Shown: positions 1-64,000 of the stretch, piece after piece
How positions within the stretch are numbered: the stretch's first letter is position 1
How the letters are laid out: every line of letters starts with the position of its first letter
Source of the DNA: Dendrobates tinctorius
Taxonomy: Eukaryota
NCBI RefSeq assembly: GCF_039654945.1
Contig: NW_027361714.1
Coordinates: 50,282,001-50,346,000 of the forward strand
DNA: 64,000 bases
Reading direction: 5' to 3'
The notes under the pieces: generated by a model
What the model was told of the DNA's origin: nothing
Database searches by the model: none
What the model saw: the letters and a program-made list of their open reading frames with translations, nothing else
Position numbers and translations under genes: made by a program

Positions 1-78
1 GGCGACAGAAACTAAATCTCCGAGCACGCCAAAATACTCGGAGGCCACCCGAGCAACGAACATACTGGCTCATCACTA
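1..78. mobile_element. Terminus of a non-autonomous hAT-type DNA transposon (truncated by window edge)
   Basis: Ends ...CTGGCTCATCACTA (reverse complement TAGTGATGAGC..., hAT-like TIR) with CCGAGCA subterminal motifs. Confidence 0.5.
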
Positions 79-499
79 TTAATAATGGCAATCTGTCTAT
101 AAAAGTTAGATGCTATATGGATGATCCATATGGGATCTAATTTTGTTTTGTGCACATATAAACTTGTATAGGCGAGACTCATCCAAAATAAGGAAGACTA
201 GTACATGCTGCAATTTTTTTTACACAAACTTTCGGTCCGTGTGAAAAAACTGTCATCTGAGCAGCCCAATTGAATAACATTGGTCTGAGTGCTATCCAGA
301 GTGAGTTTTTTCCATGGACAGCACTCAATAAAGGGTTAGGTCGTTATGAAATAATCATGGTTTAGACCAGTGATTCCAGAATTGGGTTGTATGATGGGGA
401 CTTTTTCAGACTCTTTCTCGGAGATGGTACTGGGCTGCTAGAATAATCAAGACTACTGCTTTTTCTTGTTCACCCAACATTTGGGTCATATGGGTCAAT

Positions 500-3135
500 G
501 TGCACAAATGGAAGCAAAGCTCTGGCTCCAGCAGGTAAAATTCAAAATATCTTTATTAGATCAATTTAAAAATATTGGTATTGTTGTGACACACCATTTA
601 GGTGTAGCTGGAGTATGGAGGGTGCAGAAAGAATACTGAACACGTTTCAAACACAGCACATGTTCTTAAACTTGGTGAAGAATATGTACTGCGTTCGAAC
701 TGCGTTCGGTATTCTTTCCGCACTGTCCATATTCCCAGTGGCGTATCTAGGGGGGGGCAGCCGGGGCAGTTGCCCCGGGCGCAGCCAGCAGGGGGGCGCA
801 GTCGGGCCGCCTAATGCAGCGGTCCGCAGTGTCCTCCCTGGCGGCTGCGTTCTGCCGCCCCCCGCCTGAGAGTCGGCGGTTCTCTGTGTCAGCTGTCAAG
901 CTGACAGCCGGCGCAGAGAAGGAGGCCGTGCCGGCTCCCAGGGAGCAATTGTACAGGCCAATTGAAGCTCTGACCACCGGGCCAGAGCGACGTCAGCAAC
1001 GTGATCATGTCATGTGATCACGCTGCTGACGTCACTCCCCGGCGCCCAAAGCAAACTCTGGTGGTAAGTGTGCTCCACTGTGTGGAGCTGAAGAACCACC
1101 GAAGATGGGAGATGAGGGGGAGTTAATGAGTGGAGATGGGGGGGATTTGTAGAGGGGATGGCGGTTAATGTGTGGGGGTATTTAGAGTGGGGATGGGGAT
1201 TAATGAGTGGGGATGCATGGGGTTAATGTGTGGGGGTATTTAGAGTGGGGATGGGGGTTAATGAGTGGGGATGCCATGGGGTTAATGTGTGGGGGTATTT
1301 AGAGTGGGGATGGGGGTTAATGAGTGGGGATGCCATGGGGTTAATGTGTGGGGGTATTTAGAGTGGGGATGGGGGTTAATGTGTGGGGGGATTTGGAGTG
1401 GAGATGGGGGTTATTTAATGTGATGGGGGTTAATGAGTGGGGATTGGGTTAATGTGTGCGGGGGTTAATGAGTGGGGATTGGGTTAATGTGTGCGGGGGT
1501 TAATGAATGGGGATGGGGATTAATGTGTGGGGGCGTTAATGAGTGGGGATGGGGGTTAATGTGTGTTGGGGTTAATGAATGGGGATGGGGGTTAATGTGT
1601 GGGGGTATTTGGAGTGCAGATGGTTATTTAATGTGTGGGGGGATTTGGAGTGGTGATGGGGTTAATGAGTGGGGATTGGGTTAATGTGTGCGGGGGTTAA
1701 TGAATGGGGATGGGGGTTAATGTATGGGGACGTTAATGAGTGGGGTTGGGGTTAATGTGTGGGGGTATTTGAAGTGCTGATGGGGGTTAATGAGTGGGGA
1801 TTGGGTTAATGTGTGGGGGGATTTGGGATGGGGGTACTTAATGTATGTGGGGGATTGGGGATGGGGGGATTTAATGTGTGGGGAGATTTGAGGACACAAA
1901 ATAAAGAGTATGTATGAGGAAACAGTATGGGGGATTGGTGCAGACAGTATGGGGAGCGAATGGGTTAATGTAAGTGGACACAGTATGGGGAGTCGGGGAT
2001 ATGTGTGAGCAGACAGTATAGAGAGTGAGGGGGTAAATATATGAGGAGACAGTATGGTGAACAGGTGGGATGTTGGAGGAGACAGTATGAGGAGGGAGGG
2101 GAATAGTGTGAGGAGACAGTATATTGCAGATATTTTTATTTAGGGGCATTATAATGACACTTCTATCTTTAAGGGCATCGTGTGGAGATTTGCTGCAGAA
2201 GACCGGAGAAGATGGAAGTCTACAGAGACGAGATGTGGGTGAGAAAACTCATCATGGGGTCTAGAAGAAAAGGAGACTGACTGCAGAGACGACGTCATCT
2301 ATAAGGTACTTGGATGTAAATGTTATTTGTGATACTGACTAATTCTCATGTTTTTATTTGTTAGGAACATTAAAGGGGTTGTCCAGGTTTGTACGGAGTC
2401 TGCAGTCATTCTATGTGACTGCAGACTTCTGAATTCTCACAGTGCTCACTGAACGCTGTTAGGATTCTCTCGTGCCGGTAATTTACATACATACGGTCAC
2501 ATGCTGACTAGACATGTGTGGCCTCACTCAATGAAAGTGAACGGAGCGAGGCCGGGCACGTCTAGTCGGAATGTGGCCAGAAGTATATAAATCACATACT
2601 TGTGCTGACATGACTGTACATCGGCAAGGGAGAATCCTAAAAGTGTGCAGTGCATTAGTTGTGAGAATTCAGAAGCAGCAATGTCAGGATTCAGCTCTGC
2701 AGGTTCCAGTAGTCATCACACGGACACTTCACTCATGTGCGATTTTCATACTTGACAACGAGCTTCTCTTCCTGCTTCTCTCAGTTTTTTACTGAACATT
2801 GAGAGCATTAGGGAGAGCAGCTCGTGGGTACATGGCTAAGTGTGCAAGTCGCATATGTACTTGGGGGGGGGGGGCGCCGAACCGAATTCTTGCCCCGGGT
2901 GCCAGAGAGCCTAGATACGCCTCTGCATATTCCAGCTACACCTAACCGATGTGTCACAACAATGCCAATATTTTTAAATTGATCTATTAAAGATATTTTG
3001 AATTTTACCCTCTGGAGCCGGATCCTTACTTCCATTTGTGCACCTTGCTTCCACGTCCGGCAGAGACAAGATCCCGTGCCCCGCTATATGGAACCTACGG
3101 AGTTCTCTTCACGAGTGAGCTGAATATTTTCCTTA
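500..3135. mobile_element. Penelope-like element pseudo-LTR relic arranged as an inverted repeat (arms ~500-666 and ~678-735 + 2934-3043), split by a hAT insertion
   Basis: Left arm GTGCACAAATGGAAG...CACATGTTCTT is the imperfect reverse complement of AAGAATATGT...CCATTTGTGCAC once 736-2933 is removed; decayed hammerhead-like core (TGAAGAA...CGAACTGCGTT) and A(A/T)TAAA signal. Confidence 0.6.
736..2925 (+). mobile_element. Non-autonomous hAT transposon, copy 1 (G-rich internal minisatellite ~1110-1900)
   Basis: TIRs CAGTGGCGTATCTAGG / CCTAGATACGCCTCTG; perfect 8-bp TSD CATATTCC (728-735, 2926-2933); homologous to 21447-23485. Confidence 0.92.
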
Positions 3136-4094
3136 TAGCCCATGTCATATGGTTCAATGCAGTAACATCACTTTTCTGTCATAATTGCTTTAGAAAAGTA
3201 TGGCGTCCATGGCAAATGTCATAATAAAGTCCAGACACTTTTGCCACAGTTTTTCTACAAATTGTAGGATAAGAAGAAGGCATGTCTTTCAAGTTGAATC
3301 TGCTTTAGTCCTCATTCAGACGTCTGATTTTCATGGACGAGTATTCATGTTTCTCCTCAGACTAAGTGAAAAATATTGGAGACATGTCTGATTAGGATCC
3401 TAGGGTCGGATTAAAGAACATAGAACAAGTCACTGGGTACGTGAAAAAAATCAGACTGAACTCAGATGTTGAGTGCAGTCCGATTTTCCTGGACTGTTAG
3501 AAGATAGGAGGTAGAGACTTTCTTTTAATTTATCCACGTATGGATGACACTCATACCAGAGTATGATCAGAATAGTTGGTCTGATTTTTTTCTTACTGTA
3601 AGCGAATAATGGATCTTATTTCAGAATTTATGAGAATACATTACATAGTAAATTGTAGTTACCTAAAGGCATACAGATCAGATCAATAGCAATGCTCCAT
3701 CATGCACACCGACAGGTTACAATTCCTCAGTAGAATCTGGTTTATTTATAAAGATCATGTAACAAACTTTGTTAAACTTTTACTAAAATAGGGAAATCTC
3801 TGATCAGGAATTCTTAATATATTTCTAGTATCAAAATTCCTCACATCTGCTAAAATATTCCACTAATATCTCAAATCAATAGCTGGTTTATGCCTCTAGA
3901 ATAAAACATTATATCATTGTATCAGTGGATTGATTTGTGAAACTAAGTCTGCTGTATTTCTAACAACAGCAAAACCACTGCTGCTACATGTAACTTTAAA
4001 ATCTGTGATCAAAAATAGAAGATATTTTTGGTGTGCTGCATTTTTGTGGCCAGTAATCTTTTTTGGAAAATGAAATATGCTCTAGGTACAAGCA

Positions 4095-4101
4095 TTTATT
4101 G

Positions 4102-4143
<42 letters not shown>
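4095..4143. repeat. (TTA)n microsatellite
   Basis: Direct reading. Confidence 0.95.
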
Positions 4144-4146
<3 letters not shown>

Positions 4147-4320
4147 GTATACTTCTTAGGTTGGCATAATTTGCCCACTGTTCGGGGTAGGCAAATTATG
4201 GCATCACATGCTGGATCTTGTATTACGTGGGCAATGTGGGAATGTCATAGCTGCTTTTCGTTCTGACCCAAAGTCAGGTAAGCTAGATCACCAGTGAGTC
4301 CAGATTAGGAGTTTTCGCCC

Positions 4321-5360
4321 TTAATTTACAAGCGCTTGTAGACAAAAGAGACTGCTCACACACGGGCGATGTGTTATTTCTGTGTTACATCCATCATTCA
4401 CACTCACAAAAGGTGGGTTTATGCAAATGTACCCCATGTCTGACCATTTCAGCTGTAACCGTCCAAAGTACATCTCTACACTCTCTCCTTTTTGCTGTGT
4501 CACATTAGTCAGGAGTACAGACTGCTCTGATTGTTCCATTGTAGCCCATTGTTTTAGTGACTTACAGTACGTCTCCTCAGACCGTGCAGATTTATCATCC
4601 ATGCCCCAAGCCTGATTCTTTGCCACATCTGTATGTGTCCTAATTAGATGTCCTAGTGCATCACCTGCCTTTAAACTCACCAACCTCTCTAGGTCTGCCC
4701 AGGTAAACTTATATGTCTCCTGTATTTCCTTTATGTGTCTGTAAACCGGGAATGGTTGGTTTTCAGGGTCAGACAGCTGCTTCAACAAAGCTAGCTGGTT
4801 AGAGGGACTCCAGGGATAATACACCTGCATCTTTCTTACTCTAGTCACCCTTCTAGGTCCTGATGGGGTTGGTCATCTGGTGTCTACTGTCAGCTTACTC
4901 CTCAAAGGTCAATGTCCCTACTATCCACTAACCACACTATTATGTCAGCTTCTTATGTCACTACATATGATCTTGTCTGGACAGGATTTAGCGCAACTCG
5001 CTTAGGTCGGTAGCACAGGTCACACAAGTAGCTATTCAGTCTGGGTTTGTCTGAGTCTGACCACAGTGTTTACAAGTCCATCTGTTTTGTCTGGGTCTCT
5101 GGTTAAACTTGTCAATCAAAACATTCATAATACAGCTTCCATACTGCTGCACGTTCTCAAACATCATTTATTCACTTGCTGTTTTCTTCCCTTGTCTGTA
5201 CCTTTTTGTACATCCAAACATTCACACTCTGGTATTTTTACCTTTTTCAATATTGGTCCCACTTGTTTTACTGCTTCCTTTCTTCTCTGTCTTTTGCAAT
5301 CTGCATAGCTGTCTTGGATCCCATTGGGGGCACCGACTGTACACAAAAAAAGTTGCCCAT
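4321..5360 (-). pseudogene. gag: Endogenous retrovirus gag relic (matrix start MGNF..., capsid with major-homology-region-like motif)
   Basis: ATG GGC AAC at 5360 (myristoylation-type start, then frameshift in a T run); ORF 4321-4848 has YPWSPS...L and QQKGESVEMYFGRL (MHR-like). Confidence 0.65.
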
Positions 5361-5507
5361 GGCTTCAACTTTTCCTCCCGACAGCTCACCTTTCTTCTGA
5401 AATGCCCTCTCAGTGTGCCTGACTTTGTCTTACAGGCCACACTTAGCAAGTCAGAGAGAGCCTGCCAAGGTGTAGCGGGAAGGCTCCTTGCCTCTCACCC
5501 GGTAGAC

Positions 5508-6342
5508 TGTTATGAATGAGTCACCGAAGGAGGAAAAAACAAAAATACAAGCTAAGTCCAGAAAACCGGAGAGGTTGGTAGCTATCGGATTGCAGACCCC
5601 TGATCCTATCCACAACAACTAACAGTAGCCGTGGGGGGTTCCTACAATGCCCTAGACCCCTCGATCACAGCCGGAGAACTAAATAGGCCTAAAGAAAGAA
5701 AGGGGAAATCTAAACTGCCCCAGAGCAGACCCCAAAGCAATAGGCAGCCCCCAACATATAATGACGGTGAAGCAAGATGAAAACACTAACACAGATAGAA
5801 AGATAGGTTGAGCAAACGATGGGGCCCAAGCTAACTAAAAAGGACAGGATAGAAAAGCTGCTGTCTGCAATCCGTAAAAAAAAAAATGTCCCAACCGTCT
5901 GATAGGAAAAACAGGCCCTGAAGTCGCTAGGACTTCAAAAAGACTATATCAGCAATCAGGTAAATTCTGAAGACAGAGCAAAGAGACAAACTGATCAGAG
6001 ACAAAAATGGAACTCAGCACACCCCCGACCGGGGATGGTGAACTAAAAAAAACAAGGTAAACAAAACAAAACTAATAAGTTCAATAGCAGAGCAAAAACT
6101 TATCTTTGGGAAGCAGGAATCAGACTGGTCTCCAAGAATCCAGCAGAGAAATCACCAGCGACTCAGAAGGGTGTCGGCTGCCTTATATCCAGTCAGAATT
6201 TCCTGATACCCAGTCATCATCTACCAGATCAGGTGTTTGGTAATCAGCCTCACTACCTTCCTTCACCAGAAGAGGGAGTTCATCAGACATCGACGGTGAA
6301 GGGGAAAATGAACTCACAACAGTAGACCTACAGGATGTAACA
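5508..6342. mobile_element. Solo LTR inserted in the ERV leader
   Basis: TGTTATG...TGTAACA termini; flanks AGAC/AGAA (imperfect TSD); ERV leader repeats on both sides. Confidence 0.6.
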
Positions 6343-6715
6343 AGAAGGCTCTCTGCCTCTCACCCGTTAGATCAGCTGGCTAGAATAGGAATAGACCTTT
6401 TTCCTTCCAGCCCAGCTCCATGGAACGTGGGAAGGCTGCTTCAACTTAGACAGCTCATCATTCTTCTGAAATGCCCTTCTGTGTGCCTGGTCCTCTGTCT
6501 TACAGTCCACACATAGCAAGTCAGAGTGAGCCTGCCAAGGTGTATTCAGAAGGCTCCTTGCCCTCGCCTCTCACCGACAACAAAAAAACCTGCTGACTAA
6601 AGTAAGAAGGCCCAGGTGTGATAGGTCTCTAACCTACTTTATCAGCCATACAGTCGGCTACCTCCTCATTATAGAGTAGAACACTATAGGAGTACTGTTT
6701 GTAATGTAATGTAGT

Positions 6716-6974
6716 ATTTATTTATTTTACTCATTTATATAGCGCCATTAATTCCACAGCGCTTTACAGACGTTATTGGCACTGTCCCCAATGGGGCTCA
6801 CAATCTAGATTCCCTATCAGTATGTCTTTGGAGTGTGGGAGGAAACTGTAGTACTCGGAGGAAACCCACGCAAACACTGGGAGAACATATAAACTCCTTG
6901 CAGTTGCTGTCCTTGGTGGGATTTGAACCCAGGACCTCAGCAGTGCAAAACAACAGTGAGCCATCGTGCTGCCC
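6716..6974 (-). mobile_element. tRNA-derived SINE (V-SINE-like)
   Basis: Reverse strand begins GGGCAGCACGATGGCTCA, B-box GGTTCAAATCC, tail GCGCTATATAAAT plus AT-rich run; same family as 11452-11703. Confidence 0.85.
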
Positions 6975-7289
6975 AAAGTATTATGCACTACATAGCTAGA
7001 CAGCCAAATACTATCAGGGGCTTACATAGAAATCATGGGGACCCATAGCAGAAAACTTAAATGCCCCCCGCCTACCCCCCAAAAAAAATTTGCGTAAAGT
7101 GGGGTCATGGTGAAAATAGGCATAGTCACAGAAGGGCATATCTACCAACTTTTGAAAACAGAGAGAAGGACATATATTGTGGCACTTATAAGGTAATTTT
7201 GCCCTATTGAAGCCTCTTAGTATTCTTACTCACTATGATAACTCTTTCATGACCACATATGTAGGTATGTATAAATATGATGCCAACAA

Positions 7290-7736
7290 AAATGCTCCCC
7301 AAACATAGTATGATACTCCCACAGTGAATTCTGCACACATAGTATGATGCCCCCAACAGTGATGTCCCCATAGTGCCCCCACACATTTTGATAGCCTCCA
7401 CATACATAATGATGTCCCCCCAGACACATTAGGATGGACCCCACAACACAGTATGATGGCCTGTCACAGTCCTCCACACAGTATAATGGCCCCCACACAG
7501 TCTTCCACATGGTAAAATTGCCCCATACAGCACTCTAAATAGTATAATGGCTCCCATACAGCCCTCCATATAATATAAGGCTCCCACAGCCCTTAACATA
7601 GTATAGTGACCCCCACATAGTAGAATGCCCTCCACAAAGCACTACACAAAGTATAATGGCCCCCATACAGCTCATCATACATTATAATGACCCCCACACA
7701 GTATTATGTCCCCCACAGCCCTCCACACAGTATAAC
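7290..7736. repeat. Degenerate minisatellite (CACACAGTATAATGGCCCC-type) inside a hAT-like element starting ~7015
   Basis: Repeated AGTATAATGGCCCCCACACAG motifs. Confidence 0.7.
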
Positions 7737-8310
7737 TGTGCCCAGTCTAGTCAGTATTATCAATTTCACAAGACTTGGTACATTTAATTCACAAACTCCA
7801 GAAAGATGCAAAACAAAAACAGCCTTTCTCCGAAAAAAAGGTAAAACAGAAGAAAACAATTCGTACAACAGATATAAATATAACACCTGGTCTATGGAAG
7901 AGAAAAACCAACTTAAGAGTCCTTCCCTCCTCCCACACACAGACCATTTCAGTGACAGCTCAGCTCCTTTAAATATGACTTGTAAAGCCCGTACTGAAGC
8001 TATGGGAATGACCATTCCAATCCAAGCTCTTCTGGTAGCTCCTAAAACCTAGACTCAAAATCTGGTTCCATTAAAAAAACTTCTCAGCAACCTGGTATTG
8101 CTGGAACTTTCATTTCCAGGACTTACATCACCGAGACTAGCCACCTGGGGACACATAGCTCCCATCCAGGACTTTACCACCTGGTTTCCTACACCCCATT
8201 TAATGTGCTCATTAATATAAAAAAAAAATAGAAGACTACTCATCTCTCTACATTCCCTTACTGCTCCAATTTCTGCAGCGTGTATTCTGAATTTCTGCAA
8301 GGTGGGCACA
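7737..8310. mobile_element. Probable solo LTR
   Basis: Inverted termini TGTGCCCA...TGGGCACA; no clear TSD. Confidence 0.4.
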
Positions 8311-8365
8311 ATGTAGATACGTCAGAGCTTGGGCTGCAGAGGGGATGATGGAATAAAGAGCTGAT

Positions 8366-10178
8366 CGTCATGACTTTATCATCAGGTGTCCCTGGACCAG
8401 GGACTCCTTCTCTGTCCCTAACGCTAGGGGTGCTCTATCTCGCCCTGTTCAGCAAATTACTTCTGATGGTGAAGACGCCAGGGCCACATACCTTGGCTTA
8501 GCTTCTGAATCCGCCGTCATTCTGTACCCTTCAGCCACTCTGGGAAGAGGGGAGTAGTAGTGTATCATTTTATTTACACCAACCAGACTAACAAGGTAAT
8601 ACGAACAGGGAGAGCGAAAAATACCAAACATACAAATATACTCACACAGGCAATAGAGGTAAACACCGGAGAGTAGAGGATGAGTTAAATCAAAGTAGGA
8701 GAAGAAAGGGAATTATGTAAGGGGATGGACCGGACGGCAGTTACCTGCATGCCAGGTCCAGAATTGAAGATGCTGCATCCTCTGTTCCCGGGGGACTGCC
8801 TTGAGGAGGCGGACCTTCTCCTGCAGCCTGAGGGAAGCCCGGGGAGACACCTTCCTATTGACTGAGGGAGGTGGGAGGAGACTGAGGAAAATGGTGAGCA
8901 GCAGCCGGCAGATAAGAGGGCAAAGCACGCGAAACAGGGGAGTTTTGCGCCAGAGCAGAGCAGTGTGCAGGAGCACGATGAGCGGCACGCTCGGCTGCCC
9001 CTTCCCCCACTGGGTACAGGCATTGCGGCAGGGTCCAACTGTTTAGAGCGGGACCGCTGCCAGGAGAGAAGCCGGGTGCAGAACAGCGCAGAGCCGCTGC
9101 AGGACAGAGCAGAGCCGGTCGTGCTGCAGCCAGAGAGAGAGAAGTGCTTTGTCTGGGAGGAACCAGTGCCCCGCATATCAGTGACCATCATTTCCCGCCG
9201 CCAGCAGCCGGGGACAGAGAGCGAGAGGGACGAACAATGTGTGCCGGTGACTTCCAGTAAGCGAGACGCAGGGCAATCCGTGTCCGTGAATACTACACAC
9301 ATGCCCCATACTAGTGACCGAATACAGGACAGACCCTTTTACCCTGTCTGTGCCGTTAAACAACTTCTGAGCCACGTGGAGCCCGTATCAGAGTGTGACC
9401 CCTTTTTCCGTCAGCCACTTTGGGTACACTTGACTGACACTGTGAGGAGAGTGGTGCAGGAGTCTCGTCGAGCTTAGAGCTTTCTGTGGCCCTTACTGTT
9501 GCTTGGTCACTACAGAATATGGACTAGGGGCAGTGGAAGGTACCGGAGACCAACCACTGTCACCAGAAGACGGGGGATATTTTTGTCCGCTTGACCCCAT
9601 TAATTAGGACACTGCATCGGCCGCTGCTGGCACCATTGAGTTGCAGCATTAGGACTTCCTTATACGTTTGCTAATACTTGAACCATTGTATTGTACCGTA
9701 CCTTTAATACTGTTTAACGCTTTACCTCCCTGCGTGGAGTATTTCCCCTGTAAATAAATCCTGTTAACCCTTGCTCTGTTGCCTGCGTACCATCACTGCA
9801 TCCCGCATTCCTGCTTGTTACCCTTTACAATTATCACACACTCAAAACCTAGCAATAGTCACAGATAAATCCACCAAACACCTTCTCCAATAACAAACAC
9901 CAGCAAACTCCAGCCATGCAGCAAAAGCTAACTCTGACAATGAGAGCTAGCCAGGGCTCAGATTACATAGGATATGGGAGTGGCTAACAGTGCACAGCTG
10001 AGAGCCTTAACGCAGGAAAGCTTCCAGGTGCTCTCAACTGAGCAGATTAACCCCTGCACTGCTAAAAGAAACTTGCACCATTTAATATGAAGGTGAAGTG
10101 CTTTTAATCAGTGCAGAAGTAGGAGAAATAAGACGCTGCAATATTCTGGTTCCTCTCTGTCGCTGTAACACAGTGACA
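8366..10178 (-). mobile_element. Gypsy solo LTR (same family as 37849-39116) with nested LTR
   Basis: Reverse complement matches TGTCAC...GTGACA LTR at 37849; TSD CTGAT/CTGGT. Confidence 0.75.
8716..9829 (+). mobile_element. Solo LTR (4-bp TSD family)
   Basis: TGTAAGGGG...CCCTTTACA, TSD ATTA, AATAAA near 3' end; related to 40535-41359. Confidence 0.85.
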
Positions 10179-10351
10179 CTGGTGGCTCCCGGAAGCAGAT
10201 ATTATTGAAAAGCATCGGCACTGGACCCCTGGCTCATGGGCCCCGTAGAAACCTCAAGGTCTGCTACTATTAGCAGTACTTCATGCCATGCCTCTGTTTG
10301 TTTTTGTTTTTTTGTGTGCATATATTTGTGCTTCTTCACTTTGTTTGAAAC

Positions 10352-10465
10352 ATGGCTGAGGAAGAGACCTAAGAAGTTCTGAAAGCTTGTTTTATAACAT
10401 CATATATTTTATGTTAGCCATTAAAAGGTATCATTCATAACTGCAAGACTAACTTGTTTTTCCCA
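10352..10465 (+). mobile_element. Penelope-type pseudo-LTR relic with decayed minimal hammerhead
   Basis: CTGAGGAAGAGACC...TTCTGAAAGCTTG followed by ATTAAA. Confidence 0.4.
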
Positions 10466-11451
10466 CTGAAAGCATTCTATTAGCAATACGTTACTGTATA
10501 CTGCAGTACTACTATATCTAACCGCATGTAGTTAATAGATATTTGTCAGTCTCTGTGCATAAGATGGTACTCTATGGGTATTTTTCTTATTGAGTTACAG
10601 TACAGCACTATCCAACAACTGTGCTGCAATCTGTCAATGTATTCAGATGCACACATTGGAGTTACTAGATAGAAAGTTTGAGAAATTTTCAATGGCACCT
10701 TAATGCAATTGGCATATTGGTAACCACCAGCTTTACTTCCTACAAAACTTATGAGGTTTGTCTATTTAATAAATTAGATGTTTTCACTATGATAGACGTC
10801 TTCTTTGCCTTATTGCCACACATTGTAACAATTTGGAGAAGAAAATCCTATTCTTCAGGGTTGAACACCTAATAATATACAATGGGTCTATTTTACTTCA
10901 CTACAGGATGAATAGGAATTTGGAATCCTTCAGTTACAAGACTTTCATTGTATGTAGAATTGAAGAATATGAAAAATAAAAGTATGTCATTTCTTACAGT
11001 TTGTATGGTTGAATAATTCATTCATATCTATATATAATGGATTTGTAGTGTTTCGGGAAGAATCTTCAGGGAAAGTCCTACATTCGTAATTTACAATGAA
11101 CAGAAATAGTCTGCTGTATATTACAGTTACAATCCCCTTAAGGCATGTTCACATTGTCTAATAGGTTGCAGTGACATATATTCTGAAATTTTGGAATACA
11201 AACGCAATCAAAAGAGGTATAACTGCCTTATACTGTCCATATATTATACAGTATACCCCATTAGTGTTATTGCACTTTATATAACTTTAAGATGTATTTA
11301 AAAAAATCACATCAATATAAAAAGGGTTTAAGTTTGCATTTAGAAAAGTATTTTTAAGTTATCTATGCTTTCGAGGGCACCATTAATTTGACAGCAATTA
11401 TCTGAGATCATCATCATCACTGTCCTCACAATCTAAACTTCTTATCATATC

Positions 11452-11703
11452 GGGCAGTATGGTGGCTCAGTGGTTAGCACTGCAGCCTTGTAGTGCTGGA
11501 GTCCTGGGTTCGAATCCCTCCAAGGACAACATCTCTAAGGAGTTTGTATGTTCTTCCCTGTGTTTGCGTGGGGTTCCTCCCACATTCCAAAGACATACTG
11601 ATAGGGAATTTAGATTGTGAGCCCCATTGGGGACAGTGATAATAATGTGTGTGAATTGTAAAGTGCTGTGGAATATGTTAGCGCTATATAAAGATTATTA
11701 TTA
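11452..11703 (+). mobile_element. tRNA-derived SINE inserted in an older antisense SINE (11375-11451 + 11704-11862)
   Basis: A-box TGGCTCAGTGG, B-box GGTTCGAATCC, GCGCTATATAAAG(ATT)n tail; flanks read as the reverse complement of the same SINE. Confidence 0.85.
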
Positions 11704-11869
11704 TATCAGAATGTTTTTGGAGTGTGGAGGAAACTGGAGTACCAAGAAAAAACTTACCAAACACGTGGAGAATATATAAACTCCTTGCAGATTTTGTCCT
11801 TGGTGAGATTTGAAACCAGTAGTGCAAGGCAAAATTGCTAACCACTCAGCCACCATGCTGCCTAGTCAG

Positions 11870-12150
11870 AGCTGCCAGGTATGAGCACTACACGCAGAAA
11901 TAAACATGCTTGCTATCAATTCAGTTATTAATGCTTGTCTGAAGGATGTTGTGCAATGCAGAATGCACTTGGGCACTAAAATCATCAAGATCATCTGCTG
12001 GCAGCTTCTTTTGTAATTGTTTACCAATGTGCTCAATATGAGAAACGTCTGGAGATTCTGCAAGCCATGCTAGCACATTTAGGCTATGCATGCTGGTCAT
12101 AGTAGTGGGCATCTTTAGGACGGAGACCTTAACAGGGCTACAACAAAGGA
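11870..12150 (-). pseudogene. Very degenerate Tc1 transposase C-terminal fragment
   Basis: LAWLAESPDVSHIEH resembles the Tc1 WPxxSPDLxPIE motif. Confidence 0.5.
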
Positions 12151-12322
12151 ATGTCATTTAGGTATTTAAATTTCAAGATGGAAAACATTGTCACATGTAA
12201 ATGTGTTTGATGATTCTCCTACAGATTTCCACACACTGTGCAGTTCTCTTTGATATTCCAGTACTTTGTAACCTGTAATAAGCATTTCACATCTTTGTTT
12301 TGTTGGTTGCATATTACTTTAA

Positions 12323-14860
12323 CCCCTTTCTGCCAGATGACGTACTATCCCATCCATGTGCCCAGAGACTTAATTCCCATGGATGGGATAGTACGTAAAC
12401 ACTGATCATACACGCTAACGGTGAGAGCACGGCTGATCGCGGCCGGGTGTCAGCTGATACTCACGGACCGCTCCCGGCACTTTAACCCTCTGAATGCTGC
12501 GATCAAACGTAATCGCAGCGTTCTGGGAGCAGGCAGAGGGTCTTGCTCCCCCCACTCCCTTACCCCACCAGCTGCTTCCAGCATTTTCTGGCATTATATA
12601 TCTTTATGCTGAATATCGTCTGGTCCCTATGCATCTACAGGGTTTATAAGCTTTCCTTTTTTTGGGTCAGGTATTGAACAATTGTGTGGGCTTTTTTTTG
12701 CCCTGTTAATTCTTTTTTGGCTCATATGGTGCTGTGAATAGCGGTTTTTTTACACCTCACATACACAGACCTTTTGGTCTATGTATGACTACACTATTTT
12801 ACATACATTGTTTGCGATATGTTGAGGTGGCTTGTTTGATATTTACCCAATGTCACTATTGCTATGTGGGGCTTTTCTGCTGTGGGAGTATCATCATATC
12901 ATTATTTCATGATTTGAGATGATTGCAATTTTCTTGCATCTTTTATTCTGTTTTTAATGTTTTTTGCTGTTTTGTGTATGTGTCAGGTATTGATGTATAA
13001 ATAAAATTTACCTTTTGTAGATTTTGTGGAGTTCCCATATGTAGATATATTGCTTTTCTCTTTTGTTCTTTGTATAATGTATTTTTGAATATATCTTTGG
13101 TGAACCCACTTTTGACTAATTTGGCTGTGCCCTTCGTCCATATATTATTGCAAAACGACGGATATAAATAAACATAATCTTGTCACGCAAAAAACAAGCC
13201 ACCACAGCGTCAGCAGTGAAGAAATAAAAATGGTATAGCTCTCAGAATAAAGCGATGCAAAAATAATTATTTTTTATATAAAATACTTTTTATTGTATAA
13301 AAGCACCAAAACATTAAAAAATGATAAAGTATAACTGAGGTATCACTGTAATCATGCTGACCCGAATAATAAAACTACCTTATCAATTTTGCCACACGTG
13401 GAATGGTGTAAACGCCCCCCCCAAAGAAATTCATGAATTGCTGGTTTTTGTTCATTCTGCCTCCTAAAAATCAGAATAAAATGCGATCAAAACATGTCAT
13501 GAGCCTGTACATGGCACCAATAAAAACGTCAACTTGTCTCGCAAAAAAGAAGACCTCACATGACTCTGTCGGCCAAAATATGGAAAATATATAGCTCTCA
13601 AAATGTAGTGATGCAAAAACTATTTTTTGCAATAAAAAACATCTTTTAGTCTGTGACAGCTGCCAAACATAAAAACCCGCTATAAATAATAAATCAAACC
13701 CCCTTTATCACCTCCTTAGTTAGGGAAAAATAATAAAATAAAAAAAGTATTTATTTCAATTTCCCTTTAGGGTTAGGGTTAAGGATGGGGCTGGGGTTAG
13801 GGTTGGGGTTAGCGTTGGGGCTAAAGTTAGGGTTAGGGTTGGCGCTAATGTTAGGGTTAGAGTTGGGATTAGGGTTGGGGTTGGAATTGGGGTTAGGGTT
13901 GGAATTAGGGATAGGGTTGTGATTAGGATTAGGGGTGTGTTAGAGTTAGGTTTGTGGTTAGGGTTATGGTTAGGGTTGGGATTAGGGTTAGGGGTGTGTT
14001 GGGGTTAGGGCTGGAGTTAGAATTGGGGGGATTCCACTGTTTAGGCACATCAGGGGCTCTCCAAATGCGACATGGCAGCTGATCTCAATTCCAACCAATT
14101 CTGCTTTGAAAAAGTCAAACGGCGCTCCTTTCCTTCCGAGCTCCGTCATGCGCCCAAACAGTGGTTTACCCCCACATATGGGGTATCAGCATGCTCAGAA
14201 CAAATTGCACAACAACTTTAGTGGTCCAATTTCTCCTGTTATCCTTGGTAAAATGAAACAAATTGGATCTGAAATAAATTTTTTGTGAAAAAAAGGTAAA
14301 TGTTCATTTTTTTAAGTTAATAAACTTCATGAATCTGGTTTTGAGCACCTTGAGGGGTGCAGTTTTTAGAATGGTGTCACTTTTGGGTATTTTCTATCAT
14401 ATAGACCCCTCAAAGTGACTTCAAATGTGATGTAGTCCCTAAAAAAATGATGTTGTAAAAATGAGAAATCGCTGGTCAATTTTTAACCCTTATAACTTCC
14501 TAACAAAAAAAAATTGGTTTCAAAATTGTGCAGATGTAAAGTAGACATGTGGGAAATGTTATTTATTAACTATTTTGTGTGATATATTTCTCTGTTTTAA
14601 GGGCATGAAAATTAAAATTGGAAAATTGCAAAATTTTCAAAATTTTGGCCAAATTTCCATTTTTTTCACAAATAAACACAAGTCATATCAAAGAAATTTT
14701 ACCCCTATCATAAAGTACAATATGTCACAAGAAAACAAAGTCAGAATCACCAGGATCCATGGAAGCGTTCCAGAGTTATTACCTCATAAATGGTCAGTGG
14801 TCAGAATTGTAAAAATTGGCCTGGTCATTAACAAGCAAACCACCCTTGGGGGTAAAGGGG
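12323..14860. mobile_element. Non-autonomous piggyBac-like element
   Basis: TTAA|CCCCTTT...AAAGGGG|TAAA (TTAA target, one mutated); no ORF. Confidence 0.75.
13767..14030 (+). repeat. Degenerate telomere-like (TTAGGG/TTGGGG)n tract inside the piggyBac-like element
   Basis: Direct reading. Confidence 0.85.
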
Positions 14861-15125
14861 TAAACACTATTTAAAACCAAGTAAAAAGTTTTGAAAAGGA
14901 AAAAAAATATGGCCCAGAATCAACAATGCTGTTTCTCAAATTTTCTGAAGATTTTCTCCTTTTATATGGGCCTTATTCTTCATTTGTTTTTATGTTGTCT
15001 TTTTTTTTTTTTTTTTAAGTGCTTTTAATTTTTACAGAAAAATCTTTGCCTATCCAGATGTTATAAACAGATTCATGAAATATGACTTTTATCAAATATC
15101 TCAATCCAGTTTTCCCCTGGAGTAA

Positions 15126-15517
15126 GGCTATGTCCACACTGAGTTAGGGGCATCAGTTTAATGGATCCGTTAAACGGATGGGCTAACGCTGATGTCTTTT
15201 TTTACATCTTTTGTGTCCTAGCGCTAACGGTATGCGCTAACGCATGGTAGCGTTTTGCTACCATGCGTTAGCCATACAGGTCTATGCACAGCAAACGCGT
15301 CTGTTCGCTGTGCGCTACACCCGACGCACTCGAAAACGCTGCAGACCGCGTTCGAGGGTGCGTCATAAAGTAATGCACCGTCGATTTCGGCATGCGTTAG
15401 GATGCGTTACAATTATTGCGGTCAATGGGTGCATCAACGCATCCGTTACATAGCGTTTGTGCCGCTATGTAACGGATGTGTTCAGTGCATGGCCCCTAAC
15501 CCAATGTGGACCTAGCC
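15126..15517. mobile_element. PIF/Harbinger MITE
   Basis: TAA|GGCTATGTCCACACTG...CAATGTGGACCTAGCC|TAA, palindromic. Confidence 0.85.
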
Positions 15518-15593
15518 TAAGGTTTGTGGTCTTTGCAATTTGGCACATTTTTAGGCAACTATGCGACTTTTTAAAGGATTTTCAACATTTAGT

Positions 15594-17115
15594 GGGTTCA
15601 CCTTCCAACAAGACAATGACACTAAGCACACAGCTAAAATAACAAAGAAGTGGCTTCAGAACAACTCTGTGACCATTCTTGACTGGCCCAGCCAGAGCCC
15701 TGACCTAAACCCAATTGAGAATCTCTGGAGAGGCCTGAAAATGGCTGTCCACCAACGTTCACCATCCAACCTGACGGAATTGGAGAGGATCTGCAAGGAA
15801 GAATGGCAGAGGATCCCCAAATCCTGGTGTGAAAAACTTGTTGCATCATTCCCAAGCAGACTCATAGCTGTACTAGCTCAAAAGGGTGCTTCTAATTGTA
15901 AGAGTACGAGCAGGAACACAGGGTGCAGTGTCGGGACGCAGGCAGAGCAAGGGTTGACAGGTTTATTTACAGGAGAATACTTCATGGAGAGAGGTAAATA
16001 GTTAAACAGTCGGGGGATAAAGGGTTAGTCAGGGGAGACAAATGGTACATTAAAGGCAAGGGATATAACAACAGTTCAGATGACGGCAGTTCGTTAGCAT
16101 AGATGTAAGGCAGTCCTTATGCAGCTGCTGCTGCAAAGTCAATTGCGCCGCAACTGCTGGCGCGGTGTCCTCTATAGTGGGGTCAGTTAGATGACAACAC
16201 CCCATCTTCTGGTAACAGTGGTCGGTCTCTGGTACCTTCCACTGCCCCTTGTCCATATACTGCTGTGGCTATTAAAGGCACGGGTTATAGACCGGTACGA
16301 GCCCATCGTGGCCCCTTAACTGTCTTAACTGATGTAGTGAGGTCACAAAGGTCAGGACAACAATTCTGTGTCCATGTCAGGGTGCGAGTGTCAGTCCTAT
16401 GTGGTCTCTCTTACGCAGCGTGTCTGTGGTACTCATGGTCAAGTTGTGTACGGCACCTGGAGCCGATTAGCCTGGAAGCAACTCAGGAATCTCTCTATGC
16501 AGATAGGTTGTGTAGTCTCCTTCCTAGCGCTTACTTGAGGTACATGCAGTACTGTGTTACACTGATGTTCCTCCTTCTTCTTCCCTTTTGGATCTACCTC
16601 GTATGGCAGACAGCTGTAGCCTTCTATCTCCTTTGGCTCACACGTCGCTGTTGTGCCTCCGAGTCTTAGAAGGGAATAGAGCATTTACAGCTTCCTATTC
16701 CTCTGGTTTCTCTTGCAGGACCGTCAGTATCCATACAACCGTGGAGACCAGGCTCCAGATCATGCGCTCCAGCTGGGAACGAGCTCTCAACTCTGCTCAG
16801 TCCCCCAGCTTCTCTCTCCACGTCTACACACTTCGGCCTCCTCACAGAACTGACTAATTTCCCCTCCTCGCCCCCAGAGAGAAGCTCTTCCCCTTAGTAT
16901 TGGTTCAGAGCTCCCTCTGCTGGCCTGAAGTGGGAACTGTGTTGCATGTTATGGTTAACTGCTAGAGAGACCCCTTCATTGCTTCCAAGCCTGACATCAT
17001 CCTCCCTGGAGGAAGGCAATGCCACTGTGGCGACCATACTCCTGGGGGCGCCACAGCTGCAATGAAACAAAGAGTGAAAAATGTAAAGGGGTCTGAATAC
17101 TTTCCGCACCCACTG
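15594..17115 (+). mobile_element. Tc1 transposon 3' part: transposase fragment 15594-15893 and right TIR 17055-17115, interrupted by an LTR
   Basis: FQQDNDTKHT...WPSQSPDLNPIENLW (DD34E region); ends ...CCCACTG|TA. Confidence 0.9.
15897..17054 (-). mobile_element. LTR fragment (TGTGGCGCCCC family)
   Basis: End GGGGCGCCACA and internal similarity to 41825-43151 and 44348-45667. Confidence 0.65.
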
Positions 17116-18104
17116 TATACAGTTTTATATAAAACTAATCAGAATGTAGTTCTTTTTAGATAAAGCCAAGATTTACAGGTACAAAAACAGATGACAATAG
17201 GAGAAGACAGGATGCCGGTCTCCATTATGGGTGATTTGGGGACAGGAACAGCATTGAGCCCTGGGCACAGCAATGTCTGGAGCGGTAAGAAGAAAAAGTA
17301 GGTGAATATTTCTGTATTTGGTGGGGACTAGGTAAGTACTAATGTATGTAGGATTTTCATTGCAGTTTCTCCTAGACAGTAGAAGTAGAAGTGCAGCAAT
17401 GGTGCCATCTAGAGAGAGATACATTTATGCTTAGATCCTGTAATCATTATTCCTTGTAAGCAGAGGCATAGGTAGGGTTTTGGTTCAGGAGGGTGAAACT
17501 TCTGAGTGGGTCCCTAACCTGGTATCCGTGATTACAGTGACATGCTCTAATAGTGGATGTAAGAGAACTTCAGCAGATGACAGCACTGTTACTAAAATAA
17601 TCTCTATACAAGGACCAACATGGATATTACCACATTATGGTGACCATATAGTGGTAGATACTAGTGCTGTAGAACATGTAAGAGATTACAGTACAGTTAC
17701 AGATAGTGACTTACTGCTGACGTTCCTTCTGATGGAGTCGTTCATTTTTCTCATCTTTTCCATCTGACCCAGACTGACAAGGCCACGTCTTGCAGCCAGG
17801 ACTTGGCTGCAGAGATTACAACAAAGACACATCTGACTTTTCACATTTCAGGCCCGTCCTCATCTATCCCCAACCTGCAGAAACTCCTCATCCTGCCGAT
17901 ACCCCAATATTGAGCTGCCGCTGCTGTATGTGTCTCTGGTAAAACAACCCTCTAGAACAGACCTGTACAAAGTATGAAACACACCTGACTGAAATCATAC
18001 AGCCAATGTGTGACGCATGCTGTGCGTGGTCCGGTCAGAATATATCCACTGTCAAGTTCCCTTTAAGAAAGAAAAAGTCAATGCTTGGAGAAGTGATCTT
18101 TTAA

Positions 18105-18295
18105 GGCCATGTTCACAAGTTCAGTATTTGGTCAGTATTTTACCTCAGTATCTGTAAGCCAAAACCAGGAGTGGAACAATCAGAGGAAAAGTATAATAGA
18201 AACCCGTCACCACTTCTGGATTTATCACCCACTCCTGGTTTTGGCTTACAGATACTGAGGTAAAATACTGACCAAATACTGACATGCATGCGGTC
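18105..18295. mobile_element. PIF/Harbinger MITE
   Basis: TAA TSD, near-perfect palindrome CAGTATTTGGTCAGTATTTTACCTCAG...CTGAGGTAAAATACTGACCAAATACTG. Confidence 0.85.
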
Positions 18296-18830
18296 TAAAG
18301 TGGGACTCCAAAGAAAATGTAAATCTTTTCCTTTACCTGATATCAGCATGTTCCTCTTCTCTTCTGCAACGTGACTGCTAATGAGACCAGTCATATGTGT
18401 GCACCAGAAGGCACGGAAGAACTGCACTGAGCTACTTCTGGTCCATACAGAAGACACCGTGTGATCTCATTAGTCACATTGACAATCAAAAATTACAGAA
18501 GATGACCAGAATGGCACTGATATCAGCAATTGGTACGTATATAAATACATGTAATGTGTCCTTGTGCATTGTGTGCTGGAAGCAATATTCCGGTGTGGGA
18601 ACATATAATGATCTGAGCAAGGTTAAGGGTACGGACATAGCGTAAAATAAAAATGACCATGGCAAGTAATATAAAGTATGTGGGTCTCTTTCATATTCTT
18701 CCAAGTTGGGAGGTATGTTATGGCATTATTTTAGCTGGGAATTATTGAGATGCAGTGGATGTCACTTTTATGGGACAGGGAAGCAATTAGAAGATTTATG
18801 GCCATTGTGAGGGATCATGTCTGATACTTT

Positions 18831-19872
18831 TGTAATAGTACGGTTGGGGGGTGGACACATCAGCACATTCTGTACGCACTGTGCTGGCAGCTGCTTCATC
18901 CCTGGTGCTTCCCATATTCTTCCTGGAGTTCAAAGGACTTGAGGCATAGCCCAGGATAACTTCAAACAAGAAAGATTTATTTTCTTCAGGACACAGCACA
19001 TCCAATACACCTTTAGCACACTTGACACGGTACCAGCAATACATCTTCTTCAGATTTCCTTAGCTTATTCAGCTACACCAGAATGGACCACAAAGTAACA
19101 CCTGGATGAGGAGCCCAGTGAAAATGGCACTTCGATTTATCTCCTTGGAACCGACTTTAGTTCAGACACAGAATTATCTACTAGGTCGTCCACCCCCTTC
19201 TGGTTATCCTGCCCATGCACTCGCTGGTGGCCCACTCGACTACTTAATCAGCACCCAGACTTTTGATAACGCTTCCACAGTGACTCATCCGCTGGCTACT
19301 CTATTCCATCAGAACCCAGACATTGGCTGACACTTCCACAGTGACTCATCCACTGGGTTCTCTATTCCATCAGCACCCAGACTTTGGCTGACGCTTCCAC
19401 AGTGACTCATCCACTGGCTTCTCTACTGCTGCAGATACCGTACACACTTCACTCCTTCTCTGCTCTGCACAATTCTCCCACATCTATTCTGGATGTCCTG
19501 GGATTCACTTCCCACGTTGTGTGGCAGATACACAGCTCTGGAACAGGGAACTCAGACAGCATCCAGGGTCCACCGCCGACTGACTCTAAACCAGGAAATC
19601 TCTCTCCCTAGTTCCCAGCTACCACTCCTTTAATTAACTCTGAAGTGACCTACAACTGTGCTCTATTATCAATGTGCTCAGTGCCCCCATCGTGTGTCTA
19701 TTTTACTAACTGCACTGTCCCTAACTTGTAAATCACAATTTGGCAATAAACACGTATATACAGCTTACACATAATACACAGATACATAAATACGAGACAT
19801 TCAAATATGGCAAAGCTGTACAATCAAACATTAGAATCAACATTTACAGGGCTAGGCCCTGACCGTCTTACA
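18831..19872. mobile_element. Solo LTR with internal ~61-bp tandem repeats (~19250-19430)
   Basis: TGTAA...TTACA termini, TSD CTTT. Confidence 0.7.
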
Positions 19873-19989
19873 CTTTTATAGTGGAAATGTTGGCTGACAC
19901 TATAATGAAGGGTTTATAACTAACATGGGGGGATTTAAGTCTGTCATTATTACCGGGGAGCTGTAACCTATGAAAGGCTGGCAGTCATT

Positions 19990-20870
19990 GCTTTGCAGCT
20001 GCACAGCTGGTCTATGGTGTTTGAAGGGGTCTATGGCTGGTACTGTTATTGGTAATCTATTGATGTAATGAAAACTGGCAGGTGCATGACTATCACTGTT
20101 ATGGGAGAATGTATGGCTGTCACTGATGTGAGAGGTCTATGACTGTCACTGATATAAAGGATCTATGGCTGTTACTGATGTGAGAGGTCTAAAACTGTCA
20201 CTGATATAAGGGATATATGGCTGTCACTGTCATGAGAGGTCTTTGGCTGTCATTTACACAGGGAATCTGTGGCTGTCACTGTCATCAGAGGTCCATGACT
20301 GTCACTGAAATAGGGAATCTATGGCTGTCACTGTCGTGAGATGTCTATGACTGTCACTGATATAGGGAATCTATGGCTGTCACTGTCATGAGAGGTCTAT
20401 GACTGTCACTGATATGGGGGATCTAATGCTTTCACTGTCATGAAAGGTATATGACTGTCACTGATATAAGGAGATCTATGTCTGTCACCTTCATGGAATT
20501 CTATGGTTGGTATTGTTATTGGATGATCTACGGTTGTCACTGTTATGTGGAGGAATCTATGGACTATCATGGCAAATATTTGTTAAATACTACCATAGGG
20601 GGTAGTCTATGGTTCTCACTCCTATGTGGCAATTTATTGCTGTCAGAGAGTGCTATCACTGTTACAAGCGATCTATAACTGCTCCTGCTATCTGGGGATA
20701 TAATATTATAGAGAAAGATCTAAGGCTATATTTTTATGGCATCACTATTTTAGGAGGGTGTATAGTTATCACTATTAAGTCAGGCGGGGGGTCTTTGGCT
20801 TTCCCAGTTATAGGAGACTTGTATAAGGTATCACTGGATGTCACTGTTATGGGGATCTATGACTGTTTTA
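19990..20870. repeat. Degenerate minisatellite (TCTATGGCTGTCACTG...)
   Basis: Repeated CTATG(G/A)CTGTCACTG motif at ~25-bp spacing. Confidence 0.8.
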
Positions 20871-21446
20871 CTGTATGTAATAAGAACTGTTTTATCGTAT
20901 ATCCCTTTCCTGTATAAACACATTGATAAAAATAATCTAAGAATCTAAAAGCCGTAACAGGGACAGCAAAGTTCAGGAGCTGAGGTTTTGTTCATATCAG
21001 AAGCATATCTACTGGGGTATCGCAAGTGGGGTTGTCTTCCAAGGTCAACTCACATGTTGAGGTCTAAACCCGAGTGATCACCGCTATTAACTGTATCAGT
21101 GTGCATATTTTGCAGATACAGGGTCCCTTCCCCTACAGCTCTCCTTTTTGTAAGCAGCAGATTGCTTTGGATTTATGAAAAATGAGGATGAATGAACTCA
21201 TGGAGATCAACATCCAACACTTCGGAGACACCATCACATGTTTCTCAACGCAGTGATTCTAGAGCCATGCCCCCATCCCTTATGGGAAATATTAAAAACA
21301 TGCAAAACTCAAGCCGCGGAGACACCATCACATGTTTCTCAACGCAAGCAATGACTAGCCAGGTCTTTCCCCGGGAAGGAACAACCACGGGAAGGGCAGT
21401 TTCCAATGAAGGAAACCACCTATGCCAAAACATGGTATCCATCCAC

Positions 21447-23485
21447 CAGAGGCGTATCTAGGCTTCCTGGCACACGGGGCAAGAATTTGGTTCGGCGCCC
21501 CCCCCCCCCCAAGTACATATGCTCTCAATGTTCAGTAAAAAAACTGAGAAGCTCGTTGTCACAGGACCATAACTATGAAAATCGCATATGAGTGAAGTGT
21601 CCATGTGATGACACTGGAACCTGCAGAGCTGAATCCTGACATTGCAGCTTCTGAATTCTCACAACGAATGCACTGCACACTTTTAGGATTCTCCCTTGCC
21701 GATATACAGTCATGTCAGCACAAGTATGTGATTTATATACTTCTGGCTTCATTCCGACTAGACGTGCCCGGCCTCGCTCCGTTCATTTTCATTGAGTGAG
21801 GCCACACATGTCTAGTCAGCATGTGACCGCATGTATGTAAATTACCGACATGAGAGAATCCTGACAGCGTTCAGTGAGCACTGTGAGAATTCAGAAGTCT
21901 GCAGTCACATAGAATGACTGCAGACTCCGTACAAACCTGGACAACCCCTTTAATGCTCCTAACAAATAAAAACATGAGAATTAGTCAGTATCACAAATAA
22001 CATTTACACCCAGGTACCTTATAGATGACGTCGTCTCTGGACTCGGTCTCCTTTTCTTCTTCTTGTCCAGAACCCATGATGAGTTTTCTCATCCACATCT
22101 CGTCTCTGTAGACTTCCATCTTCTCCGGTCTTCTGCAGCAAATCCCCACACGATGCCCTTAAAGATAGAAGTGTCATTATAATGCTCCTGAATAAAAATG
22201 TCTGCAATATACTGTCGCCTCATACTGTCTCCTCATATATTTACCCCCTCACTCTCTATACTGTCTGCTCACACATACCCCCAACTCCCCATACTGTGTC
22301 CACATACATTCACCCGTTCGCACCCCTTACTGTCTGCACCCATCCCCCATACTGTTTCCTCATACTCTTCATTTTGTGTCCTCAAATCTCCCCACACACA
22401 TTAAATACCATCCCCACTCCAAATCCCCCACACACATTAAGTACCACCCCATCCCCACTCCCAAATCCCCCCACACATTATGTACCCCCACTCCAAATCT
22501 CCCCACACATTATGTACCCCCACTCCAAATCCCCCCACACATTAACCCCCATCTCCACTCATTAATCCCCCCACTCAGTAACCCCCATCCAACCCCCATC
22601 TCCACTAATTAACTCCCACACTCATTAACCCCATCTCCACTCATTAACCCCCAATCATTAACCCCCATCTCCACTCATTAACCCCCCAATCATTAACCCC
22701 CATCACCACATCAATCCCATCTCCACACATTAACCCCCATCTCCACTCATTAACCCCCATCTCCACTCATTAATCCCCCCACTCAGTAACCCCCATCCAA
22801 CCCCCATCTCCACTAATTAACTCCCACACTCATTAACCCCATCTCCACTCATTAACCCCCCAATCATTAACCCCCATCTCCACTCATTAACCCCCCAATC
22901 ATTAACCCCCATCACCACATCAATCCCATCTCCACACATTAACCCCCATCTCCACTCATTAACCCCCATCTCCACTCATTAACCCCCATCTCCACTCATT
23001 AACCCCCATACATTAACTCCCATCCCCACATTAACCACCATCTCCATCCATTAACCCCCATCTCCACTCATGAACACCCCCCCCATCTCCTATCTTCGGT
23101 GGTTCTTCAGCTCCACAGAGGAGCACACTTACCACCAGCGTTCGCTCTGGGCGCCGGGGAGTGACGTCAGCAGCGTGATCACATGACCTGATCACTCTGC
23201 TGACGTCGCTCTGACGGCGGTCAGTGCTTCAATTGTGCTGGCGTCTGTATAGACGCCAGTACAATTGCTGCCTGGGAGTCGGCGCGGTCTCATTCTCTGC
23301 GTCGGCTGTCAGCTTGACAGCTGACACAGAGGACAGCCGACACACAGGACAGTGGGCGGCAGAACGCAGCTGCCGGGGGGGAGACACTGCCGACCGCTGC
23401 AAGGCGGCCGGGCGGCCCGACTGCGCCCCCCTGCTGCCTGCGCCCGGGGCAACTGCCCCGGCTGCCCCCCCTGGATACGCCACTG
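21447..23485 (-). mobile_element. Non-autonomous hAT transposon, copy 2
   Basis: TIRs CAGAGGCGTATCTAGG / CCTGGATACGCCACTG; 8-bp TSD CCATCCAC; reverse complement of 736-2925. Confidence 0.92.
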
Positions 23486-23489
23486 CCAT

Positions 23490-23531
23490 CCACAGACAGC
23501 TGTTTCGGGATATTGCCCCTCATCAGTGTGG
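23490..23531 (-). ncRNA. Type I hammerhead ribozyme
   Basis: Minus strand CCACA-CUGAUGA-GGGG CAAUA UCCC-GAAAC AGCU GUC^UGUGG: full conserved core, stems I and II, palindromic mini stem III. Confidence 0.88.
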
Positions 23532-23842
23532 AGTAGGAAACTGGCCAGTAGGAGCAATGCCTAGTAGAAGACTGTGAAAAATGAGGATGAATGAACTCAT
23601 GGAGATCAACATCCAACACTGCGGAGACACCATCACATGTTTCTCAACGCAGTGATTCTAGAGCAATGCCCCCATCCCTTATGGGAAATATGTAAAAACA
23701 TGCAAAACACAAGCCGCGGAGACACCATCACATGTTTCTCAACGCAAGCAATGACTAGCCAGGTCTTTCCCCGGGAGAGAACAACCACGGGAAGAGCAGT
23801 CTCCAATGAAGGAAACCACCTATGCCAAAACATGGTATCCAT

Positions 23843-23884
23843 CCACAGACAGCTGTTTCGGGATATTGCCCCTCATCAGTGTGG
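23843..23884 (-). ncRNA. Type I hammerhead ribozyme (second identical copy)
   Basis: Same sequence, 353 bp from the first. Confidence 0.88.
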
Positions 23885-24055
23885 AGTAGGAAACTGGCCA
23901 GTAGGAGCAATGCCTAGTAGAAGACTGTGAAAAATGAGGATGAATGAACTCATGGAGATCAACATCCAACACTTCGGAGACACCATCATATGTTTCTCAA
24001 CGCAGTGATTCTAGAGCAATGCCCCCATCCCTTATGGGAAATATGTAAAAAGCAT

Positions 24056-24735
24056 ACATATATGATGGGTATATGGGCATGGGACTTTGAAATGGAGGAT
24101 ATGTATGATGGATGGGTATATGGGTACAGGACTATGGGATGGAGGATGTGTGATGGGTATATGAGCACTGGACTATGGGATGGAGAATATGTATGATGGG
24201 TATATGGGCATGGGTCTAGGGGATGGAGGATATGTATGATGGGTATATGGGCACGGAACTTAGGGGATGGAGGATATGTATGATGGGTATATGGGCACGG
24301 GACTATGGGATGGAGGATGCGTGATGGTATATGGACACGGGACTATGGGATGGAGGATGTGTGATGGGTTTATGGGCATGGGACTATGGGATGGAGGATG
24401 TGTGATGGGTATATGGGCACTGGACTATGGGATGGAGGTTGTGTGATGGGTATATGGGCACTGGACTATGGGATGGAGGATATATATGATGGGTATATGG
24501 GCATGGGCCTATGAAATGGAGGATATGTATGATGGGTATATGGGTACAGGACTATGGGATGGAGGATGTGTGATGGGTATATGGGCACTGGACTATGGGA
24601 TGGAGGATATGTATTATTAGTATATGGGCATGGGACTATGGGATGGAGGATATGCATGATGGGTATATGGGCATGGGCCTATGGGATGGAGGATGTGTGA
24701 TGGGTATATGGGCACTAGACTATGAGATGGAGGAT
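24056..24735. repeat. ~42-bp minisatellite (GATGGGTATATGGGCACTGGACTATGGGATGGAGGATGTGT)
   Basis: Direct reading, roughly 16 units. Confidence 0.9.
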
Positions 24736-24777
24736 AATCATTATAATTTGTTATAACTAACCACAGTTAGTTACTAT

Positions 24778-24806
24778 GCCTGGGCAATACCGGGCTCTTC
24801 AGCTAG
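24778..24806 (+). mobile_element. Helitron 3' terminus (possible 5' end at A|TC 20936)
   Basis: GC hairpin GCCTGG-GCAATA-CCGGGC followed by CTAG|T. Confidence 0.5.
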
Positions 24807-26144
24807 TATTACTATATATGGGAAACTTAGGAGAATATTACTTTACATGGGGGTACTTAGAGGACATTATTATTAAACATTCGGGGCATCAGGCGGCATT
24901 GTAACTATGTGGAGGGACTTCGGTCAATTATACCTTTGATGAGGCATTCGGGTGTTATAGTAAAAGGGGATTTCAGGGTTCTTTATTACTTTTTGTGTGG
25001 CACTGAGGGGGCTACTTGTTAAACCACTTTGGCAATTACTAATTGTTGACGGAACACTCAGGTGTCATTGTTACAACATAGTGGCACTAAGGTAATATAA
25101 CAATCACAGGGATAGACATGGGGCATTATTTCTTTCTAAAAGGGGCCATGGCAATGACTGTGCTGAAGAACTTGTCAGGATTTCTGCCACACTATTACTT
25201 TTTTGTGGGGGAAATCAATGTGCCTTATTAGTATTTATGGAGCAATCCAGGGGGGCAATATTAGTATTATGGGGCTAACAGATGATATTATTAGTATATA
25301 TGAGGTAATATGAAGGCACTATTACTATGTATATGGGAGAATCATGGGACAATACTACCATATATGGAGAACTGAGGGGGCAATATTACTTTACATGAGG
25401 GTATTAAGTTGACATTATTATTATATATGGGGGGAATCAGTGAGCATTATAATTATGTGAGTGAACTTAGGGCAATTATACTTTTGGTGAGGTATGCAAG
25501 GTATTATATTAATAGGGGGAGTTCAGAGGACTTTATTACTTTTTGTATGACACAGAACGAGTATGATTACTCTTTAGGGACGCTTGGGGAATCTTTAATT
25601 GTGAAAGGGAACCTGTCAGCAGGGTGATGCTTAGGAACCTATGCACACAGTGTCAGGTCGGTTAAACTGAATAAAATGATACCTTGGTTGAAGAAATCTG
25701 ACTTTTCAGTTTTGTGTTAATGATATGCTCGTGTCCTAAGGCGGGGCTGGGGTATGTGGTAACATACATAATAACATAGATTTTAAGGTTGAAGGGAAAC
25801 TTTAAGTCCATCTAGTTCAACCCACAGCCTAACATGTTGATCCAGGGGAAGGCAAAAAAAAACCCATGCGGCAAACAGTAAGCTTCAAATGGGGGAAATA
25901 AATTCCTTCCTGACTCCACATACAGCAATCAGACTAGCAATCAGACTAGCTCCCTGGATCAGTGCCAAGGAATCTAGTATATATAACCTGTAACATTATA
26001 CTTTTCAAGAAAGGCATCCAGGCCCTTCTTAAATTTTAGTAGTGAATCACTCATTACAACATCATATGGCAGAGAGTCTCACTGCTAAACCTTCTTTCCT
26101 CCAGATGTAGAGGATGCCACCTTGTCACCTGTCACAGGTCTAAG

Positions 26145-26534
26145 CATACCTCCCAACTTTTGAAGAAGGGAAAGAGGAACAAAGTCTGTGGCACACGTGG
26201 CGTGTCAAATTTTGGGCCACACCCTGACCACACCCATTTCACAACTAGTCACACATGTCCACGCCCCAACCACACCCATTTAGCACCGCTGATCACACTG
26301 ACTGGTACTGAGGGCACAGTGGCTGGCATTATGGGCACAGTGGCTTGTACTGAGGAAAAGAAAGAAAGAACAGAGAGAGAGAAAAAAGAAAACAGAGAGA
26401 AAGAAAGAAAGAACAGAGAGAGAAAGAAAGAAACAAAGAAAGTAAGAAAGAAAGAAAGAAAGAGGGGAAAGAAAGAACAGAGAGAAAGAAAGAAAGAGGG
26501 GACAGAAAGAAAGAACAGAGAGAAAGAAAGACGA

Positions 26535-26574
<40 letters not shown>

Positions 26575-27154
26575 ACAGAGAGAAAGAAAAAGGAGACAGA
26601 AAAAAAACAGAGAGATAGAGAGAAAGAAAGATGGGAAAGAAAGAACAAAGAGAGAGAAAGAAAGAGAAAGAAAGAAAGAAAGAAAGAACAGAGCTAGAGA
26701 AAGAACACAGAGAAAGAAAGAAAGAACAGAGAGAAAAAAACAGAGAGAAAGAAATAAAGATTCTATAAAGATACTATAGAATACTATACTCCCATTGTAG
26801 TGCCCACCTGAGCCTTACGGTGCAGGACATATCATGATCTGCTCACATGGCCGGCATCCCTGATTCCAAGATGATCCAGCTGTCTGTGCTGTTGGAGGAG
26901 GACATGGTGATGGATCTGAAGCATTCCCTGAAGTGCCTCCATGGCTCCGTCACAATCTCCTCCCGAAATTACCTCATTTCCGGTCAGCTTCTAGCACGTC
27001 ACCTCCTGTGGAACGCCACGTGCAAATTTTAAAGTGCTCCTCGGGGCTCCGCCGTGTACTCCTTTGTCCGCGGGAAAAGTAAGCTCCCAGCCGGGGCAGA
27101 CTCTCTCTCAAAATCGGGACTGTCCCGCTGGATCCAGGATGGTTGGGAGGTATG
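26145..27154. mobile_element. Non-autonomous DNA transposon (hAT-like) carrying a (GAAA)n tract ~26355-26760
   Basis: TIRs CATACCTCCCAAC / GTTGGGAGGTATG. Confidence 0.7.
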
Positions 27155-27164
27155 AATGCTCCCC

Positions 27165-27615
27165 ACCATACGCCTTGTACACGCATGGCTCCACACACCT
27201 CATACACACACGGTTCCGCTTTGTATGCCTTGTACACATATGGCTCCGCTCCATACACCTCGCACACACACGGCTCCACTCAGTACACACAGGGCTCCAC
27301 TCCGTAAACCTCGTACACGTGCGGCTCTGCTCCATACACCTTGTACACATGCGGCCACACTCTGTACACCTTGTACACACATGGCTCCACTCCGTAAACC
27401 TTGTATACATGTGGCTTTGCTCCATACACCTTGTGCACACGCAGTTCCGCTCCGCAAACCTCGTGTACACACGGCTCTGCACTGTACACACACGGCTCAG
27501 CTCCGTACACTTCGTACAGTACACACACGGCTACGCTCCGTAACTTCGCACACACACGGCTCTGCTCCATACACCTCGTACACATCTCCGCACCGCACAC
27601 CCCGTACACACGCCC
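27165..27615. repeat. ~30-bp minisatellite (GGCTCCGCTCCATACACCTCGTACACACAC)
   Basis: Direct reading. Confidence 0.85.
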
Positions 27616-30197
27616 CAGTTCCCTAATAACCTTGGACGCTCTTCTCTGCACCTGCTCTAGTTCAGCTATGTCTTTCTTATACACCGGAGACCAGAACTGT
27701 ACACAGTATTCTAAGTGTGGTCGCACTAGTGACTTGTATAGAGGTAAAATTATGTTCTCCTCATGAGCATCTATGCCTCTTTTAATGCATCCCATTATTT
27801 TATTTGCCTTTGCAGCAGCTGCCTGACACTGGCCACTAAATATGATTTTGTCATCCACCCATACTCTCAGGTCTTTTTCAGTGACAGTTTTGCCCAGTGT
27901 TTTACAATTAAGCACATAATTATACATCTTGTTCGTTCTACCCAAGTGCATGACCTTACATTTATCCCCATTAAAGCTCATTTGCCATTTATCAGCCCAA
28001 GCTTCTAGTTTACATAAATCCTCCTGTAATATAAAAGTGTCCTCCTCTGTATTGATTACCCTGCAGAGTTTAGTGTCATCTGCAAATATTGAAATTCTAC
28101 TCTCTATGCCCCCTACAAGGTCATTAATAAATATGCTATAAAGAAGCGCGTTCAATAGTGACCCCTGTGGTACTCCACTGCTAACTGTGACCCAGTCCGA
28201 GTGTGCGCCATTAATAACCACCCTTTGTTTCCTATTCCTGAGCCAGCTCTTAACCCACTTACACTTATTTGTATCAACCTTTTGTGTGGCACAGTATCAT
28301 AAGCTTGATTTGATATTCATAATGCAGACTGCTGACAGGTCACTGATCCCTCACTGACCTTCCCCCTAGTTTTCAAAATGAATACCATCACATACTGAAT
28401 TAAAAAAACGCTTCTGCAGGCAGGTGCCGGCTGTGGCACCAGCGCTGCAGCATAATAGCATGATTACTGTGCTCTTAATCCCTTTTGCAGATTTACTTGA
28501 GCGAGAAAAAAAAAGATGTCATTTTGAAAATGGCGCCTGGGGTGCCTGCAAAGTAGCAGCTATTGGTTTGCATAGAGATCTGATAGCTGCTGTTGCGCAT
28601 GTGCCTGCAGTGCCATCTTGCTGAAGAAGAAAAAAAAGTCTTCCACCAAGATGGCGGATCTCTATACCAACCAATAGCTGCTACTGCGTAGGTGCCTCGG
28701 GCGCCATTTTCAAAATTACTTTTTTTTTTCCTTACTCAAGTAAATCTGCAAACTATGGCGCAGGTCAGTGAGGGATCAGTGACCTGTCAGCAGTCTGCAT
28801 TGTGAATACCTTATCAGAGCACCACATACATGAACCCCGCCTAAGGACACAAGCATATAATTAACACAAAACTGAAAATAAAGATTAAGAAACAGCCTCA
28901 AGATGGATTTCATCAACCAAGGTATCATTTTAATCAGTATAACGGCGCAAACCTGATACTGTGTGTAGATTACTATGCATGTGAGGACCCCACGCCGTTT
29001 TCTTAAATTATTTATTTAAATAATTTAAAAAATCGGAATGGGGACCCCTCTATTCTTGATAACCAGCCTTGCTGAAACTGACAGCTGAGGGTTGCACCCC
29101 ACAGCTGTGAGTTTTGCCTGGCTAGTTATCAAAAATACAGGGGAACCCATGCCGTTTTATTTTTTTAAAAATTTATTTACAGCGCAGGAGCGGCAGATGA
29201 ATACTCCAATCCGCAGCGCCTGCTCTCACTGTTATTAACGGCAGCAGGTGTCGGCAGATGGGAGCAGTAGTCCCATCAGCTGAATCAAGTGGTAAACTTT
29301 ATACCTCCAATCACAGCTGTACACTCATGCTGTCATTTGACAGCATTAGAACTGTGGCTATGATTTTACCGCCGATCAGAAGCGGTGTTTGCCTCGCTGT
29401 CATGCACATGACAGGGTGGCAAACACTGGATGTTCAGGCCCCTCATTCAAGTGAATGGGGTCTGGGTTCGGGTCCAGGTACAGTTCTGATTCCCGAACCT
29501 GAACTTTTTGTAACGGTTCGGCCAAACCCACCAGCCCTGAACATACAAGTGTCCGTCCATCTTTAGTTATCGGATAAGACGCCGACTAACGAGAAACTTA
29601 GAGCTTGCTAGAGCTGAAGACTTAAAGAGGACTAAGAGCGTAAGATTAGTGGGGGTCCAGAGAGGTAGATCCAGTGTATCTATAGTGATAGGACTCAGAA
29701 CTGCTAAGTAAGTAGCAAGAAACTCGCTGATCAGGACTGTAGCCTGGAAGCTGGGTTGTGGTGAAATAGAGACAAAACAGATAAGCTGCAGAGCCCTGGA
29801 GTAGCCTACAGAGGAAGGATACAGTAGGAATGAAAAACTTCTTAGGCCTCTTTCACACATCAGGTTTTCGCCGTCAGGCGCGATCCGGCGCTTTTGACAG
29901 AAACCGGATCCGGCGAAATGCAATGCCGGATCCGGTTTCCCCCCCATTGACTTGCATTTGCGCCGGATCGCGCCGGATGGCCATGCGTTTCATCCGGTTT
30001 TCGCCGGATCCGGCAATGTGTCGCGATCCGGCGTCTGGAAAAAACGGCTACTGTAACGTTTTTTGTCTCCGGCGAAAAAGCCGGACACGCCGGATCCGGC
30101 GCGTCCGGCTTTTTCACACAATGAAAGCCTATGAGCGCCGCAATGCGCCGGATCCGGTTTTTTGGTCTGAGCATGCTCAGTAGCTCTGCCCACAAGA

Positions 30198-30210
30198 CAT
30201 ATATAAAAGC
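30198..30210 (+). promoter_or_regulatory. TATA box of the Harbinger MADF gene
   Basis: CATATATAAAAGC ~35 nt upstream of ATG 30241. Confidence 0.5.
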
Positions 30211-30240
30211 AAGACAGTGGGACCCACAGCCACACCCAAC

Positions 30241-33005
30241 ATGCCACCCAAGAAAGCAACCAAGCGAAGCAGGAGAAGGCAGGAGACCACTGCAGCACCA
30301 TCAGCACCACCACCACCCCAAATGGAGCAGCAAATAGAACATGCTGAGGAGGGGAGGCCAGCAGCAGATGAGAGACGGTAATTATCAAATCACCCATTCC
30401 TCCAAACTAGGGCTATTGAATATCAAGATATTCATTGGCCCTTTGTTTCTCTTTATTCAACAGCCGCCCAATAGATGCAGCAGCAGCAGCAGCAGCAATG
30501 GCAGCAGCTGGAACACCACCCACAGGCATGGAGTGTGGCCACCAGGAAGACAGCACATCATCTTCTGGGAGCCCTCCCTCGCATCGTCAGCGTTTGACGG
30601 TAAGTTTTTATTTCCAAAATCCATCTTCTCTGTAATATATGTCTATTCATTGCCTTTTATTTCAAAACAGGAATCACAAGATGAAGAGGAGCTCCCAGAA
30701 GAAGAAGGAAGGGGTGGACAGACACCTGGAGTGGGCTCACAATTGGTAAGTTTTTTGCATCAAACGCAGAAACACAACATCACACTACACACAACACATA
30801 GAAAACAATGTTCTGCAGACCACACACAGCAAACAAATGCCTACATCCAAAGACATAACATTTTTTGTTTTCTTCTCTAGTCTTCCCAATCTGGTGCTCG
30901 GCCAAGAGGTCCTCGCAGTGCCTCCCAGGGTCGTCGGCGACAGCAACGCGGCGGTCACCAGCGTGTAAGTATAAATATTTTTGCTTTGTTTTTTTGCACT
31001 TTTTATTTCATTTCTTATGTGGAGGCTAATTATGTTATTTTTGTCTTTTTCTTTAACAGCCTTCACAGCGTGCTCCCGACTCTGACGGTGAGGATGGAGG
31101 ACTCGATGTGGACCACCTCATCGATCTCATCAGAGAAAGGGAGCCGCTCTGGAATATGGCTGACCGCCGCCACGCTGACCTTATCGTTACCCGACGACTC
31201 TGGGAGGAAATCTGTTCGCTCCTTGTGGGCCGCTGGGAGGACCTCGATGTTCGGGCCCAGATTACAGAGCGTAAGTATATACAGTACCGGTTGCTTGATG
31301 TAAACCAGTGTTTCCCGAACTCCAGTCCTCGTGGTCCCCACGGATCATGTGTTCAGGATTTCTATTTACTATGGAAATCCTGAAAACATGACCCCTGGGG
31401 ACCATGAGGACTGGAGTTTGGGAAACACTGATGTTGTATACTAACCACTCCTTTCTCGTTTCAGGGAACAGAATTGTGAGTCGGTGGCGGTCTGTGAGGG
31501 ATCGTTTCAAGAAGGAGTTCAATAAAGAGATGCGGGCCCCGAGTGGATCTGGAGGACGCAGGAGCAAGTACAAGTACGCAGAAGCCCTGTCGTTCCTCCG
31601 GGAAACAATGGTCACCAGAAGGTAAATATTACATACCACATGTGAAAAAAAATGTTAGATGTAAATTTTTTTTTCAGCCAGGGCCATACCATGTCAGTAT
31701 TTTAGTTGTTTTTTATTCTCTTTATTCCACAGCACGGTGAGCAGCACTCGGGAGCCTGCACGATTGGACCCTTCTGAGGCGATCCCTGAGGAGACCGGCA
31801 CCGAGGGACACTTCGACCGCCCCGGTACATCTGCACCTTCCCAGCCTTCCCACACATTCGACCCATCTGTCCCATCCACCAGCACAGGAGCATCGTGGCC
31901 GCCTACATTACATGAAGCTGCTGGTGAGGAGATCGCTTTCCCTTTACCCCACCCTTCTGCCCCTGCCACCTCTAGTACACCTGCGGGTACTGGGCGGCAG
32001 CGGCAGAGGGGTCAGGAAAAGACTTATGCGCCAGAGTTCTTGCATCTGAATGCATCTTTCCAGAACTGTCTAAAAGTCTTGTCAGAGCAAATCTCTGCAG
32101 GCTATCAGCAGATCAACTCCAGCATTCTGGAGGTGAAGACACTTCTGCAAACCATGCATTCAGAAGCAAGATCTTCGCCAAACCACACCTTTTTCAGGTC
32201 TGTTGTGGAGCACATGGAAACGCTCTCTCCTGCCCAGCAGATGCATGTAATGCATTCATGCCACGCTGCTCTCCAGCAAGTTACCTCCCAACCTCCTCCT
32301 CCCACCACAGTAGTTCCTCCACCTGCACCCCCTCCAGCCACTTTCCATCCTCCCCCTCCTATTACATCTACACCCCCTCCAGCCACTTTCCATCCTCCCC
32401 CTCCTATTACATCTACACCCCCTCCAGCCACTTTCCATCCTCCCCCTCCTATTACATACCATCCACCTCCAGCCACTTTCCATCCTCCCCCTCCTATTAC
32501 ATACCATCCACCTCCCCAGCACCATCCACCTCCCCAGCACCATCCACCTCCCCAGCACCAGCAACCTCCCCAGCACCAGCAACCTCCCCAGTACCAGCAA
32601 CCTCCACAGTACCTGCAAACTCCCCAGTACCAGCAACCTCCCCAGTACCAGACATCTCCCCACTTCCAGCAACCTGCCCCGTACCAGACATCTCCCCACT
32701 TCCAGCAACCTGCCCCGTACCAGACATCTCCCCACTTCCAGCAACCTGCCCCGTACCAAACTCCTTCCCCATACAACTTGCCATCAACATCATCTGCTCC
32801 TACAGTCCCTGCCCAACCCTCCACTCCACCACCCACCACCTCTTCTGCTTCCCACATGTCCACCAATTCTGTAGTTTTTTCCACACCTTCACCTCTAACT
32901 GTTCCTTCCCCACCACGATCCCAGTCCTCTCTCCACACTCCCAGTGTCGAAGTGTCCCGCAGCCCCTACAGCAGTATTTCCACCACACACTACACAGATT
33001 TATAA
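30241..33005 (+). CDS. Harbinger Myb/MADF DNA-binding protein with BESS-like motif and Pro/Gln/His/Tyr-rich tail; 7 exons (30241-30377, 30464-30599, 30671-30745, 30881-30964, 31060-31270, 31465-31621, 31733-33005), 690 aa
   Basis: All introns GT-AG with consistent phase and no stop; MADF: LIDLIREREPLWN...LWEEI...IVSRWRSVRDRF...YKYAEALSFL; BESS-like NHTFFRSVVEHMETLSPAQQM. Confidence 0.88.
31306..31430. mobile_element. 125-bp palindromic hAT-type MITE in intron 5 of the MADF gene
   Basis: CAGTGTTTCCCGAACTCCAGTCCTC...GAGGACTGGAGTTTGGGAAACACTG. Confidence 0.8.
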
Positions 33006-33504
33006 TGTGTGTATTTAAATAAAAATGACCAGTTTTATGGTTTCAGTTTTATAGTTTCAAAGTTTTATTAAACAAGTTTATTAAAATTTTAAAAAAGTTT
33101 ACTAAAAAAAACATTTTTCAATAAAAGTTAAATTATTTTACACTGGTTGTCTGTCATTTCTTTCTGCGGCGAAAAAGGTTAAATACAGGGTATTTAAAAG
33201 GTGAAATGGTATTCAAAACTAGGTATATAACTGTGGGTAAATTTTAGCTTTTTGCCACAGTTGTGTTCCTGGTTGTGTTTGAAGCAAAGTATTTCAAATA
33301 AAAAGTTGTGTTTATTGTTGGTGATTTCCTAACAATGTACACAACTTTTGTTAAAAGGTGAAATACTTTGCATAAAACACAACCAGGTACACACCTGTGG
33401 CCTAAAGCTAAAAATAGAGACCATGACAAGATAGCCAACTTTGGTTGGCAAAGGTATATACTGTTGGTACAGAAGGTACACAAGTTTGGTTGGGCACAAA
33501 TCTT

Positions 33505-34887
33505 TCACACTCTGTCATCCTGCCAGTGTACTCTGCCTTGAGGTGACATAAAGTAAAGTGCAAAATTGTCCCTCATTACTGAAACCGTCACAGAACTTCT
33601 AGTGGTAATGTCATGGTAATCTTGCAAGGTGGTTTCTTCAGAGGTGTCCTCAATGGAAATGGGTTCCTTGCAGATAACAAAATTGTGGAGTACCACGCAC
33701 GCTTTGATCACCTCGTCCACAGTTTCTGTCTTGAGGTTGATCGCAGTCAATAGGACCCGCCATTTGGCTGTCAGAATACCAAAGGTACATTCAACCATTC
33801 TTCTTGCTCTTGTGAGGCGGTAATTAAAAATGCGTTTTGGTCTTGTCAATCCTCTGCTAGAGTACGGTTTCAAAAGGTGTTCTGACAGCTGGAAGGCTTC
33901 ATCCCCTACACAGACAAATGGCATAGGTGGACCAGATGTTTGCGGCAGCGGTCTAGGTGGTGGGAACTGGAAGGTGTTTCCATACAGTTTACGCCCCATG
34001 GCAGACAGTTTGAAAACTTGAGAGTCATTGGAGCGGCCATAGGCCCCAATATCAACCGCAATAAATTTGTATTCCGCGTCAGCGATGGCCATGAGGACAA
34101 TTGAAAAATATTTCTTGTAATTGAAATATTCCGATCCCGATCCAGCTGGCTTTACAATGCGGATATGTTTCCCGTCCACAGCGCCCAAGCAGTTTGGAAA
34201 CTGACATATCTGTTGAAACTTGTCAGCAATTTCAATCCACCTCTCTGTTGTGGGCTCTGGTAAAAACTCTTCAGCTAAGGAGTCTCACAGTGCACGGCAT
34301 GTGTACTTCACAATTCCAGATATGGTGGAAATCCCGAGTCTGTACTGGAAATGCAGTGACGAAAGGGATTCTCCAGTTGCAAGAAATCTGTGGGGAATTA
34401 AAAAACAATAAATTAGTTTTAAATCACAGCATTACATACCAAAACTGACCTATAACACTTGGAGATACAAACTACCACCAACAAGATTGCAGTGAAAGTG
34501 TGCTCTGATGCGATCATATCCAATAAATGTGGCTTACCTTAAAGTCACCATCAGACGCTCTGCGGGTGAAACAGAGAAGCGGCAATAGGTGTCCGCTTTT
34601 CTTATGAGGTGTGCAATGCGCTCCACCAAGTAATCAAAATTCTCCATTTTCATCCTAACATATCCAAAAAATGTATCCGGGTTTCGTCGAAGGTCCATGC
34701 ATAGTGTAGAATAGACCCCACGCGTCATTCTCTTGGCTGTGATGGGGTGGATCCACAAACGTCGTCTACGATGCCTGATGCGCTGCTGTCTCGCTCTCTC
34801 CTTCTCCAGAACAATCACCCTCAAACGATTTGCCTCCGCTGTAAAATCCGCCAAATTCTTCAAAATATTTCCAATGACAACATCCAT
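33505..34887 (-). pseudogene. Harbinger (HARBI1-like) DDE transposase, 2 exons (34887-34538, 34387-33505), single premature TGA at 34285-34287
   Basis: SPAERLMVTLR/FLATG, GAVDGKH, VGDEAF, RRMVECTFG motifs; CRAL*DSL where Trp is expected. Confidence 0.92.
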
Positions 34888-35607
34888 CTTCGCCAGTAAC
34901 TTGCTCTTCTCTCCAACCTGCACTTTCTCCTCTACAACCTGTCAAAGAAGGGCTGTAGGAACATGCTATATATAGTTTTCCAGTAGCCAATCCCGTTCGG
35001 AAGGCCACAAGGGTCAATTTTAAAAACCGGATCCGGCGTAATCCGTCGAAAAACGGATAGAAAAACGGATGAACCAGATGAGACGGATCCGGTTTTGTCT
35101 GTCAAGAAAAAGACGGATCCGGCAGAAAACCGGATCCGTCACATCCGGTTTTACGAAACATTTGCCGGATCCGGCGTTCCGGCACGACGCCGGATCGCGC
35201 CTGACGCCGAAAACCTGATGTGTGAAAGTAGCCTTACTGTGAAGGAAACATGTTTAAGACTGTACCTGCTATCCTTTGTACACATCCCTTATCAAGTGCA
35301 GTAAAGTCTCCATATTTAAACGTAGGTCTCCTTTATTAATCTGTGGAATTCTTGGTTTTGGCTTGCCAACACCAATGGCTGAAAGCGGCATGCACAGGAG
35401 TAAAGCCCACACAACATTAACACCGACACCCAGCCAGAACCCACTCTTTCATGTAGAGCGCCAAGGACGTGACAAGAGAAGATGAGAGCCTTGTCCGCCA
35501 GCTACGGCCCCGCACCACATTACAGCAGTTTGGGAATAGATGGGGATGATGCTGGAAATGTGAGAAGTCAAATGTGTTTTTGTTGTAAACCCCGTAGACG
35601 AGTCTTA

Positions 35608-36117
35608 GGCCTGTTTCACATTTCCGTTTTTTGATGTCAGTCAAAATCTGCCACTTTTAGAAAAAAAGGATCCGCCCCTTTTTTAGCGGATCCGCTTTTT
35701 TCCCCCATAGACTTACATTAGCGGTGGATTTTGACTGACGGTCGTCCATCTCACCCATTTTTTTGATGGATCCGTCAGAATTTTTGCGGCTCCCGGGCGG
35801 ATGAGACGGACTCTGAAACGTTTTTTCAGAGCGGCAGTCCGCTATTTTGTATTGCGCATGCCCGGCAGATTTGGACAGGCAGGGATTTTAACCCCTGAAT
35901 AGCGTTCCGGAAAAGCCGTGCAAACATAAACTCTCTCTCTTTCTTCTCTCTCTCTCTCCTTTTCCAGGACGTAGTACCTTTAAATTTCCAACTTCAGCGG
36001 ATCCGTCAAAAAAACGGTCCGGTGGCATACGTTGGTGTCACAACGCAAACGGATCCGTTTTTCACATCTTTCGCGGATTGCAACTGAACTAAAAAAAACG
36101 GAAGTGTGAAACAGGCC
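35608..36117. mobile_element. PIF/Harbinger MITE
   Basis: TTA|GGCCTGTTTCACA...TGTGAAACAGGCC|TTA; GGATCC-rich subterminal repeats. Confidence 0.9.
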
Positions 36118-37019
36118 TTAGCTGGAAGAAGTTTTCATGATGGTCTGGGTCAGATGTAAATGACAGGAAGAACGTCCTCTGTAAGTGACTATCCATAACT
36201 GTACTGTAATCTTTTATATGTTCTGCAAGACTGGTATCTACCACTACATGGTCACCGTATGACAGTAATATTGGTCTTGGTCCTTGTAAAGTGAATTTTA
36301 TTTAGTAACAGCATTATCATCTTCTTCTGAGGTGTCCACTATAGGAAAAATGTTTTGGGAATGCCACCTTAGTTTTAAACATAGTTAACTAGGTTAGAGG
36401 CCTAATTAGAAGTGTTTTGCACCCCCCTGGTGAACTCCAAGATACATCTCTGGTTCATATTAGTGTTTATAATAGAAGTGATGCTTCTGTGAAAAGTCCA
36501 AAGCCAAACTGATCCAGACGGACCATATTTACTTAGTTGTGTATTTTATACAGTAAAAATAAGTCCCATAAACTGTGCTAAATGAGACACTGCTGCCCCC
36601 TAGTAGGAATATTGTAGTATTACTGGATTTCATTTATAAAACACTTACTGCCGTCATCCATGGAAAGGAATATTTCTAAGACAATATATGATGTTAAGCA
36701 AACAAACTATGAATTAGTCAATGACTATTAAAAGAACAGAGAAAAACAGATTTTTATGTAAAGTAAGCTTGCAAAGTTGTATTCATCGGATCAACTAAGC
36801 CAAAACCCCCTAAATTACAACCTATTTACAGAACAGCTTGTACTTACTAGTGACCTTGGCATATCTGCTCATCGCTTTAAGGTCCCCTTCAAATGTCTGT
36901 GTTTCTAGGACGTGTGGCGTCCGTTTTCGCATGGACCGGAGACACGTACACACACACCCATTATAATTATGGGGACCATGTGACCGTGTGTCCATGTGAA
37001 CCATACAAATACATGTCTT

Positions 37020-37168
37020 TGACTGACATTGAAAGACTGACGCTAAATATGAGAGGTGGAGATTTAAAGAAACGTCTTCTGACACGTGAAGCTTACTGGA
37101 TATTTCACTTGAGTACATGCTTTCCTAATGGACTGAATGCCAGAAAAGAAATTATGTTTCATTATTAA
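37020..37168 (+). pseudogene. Penelope-like element GIY-YIG endonuclease C-terminus
   Basis: IERL...RGGDLKKRLLTREAYWIFHLSTCFPNGLN matches the PLE RE.YWI..L.T..P.GLN terminal motif. Confidence 0.8.
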
Positions 37169-37848
37169 TGTTTATTATATTTATATATATTTATATGTAA
37201 TTTTGTATTGCTGTGTTATTATATGTCTATTTTGTGTGCCTCTTTTTGCCATTTTGTTATTTTTTTCACATTTTTTTCACATTTTTTTCTTCCTTTTTTT
37301 TCTTTCACATCATGTGATTTAAATTTGATTTTATTGGGTGTAATGAGGTAATCTGTCACCACTTTTATGGCATAGCAGCTAAAAATATTGCCTTATTAAG
37401 TGTCTTCTATGCATTTCCTACATCATGATAGAACCCAATGACTCCCCTTGTATATTTGTAAACGAGTTTTAATGTGTCCCGCACTGTATGGTAATTTCTC
37501 AGTCCGGTCCGATGGGCTATGGGATATGGGATAGACAATGATGCTCTTTTTTTTCTCTAATAAAATGTGTGTGCTTTTGTGTATTAAAAATGCATTTTAA
37601 ATGCATAGAATATTACAGGCACTAATATGAACAAATTTTTGTTGGTAATGTGAATGATATAATAAGAACAATTTTTTCCAATGTTTTAAATACTAGTAAC
37701 GTGAACTCATAATGTATTAAAGTGTTAAACATAGGGAAAGTATAAGGGTCAGAAATTAGGACATAGGTATAGGATACAGTTCTAGATATAGATAAGGATT
37801 GGGAAAATACAGTGAAGGGCACAATAGAATCAGGAATTAGATAGTTAC

Positions 37849-39907
37849 TGTCACGGGTTTACTGCGACAGAGATGAGCCAGAAGACCACAGCATCTGATT
37901 TTTCCTACTGCTGCACAGATTAGAAGCACTTCACCTTCTTATCAAACAGTGTAAATTTCTTTTGCCAGTGCAGGGGTTAATCTGCTCTGTTGTGAGTTCC
38001 TGGAGTGTTTAGGCTCTCAACTGTTCACTGTTAGCCACTCCTATCTCCTATATAATCTGGGTGTAATGCAACTACAAGGCAGTTGCACGCAACCTCCACC
38101 AGGAGGCGCAGGTAAGGGGAAAAATGTAGCACTCACTGTATAGCACCAAAGTGCAGCAGCACGGGGAGCCACTTGGATGCGGCAGAGTAGTCAGACAGGC
38201 CGGTCAGCAACAAACAGGAAGACGAAGTACCAGAAGTCACAGCAATGCACGTGGTCAGGAATAAGCCAGAAATCATAACCAGACAGGAGCACGGTATCCA
38301 AAATGTGAGACAGAAGACGTAGTCGGGGTACAAGCCAGTGAATCAAAGCCAGTCGGGAAATGTAGTAACAAACACGGAAAGCAGGAGGTGGGGTTCAGAA
38401 TTCAAGCCGAGTCATACACAGTAAGGAAACCACCAAACACACACAAAGTCAGGGATAGGGAATGGGTCAGGCACAAATATGGCAAGTCAGAGGCAGAAGG
38501 ATTACTAGGGTATACGGGTCATCTGCTCAAGCCAGAGCCTAGAACTATAACTGACAAATGTTACCAGGAATGGCACCAATAAATAGCCATCCACAAACCA
38601 GTGAGAGGCAGTAAAAGTTAACCCCACCATAGGAAAGAAAAGCAAGAAGGAAACCTTGACCTGGATTATGACACTGGGCCCTGACTAGCACTCATTGTCA
38701 GAGTAGCTTATGCTGCATGGATGGAGATTGGTGGTGGTTATTATAGGAGAAGGCATTTGGTGGATTTATCTGTGACTGTTGTTAGATTTTGAGTATATGA
38801 TAATTCTCTTTCTTCTCCTACTTTGGTTTAACCCCATCCTCCACTCACCTGTGCATTCCTCTGTTATATGTGTAAGTATATTTGTATGTTTGGTATTTTT
38901 CGTTACCCTTGTTTCTACCTTGTTAGTCTGGTTGGGGTATTATGACACACTACTACTCCCTTCTTCACTGGGTGAGGCAAGGGTACAGACTGAGGGCGGA
39001 TTCAGGAGCTAAGGCAAGGTATGGGCCCAGGGAACAGGGCGAGCTAGGACACCCCTAGTGTTAGGGATAGGAAAGGAGTCCTTGTTTCTGGGACACCTGA
39101 CAACAGAGTTGTGACATTGGCTATGACCAAAACCGTTTTTTTGACTCATTACTGATCCTATCACTCCTCTGACAGAGCATGTTCTGACAGGGCAACTGCA
39201 GTAGCTCAGCCTGGAGGTGTCAGATCTATGCATTGTCATTTTGCTGCACCCTAACACATCAGGTTTGGGGATCATGAATCCTAGGCAATCCTTAGTGGAG
39301 CCCAAGATCGCTTTTTTGACAGGTTCTCTGGGGGGCGTGACTGACAAGTTTGTTGTTTTCAGGGAGGCCTTTAAACTATACTTCAGGTTACGTCCTTGTT
39401 CTTCAGGAACCGAGGAGCAACGGGTGGGGATAGTAATCTCGCTCTTTAAGGGTGACCCCCAAGCATGGGCATTCTCTCTTCCATCTCACTCCGAGTTGCT
39501 CCAGATGGCAGAGGAAATTTTTCCTGGCGATGGGTCATATATATACGACAACCCCAACTGTGTCTCCCTGGCTGAGTCCACACTACATCAGCTTCAGCAG
39601 GGATACTGGCCCCCGGTACATACCTCTGTTATATATGATTGTATATTTGTATGTTTGGTATTTTCCATTACCCCTTTTTGAATTATATTGCTAGTCACCA
39701 GACTAGTGGCTAGTGTATTTCATTACACTACTACTCCCCTCTTACCTGGGGGAAGAGTACAGACTGAGGGCAGATTCAGGAGGTAAGACACGGTATGTGG
39801 CCCCGGCATCTTCACCATCAGAAGTAGTCCAGGGAAAAGGGTGAGCTAGGGCTCCCCTAGCATTAGGGACAGGGATGGAGCCTCTGGACCCGAGAAACCC
39901 GGCAACA
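37849..39907 (+). mobile_element. Internally deleted Gypsy element (5' LTR 37849-39116, gag fragment ~39275-39605, partial 3' LTR)
   Basis: TSD GTTAC; gag motif FREAFKLYFRLRPCSSGTEEQRVGIVISLFKGDPQAWA. Confidence 0.8.
38062..38673. mobile_element. Solo LTR nested in a Gypsy LTR
   Basis: TGTAATG...TATGACA, TSD CTGGG. Confidence 0.8.
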
Positions 39908-40534
39908 GTTACAGTAAAGGAACAGTTAATGTGTTCGGAAATAGCTCCAATTTGAAAGGGGCATAGGTAATTAAAAAAGGGAAACACTTTCTGCTTTAGA
40001 TGAGAAGAGTAGATAGAAAGAGTGATATGTGAAAATCCAAGGTCAGAGTGCTAAAGAACACAAGAAAGTACAAATTTTTGGGCAGTATGTAGACGGCTGA
40101 CACTAACTTTAGCGGACCTTCTCAGGATGTCCGGGGGCCTATGGCATCAATTAGGTATAGAAGAGCAAGCCTAAATCACTTTCCAGTAGGGAAAGCCAGA
40201 TGAGGAAGTGTTTCAGGAGGGCAGGTCGGAACAAATGAAAGCTGTGGAGCCAGACAAAGTATTCCAGGGACCAGAGGTGCCACACCAGAAGGGAATAACT
40301 CAAGCTGAAAAAAGCAAATGTACAGTAATATCGTACTGTTATGGAGGTTGGACTGTTCAGTAAAGTTCTTTTGTTTGAAAAGGATCAAGTTTCTCCTGTT
40401 CAATGTGCCGCTGTTCCTGGATCCAAAATTGTGGAGACAGTGGAAGCTTCCAAACCATGAGTGTTATAATGAACACTCACAGCACAAGTGAAACGGGACA
40501 TAATGTTTGATTGTGGGGTGTTAGAGTGTGGGAA

Positions 40535-41359
40535 TGTAGGCAGAAAGACCGGACCGGGGGTACCTGCTTTGTGCCGGGTCCAGAACTGCCGGGGCTGTCT
40601 CCTCTGTTGTCTGGGGGAAAGTTTAAACAACCGGATCAACCTTTGCACTTAGCTTCAGGGGGGTGGCTAAGCGAGGGGAGCAGGAGCAGCGAGCGCGGCA
40701 ACAGGCTGTTCAGGTGGGAAAATGCAGCACGCAGCTGGAAAAAGGGAGAGCTCCTGCCTTGAAGCTTGGTAGCAGCGCAGGTCCGCGCCCGGCCATATTG
40801 ATCGCTCCCTGCAGTGACTCTGAGCAGAAGCTCCCCGTGTGCAGGTCAGCTACCACTCAGTCAAGTGCCAAACACTCCATAACAGTGAGTGCTGCGCGCG
40901 TGCCACCTAAGAGAGACTGTGAGTGTGACCGGGGACTGCTTCCTGAACCCCCGGTGTATATCTGTCTGGAGACGCTAGGCTCCGGCAGTGCTTTGAACTG
41001 TGCCCGACCCTCTGCACCGAACCCTGGACCAGGATACCCGCAAAATGCATCAGAGACTGATCTCTGCTGTCAGAACCCGACTCATCAATGTCTTCAGGAC
41101 TACACCTTCTCTGCATGCTGACCGTTGTTGGCACCATCTTCTACCCTGTGGGCATTTCAGCTTGGGAATCATCTGGACCAGATAAGTTACACCTTAAGAA
41201 AACTGTTACTATTCATGCTTACCCATGTTTTTACCAATTACCCGCCTTGCCCTCGTTTTACCCACTATCTCCCTGCGTGGAGTAAATATCTGTTAAGATT
41301 AAATACGTTAACCCTTGATCTGCCTCCTGTATGTCACTGCATCCCGCAACCTGCTCACA
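40535..41359 (+). mobile_element. Solo LTR (4-bp TSD family)
   Basis: TGTAGGC...GCTCACA, TSD GGAA; related to 8716-9829. Confidence 0.8.
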
Positions 41360-41824
41360 GGAACACAATAGTCCCTCGCCCATGACTAATGCCTTGTGCA
41401 CTTAACAACTTGGCGTAGTCAGCAGGAATTAGAGTACTTGCATGCATAAAGTGGAAAAACACCTGAAATGACCAAGATGTCAGCCGTTAGAAGTATTAAA
41501 ATGGCGAAAGCTGGCAAAAGCTCCACCCATCGTGAGCATCCTGAGAGAAAAACTAGGAAAAAAAATCCGTTTGGTACGAGCGGTGGCCGGCACCCAGGTT
41601 ACAGCCCCAGTGAGCAGTGCCGGCCCATGCTGGGCACAGCAAAAAAAGAAGAAACCCCGCCTGTTGATGCAGATCCCAGAAGAATGGGCATAGACTGAAA
41701 CTGAATGGGCAGAACAGCCAGAAGTGGCTCCACACAAGGAAGGGTGGACTCCGGAAGAGAGATTCCCTGTGCTCAGCAGCTCGGCGCCATTGCGGAAGAT
41801 GACACAGAAGAAGATGGATCATAC

Positions 41825-43151
41825 TGGAGCGCCCCACCAGGGCCTAGCGGGGTACTCGGTACAGGGCCCGTTGATCTCAATGGGAGTTGTCACGGAAGCT
41901 GTGACCCTGTCCGTGGCCCTGGGGCTCCATGGCAAAGAGGGGATGAATGAACAATGAAATGAAGTTTATGAACAGTTTGTGACGCCACCTGTGGTGTTCG
42001 GCAAGTGAGGTGTTAGGCCGACACTGCATGCAGATCCTCTGGGACTGGTGGTAGGTTTCAGCCAAGATGGTGAAGCTCCCCACAGGTGGAGCTGTAGTCC
42101 CAGGGCATAGTAGATGTAGCAATGGAGGAGAGGCACAGGTGGTGTAGAGGCCGGTGCCCAGATGTAGTATTGCGAGGTGTAGTGATGCGGGAATAAGTGG
42201 AGGACAACAGGGCATGTAGTTCCAAAGCTTTACTAACAGTCTGCAGTTCACACAGATGCCTGCCTCCATGCTGTGTCCTCCGGGTCCTGGGCTCAGTCAA
42301 CCTCCAGGCAAGATAGGATGCTCCCTTCCAACACTCCACCAACATGTACCTTTCTGAACATCTCCTCTATAGCGCCTTTAAGTAAAGTACTCCTAGTACT
42401 GAGTTACACTGGAGTGCCTCCTGACAGATGTTTGTTCCCAAGAACTCTACTTGTACGGCAGGCAGCTGTAGCCTGTTTTGGGGACTCCTTACTCCTGAGT
42501 CCCGGCTCACTATCCAAGTTGCTGTTGTGCCCCCAAGTCTTAGATGGGAGTAGTGCATTTACAGCCCACTACTCCACCGGTGTCTGCTGCAGGACCTTCA
42601 TTATCCATACAACCTCGGGGACCGGGCCCTGGCCTTGCGCTTAGAGCTTCTAGGCAGTGTTCTTCCTCTAACCCACGTCCTCTGTGTTCCCTTTTATTCC
42701 TTCGTTCCGTACTATTCCCTCTCTCTCATAGAAGGTCAGGTTTCAGTCTAATGTCTTTCTCCTTCTTTCCTTTCCTGTGCCAGCTGGCTGAGATCACTGA
42801 GGCAGCTGCAGCACTCCTTCCTCCATCCCTCTTCCAGGGATCCTCACTCCTCTCCGAGTGACTCTCTCTCTCATACTCACTGACTGACTGATTGACTGTT
42901 CCCGCTCTTTATGTATTCTAAACTCCACCCGCCTCCCAGCACGTTTTGTGTTCCAAGCAGGGAACCACCAAAGGTGCTCTGCTACTCTCTAAGCAAGGAG
43001 CTGCAATGTGGCTTTGCTGAACTACCATGTTGTGTGGGATGCGAGTGTTGGAGCGTGGTTAGGAGTTCCCACCTTACCTGGACGGTGGGGCACCACACCT
43101 CAGGAGGAGGTGCAGTACCTCTGTGGCGACTGAAGCCTCAGGGGTGCCACA
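41825..43151 (-). mobile_element. Solo LTR
   Basis: TGGAGCGCCCC...GGGGTGCCACA; TSD ATAC/AAAC; homologous to 44348-45667. Confidence 0.7.
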
Positions 43152-43574
43152 AAACCACATGGTTTTCCACAGTGATATCAGCCGCATGGAGTAGCAGCAG
43201 TGTATGGCGGAGGAACAGGAGCGGCCTGGAGGCCTCCAGGCAGCGGACGCCTCCGATGAAGATCCTGGAGAAAACTGCCTTCCCATACTGGTCAGAGTTA
43301 TAGCAGTGGCCAAAAGTGAGGAGAAAAGCTGATGTGACTGAACTATGCGACCGCAAAGAATATGCAGTCGAGATGCTTGAACCATGCAGGTGTGAAGCAA
43401 TTGCGGGCGTGACCACAAAGCCCCGAACGTGGACATTGAGATAGAGCGTTGGTGGCGAGTGCATTTCAGTCCCGTTTCCTCCCCAGGGAAAACCCTGTCC
43501 TATGTGGCATCCCTTAGTTCCCTGCACTGCATGAACGAGGAGGCGGGACCGATCCCAACCCCCAAGCAGGCAGA

Positions 43575-43860
43575 GTGGATAGCGGGGTAGTGGAGTAAAA
43601 GAAACGGTCGGAGAGAGAAGTCGGAGCAGAACTGCTGCGCCCGAGGGAAGAGCCATGGCTGGCCGGATGACTCGCTGCCTAATCCACCACTTCAACCCAA
43701 TTCGGGCTTACGGCTTCATCAGAGACAAAGAGACCAGCCATAAGGTCTATGTGAATGCTGGGTCGGTGAGGTTCCAATAGCCACAGCAGTAGAGAGACTG
43801 TTTATCCTTTATTAAGGAAGCTAGGCTCAGGGTATGCTAGGCGGTGGCAGCCACCATTAT
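43575..43860 (+). pseudogene. Cold-shock-domain protein relic of LTR element A (open segment 43655-43780)
   Basis: MAGRMTRCLIHHFNPIRAYGFIRDKETSHKVYVNAGSV: RNP1-like (AYGFI) and RNP2-like (VYVN) CSD motifs; missed by the ORF track because it is under 60 aa. Confidence 0.7.
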
Positions 43861-44347
43861 CTTGCCGGAAAACGACTCAGAGGTGGCCAAACGACGTGAG
43901 AGGCCTCTGTATCCCCAAGGCTGGAGTCATCAGGAGCAGCATCATGGCCGGAACAAGATGCTGTAGCAAAACTGCAGAAGTTGATATCCAATGGAGAAAG
44001 AATCAGGAAAGAGAGTGAGGCGTTGTCTTCTAGTGGATCATCCACTGGTCCCCACCTTTTTCTATTATGAAAACGGTGTTTACTAAGTACCCAGTGTTAT
44101 TTATATGCATTATTGCTTTTACTTATTTACTTACAGCAGGGTATTTGTTCATTTTGTTTCTGTCTTGGGTTTTGTCCACCTTTTTCTATGTACAGGGCCA
44201 TGGAGTGGCCAATTATGCTGGCCACACGGACATTCCGGAGTGAGTGCGGCTCCTTTCAATTTGAAGGCTCAAGTTTTTGTTTTGCTGGGAAAAAATAATG
44301 TGGGACTGTTCTGCGTCCCAGATGGCAAGCATCCCTGAATGTGCTAT

Positions 44348-45667
44348 TGGGTCGCCCTCCCAGGGCTGCGGGGTACTCGCTACCGGGCCGGAGTCAGGGG
44401 AATGTGTCACAGCAGCAGTGACCCGGTCCGTGGCCAAATCAATGGTGGTTTCTAGTTAATGAAATGGAATAGTTCGTGACGCCACCTGTGGTGTTGGGCA
44501 AGCAAGATGTTAAGCCAACGCTGCGTGCAGCTCCTCTGGGGCTGATGGTGTGCTGCAGCATAGATGGTGTAGCTCCCCACAGGTGAAGCTGTAACCCCAG
44601 GGCAGTGGAATTGCAATAGATGAGAATAGGCGCAGGCGGTGTTAGGAATGCTGGTACCCAGATGTAGCGGTGCTGATTGTGTTGGTGCACAAATGAATGG
44701 AAGACACCAGGGCTTGCAGTTCCAAAGCTTTACTCACAGTCCGTGGTACACACTGGTGCCTGCTTCCATGCCGTGTCCTCCGGGGCAGAGATTCAATCAA
44801 CCTCCCGGGCAAGTCAGGATTCTCCTCTCCAACACATCCGGTCAACATGTACCTTTCCTGAACGACTCCTCTATTGCGCCTTAAGGTGTGAAGAGCTCCA
44901 CTACCATGGTATTCTGGAGTTCCTCCTGTCAGATGTTCCTAACAACGCTACTCGTATGGCAGACAGCTGTAGCCTCTCTCGGGGACTCCCTTCTCCGGAG
45001 TCATGGCTCTCTATTCAGTTGCTGTTGTGCCCCAAGTCTTAGATGGGAGTAGTGCATTCACAGCCAACTACTCCACCGGTGTCTGCTGCAGAACCATAAG
45101 TGTCCATACAACCTCGGGGACCGGGCCCCGGCCTTGCGCTGAGAACCTATAGGCAGGGTTCCTCTTCCAACCCATGTCTCCTCTCTGTTCTCCTACTCCT
45201 TCGTTCCGCACTGTTCTTTCTCTCTCTTATGGAAGCTTAGGTTGCCATTCTACGTCGTTCTCCTTCTGTTCCTTTCCTGTGCCAGCTGGCTCAGATCACC
45301 GAGGCAGCTGCAGCACTCCTTCCTCCATCCCTTCTTCCAGGGATCCCCACTCCTCCCGAGTGGCTTCCTTCCTCACTGACCCTCTGTCAGACTGAACCCC
45401 CTCATTCTAAACCTTCCCAACCTTTTATATGGATCTCAACTCCACCCACCTCCCAGCACATCCAGTGTTCCCTGCAGGGAGCCACCAGAGGTGCTCTGCT
45501 ACTCTCTAAGCACTAAGCCACAATGTGGTTGTGCAGAACTACCCTGTTGTGTGGGGTGCGAGTGTTGGAGTGTGGAAAGGAGTTCCCAACTTACCTAGGT
45601 GGTGGGGCACTACACCTTAGGAGAAGGTGCAGTACCTCTGTGGCGACTGAGCCTCAGGGGTGCCACA
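44348..45667 (-). mobile_element. Solo LTR
   Basis: TGGGTCGCCC...GGGGTGCCACA, TSD CTAT. Confidence 0.8.
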
Positions 45668-47631
45668 CTATAGGATACCGATGCTGGCCAGTGCGGCCGA
45701 AGGTTCATTTGGTTTGAGTGCAAAGTTTGTGTTTCCCACATCCCAGTTCTTTAGCACATGTTGCACATCCCCCTGCTGGATAACATGACTAAGACCCTTA
45801 CAGGGTCAATCACCCTTTGTGACTGAAAAGGACTGTGTGTAACTGCCCTAAAGACTCTGTCCCATTATCCTATGAACTTTGCTTGTATGCAACCTTTAAC
45901 TTTTCCCCAGGGACTGATGGGCAGCAAACCTCTTTTTTAAAGGGATCATAATGTGCAAACAGGAAGAAGGGGGAAAACAGAACGGACAACCTGAGGATCA
46001 AGCCGGGTCAGGATTACATGAATTGAGCTCCTGGACTGTCAGAGCTGGAGTAAGTTGGCCAACGGGCCTGTTGTGTTTTCAACAGGACATGTGGTGTCAG
46101 GGTCCTTGGAGCAGTGGGACAGGAGTCATGCAGACCAGTGTTTAAAATGAACTTTGACACTTTGTGTCGGGGTCCCCATAGCAGTGACACCGGGGTCAAG
46201 TGGACCCATGTAACAATCGGATGATGAGTGTGCCAGGTGGAAGAGGAGAAGGATTGTGCTCATGTGTGTTTGGGCAATCATTTGTTTGGGCCAAAGGGCC
46301 GGTTTAAGAAAAGGACTCTTACAAACAGTGATAAATTTTATGCTATATGTTTTGAAGTATTCATATACAAATATTTGGATGTCATACAGTTACCGTATGG
46401 TCATGGACTACCATGTTTTAGGAGGGAGGAATGTAAGAATGTGTCAGGGACACTCATGCTCTTTTTCCTCTCTAATAAAACTGGTGTGCTTTTATGTATT
46501 AAAAATGTATTTTAAGTGCATAGAATGTTATGGGCACTAATGTGAGCAAATTTATGTTGGTAATATGAATGATATAATAAGAAAAATTTGATAGAATCTT
46601 TTAAAGTCTAACAATGTGAACTCATAATCTGTTAATGTATTAAACCTAAGGAAAGTATAAGGGCAAGAAATTAGGACATAGGTATAAAAATAGGATAAGG
46701 CGGTAGATAAGGATTCGGAAAATGCAATGGAGGGCAAAATAGAATCAGGAAGTAGATAGTTACAGTATAGGAACAGTTCAAGTGTTTGGGAACAGCCCCA
46801 ATTTGGGAGGGAAATAGGTAATCAAAAAGGGAAACACTTTCAGCCTTAGAGGAGATGAGAAGATTAGATAGAAAGAGTGATAAGTGAAAATTCAAGGCCA
46901 GATGACACAAGAGAGTTTAAACTTTTAGGCAGCATGTGGACGGCCGCCACTAACTTTAGCTGATCTTCCTGGGAAGTCCAGGGTCTACAGCACGAATTAG
47001 GTACAGAGGAGCATGCCTTAATCACTTTCCAGAAGGGAAAGACGGACGGAGAACTGTTTCAAGAGGGCTGATCGGAGCCCATGTAAGCTGTGGAGTATTC
47101 CAAGGGCTAGGGGTGCCAGACCAGAAAGGGATTACCTAAGCTGAAAAAAATGTAAATGTAACATCGTACTGTGCTGTGACTATGATGAATTGTTCAGTAA
47201 AGTTCATTTGCTTGAAAAGGATCAAGTGTCTCATGTTCAATGTGCAGCTGTTCTTGGATCCGGGATGTTGAGACAGAGGATGCTACTGACCAAACAGTGA
47301 GTGTTATAACGTACACCCACAGCACAAGGGAAATGGGACTCTGTTTGTTTGTTGGGTGCCAGGGTGTGGGAGCACAGCAGCCTCTTGCCCATGACTACCT
47401 CCAGGCTCGGACTGGCCCATAGGGTCACAGGGCAATCCCCCTATGGGCCCCTGTGCAGATTTGGGCCCCCAACCCCACTGTATAAAAAGTACTTGGCATA
47501 ATTCAATTGATTCTGTATAGAAAAAGGCAACATCTAATTATTCATTAATCAAACTACCCAGTTTATTATTATATAGAGATATAAATAAATTTGTAAACGA
47601 GGGTAGTGTGATATTTGTATGAAAGTGGGCC

Positions 47632-50016
47632 TGTAGGGAAGGTGACCTGACGGACGGACAGACTTGTCAGAATAGAGAAAGGAAGGTTTGCACAGTTTAG
47701 ACAGGTGTCAGTTATTACATTGGGGAAACAGCTAGGAAAGTGTAGTGGATGTGCAGTACCTTGGGTTGACCATTAGAGGACAAGGAGGAGTGTGAGCATA
47801 GCACTTGACATCAGCTTAGGGCTCAAGAAACCGCTGGTCATGGGGGGCGGAGGCAGAGGGAACCGGGAAAGGTATAAATTTGACAGGAGGGTTCCAGAAA
47901 GTTCCAGTCCCCAGGGGGAGCTCAAGTGACAGGAAGACTGCGACAGTTTGTGCACTGTGAGAAAAACCAAACCAGGGGGACTGAGGAGAGAGGAAGTCAG
48001 GGGGGTGGTCCTGACACAAGGTACTGCAATATAGATGAGGCACAGAGGTGAAGCATACCGAATTAAGGAAGACGACTGACCAGTAAAATTACTGTTGGTT
48101 TACGGGCCTAAGGCGGCCACAGTGACGGACCTGTCAGGAGCGTCAATAAGTGAAGAAGGGACGGTGCGTACATGTACGTCCCTGGTGTGAAAGTACGGTG
48201 TGCATAACGGGCCCTAGAAATGGAGGGCCGTGAAGTGAAGTGCGGTGTACTTCTGAGGCCGTCAGGCGGACGGCGAGTGAATAAACTTGGACCTGTTGTA
48301 CCCGACACTTGCCTCCATCGTGTCTCTGTTACGTCTCTGCGTGGTAAGAGAGGGACCACCCCCCAGTCCGGCCGACCAACCCTACACTTGGCGTAGTCGG
48401 CAGGATTGCCGCCGCTAATACGTCATCTTCTGCGGCAGGCCTGCCCCAAGGGATGGAAAAAGACTCAGACTGCTCTGTGTGGATTATAAGCACCAGTGGA
48501 ATACAAATCACCCACCTGTGGATTACAAATCGGGAACGCTGTGGAGGACCCACGTTGTTAACAGAGGATCCGGGGCGGTATCAGGTACTGTGCAGGATGG
48601 CGGTGTTACTTCAATGCAGAGGAGAGGTCCGGGTATTTACAGTTGTTCAGAATGGACTGGGACCCCCTCCAACGTACCCCAGGGGGAAGCGGTATGTACC
48701 TGCAGGCCGACGCTCCTATACACTGGATCCTGGCAGATGGGTGGAGAGGCCTGCCAACGCCCCACCAATCAGAGGGAGTGGCACAGAGGAAAAGCTTGGC
48801 TGCGGCTGCTTGGCGCCATTCGACTGCTGCCCAACGGACGGTATGAGACCCTGCGGGTGTCGAGGCATCAGGTGCCTGGAGTGGCAATAGCGGCGGGAGG
48901 TCGAGCTTCGCCAGAAAACATCCCCCTCAGAGCCACGGGCAGGCAACTGGATGTTGAGTGGAGAAGCGGAACCAGCGGGAGCAGCCACCGAAGTTACCAG
49001 CAGAGAGCCTCCCTGCGGAGCCCCTGAGCCTGGAGGCTAGCAGCGCCCGATGGCAGGGTGAAGAGCGGAGACTGCGGGAAGAGCCGCGTGATGACGTGAC
49101 GGAGGCCACAGTGCCGGGGAAGGTGAGAGTTCCCCTGGCCCCGACAGTGACTCCGCAAGCAGCTCCTACCATTCAGCCGCAGCACGTGGCACCCTGTGTT
49201 TCCAGGAGCCCGGCTAAGGAGGGCCCTACCATCTATGCAGAATTGAGCAGGGCCTCCGCTTCTGGTTCTGAACCGCTGCGCCCGGTGTCACCGGTGCGGA
49301 GTCTGACCAAAGAAGACGCCGTTGCGTCCTCTCTGTCACTAGTGGCCTCATCTTCAAAGTCGGCCGCTACCCCGGCTCCGACTGAAACTTTAGGTGCGGC
49401 CTGCACTGCGGCCGCGGTTATGCCGGTGCTGGAACCGACGGCGGCCTGTTTGACAGGCCCCGTGGCCCAATCCTCTGAGAACCCGGCTGCTCCCACCCGC
49501 CACCCGACCCCAGCGGATGCTGGGCCGCTGACATCATCGGCCACCTCTGCCCCGCTCCCTTCTTTGGCGGACTCCTGAGCTTGCAGTGTACCCTCCGTTT
49601 GGGTTGCGGAGGTTATCAAGAAGAAGAAGGCCCGGGAGCAGGAGATATGGAACCTGCTCCATGCAAAGGGAGAGGCTGGTATGGCGGCTACGAGATCTTT
49701 GCTGCGGCTCGTGTATGCGAACATCACCAAAGGATACGGATTCATACGGGATCTTGCGACTGGCCAGAAGGTTTATATAAACGTTACCTCTATTCATCAT
49801 GGCCGGGCTTTGCAGGAGGGGGATCTGGTATGCATAACGGGCCCTAGAAACGGAGGGCCATGAAGTGAAGTGCGGTGTACTTCTGAGGCCGTCAGGCGGA
49901 CGGCGAGTGAATAAACTTGGACCTGTTGTACCCGACACTTGCCTCCATCGTGTCTCTGTTACGTCTCTGCGCGGTAAGAGAGAGACCACCCCCCAGTCCG
50001 GCCCACCAACCCTACA
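47632..50016 (+). mobile_element. Younger LTR element B (tRNA-Ser PBS, cold-shock-domain ORF), internally deleted
   Basis: 5' LTR TGTAGGG...CCCTACA 47632-48386; PBS TGGCGTAGTCGGCAGGAT 48389-48406; near-identical 3' LTR remnant ~49827-50016; TSD GGCC/GGCT. Confidence 0.88.
48453..49829 (+). pseudogene. ORF of element B: Cys-rich N-terminus, Pro/Ala/Ser/Thr-rich linker, basic helix, C-terminal cold-shock domain (stops, one frameshift, 3' truncated)
   Basis: Frame of 48958 runs through one TGA (49576-49578) into WVAEVIKKKKAREQEIWNLL...NITKGYGFIRDLATGQKVYINVTSIHHGRALQEGDLV. Confidence 0.75.
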
Positions 50017-51745
50017 GGCTCCCAAAGTCAGTGTTACTGGAGGGCCCTTGGCACTGCAGCCCGACACTGACTACCGTCCTGCGCACCTTACATGACAACT
50101 ATGAAGAGTGTTGATGTCAGCAACGTTACTGTCGACGGGGCCGGATTTGGGGAACGTTGTAGGAATTGCTGGACTATGTCAGACCTGCGTGAGAACTTTT
50201 TTTCAATAAATTGGTGAATGAGGGACAGTGTTTTGTTTTTATTTCTCTCTTTTTATGTTTTTTTTAGGTTTCCATTTGTGGACTACTTTATATTTCCTGG
50301 ACTACGTCAGACCAGTATGCTTTTTTTTTTGTTAATACAGTCTTGAACCAGGGAATATGTGGGGGAGTCTTTTTTCTATTACTGGGTTAGTAATGAGGGT
50401 GTCTGATTGACACCTCTTCATTACTAACACCAGTGCTTGATGCCAGCTGTGATTTTTGACAAATCACAACTGATATCAACGCAGGCTACCATTACCCTGA
50501 TTGCCAACTCACCATGGCAATGGGGAAGAGCCGAGGCAAAGTGACAAAATTTATTCATGAATCGGTCTAGTTCAAGGAGAAAACAAAAATGTGCTGCTTG
50601 TTCCATGCCACAAAACATTTCAGTTATGATACAGCAGGTGGCAGTATTTTCCCATTTCTATATGCCATATAACTACTGCACTTACAAACAAGTCCTTGAA
50701 TTAGTCATACTAGTCACAAAAACAGCAGAATAGTTAACTGCCTGAGAAGAAAATCACAATTGTGGGATAACCAGCAGACCTAAACGTATACACACACTGT
50801 ATACACAGTGTTCACAGGCTTTTTTACTAGCTAATTGCCAATACAGTACCAGTACAATATACCAGTACAATATACTATCCTAAATATCCCATGTAATCAT
50901 TGCCTTTGATATAATCTCAGTATCTGGCACACCTTGACAAATGCCAATCATTGGCATCCTACAGCATTTGGGGTGAGCCCACCACAGTCTGGAACTAGCC
51001 CTGGATATATAAAATCAAATAAAAGGAAAAGTCCAAGAATCTGTATCCAGATGAGACCCATAGTCATTTACAGCTCTTGTTAATGACTATGGGATACATA
51101 AGGTTACAATTTACATTTCTTCAATATAATATTAATTTTCTAAACAGTGTTATAAAAATGCCGCATTCTTAGGTGTCTCAATGCGGTTTTCATTTTACAT
51201 GACACAGTGACTTGTATAATGTGTTAATTATATATTTCTTATTCTTTGCATGTATTTGTATGTGCAGAACCGGTTTTTCCTGAATTTCCTAAAATCAGGT
51301 GGAGCAAAGTGAACCTTCTTACAAGGAGTCGTCACAACAATAGTAATACACAAGTCATCACTGCTCATAGACACAAATTACCCGCAATGCTTTTACAATA
51401 TAGTAAAGGTATTTGCAACATGAAGATATAAAGAAGCCCATGTAATAGAGCTGTTAGAGGGCAAAATAAATGCTGTTTCAATAGACCAGAATTTTTTTTA
51501 TATAAATTTGATTTGGTCTTTACTTATTAGAAAATGTGGCCATACCACTAGGTATATGATAAATAAGATTCCACCAAATTCCACCAAACATATACATAGT
51601 CTCGCATCAGCGCCTTCCAATAGATTCCATGTGTAAGTAATTTAATTCTAAGTAAGTATTGAGTGATGTGATTTTTTTTTTCTATTTTAAATTAAAGAAG
51701 TGGCCTAGGAAGAACATTTTATTCTCAAATGTTGGAAATGAGTAA

Positions 51746-52105
51746 GGGTATGTTTCCACGGTCCGTAACGGCAGCACTTTGGACGCAGCACATGCCCACT
51801 CCGTCCAAAGCGCTGCTGCCTTTTGTACGCGCAACGATTCTGCATGTGTTCATTGAACTATACATTGGACTGTGATAGTTATCTTGCGGAGACTGAGCAT
51901 CTCCGCCAGATAAATAGACATGCTGCGGTCTAGAAAGACACGCCGCTTGTGCGTATGCGCAGGGAAGCTGTAGGCGTCCCTGCACGCATAGTGGAGATGG
52001 GATTTCATAGCCATCCACCATGCTGTAACATCTGGCCGCTGCGGATTGGACGCTGCGGCTGTACGCAGCGTCCAATTCACAGCGTTTACTGACCGTAGAA
52101 ACCCC
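51746..52105. mobile_element. PIF/Harbinger MITE
   Basis: TAA|GGGTATGTTTCCACGGTC...GACCGTAGAAACCCC|TAA. Confidence 0.75.
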
Positions 52106-52693
52106 TAAAAGGGAAAAGAAAAGGCTATCCTCACCTCACTGATTCCCTGCCGCGTCCGTGCTGACACGCTCCAGTCCCCAACTATCCTTCTCTTCTAGGT
52201 GCTGCGATATTCATGGACCTGTATATTACAGCGACCTTTTACAAAGTGAGGCCAAGTTCATATTACCGTATTTTTGGTCTGAGTGCTGTCTGTGAAAAAA
52301 ACGGACCGCACTAGGACCCATGTTATTTATTGGGGCAATGCAGGTGAGCAAATTTTTTCACAGACGAAAATTTTTTTTATGTTCTCGTGAATTTAAGCTT
52401 ATAGGGGTCTGTAACCACTGCATTCAGTAACTGGTAGTAGCAGATCACCAATGCATTCAGTGATTAGCTGCAGCAGTAGGTACTGTAGTAGATTCACTTT
52501 AAATTATTTGGCATAGCACAAGGCATGTACATTATACATCATTTTGAGCACTGTGGACACCCTTTCTAATTATTGAGTTTATGTCTTCAGTCACACCCAT
52601 TTCATTCCTTTCCATAAAATCAAGCACACAGCCATGTAATCTCTAGAAACAAAAATTGGTAGTAGGTTGTACTGAAAAGCTCGCTCCCTTTAA

Positions 52694-53103
52694 AGCACCA
52701 CACCAATGGGTTTTTGTTTGACATCGCTGAAGTGGTGCCATTAATCTAAGTTCCATGCCCCCAGTGTTATACTCATTAGCCGCCATCTTTATCTGTTGTC
52801 GGCGCCACTCTGGTCATTTAATGCAAGTTGTGATCTCTACAGCGTTTGTTGGGTGGACTGGAACTCACAACTCATTGTAAGTGTATGATAACCAGAGCAA
52901 GGTTCCCATAGACTTACACTGGGAATTGTAACCATTAACTTTGAGTTCTGGTCAGTCAGAAGTTGCGGTCACAAGATAGTGCTACTGGATTGGAGGGGCG
53001 CCAGGAACCGCTGAAGACAGCGGCTGCTTAGTAAAATACTAGGGTCAGGGATCTAAGTGACACCACTCTGTGACTGAAATAAAATACCCACTAGAGTGGT
53101 GAT
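52694..53103. mobile_element. Kolobok-like MITE inserted in a Tc1 relic
   Basis: TTAA|AGCACCAC...GTGGTGAT|TTAA, imperfect palindrome. Confidence 0.55.
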
Positions 53104-53117
53104 TTAAATGTGGCAAA

Positions 53118-54065
53118 GTGCCCTGCACCGAAGTTGCATGCACCCCAAAAAGTATTTAAACCCACACACTGGATGGCCACAGGAAAACCAAGTTGACATT
53201 ATTCATTTGGTACTCCCATACTGTTTGCTTATGCATTGAATGCATTGCCTGCCCTGCACCAAAGTTAGACGCACCCCAATAAGCCTTTGAACACACGTAC
53301 TGGATGGCCACAGGAAAACCAAGTTGACATTATTCATTTGGTACTCCCATACTGTTTGCTTATGCATTGAATGCATTGCCTGCCCTGCACCAAAGTTACA
53401 CACACCCCAATAAGCCTTTGAACACACATACTGGATGACCACAGGAACACCCAGTTCACATTTTTCATTTGGTACTCCCATATTGTTTGCTTATACATTG
53501 AATGCATTGCCTGCCCTGCACCAAAGTTACATTCACCCCAATAAGCCTTTGAGCCCACATACTGGAGGGCAACATGAAAACAAAGTTCACATTATTCATT
53601 TGATACTCCCATACTGTTTGCTTATGCATTGAATGCAAGGCCTGCCCTGCACCAAAGTTATACGTACTCCAATAAGCCTTTGAACACACGTACTGGATGG
53701 CCACATGAAAACTAAGTTCACATTTTTCGTTTGGTGCTCCCATACTGTTTGCTTATGCACTGAATGCCAGGCCTGCCCTGCACCACAGTTACACGCACCC
53801 CAATAAGCCTTTGAACACTCGTACTGGATGACCACAGGAAAACCAAGGTCACATTTTTCATTTGGTACTCCCATATTGTTTGCTTATACATTGAATGCAA
53901 GGACTGCCCTGCACCAAAGTTACACGCACCCCAATAAGCCTTTGAACCCATGTACTGGATGGCCATATGAAAGCAAAGTTCCCACTGTTATGATTTTTTA
54001 AGTCACCTAAAGCTTGCACATGAAGTGAATACAAGGCCTGCCCAAACATTACACGCACTCCAATC
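53118..54065. repeat. 131-bp tandem array (~7 units), subterminal region of the large hAT
   Basis: ATTCATTTGGTACTCCCATACTG recurs at 131-bp spacing (e.g. 53201, 53332). Confidence 0.9.
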
Positions 54066-54709
54066 TCCCAAGGAAGAAATGTAGAGGACGGCCTCCAAAA
54101 TATGTTTTCCCATTTTAAAGGAGCAGGTCTCCAATACTTGTAATGCCCATACACTTTGAGCTGAAAAACATTTTCCCTTGGGGGGGGGGGTACACCTCAA
54201 CATACTTTGTAAACATTTTTGGAATGGGCATCATAAACACCCTTGAAAAAAATTACTTGGCTGTTGTATCACGGGAACACATTCACCCTGGTGATCTAGT
54301 GGTGGTGGATGATGAGGATGAGGAGAAGGAGGATAACACCAAATAGCCAAAATCAGGAAGTGTATACCCATGTGTGGGTGTGAAGAGGTGTATGGGCTGA
54401 CAAACATTTCCCCCTGGGGGGTACACATCAACCTACTGTGTAAATAATTTTTTTATTGCCATCCTAAACACCCTTGAAAAAAACAGTATATATATATATA
54501 CTGTATATATAAATAGTGGCTGTTGCATCACGGAACATGTTCACCCTCGTGTTCTAGTGGTGGTGTCTGAAGAGATGTGGAGGATGGCCTCTGAGAAATG
54601 TTTTCCCAGTTTAAAGGAGCGGGTCTCCTATACTTGTAATGCCCATGCACTAAGTGTATGGGCTGACAAGCATTTCCCCCTGGGGGGTACACATCAACAT
54701 ATTGTGTAA

Positions 54710-55067
54710 GGCTATGTGCACCCGTTGCGGATTCCGCTGCGGTTTTTTCCGCGCGGAAACGCAGGTAAAACCGCCGGTAAAGTGACCTGCGGTTTTCCTG
54801 CGTTTTGGTCTGTGGTTTTGCCCTGCGGTTTCACACCTCTACTATGGTAGAGGTATGAAACCGCTGCGGAAACCGCACAAACAATTGACATGCTGCGGTT
54901 TGTAAACCGCAGCAAAACCGCACAGAAAAAAACGCACCGTCAGCACAGCGTTTTTGAAACCCCATAGGGTTTCATTGTACTGTACTTGGTCAGCGGAACT
55001 GCTGCGTTTCCGCAGGGGCAAAACCGCTGCAGAAACGCAGCAGAAACCGCACCGTGTGCACACAGCC
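54710..55067. mobile_element. PIF/Harbinger MITE
   Basis: TAA|GGCTATGTGCAC...GTGCACACAGCC|TAA. Confidence 0.88.
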
Positions 55068-55922
55068 TAAACATTTTTTTAAAGGGCATCAAAAACACCC
55101 TTTTACACAATAAGTCCGCTGTTTCATCATGGACCATGGTCACCATGGTAATCTAGTGGTGGTGGATGATGAGGATGAAGAGAAGGAGGAGGATAACACC
55201 AAATAGCCAAAGTCAGGAAGCATATACCCATGTGTGGGTGTGAAGAGGTGCATGGGAATCCCAAAAAAAGACACTGGATGAAGGTACATGTAACACCTCA
55301 GGGAGGCAAGCTACCTAGAGTGGACCTCTGGACCATGGAGCTAACTCTCCCCTGAGCAAGCTGGACCTTGTAGGCGTGACCCCTATGCAGGGACCATCAG
55401 GGGCAAACTCAGGGGACTCTAGTACCACGGCAGCCGTTACCGAGAGGGGCGCCTCGTAAGGAATCAAGGGTATTGTGGGGAAGCAGAATGGGGATCTGAA
55501 AGGAGACTGGGAAAACGTTGGCGATCTAAGGGTACTGGAGATGTAGAGGATGAGGACTAAAGGACTAAGGACGTGGTCCCGAAAGGAGAGGAACAGAGTA
55601 CAAGCACAACCAGGGAGTCATTCGGCGACAGACGACGGTGGCAGGCAACGGAGACAGGCTCCCCATAGGCTGGATGGCGCTTCCAGGTCAGGGCATGTCT
55701 GATCTCTAAGAAGCAGGTGATGCGCGCAGCCTCATCTAATTCTGACCAGGGAGCACGCGTGGGATCTGGGATTTCACCGACGACCAGAAGTGCAGGGGAA
55801 GCGCAGTGAGACCAGCCACCAGCAGCATACCAGAACACGAGCAGCAGCGGAGTGCCGGGAAGTGGCGGTAACAGTACCCCCTCCCTTACGTCCCTTCGTT
55901 CTAAGGCTGGAATGAAACCTTT

Positions 55923-58900
55923 CTAGAATACGGGGTTCATTGATGTTCTGCAGCGACTCCCAATATCTCTCCTCGGGCCGAAGAAGAAAGTTCTCCCTCT
56001 GACCATCTTCATGGCTAACACATCTTTCACCTCAAAGACGTTCCCAGTGCTAACGGGTTGAGGAGTAGTACCGGATGACAAATGAAAGCGATTAAGAACC
56101 ACAGTTTTAAGCAGAGACACATGAAAGGTGTTGGGGATACGGAGCAAGGCAGGCAATTTTAAGCTGCAGGCAACATCGTTGATTCGCTCTAGGATCTCGA
56201 ATGGACCAATGTAACGTGGGCCCAACTTGTAGGATGGAGTCTTTAGTCTGATCTATTTTGAAGAGAGCCAAACTTTATCACCAGGAGTGTAAGGAGCAGA
56301 GTCCAGGCGCCTCTTGTCTGCATGCCTTTTCATCCTACCACAAGCTCTCAAGCGCTCCCTTGGTGTCTTTCCAAATCTTAGAGAATTCTATGGACAGAGA
56401 GTCGGCTGCAGGTACCCCCGAAATCGAAGAGACTGGAAGAGGCATACCTGGATGTTGCCTAGAGATGATGAAGAAGGGAGACTTGGTAAAAGACCCATTG
56501 GAGTGATTATTGTAAGCAAATTCTGCCCAAGGAAGCAAACCGACCCAATCATCTAGATGAGCGTTAGAAAAATGCCAAAGATAAGAAGCAAAGACCTGAT
56601 TGGTTCGCTCCACTTGACCATTGGTCTGAGGGTGATAAGCCGAGGAGAAATCCAAGGTTACATTCTTAAGCTTGCAGAGAGCTCTCCAGAAGCGGGAAGG
56701 GAATTGGATCCCCCTATCGGACATGATGTCCCGGGGGAATCCATGGAGTCTGAAGATGTGACTAATGAAAATCTTCACCAACCCAGTAGTGGAAGGCAAG
56801 CCAGGCAAAGGAACAAAGTGAGCCATTTTAGAGAAACGATCCACGACCACTAGAATAGCAGTACAGCCGGAGGAATACGGTAGGTAGGTAATAAAGTTCA
56901 TCGCAATATGTTGCCAGGGAGCTGATGGAACAGGAAGGGGACACAGAGGGCCAGAGGGTAATCATCTAGGGATCTTGTTACTGGCGCAGGATGGACACGA
57001 GGCGACAATATCTTTGATGTCTTGACGCAGAGTAGGCCACCAATAGTAGCGAGCGATGAAGAGAAGCGTCTTCTTTATCCCGGCATGACTGGATGAGTGT
57101 CCCCAAAGTAACACCCTCCTCCTGTTGTCCTCTGCCACGAATGTTTACCTGTGAGAAAATGGAAACGTTCTTAGGAGCGTCTGAGTCTCTTTCCTGCGCT
57201 CCTAAGACCGTTTCCATTTTCTCATTGCTCCTATCCTCCATTGGAGGTTTTCGGCTGGAGCTGCAGTGGAGACCTGACATTTTTGTCTGCCCCTGGGTTT
57301 CTTCCTAAGCGCTCCTCTATGACCGCTTATCACTGACTCTTATACGAATGTTTACCTGGCAGAGGAGTAGCTAGACTTAAGGGAGCCACAGTGATGAACT
57401 TAGAGGGGTCAATAATGTGTGATGGTTCCTCCTCCATATCGGAAGGCTACAAAGATCTAGACAGCGCATCCGCCTTGACATTCTTGTCGCCTGGCCGGAA
57501 GTGAAGTTCAAAGTCAAAACGGGCAAAGAATGGCGACCACCTTGCCTTCCGGGGGTTCAGCCTTTCTGCGGATTGGATATAAGTCAGATTCTTATGATTG
57601 GTGAAAATTATAAACAGATGTACGGCTCCTTCGAGTAGATATCGCCACTCCTCCAGAGCCAATTTTATGGCCAATAGCTCACGGTCTCCAATAGAATAAT
57701 TGCGCTCCAATGTAGAAAACACCTTGGAGAAAAAGCCACAGGTGACTAACCGACCAGCAGAGGACCTTTGGGAAAGCACAGCACTGACTCCCGTGGAAGA
57801 AGCATCCACCTCGAGAATGAATGCTCTGCTAGCCTCTGGACGATGTAGCACAGGAGCTGTAGCGAAGAATTGCTTCAAGGTTAGCAAAGCATTCTCAGCC
57901 TCTGGAGTCCATGCATTAGGACTAGCTCCTTTTCGGATAAGAGATGAGATAGGCTTGGTCAAGGAGGAAAAATGAGGAATGAACTGCCTATAATAGTTGG
58001 CCAAACCAAGGAACCGTTGGATGGTTCTTACACCGAGAGGTCACGGCTAATTGAGGATGGCGGACACCTTCTCAGGATTCATCTTTAAGCCAGAGTCAGA
58101 GATAATATACCCCAGAAAGGGTAAGGAGGTTTGTTCAAAATACACTTCTCCATCTTGGCATATAGGCGATTCTACCACAGACGCTGCTCTGGAGGAAAGT
58201 TGAGGATGTAATCCTGGTACACCACAACACAGGAATATAAGAGATCCCCGAAGATATCATTAACAAATTCCTGAAATACCGCAGGAGTATTGCAGAGGCC
58301 GAAAGGCATAATCAAATATTCATAGTGTCTGTCCCACGTGTTGAAGGTGGTCTTCCACTCATCTCCGGAGCAAATGCGAATCAGGTTGTAAGGGCCAAGA
58401 AGATCAAGTTTAGTGAAGATCCAGGACCCTCTTAAACAATAAAAGAGCTCCAGGATAAGTGGTAGAGAGGGTACTTGTTCTTGATTGTAATGTCGTTCAG
58501 ACCTCTGTAGTCTATACAGGGATGAAGAGAGCCGTCTTTCTTTTTGACAAAGAAAAATCCCATGCCCGCAGGAGAGGAAGATTTCTGAATAAACCCCTTG
58601 GCTGGATTCTCCTGGATATATTCAGACATGGCCGGGGTCTCAGCAGGGGCCAGCGGATAGATCCTACCCCTAGTGGGAGTGGAACCCAGAATATGTTCAA
58701 TCGGGCAGTCATATGGCCGATGCGGAGGAAGATTCTCAGCCTCCTTCTTGTTAAAGACATCCACAAATGACCAATAGGTGGAAGGTAGCCTAGCAGAAGC
58801 AGAAGAAGGCCATGAAGAATTAACTGGATGAACAGGAGAGTAGGCTCATGCGCCCTAAGCCAGGGCAGACCAAGAAGATGTGCGTTAGAGAGATTATGTA

Positions 58901-59150
58901 GAACATACAAGGCTATCTTCTCACGATGAAGGGCTACAACCTGCAGCTCCACCTCTTCGGTAACCATGGTGATGGTCTCTTGCAAAGGTCTGCCATTTAT
59001 CGATGCAATCAGACGTGGTCTCTCCAGCGTTATAACTGGAATTTAGAACCTCCTAACTTCCTTAAGTCTAAGGAAGTTTCCTGCCATGCCCGAATCCACA
59101 TAAGCCACCTCAGAGTAACGTCTTTGAATAAGGACCACCTGGACAGACAA
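55923..59150 (-). pseudogene. pol: Gypsy pol (protease, RT, RNase H, integrase, chromodomain) with frameshifts and stops
   Basis: YVDSGMAGNF; [19 protein letters not shown]; EVDASS...NYSIGDRELLAI; VVDRFSKMAHF, SDRGIQF, HPQTNGQVER; GPF...FHVSLLK; FEVKDVL. Confidence 0.93.
57152..57343. mobile_element. 192-bp insertion with terminal hairpin and 15-bp TSD inside Gypsy pol
   Basis: ACGAATGTTTACCTG at 57137-57151 and 57344-57358; 28-bp stem 57152-57224. Confidence 0.75.
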
Positions 59151-60245
59151 TGTTAGGGGCAGAGAGGAACTATGCACACCTAGGGTGGTCTCTCTTACCT
59201 GTCCTAGGTGGAGGAGTCTCCCGGCCTTTTGGGACAAGAACGGAGCAAATGAGATGCACTTCCGCAGTAAAAACACAAGCCTTGTGCAAGTCTCTCCCTC
59301 CAGCGCTATTCCGCCGTTTTGAGCCGATCCACTTGCATCGGTGCAGTAGCAGGGATGGGTGTGATGGGTCATGAGCTAAGTAGCCCATGACTGGAGGAAG
59401 CTGATTGGATGGATCTCCTCATCCGAATTGACTCGAGAGAGCGTTCCTGGAAACGCAAATCAATGCACGTGGCTAAAGAGATTAGGTCCTCTAAAGAAGT
59501 AGGGGTATACCGACCTTTGAGCTTATCTTTGATTCTGCACTACAACCCACGCCAGAAGGCTCTGACCAGCGCCTCGTTATTCCATCCCAACTCGGAGGTC
59601 AAGGTGCGAAACCGAATAGCGTATTGACCAACCGTAAGAGACCCTTGCTGGAGATTGAAGAGGGACTCAATAGCGGAGGCCAGCTGACCAGGTTCATCAA
59701 ACACTCTACGAAAGGTCTCCAGCAAGGTTGGCAACTGAGACACAATGGGGTCATCACGCTCCCAGAATGGGTTTACCCAGGCCAAAGCCTCCCCATCCAA
59801 GTGAAAGACCACAAAAGCCACTTTAGCTCGGTTGGTGGGGTATTGCTAGTGAAGCAGTTCAAAATGTAGGCGGCACTAGTTTGAGAAGCCTCTGCAGAGT
59901 TTGGGATCGCCATTATACCTAGGTGGCTTTCCCAGGCGAGGTGGAGGATACGGTATGAGTACAGATTCTGCATCACCAGATATGACCTGGGCAGGGGCAG
60001 TGGCAGCAGACTGAAGATTATATAGACAGTCATCCACCGAGGCCATATAACTGAGATTGAATGTCACACTGCTTAGCGAGTTATTGCTGGAGGCCAGCGA
60101 GTTGTGTCACGTTTATCGGGTCAGAGGCCTGCAGCGAAGACAATCGAGACTCCAAGGTTTGCATGAAGGACATAATGCAGTTTTGATTTTCTCGCAGGTA
60201 CGCCAACTCCTTATGAGCAGAAAAGGTGGTACCGGAGGGGTCCAT
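59151..60245 (-). pseudogene. gag: Gypsy gag, frameshifted
   Basis: MDPSG...PPRYNGDPKLCRGF...LDGEALAW...LQQGSLTVGQYAIRFRTLTSELGWNNEAL. Confidence 0.9.
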
Positions 60246-60857
60246 GGACTGATTTTTCTGTAACGCCACAGGGAGGCAAGCTACCAAGAGTGGACCATCT
60301 GGACCGTGGAACCGACCATTCACTGGGTGAGCTGGACGTAGTGGGACGGACCCCAATACAGGGACAGTCAGAGGCAAAGCCAGGGTACTCTAGTTCCATG
60401 GCAGCCAATACCGAGAGGGGCGGCTCATAGGAAATCATGGGTATGGTGGGGTAGCAGAATGGGGATCCGAAAGGAGACTGGAAAAATGTTGGAGGACTAA
60501 GGGTACTGGAGATGAAGAGGAAGAGAACTAAAGGACTAAGGATGTGGTCCCAAAAGGAGAGGAACAGAGTATGAGGACAACCTGGGAGTCACCCGGCAAC
60601 AGGCGACAGTGGCAGGCAATGGTGACAGGCTCCCCATAGGCTGGATGGCGCTTCCGGGTCAGGGCACGTCGGATCCATAAGAAGCAGGTGACGTGCACGG
60701 CCGCATCCTATGCTGACCAGGGAGCATGTGTGGGTGTTGGGATCTCGCTGCCGACAGCGAGACTGGAAGTGCAAAGGAAGCACGGCGACGAGACCAGCCA
60801 CCAGCAGCGTGCCGGGACACTGGAGCAGCAGCAGAGGACCGGGCAGCGGCGGTAACA

Positions 60858-63800
60858 TTATGTTTCACTGTTATCACTCAATGGTGTAGAGAAGTCTGGC
60901 CCAATCCAGCCCTTTTTCATTTTTATAAGAGTCAGCCTGTCAGCATTTTCAGTTGACAGGTGGATGGCTTTATCAGATATAAATCCACCAGCGGCACTAA
61001 AAACCCGCTCTGACAAAACGATAGCGGCAGGGTAGGCCAGGACCTCCAAGGCGTAGAGAGCCAGTTCATGCCACGTGTCCAGCTTGGATACCCAAGAATT
61101 AAAAGGCACAGAGGAATCTAGGAGGACATTGGTACGGTCAGTAAGGTAATCCCTCAACATCTTCCCAAACTTTGTACTCCATGTCACAGTACCCCATGCC
61201 TCTGGGCCAGAGCGATGGGAGGGTCTGAGAAAACTCTCACAGAACTTTGCCAGTGTTCCCCTGTCTCTGCTGGATTGGCATTGTGTCTCTCTCGCCTCCA
61301 CTCCTTGGTTGTCCAATGAACTGTGATTTCTGCCGCCAGCGTTTTCAGATGGAAATTTTTTTAATAATTCTGCAACAATGGCCCTCTGATCTGCAACATT
61401 TTAGTACACCTATCTGCCTTTGGAAGAAGTGATTGAAAGTTCTCCTTGTGGCGTGGGACTAGAAGTGTCACCAACCAGTAATGAGTGTCACAGAAAATTT
61501 TAATAATGCGAGGGTCACGGGAAAGGCAGTGCAACATAAAGTCTGCCTTGCTTGCTAGACTGCTAACAGGCAAGACTTCAGTGTCTTCACCAACAGGATG
61601 ACTGACCATGCTGTCCTCCTCCTCCCTGTCCTCAGGCCATCCACACTGAACAGATGGTATGACAGTTGTGCTTGTAGAGCTCATGAAAGTAGCTCCTGTT
61701 CTTCCTCCTCCTCCTCTTCCTCATTGTCAACCAATGACATGAGGCTGGGCTGTGTGTAATCACCCTGTATGGTTCCTTGCTCAATCTCATTGTGCGCTGT
61801 CTGCAATGCATCCTCTTTCAATGTGAGCAGAGAGCTTCTCAGAATGCAGAGAAGCGGGATGGTGATGCTAATTATGGCGTCATCGCCGCTCACCATCTTG
61901 GTGGAGTACTCAAAGTTTTATGGGATGGTACATATGTCTGACATCCATGTCCACTCCTGAGGTGTGGCGTCTGGACTGATTACTGGTGGCCTTGTTGATG
62001 CTGGTAGTCAACAACTGCCCTCTTCTGCGCACAAATCCTTTCCAACATATGTATATGTAGAGTTCCAATGTGTGGGGACATCACACACCAGTCAGTGAGC
62101 CAGAAGCTGCCAATGCTGCTGAAGGACAGCAAGGGTGGCTGAAGCTGTAGCTAACTTTCTAAAATGGGCACACAGGCGGAGTACTTTGAGAAGCAGATCC
62201 GGCAGCTCCAGGTAGGTTTTGAGAAACCGCTGAACCAGGAGGTTAAGCACATGGGCCAGGCGTGGTACGTGTGTGAGCTCGCCTTGCCTCAGAGCCGCTA
62301 CCAGGTTCCTGCCATTGTCACACACAACCATGCCAGGCTGTAGGTTCAGCTGTGCCAGTGCTATCCACAACTCTTCAGCATTGTGCGGTTTGTCAACTAA
62401 GCATATTAGATTCAGCACAGCCTTTTGCCGCTTGGCTGAGGCAGTGCTGCAATGCTTCCAGCTTGTGACTGATGTGCTCATTTCAGAGGTGGAGGCTGAA
62501 GAGGAGGAGGAGATGCAGGAGCTGTTGACTGTGGGGGCAACCCTGATTGACGTAGGGCTCGCAGTCCTCGGCGTCAGGAAGACGTGTTCCATCCCAGTGT
62601 CTGACTAGGTCCCGGCTTCCACTATGTTAACTCAGTGTACCAACCCTACCCACAAGCACTTGTTCACATGTACGTGGTTAGGTGGACTTTCCCAGTAAAA
62701 GCATTGCTGAGGGCACGGATAATGTGGGATACGTGCTTGTGTAATGCTGAAAGGGCATAATGGGAGAAATAGTGGCGGCTGGGGACCGAGTACCTTCGGA
62801 TGGCCGCTGCCATCAGGTTGCAGAAAGCTTCCATCTCCACGAGCCTAAAAGGCAACATTTTGAGCACTAGCAGATGAGAATTGTGTGAATTTAGCACTGT
62901 GGCCTGTGGGATATTGGCTGCGTATTTCCACTTGCGTTCCAATGACTGGGTTATGGACAACTGAAGGCTGCACTGGGACAAGGACATGGACATGCTTGAT
63001 GATGGTGGTAGTTGAGTGTGTGCAACGACAGGTGCAGGGCAGGAGGCATCTTTGCAGGGACCATGGACAGGGGATTGCCTTCCACGCACAACAGCGGAAG
63101 AAGCAGTTGTGTCACCCGCAGACAGTGTTCCTGGACCCTGGGGTCCGGCCCACAAAGTTGGGTTCTTGCTGCCATGTGCCTGATCACGCTGGTGGTGGTC
63201 AGGCTGGTATTTTTGTTACCACTGCTGATGCTGACCTGGCAGGTGGTGCAAATGGCCTTTTTGGGGTCATTGGCAGAGTCTTTAAAAACAACCAGACTCG
63301 GGAAGACTTAATAGTTGGACTGGCAACTTCCATCTTGTTGGTGTTATGAGGAATGGTTGCCCGCCTTCTGTCTGCTGCCACCACACTGCTTCTTCCTGCC
63401 TGTTGGGGTGCCATGCCTCCCTCCCCCTGTGTGATGCTGTCCTCGCTCTGCATGTTCTCCAGCCAGGTTGGGTCAGTTACTATGTCATCCCCCACCTCAT
63501 CTTCCACTTCCGCACTCTGGTCCTCCTCCTGACTTTCTGGCAATTGCATCTCATCATCATCCACCTCATGTGACACTTTCCCACCGTCGCCTTGGTGTGA
63601 CCGTGGCTGCTCAAATATTTGGGCATAGCTACATGCGATCTCCTCTTGCCCTGCTTCAAGTGGCGAGAGGCCCGAATCTATAAATGAAAAAGTGAACAGC
63701 TCTTTGGAGTGTCCAAGTGTGGGATCAGTTGTCTCTGGGCACTCGGCATGGCGGGAGGATGGAGGATCAGGGTGAGGAATATGCGGTCCAGACTCACGGT

Positions 63801-63909
63801 TACTCAGAATTGACCGCATGGAAGACAGGGTGCTGGTGGTGGTGGCAAAGTGACTGGAAGCATTATCCGCTATCCAACTAACAACCTTTTGACACTGCTC
63901 TGGGTTCAA
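60858..63909 (-). pseudogene. hAT (ZBED-like) transposase pseudogene with BED finger and C-terminal dimerisation domain; element continues past the window end
   Basis: SRVWLF...AICTTC...IRHM (BED, frameshifted); VCDNGRNL...HVPRLAHVLNLLVQ; LALYALEVLAYPAAIVLSERVFSAAG. Confidence 0.92.
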
Positions 63910-64000
63910 TAGTGGTGTTCTGCGGTCCCCTAGTAATTTGGACAGGAAGGTCGGGCGAGAAGATGTGGGTGTTTATTGTGGCACAATTTCAAATTGTTCA

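What the first reader, a model, noticed from the sequence alone, without database searches (positions are those of the whole stretch)
43575..43860. A second, highly divergent CSD-encoding LTR element shows this is a family and not a one-off capture
Removing nested insertions reveals LTR element A (~37518-50092). Its LTRs look unrelated to those of element B, but it has the same tRNA-Ser PBS (41411) and a PPT (46420). Its internal region, with frameshifts repaired by eye, reads WIAG.VE.KKRSEREVGAELLRPREE.MAGRMTRCLIHHFNPIRAYGFIRDKETSHKVYVNAGSV. This is collinear with element B's WVAEVIKKKKAREQEIWNLLHAKGEAGMAATRSLLRLVYANITKGYGFIRDLATGQKVYINVTSI. Protein-level conservation of the W-basic helix-CSD module without obvious DNA similarity implies long-term selection. 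Element A keeps PBS-to-PPT continuity, with ~2.4 kb of internal sequence and no visible gag/pol, which supports a natively non-autonomous architecture.
Basis: partly seen in the sequence, partly recalled or inferred. Interest (0 to 1): 0.8.

Follow-up and report, generated by a model that had tools for sequence, protein, structure and literature searches.

The report
Old frog retroelement carrying cold-shock gene
This is an old, broken copy of a frog mobile element that has the signals for reverse transcription but no enzymes, and whose only recognisable gene ends in an RNA-binding cold-shock domain; it is a second, deeply diverged lineage of a family that seems undescribed in the searched literature.

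Summary
At 43576-43864 (+) lies a decayed reading frame with two frameshifts and four stops. It is collinear with the basic-helix plus cold-shock-domain (CSD) end of element B (49579-49863). It is also collinear with an intact 431-aa Dendrobates tinctorius protein, P0001, encoded by a complete B-type element.

- **Homology:** a profile of P0001 plus B finds the A fragment as the only other hit among 2,672 six-frame fragments of the window (E 1.5e-5).
- **CSD identity:** a three-row family profile hits only cold-shock and Y-box proteins in the PDB (best E 1e-4).
- **Element A:** it has a real LTR pair (84% identical over 903 aligned bases), a tRNA-Ser primer-binding site (16/17) and a polypurine tract.
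- **Nested insertions:** the two 1.3-kb inserts are separate solo LTRs, each with its own 4-bp target duplication.
- **No enzymes:** Pfam finds no gag, RT or integrase in the 2.3-kb interior.
- **A versus B:** the LTRs and the rest of the interior show no similarity. Codon positions (2nd > 1st > 3rd) and pN/pS of about 0.5 indicate past protein-level selection.

A's 3' end at 50092 is unproven. Descent from one ancestor cannot be fully separated from exchange of the module between elements. The scan already noted this family on other DNA of the same genome (for example s1-366791, s1-376823).

The parts
37523..37848 (+). Element A, 5' LTR, first part. The start is approximate; firm similarity to the 3' LTR begins at 37534.
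   Evidence: 82% identical to 46449-46766
37849..39899 (+). Later insertion inside A's 5' LTR. It has TG...CA ends and is flanked by GTTAC on both sides. The end coordinate is approximate.
   Evidence: The 3' LTR is uninterrupted at this point. Parts are similar to 8382-10178 on the other strand.
39907..40533 (+). Element A, 5' LTR, second part
   Evidence: 77.5% identical to 46758-47371
40534..41359 (+). 826-nt block present only in the 5' LTR. It is either an insertion here or a deletion from the 3' LTR.
   Evidence: No counterpart after 47371. Similarity resumes at 41360-41388, matching 47369-47397.
41360..41407 (+). Element A, tail of the 5' LTR, ending ...AACA
41411..41427 (+). Primer-binding site complementary to the 3' end of tRNA-Ser (16 of 17)
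   Evidence: two matches in the window against 0.06 expected. The same PBS occurs in B (48389) and in L001.
41428..41824 (+). A interior, piece 1. Short open stretches only, with no family match.
41825..43151 (+). Nested solo LTR of a third family (TGG...ACA), flanked by ATAC / AAAC
   Evidence: Very high-copy in related genomes.
43576..43652 (+). Remnant of the Trp plus basic-helix segment that precedes the CSD. It has two frame changes and one TAA.
   Evidence: collinear with P0001 residues 329-355 and with B
43655..43864 (+). Remnant of the cold-shock domain. It stays in one frame, with stops at 43778, 43790 and 43838.
44056..44179 (+). Small high-copy repeat inserted in A's interior
   Evidence: depth in the thousands and loose ends at 44070 and 44176 in three other genomes
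44348..45667 (+). Second nested solo LTR of the same third family, flanked by CTAT / CTAT
   Evidence: 78% identical to 41822-43151; flanks
45668..46419 (+). A interior, piece 3. Multi-copy in related genomes.
46420..46431 (+). Polypurine tract AGGAGGGAGGAA
   Evidence: directly before the TG that starts the 3' LTR
46432..47402 (+). Element A, 3' LTR as far as it can be traced
   Evidence: 84% identity over 903 aligned bases
47632..50016 (+). Element B, used for comparison. The 5' LTR is 47632-48386, the PBS 48389-48405 and the helix plus CSD 49579-49863. Only the last 190 nt of the 3' LTR remain (49827-50016). A deletion removed the end of the CSD, about 0.9 kb of interior and most of the 3' LTR.
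50053..50092 (+). Possible displaced tail of A's 3' LTR, about 70% identical to 41375-41407. The match is not significant.

Best explanation
Element A (about 37.5-47.4 kb of the window) is an ancient, dead copy of a non-autonomous, tRNA-Ser-primed LTR retroelement. Its one recognisable gene ends in a basic helix followed by a cold-shock domain. It belongs to a second, deeply diverged lineage of the same frog family as element B and the intact Dendrobates tinctorius copy L001.

**Shown:** the LTR pair, the PBS and the PPT; the later nested insertions; the homology of the helix-CSD module; the kinship of that module with cold-shock and Y-box domains; the lack of any gag, RT or integrase signal; and the codon-level signature of past purifying selection.

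**Inferred:** the element was copied by the reverse transcriptase and integrase of an autonomous retrovirus-like element that uses the same primer. Its own protein would bind the element's RNA through the CSD, as a chaperone or packaging adaptor that takes the place of a nucleocapsid or Gag.
For: - **Homology of A to B and P0001:**
- **CSD identity, Pfam:** CSD is the top Pfam hit for both pieces, below the cut-off (E 0.003 and 0.053).
- **CSD identity, large library:** phmmer of B's piece against 1.84 billion proteins found P0001 (1.4e-26) and 15 further proteins at E <= 0.001. The nine of these that were scanned all carry several Pfam CSDs.
- **CSD identity, PDB:** the family profile gave 36 hits at E <= 10, nearly all named cold-shock or Y-box proteins, with the best at 9.8e-5.
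- **CSD identity, profile comparison:** hhalign against 65 CSDs gave 97% probability.
- **LTR element hallmarks:**
- **Nested solo LTRs:** each has its own target duplication.
- **Copy without the solo LTRs:** a contig of another species joins 41407-41551 to 45672-45863 with 1,375 nt between. A's interior minus the two solo LTRs and the small repeat would give about 1,340-1,460 nt.
- **No gag/pol:**
- **Same layout in the intact copy:** L001 has LTR, Ser PBS, one 431-aa ORF, about 0.9 kb, PPT and LTR, with a TCTG duplication. Its interior is 2.37 kb against 2.34 kb in A.
- **Selection:** dN/dS of 0.28-0.48 between B and L001. pN/pS of 0.48-0.55 for A against B or L001, with codon-position identity 2nd > 1st > 3rd.
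- **Canonical residues:** A keeps F-N before the RNP1-like motif while B keeps K-G-Y-G-F-I. The common ancestor was therefore closer to a canonical CSD.
Against: - Both pieces score below Pfam's CSD cut-off (17.8 and 13.8 bits against 27), and P0001 gets no Pfam hit at E <= 0.01.
- AlphaFold models were of low confidence, so the fold is untested.
- Nothing outside the helix-CSD module is shared between A and B or L001: not the LTRs, not the N-terminal 320 residues, not the 3' interior.
- No target-site duplication was found for A, and its 3' end is unclear.
- At 80% likeness or more, the CSD segment has single-copy depth in related genomes while its flanks are multi-copy. Many A-type copies may therefore lack it or have diverged further.
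- No RNA run holding the element was listed.
- The protein-guided alignment biases pN/pS downward.
Confidence: 0.72

Rival explanations
1. Module exchange. A and B are unrelated tRNA-Ser-primed LTR elements. The helix-CSD module moved between them by template switching between co-packaged RNAs, or both took it from one source, so there is no single family descended from one ancestor.
For: Only the module is shared. The LTRs, the upstream coding region and the 3' interior show no similarity. Earlier notes of the scan say that several LTR types in this genome use a tRNA-Ser PBS (unchecked), so the shared PBS is weak evidence of kinship.
Against: The module sits at a comparable place in both elements, and their interiors have nearly the same length (2.34 against 2.37 kb). 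The module itself is as diverged as one would expect if the non-coding parts had drifted beyond recognition: 35-39% amino-acid identity with saturated synonymous sites.
Confidence: 0.15
2. The two 1.3-kb direct repeats (41825-43151 and 44348-45667) are the LTRs of a small element C nested in A. C, not A, is then the CSD carrier.
For: The repeats belong to the same family, lie in the same orientation, are 78% identical and sit 1.2 kb apart around the CSD.
Against: - Each repeat has its own flanking duplication (CTAT/CTAT and ATAC/AAAC), while the outer flanks ATAC and CTAT do not match.
- There is no PBS after the first repeat and no PPT directly before the second.
- Only 424 nt lie upstream of the helix.
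- A contig of another species joins A's PBS side to its PPT side with 1,375 nt between them. If C were a nested element, the gap would be about 270 nt.
Confidence: 0.05
3. The CSD-like stretch is a fragment of a host gene or processed pseudogene that happens to lie inside an unrelated LTR element.
For: The stretch is short and broken, and A's upstream coding part has no recognisable relatives.
Against: Its only close relatives among 1.84 billion proteins and in the window are element-borne: P0001 lies between LTRs in L001, and the other is B. No vertebrate host protein came up as a closer match. There is no poly(A) tail or flanking duplication around the stretch.
Confidence: 0.05
4. Chance resemblance. 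There is no real homology and no CSD.
For: The core match is only 35 residues, and the frameshifts were repaired by eye.
Against: Window-wide E-values of 1.5e-5 with a clean gap to the next hit at 3.6. Collinear extension through the rest of the domain in a single frame. Two independent CSD profiles detect the stretch.
Confidence: 0.02

Closest known systems
Non-autonomous LTR retrotransposons (LARDs, TRIMs and gag-only elements such as BARE2 of barley); named from my own knowledge, not checked in a paper here
   Same: They have LTRs, a PBS and a PPT but no reverse transcriptase or integrase, and they depend on an autonomous partner for copying.
   Different: LARDs and TRIMs carry no conserved protein, and BARE2 keeps a true Gag. 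Here the conserved product ends in a cold-shock domain, and no capsid or zinc-knuckle signal was found.
Cold-shock domain proteins (bacterial CspA/CspB, vertebrate YB-1/YBX2; Pfam PF00313)
   Same: The family profile hits almost only these in the PDB. The RNP1-like motif (K-G-Y-G-F-I in B, A-Y-G-F-I in A) and the RNP2-like motif (V-Y-V-N) sit at the right spacing.
   Different: The scores lie below Pfam's cut-off. RNP2 lacks the His. The domain sits at the end of a 431-aa protein encoded between LTRs. No host paralogue was identified as a source.
LINE-1 ORF1p and retroviral nucleocapsid (element-encoded RNA chaperones); from my own knowledge and the papers listed
   Same: The proposed role is the same: an RNA-binding and chaperone protein made by a retroelement and acting on its own RNA.
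   Different: The folds differ (RRM plus C-terminal domain, or zinc knuckles, against an OB-fold CSD). The role here is inferred, not tested.
Element B of this window and the Dendrobates tinctorius copy L001, which encodes P0001
   Same: tRNA-Ser PBS, a PPT, a 2.3-2.4 kb interior, a homologous Trp, basic-helix and CSD module, and no pol.
   Different: The LTRs are unrelated and the N-terminal 320 residues are not recognisable in A. A is far older: its LTR pair is 84% identical, against 97% in B and in L001.

Membership tests
Cold-shock domain (Pfam PF00313) | Score at or above Pfam's gathering cut-off (27 bits) | tested here: not met
   B's piece scores 17.8 bits (E 0.003) and A's piece 13.8 bits (E 0.053). 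CSD is the top family for both. P0001 has no hit at E <= 0.01.
Cold-shock domain (Pfam PF00313) | Significant profile-level homology to proteins known to be CSDs | tested here: met
   The family profile against the PDB gave CspB at 9.8e-5 and YB-1 at 0.002, with 36 hits that are nearly all named cold-shock or Y-box proteins. phmmer found 15 non-family proteins at library-wide E <= 1e-3, and the nine scanned are all multi-CSD proteins. hhalign gave 97% probability (those template CSDs were chosen from the hits).
Cold-shock domain (Pfam PF00313) | RNP1 (K/R-G-F/Y-G-F-I) and RNP2 (V-F-V-H) motifs on neighbouring strands | tested here: inconclusive
   RNP1 is complete in B, partial in A (R-A-Y-G-F-I) and degenerate in P0001 (R-E-Y-G-L-I). 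RNP2 reads V-Y-V/I-N in all three, with no His.
Cold-shock domain (Pfam PF00313) | Five-stranded OB-fold beta-barrel | tested here: inconclusive
   The AlphaFold models have mean pLDDT 52.8 and 41.1. Strands fall where beta1-beta4 are expected, but the models are too poor for a fold search.
Cold-shock domain (Pfam PF00313) | Binds single-stranded nucleic acid | not testable with these tools
   Needs purified protein.
LTR retroelement | Two direct long terminal repeats | tested here: met
   37534-37848 plus 39907-40533 against 46449-47371: 84% identity over 903 aligned bases.
LTR retroelement | tRNA-complementary PBS next to the 5' LTR and a PPT next to the 3' LTR | tested here: met
   The PBS at 41411-41427 matches 16 of 17. 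The PPT lies at 46420-46431, followed by TG. The tRNA-Ser 3' end sequence is from my own knowledge.
LTR retroelement | Target-site duplication flanking the whole element | tested here: not met
   No matching 4-6 bp was found for either candidate 3' end (about 47402 or 50092). At about 16% LTR divergence this is weak evidence.
Non-autonomous LTR element | No gag, protease, RT, RNase H or integrase between PBS and PPT | tested here: met
   Twenty stop-to-stop stretches in and around A were scanned against Pfam: seventeen from both strands of the interior, two from the 5' LTR region and one from the first solo LTR. No retroviral family was found at E <= 1. In decayed sequence this does not prove absence.
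Frog CSD-carrying LTR family (B / L001 type) | Homologous Trp, basic-helix and CSD module at the end of the ORF | tested here: met
Frog CSD-carrying LTR family (B / L001 type) | Related LTRs and a related N-terminal part of the protein | tested here: not met
   No blastn hit at E <= 1 between the LTRs. No collinear tblastn hit to P0001 residues 1-320 in A.

The most novel reading that the evidence does not exclude
A long-lived group of parasitic LTR elements in poison frogs has replaced Gag with a protein of its own built around a cold-shock domain. In the B lineage this protein has a conserved N-terminal PPxY-like motif. The protein would carry the element's RNA into the particles of a helper retrovirus. 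At least two lineages with unrelated LTRs have kept this protein under selection across a divergence deep enough to saturate synonymous sites.
Probability: 0.3. Interest if true: 0.8.

Novelty: new variant of a known kind. Interest (0 to 1): 0.55.

Why it matters
Non-autonomous LTR elements are usually thought of as empty shells (LARD, TRIM) or as cut-down copies of their helpers. A family that keeps a cold-shock-domain protein of its own under selection is different. Here that protein survives in two lineages whose LTRs no longer resemble each other. It would be a retroelement-encoded RNA-binding factor of a fold not so far linked to LTR elements. It offers a tractable case of how a genomic parasite of a parasite secures its place in a helper's particles. 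It also flags a gene model (P0001) in a published frog annotation as element-borne. Full-text searches found no description of such elements. The scan itself had already met the family on other DNA of this genome.

Tried and rejected
- **Word-index protein searches.** B's piece, P0001 as a whole and P0001 residues 320-431 found nothing beyond P0001 itself.
- **ESM Atlas.** No usable hit for B's piece or for the N-terminal 110 residues of P0001.
- **AlphaFold.** B's piece alone (pLDDT 52.8) and P0001 326-431 with a three-row alignment (pLDDT 41.1) were both too poor to use, so no fold search was run.
- **Rfam and tRNA scans.** Rfam found nothing in 36-51 kb. ARAGORN found no tRNA gene.
- **RNA runs.** None was listed as holding A or B. 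This is no evidence of silence.
- **The 1.3-kb repeats as the LTR pair of a nested CSD element.** Rejected on the target duplications, the lack of a PBS and PPT, and the contig of organism D (see rival explanations).
- **A's 3' end at 50092.** The 40-nt resemblance is not significant (E 8.7 for the only seed). A TGACTACC copy occurs both at 47391 and at 50060, so an insertion of the whole block 47399-50059 is possible but unproven.
- **A shared 13-mer upstream of A and upstream of B.** The alignment shows no wider similarity, so I take it as chance in AT-rich DNA.
- **A tree of the CSD with YBX, LIN28, CSDE1 and CARHSP1.** Not attempted. About 60 highly diverged positions would not resolve it, and I had no tool-given sequences for those proteins. 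The PDB profile search ranks bacterial Csp and YB-1 equally.
- **Repair.** A was read through only with X at each break.

Full report
**What is at the coordinates.**
The + strand between 43576 and 43864 reads as a decayed gene end.
- Trp-Ile-Ala-Gly lies at 43576-43587.
- The frame changes between 43587 and 43593, and there is a TAA at 43596-43598.
- A basic, helix-like stretch runs to about 43652, and the frame changes again before the ATG at 43655.
- From 43655 a single frame holds the motifs F-N, Y-G-F-I-R-D and K-V-Y-V-N. It is interrupted by stops at 43778, 43790 and 43838.

**Is the match more than chance?**
- BLASTP of this stretch against B's piece (49579-49860) gives 46% identity over 35 residues, E 1e-8 pairwise.
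- tblastn against the whole window gives 1.5e-5 to 5e-5 and finds no third copy.
- A profile made only from B and the frog protein P0001 was searched against all 2,672 six-frame fragments of the window. It finds the A fragment at E 1.5e-5, and the next hit is at 3.6.
- With sensitive settings the DNA of 43704-43850 aligns to the CSD of the related locus L001 at 63% identity, E 8e-9.
- In the same frame A stays collinear with the C-terminal half of P0001's domain. B has lost that half.

**What the domain is.**
- Pfam's CSD model is the top hit for both pieces but lies below the cut-off (17.8 and 13.8 bits against 27).
- An exhaustive phmmer search of B's piece against 1.84 billion proteins found one close relative, P0001 (69% identity, E 1.4e-26). 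It also found 15 further proteins at E <= 0.001. The nine of these that I scanned all carry three to six Pfam CSDs.
- A three-row family profile against the PDB returned 36 chains at E <= 10, nearly all named cold-shock or Y-box proteins. The best were CspB at 9.8e-5 and YB-1 at 0.002.
- hhalign against 65 CSDs gave 97% probability. Those CSDs were drawn from the hits.
- A generic CSD profile picks out B (6.5e-10) and A (0.0021) as the only hits in the window.
- A keeps the canonical F-N while B keeps K-G-Y-G-F-I, so their ancestor was closer to a canonical CSD.
- The fold itself could not be confirmed because both AlphaFold models were poor.

**The relative outside the window.**
P0001 is an 'uncharacterized protein' of Dendrobates tinctorius. 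It is encoded at L001:6001-7296, inside the span of a gene model that carries a SLAIN domain. L001 holds a complete element:
- a 5' LTR from 5029 to 5803 (TGTAGGG...CCCTACA);
- a tRNA-Ser PBS;
- one intact 431-aa ORF;
- about 0.9 kb of further interior;
- a PPT;
- a 3' LTR with an internal deletion;
- the flanks TCTG / TCTG.

B (47632-50016) is 78% identical to L001 over 2.2 kb. This explains B's odd 3' end. A deletion removed the end of the CSD, the 0.9 kb behind it and most of the 3' LTR, leaving only 190 nt of LTR.

Between B and L001, dN/dS is 0.30 in the N-terminal part, 0.48 in the middle and 0.28 in the helix plus CSD. The protein was therefore under purifying selection while the family spread.

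**Anatomy of element A.**
- *LTR pair.* 37534-37848 plus 39907-40533 matches 46449-47371 at 84% identity over 903 aligned bases.
- *5' LTR interruptions.* One is a TG...CA insertion flanked by GTTAC (about 37849-39899). The other is an 826-nt block (40534-41359) with no counterpart in the 3' LTR.
- *Primer site.* The 5' LTR ends at about 41407 and is followed by a tRNA-Ser PBS at 41411-41427 with 16 of 17 matches. This site and B's are the only two matches in the window, against 0.06 expected.
- *PPT.* AGGAGGGAGGAA at 46420-46431 directly precedes the TG of the 3' LTR.
41825-43151 is flanked by ATAC / AAAC and 44348-45667 by CTAT / CTAT, and both run TGG...ACA. They are separate solo LTRs of a third family.
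- *Small repeat.* A high-copy repeat sits at 44056-44179.
- *Interior.* What remains is 2.34 kb, against 2.37 kb in L001.
- *Coding content.* Seventeen stop-to-stop stretches from both strands of the interior gave no gag, protease, RT, RNase H or integrase signal at E <= 1.

**Evidence from other genomes (organism names are coded).**
- Contigs of organism B (97% identical) and organism C (89%) cover the CSD segment at single-copy depth. I read these as the orthologous locus, which means A predates those splits.
- A 1,757-nt contig of organism D joins 41407-41551 to 45672-45863 with 1,375 nt between. A's interior without the two solo LTRs and the small repeat would give about 1,340-1,460 nt. 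If the repeats bounded a nested element, the gap would be about 270 nt.
- The PBS-proximal and PPT-proximal parts are multi-copy in these genomes, whereas the CSD segment is not at 80% likeness or more. Other A-type copies may therefore have diverged further there, or may lack the segment.

**A against B.**
The LTRs show no similarity, and neither do the interiors outside the module. No part of P0001's first 320 residues is found collinearly in A. Within the module:
- amino-acid identity is 35-39%;
- identity by codon position is 0.45, 0.57 and 0.35 (first, second, third) for A against B, and 0.53, 0.66 and 0.43 for A against L001;
- pS is saturated (0.71-0.90);
- pN/pS is 0.48-0.55.

The alignment was guided by the protein, which lowers pN somewhat. 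A has also decayed neutrally since insertion, which raises it.

**Reading.**
The best reading (0.72) is a second, old lineage of one enzyme-less, tRNA-Ser-primed LTR family. Its members encode a protein ending in a basic helix and a CSD. Copying in trans by a helper, and an RNA-chaperone or packaging role for the protein, are inferences. The main rival (0.15) is that the module moved between unrelated elements.

A's 3' end at 50092 is not established. The LTR is traceable to about 47400, and the resemblance at 50053-50092 is not significant.

**Novelty.**
Full-text searches found no paper describing an LTR element with a cold-shock-domain gene, and the D. tinctorius genome paper does not mention one. 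The scan's own notes list many such elements on other DNA of this genome. This finding therefore adds a divergent lineage to a family the scan already knows.

Noticed in passing
L001:6001-7296 (protein P0001) and window 48597-48887: The N-terminal part of the family's protein has a conserved P-P-T-Y (PPxY-like) motif at residues 24-27. It is followed by a Cys-rich patch (C-G-C ... C-C ... C-G-C). Both are kept between B and P0001 (80% identity, dN/dS 0.30). PPxY is the late-budding motif of many retroviral Gag proteins, which hints at a Gag-derived N-terminus.
   Followed up: partly
window 41825-43151 and 44348-45667: The third-family solo LTR is extremely abundant in related frog genomes, with summed contig depth up to 5e5. 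A further fragment lies at 16641-16768.
   Followed up: partly
window 44056-44179: A high-copy repeat of about 110-120 nt, with a poly-T run just upstream in other copies. It may be a SINE or MITE fragment inserted in A's interior.
   Followed up: no
window 37849-39899: An element with TG...CA ends and a 5-bp GTTAC duplication is nested in A's 5' LTR. It has an internal direct repeat (38848-39031 and 39613-39806) and relatives on the other strand at 8382-10178.
   Followed up: no
window 53119-53989: Seven tandem copies of a 131-nt unit, 79-92% identical.
   Followed up: no
window 56707-56802 (- strand): The translation reads like the core of a retroviral-type integrase (...H-G-F-P-R-D-I-M-S-D-R-G). 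An autonomous element may therefore lie near 56-57 kb. No tRNA-Ser PBS was found there.
   Followed up: no
L001:1-13296: The intact CSD element lies within the span of a gene model that carries a SLAIN domain. Long arrays of 11/18-nt and 21-nt G+C-rich tandem repeats lie downstream, at 10154-13132.
   Followed up: no
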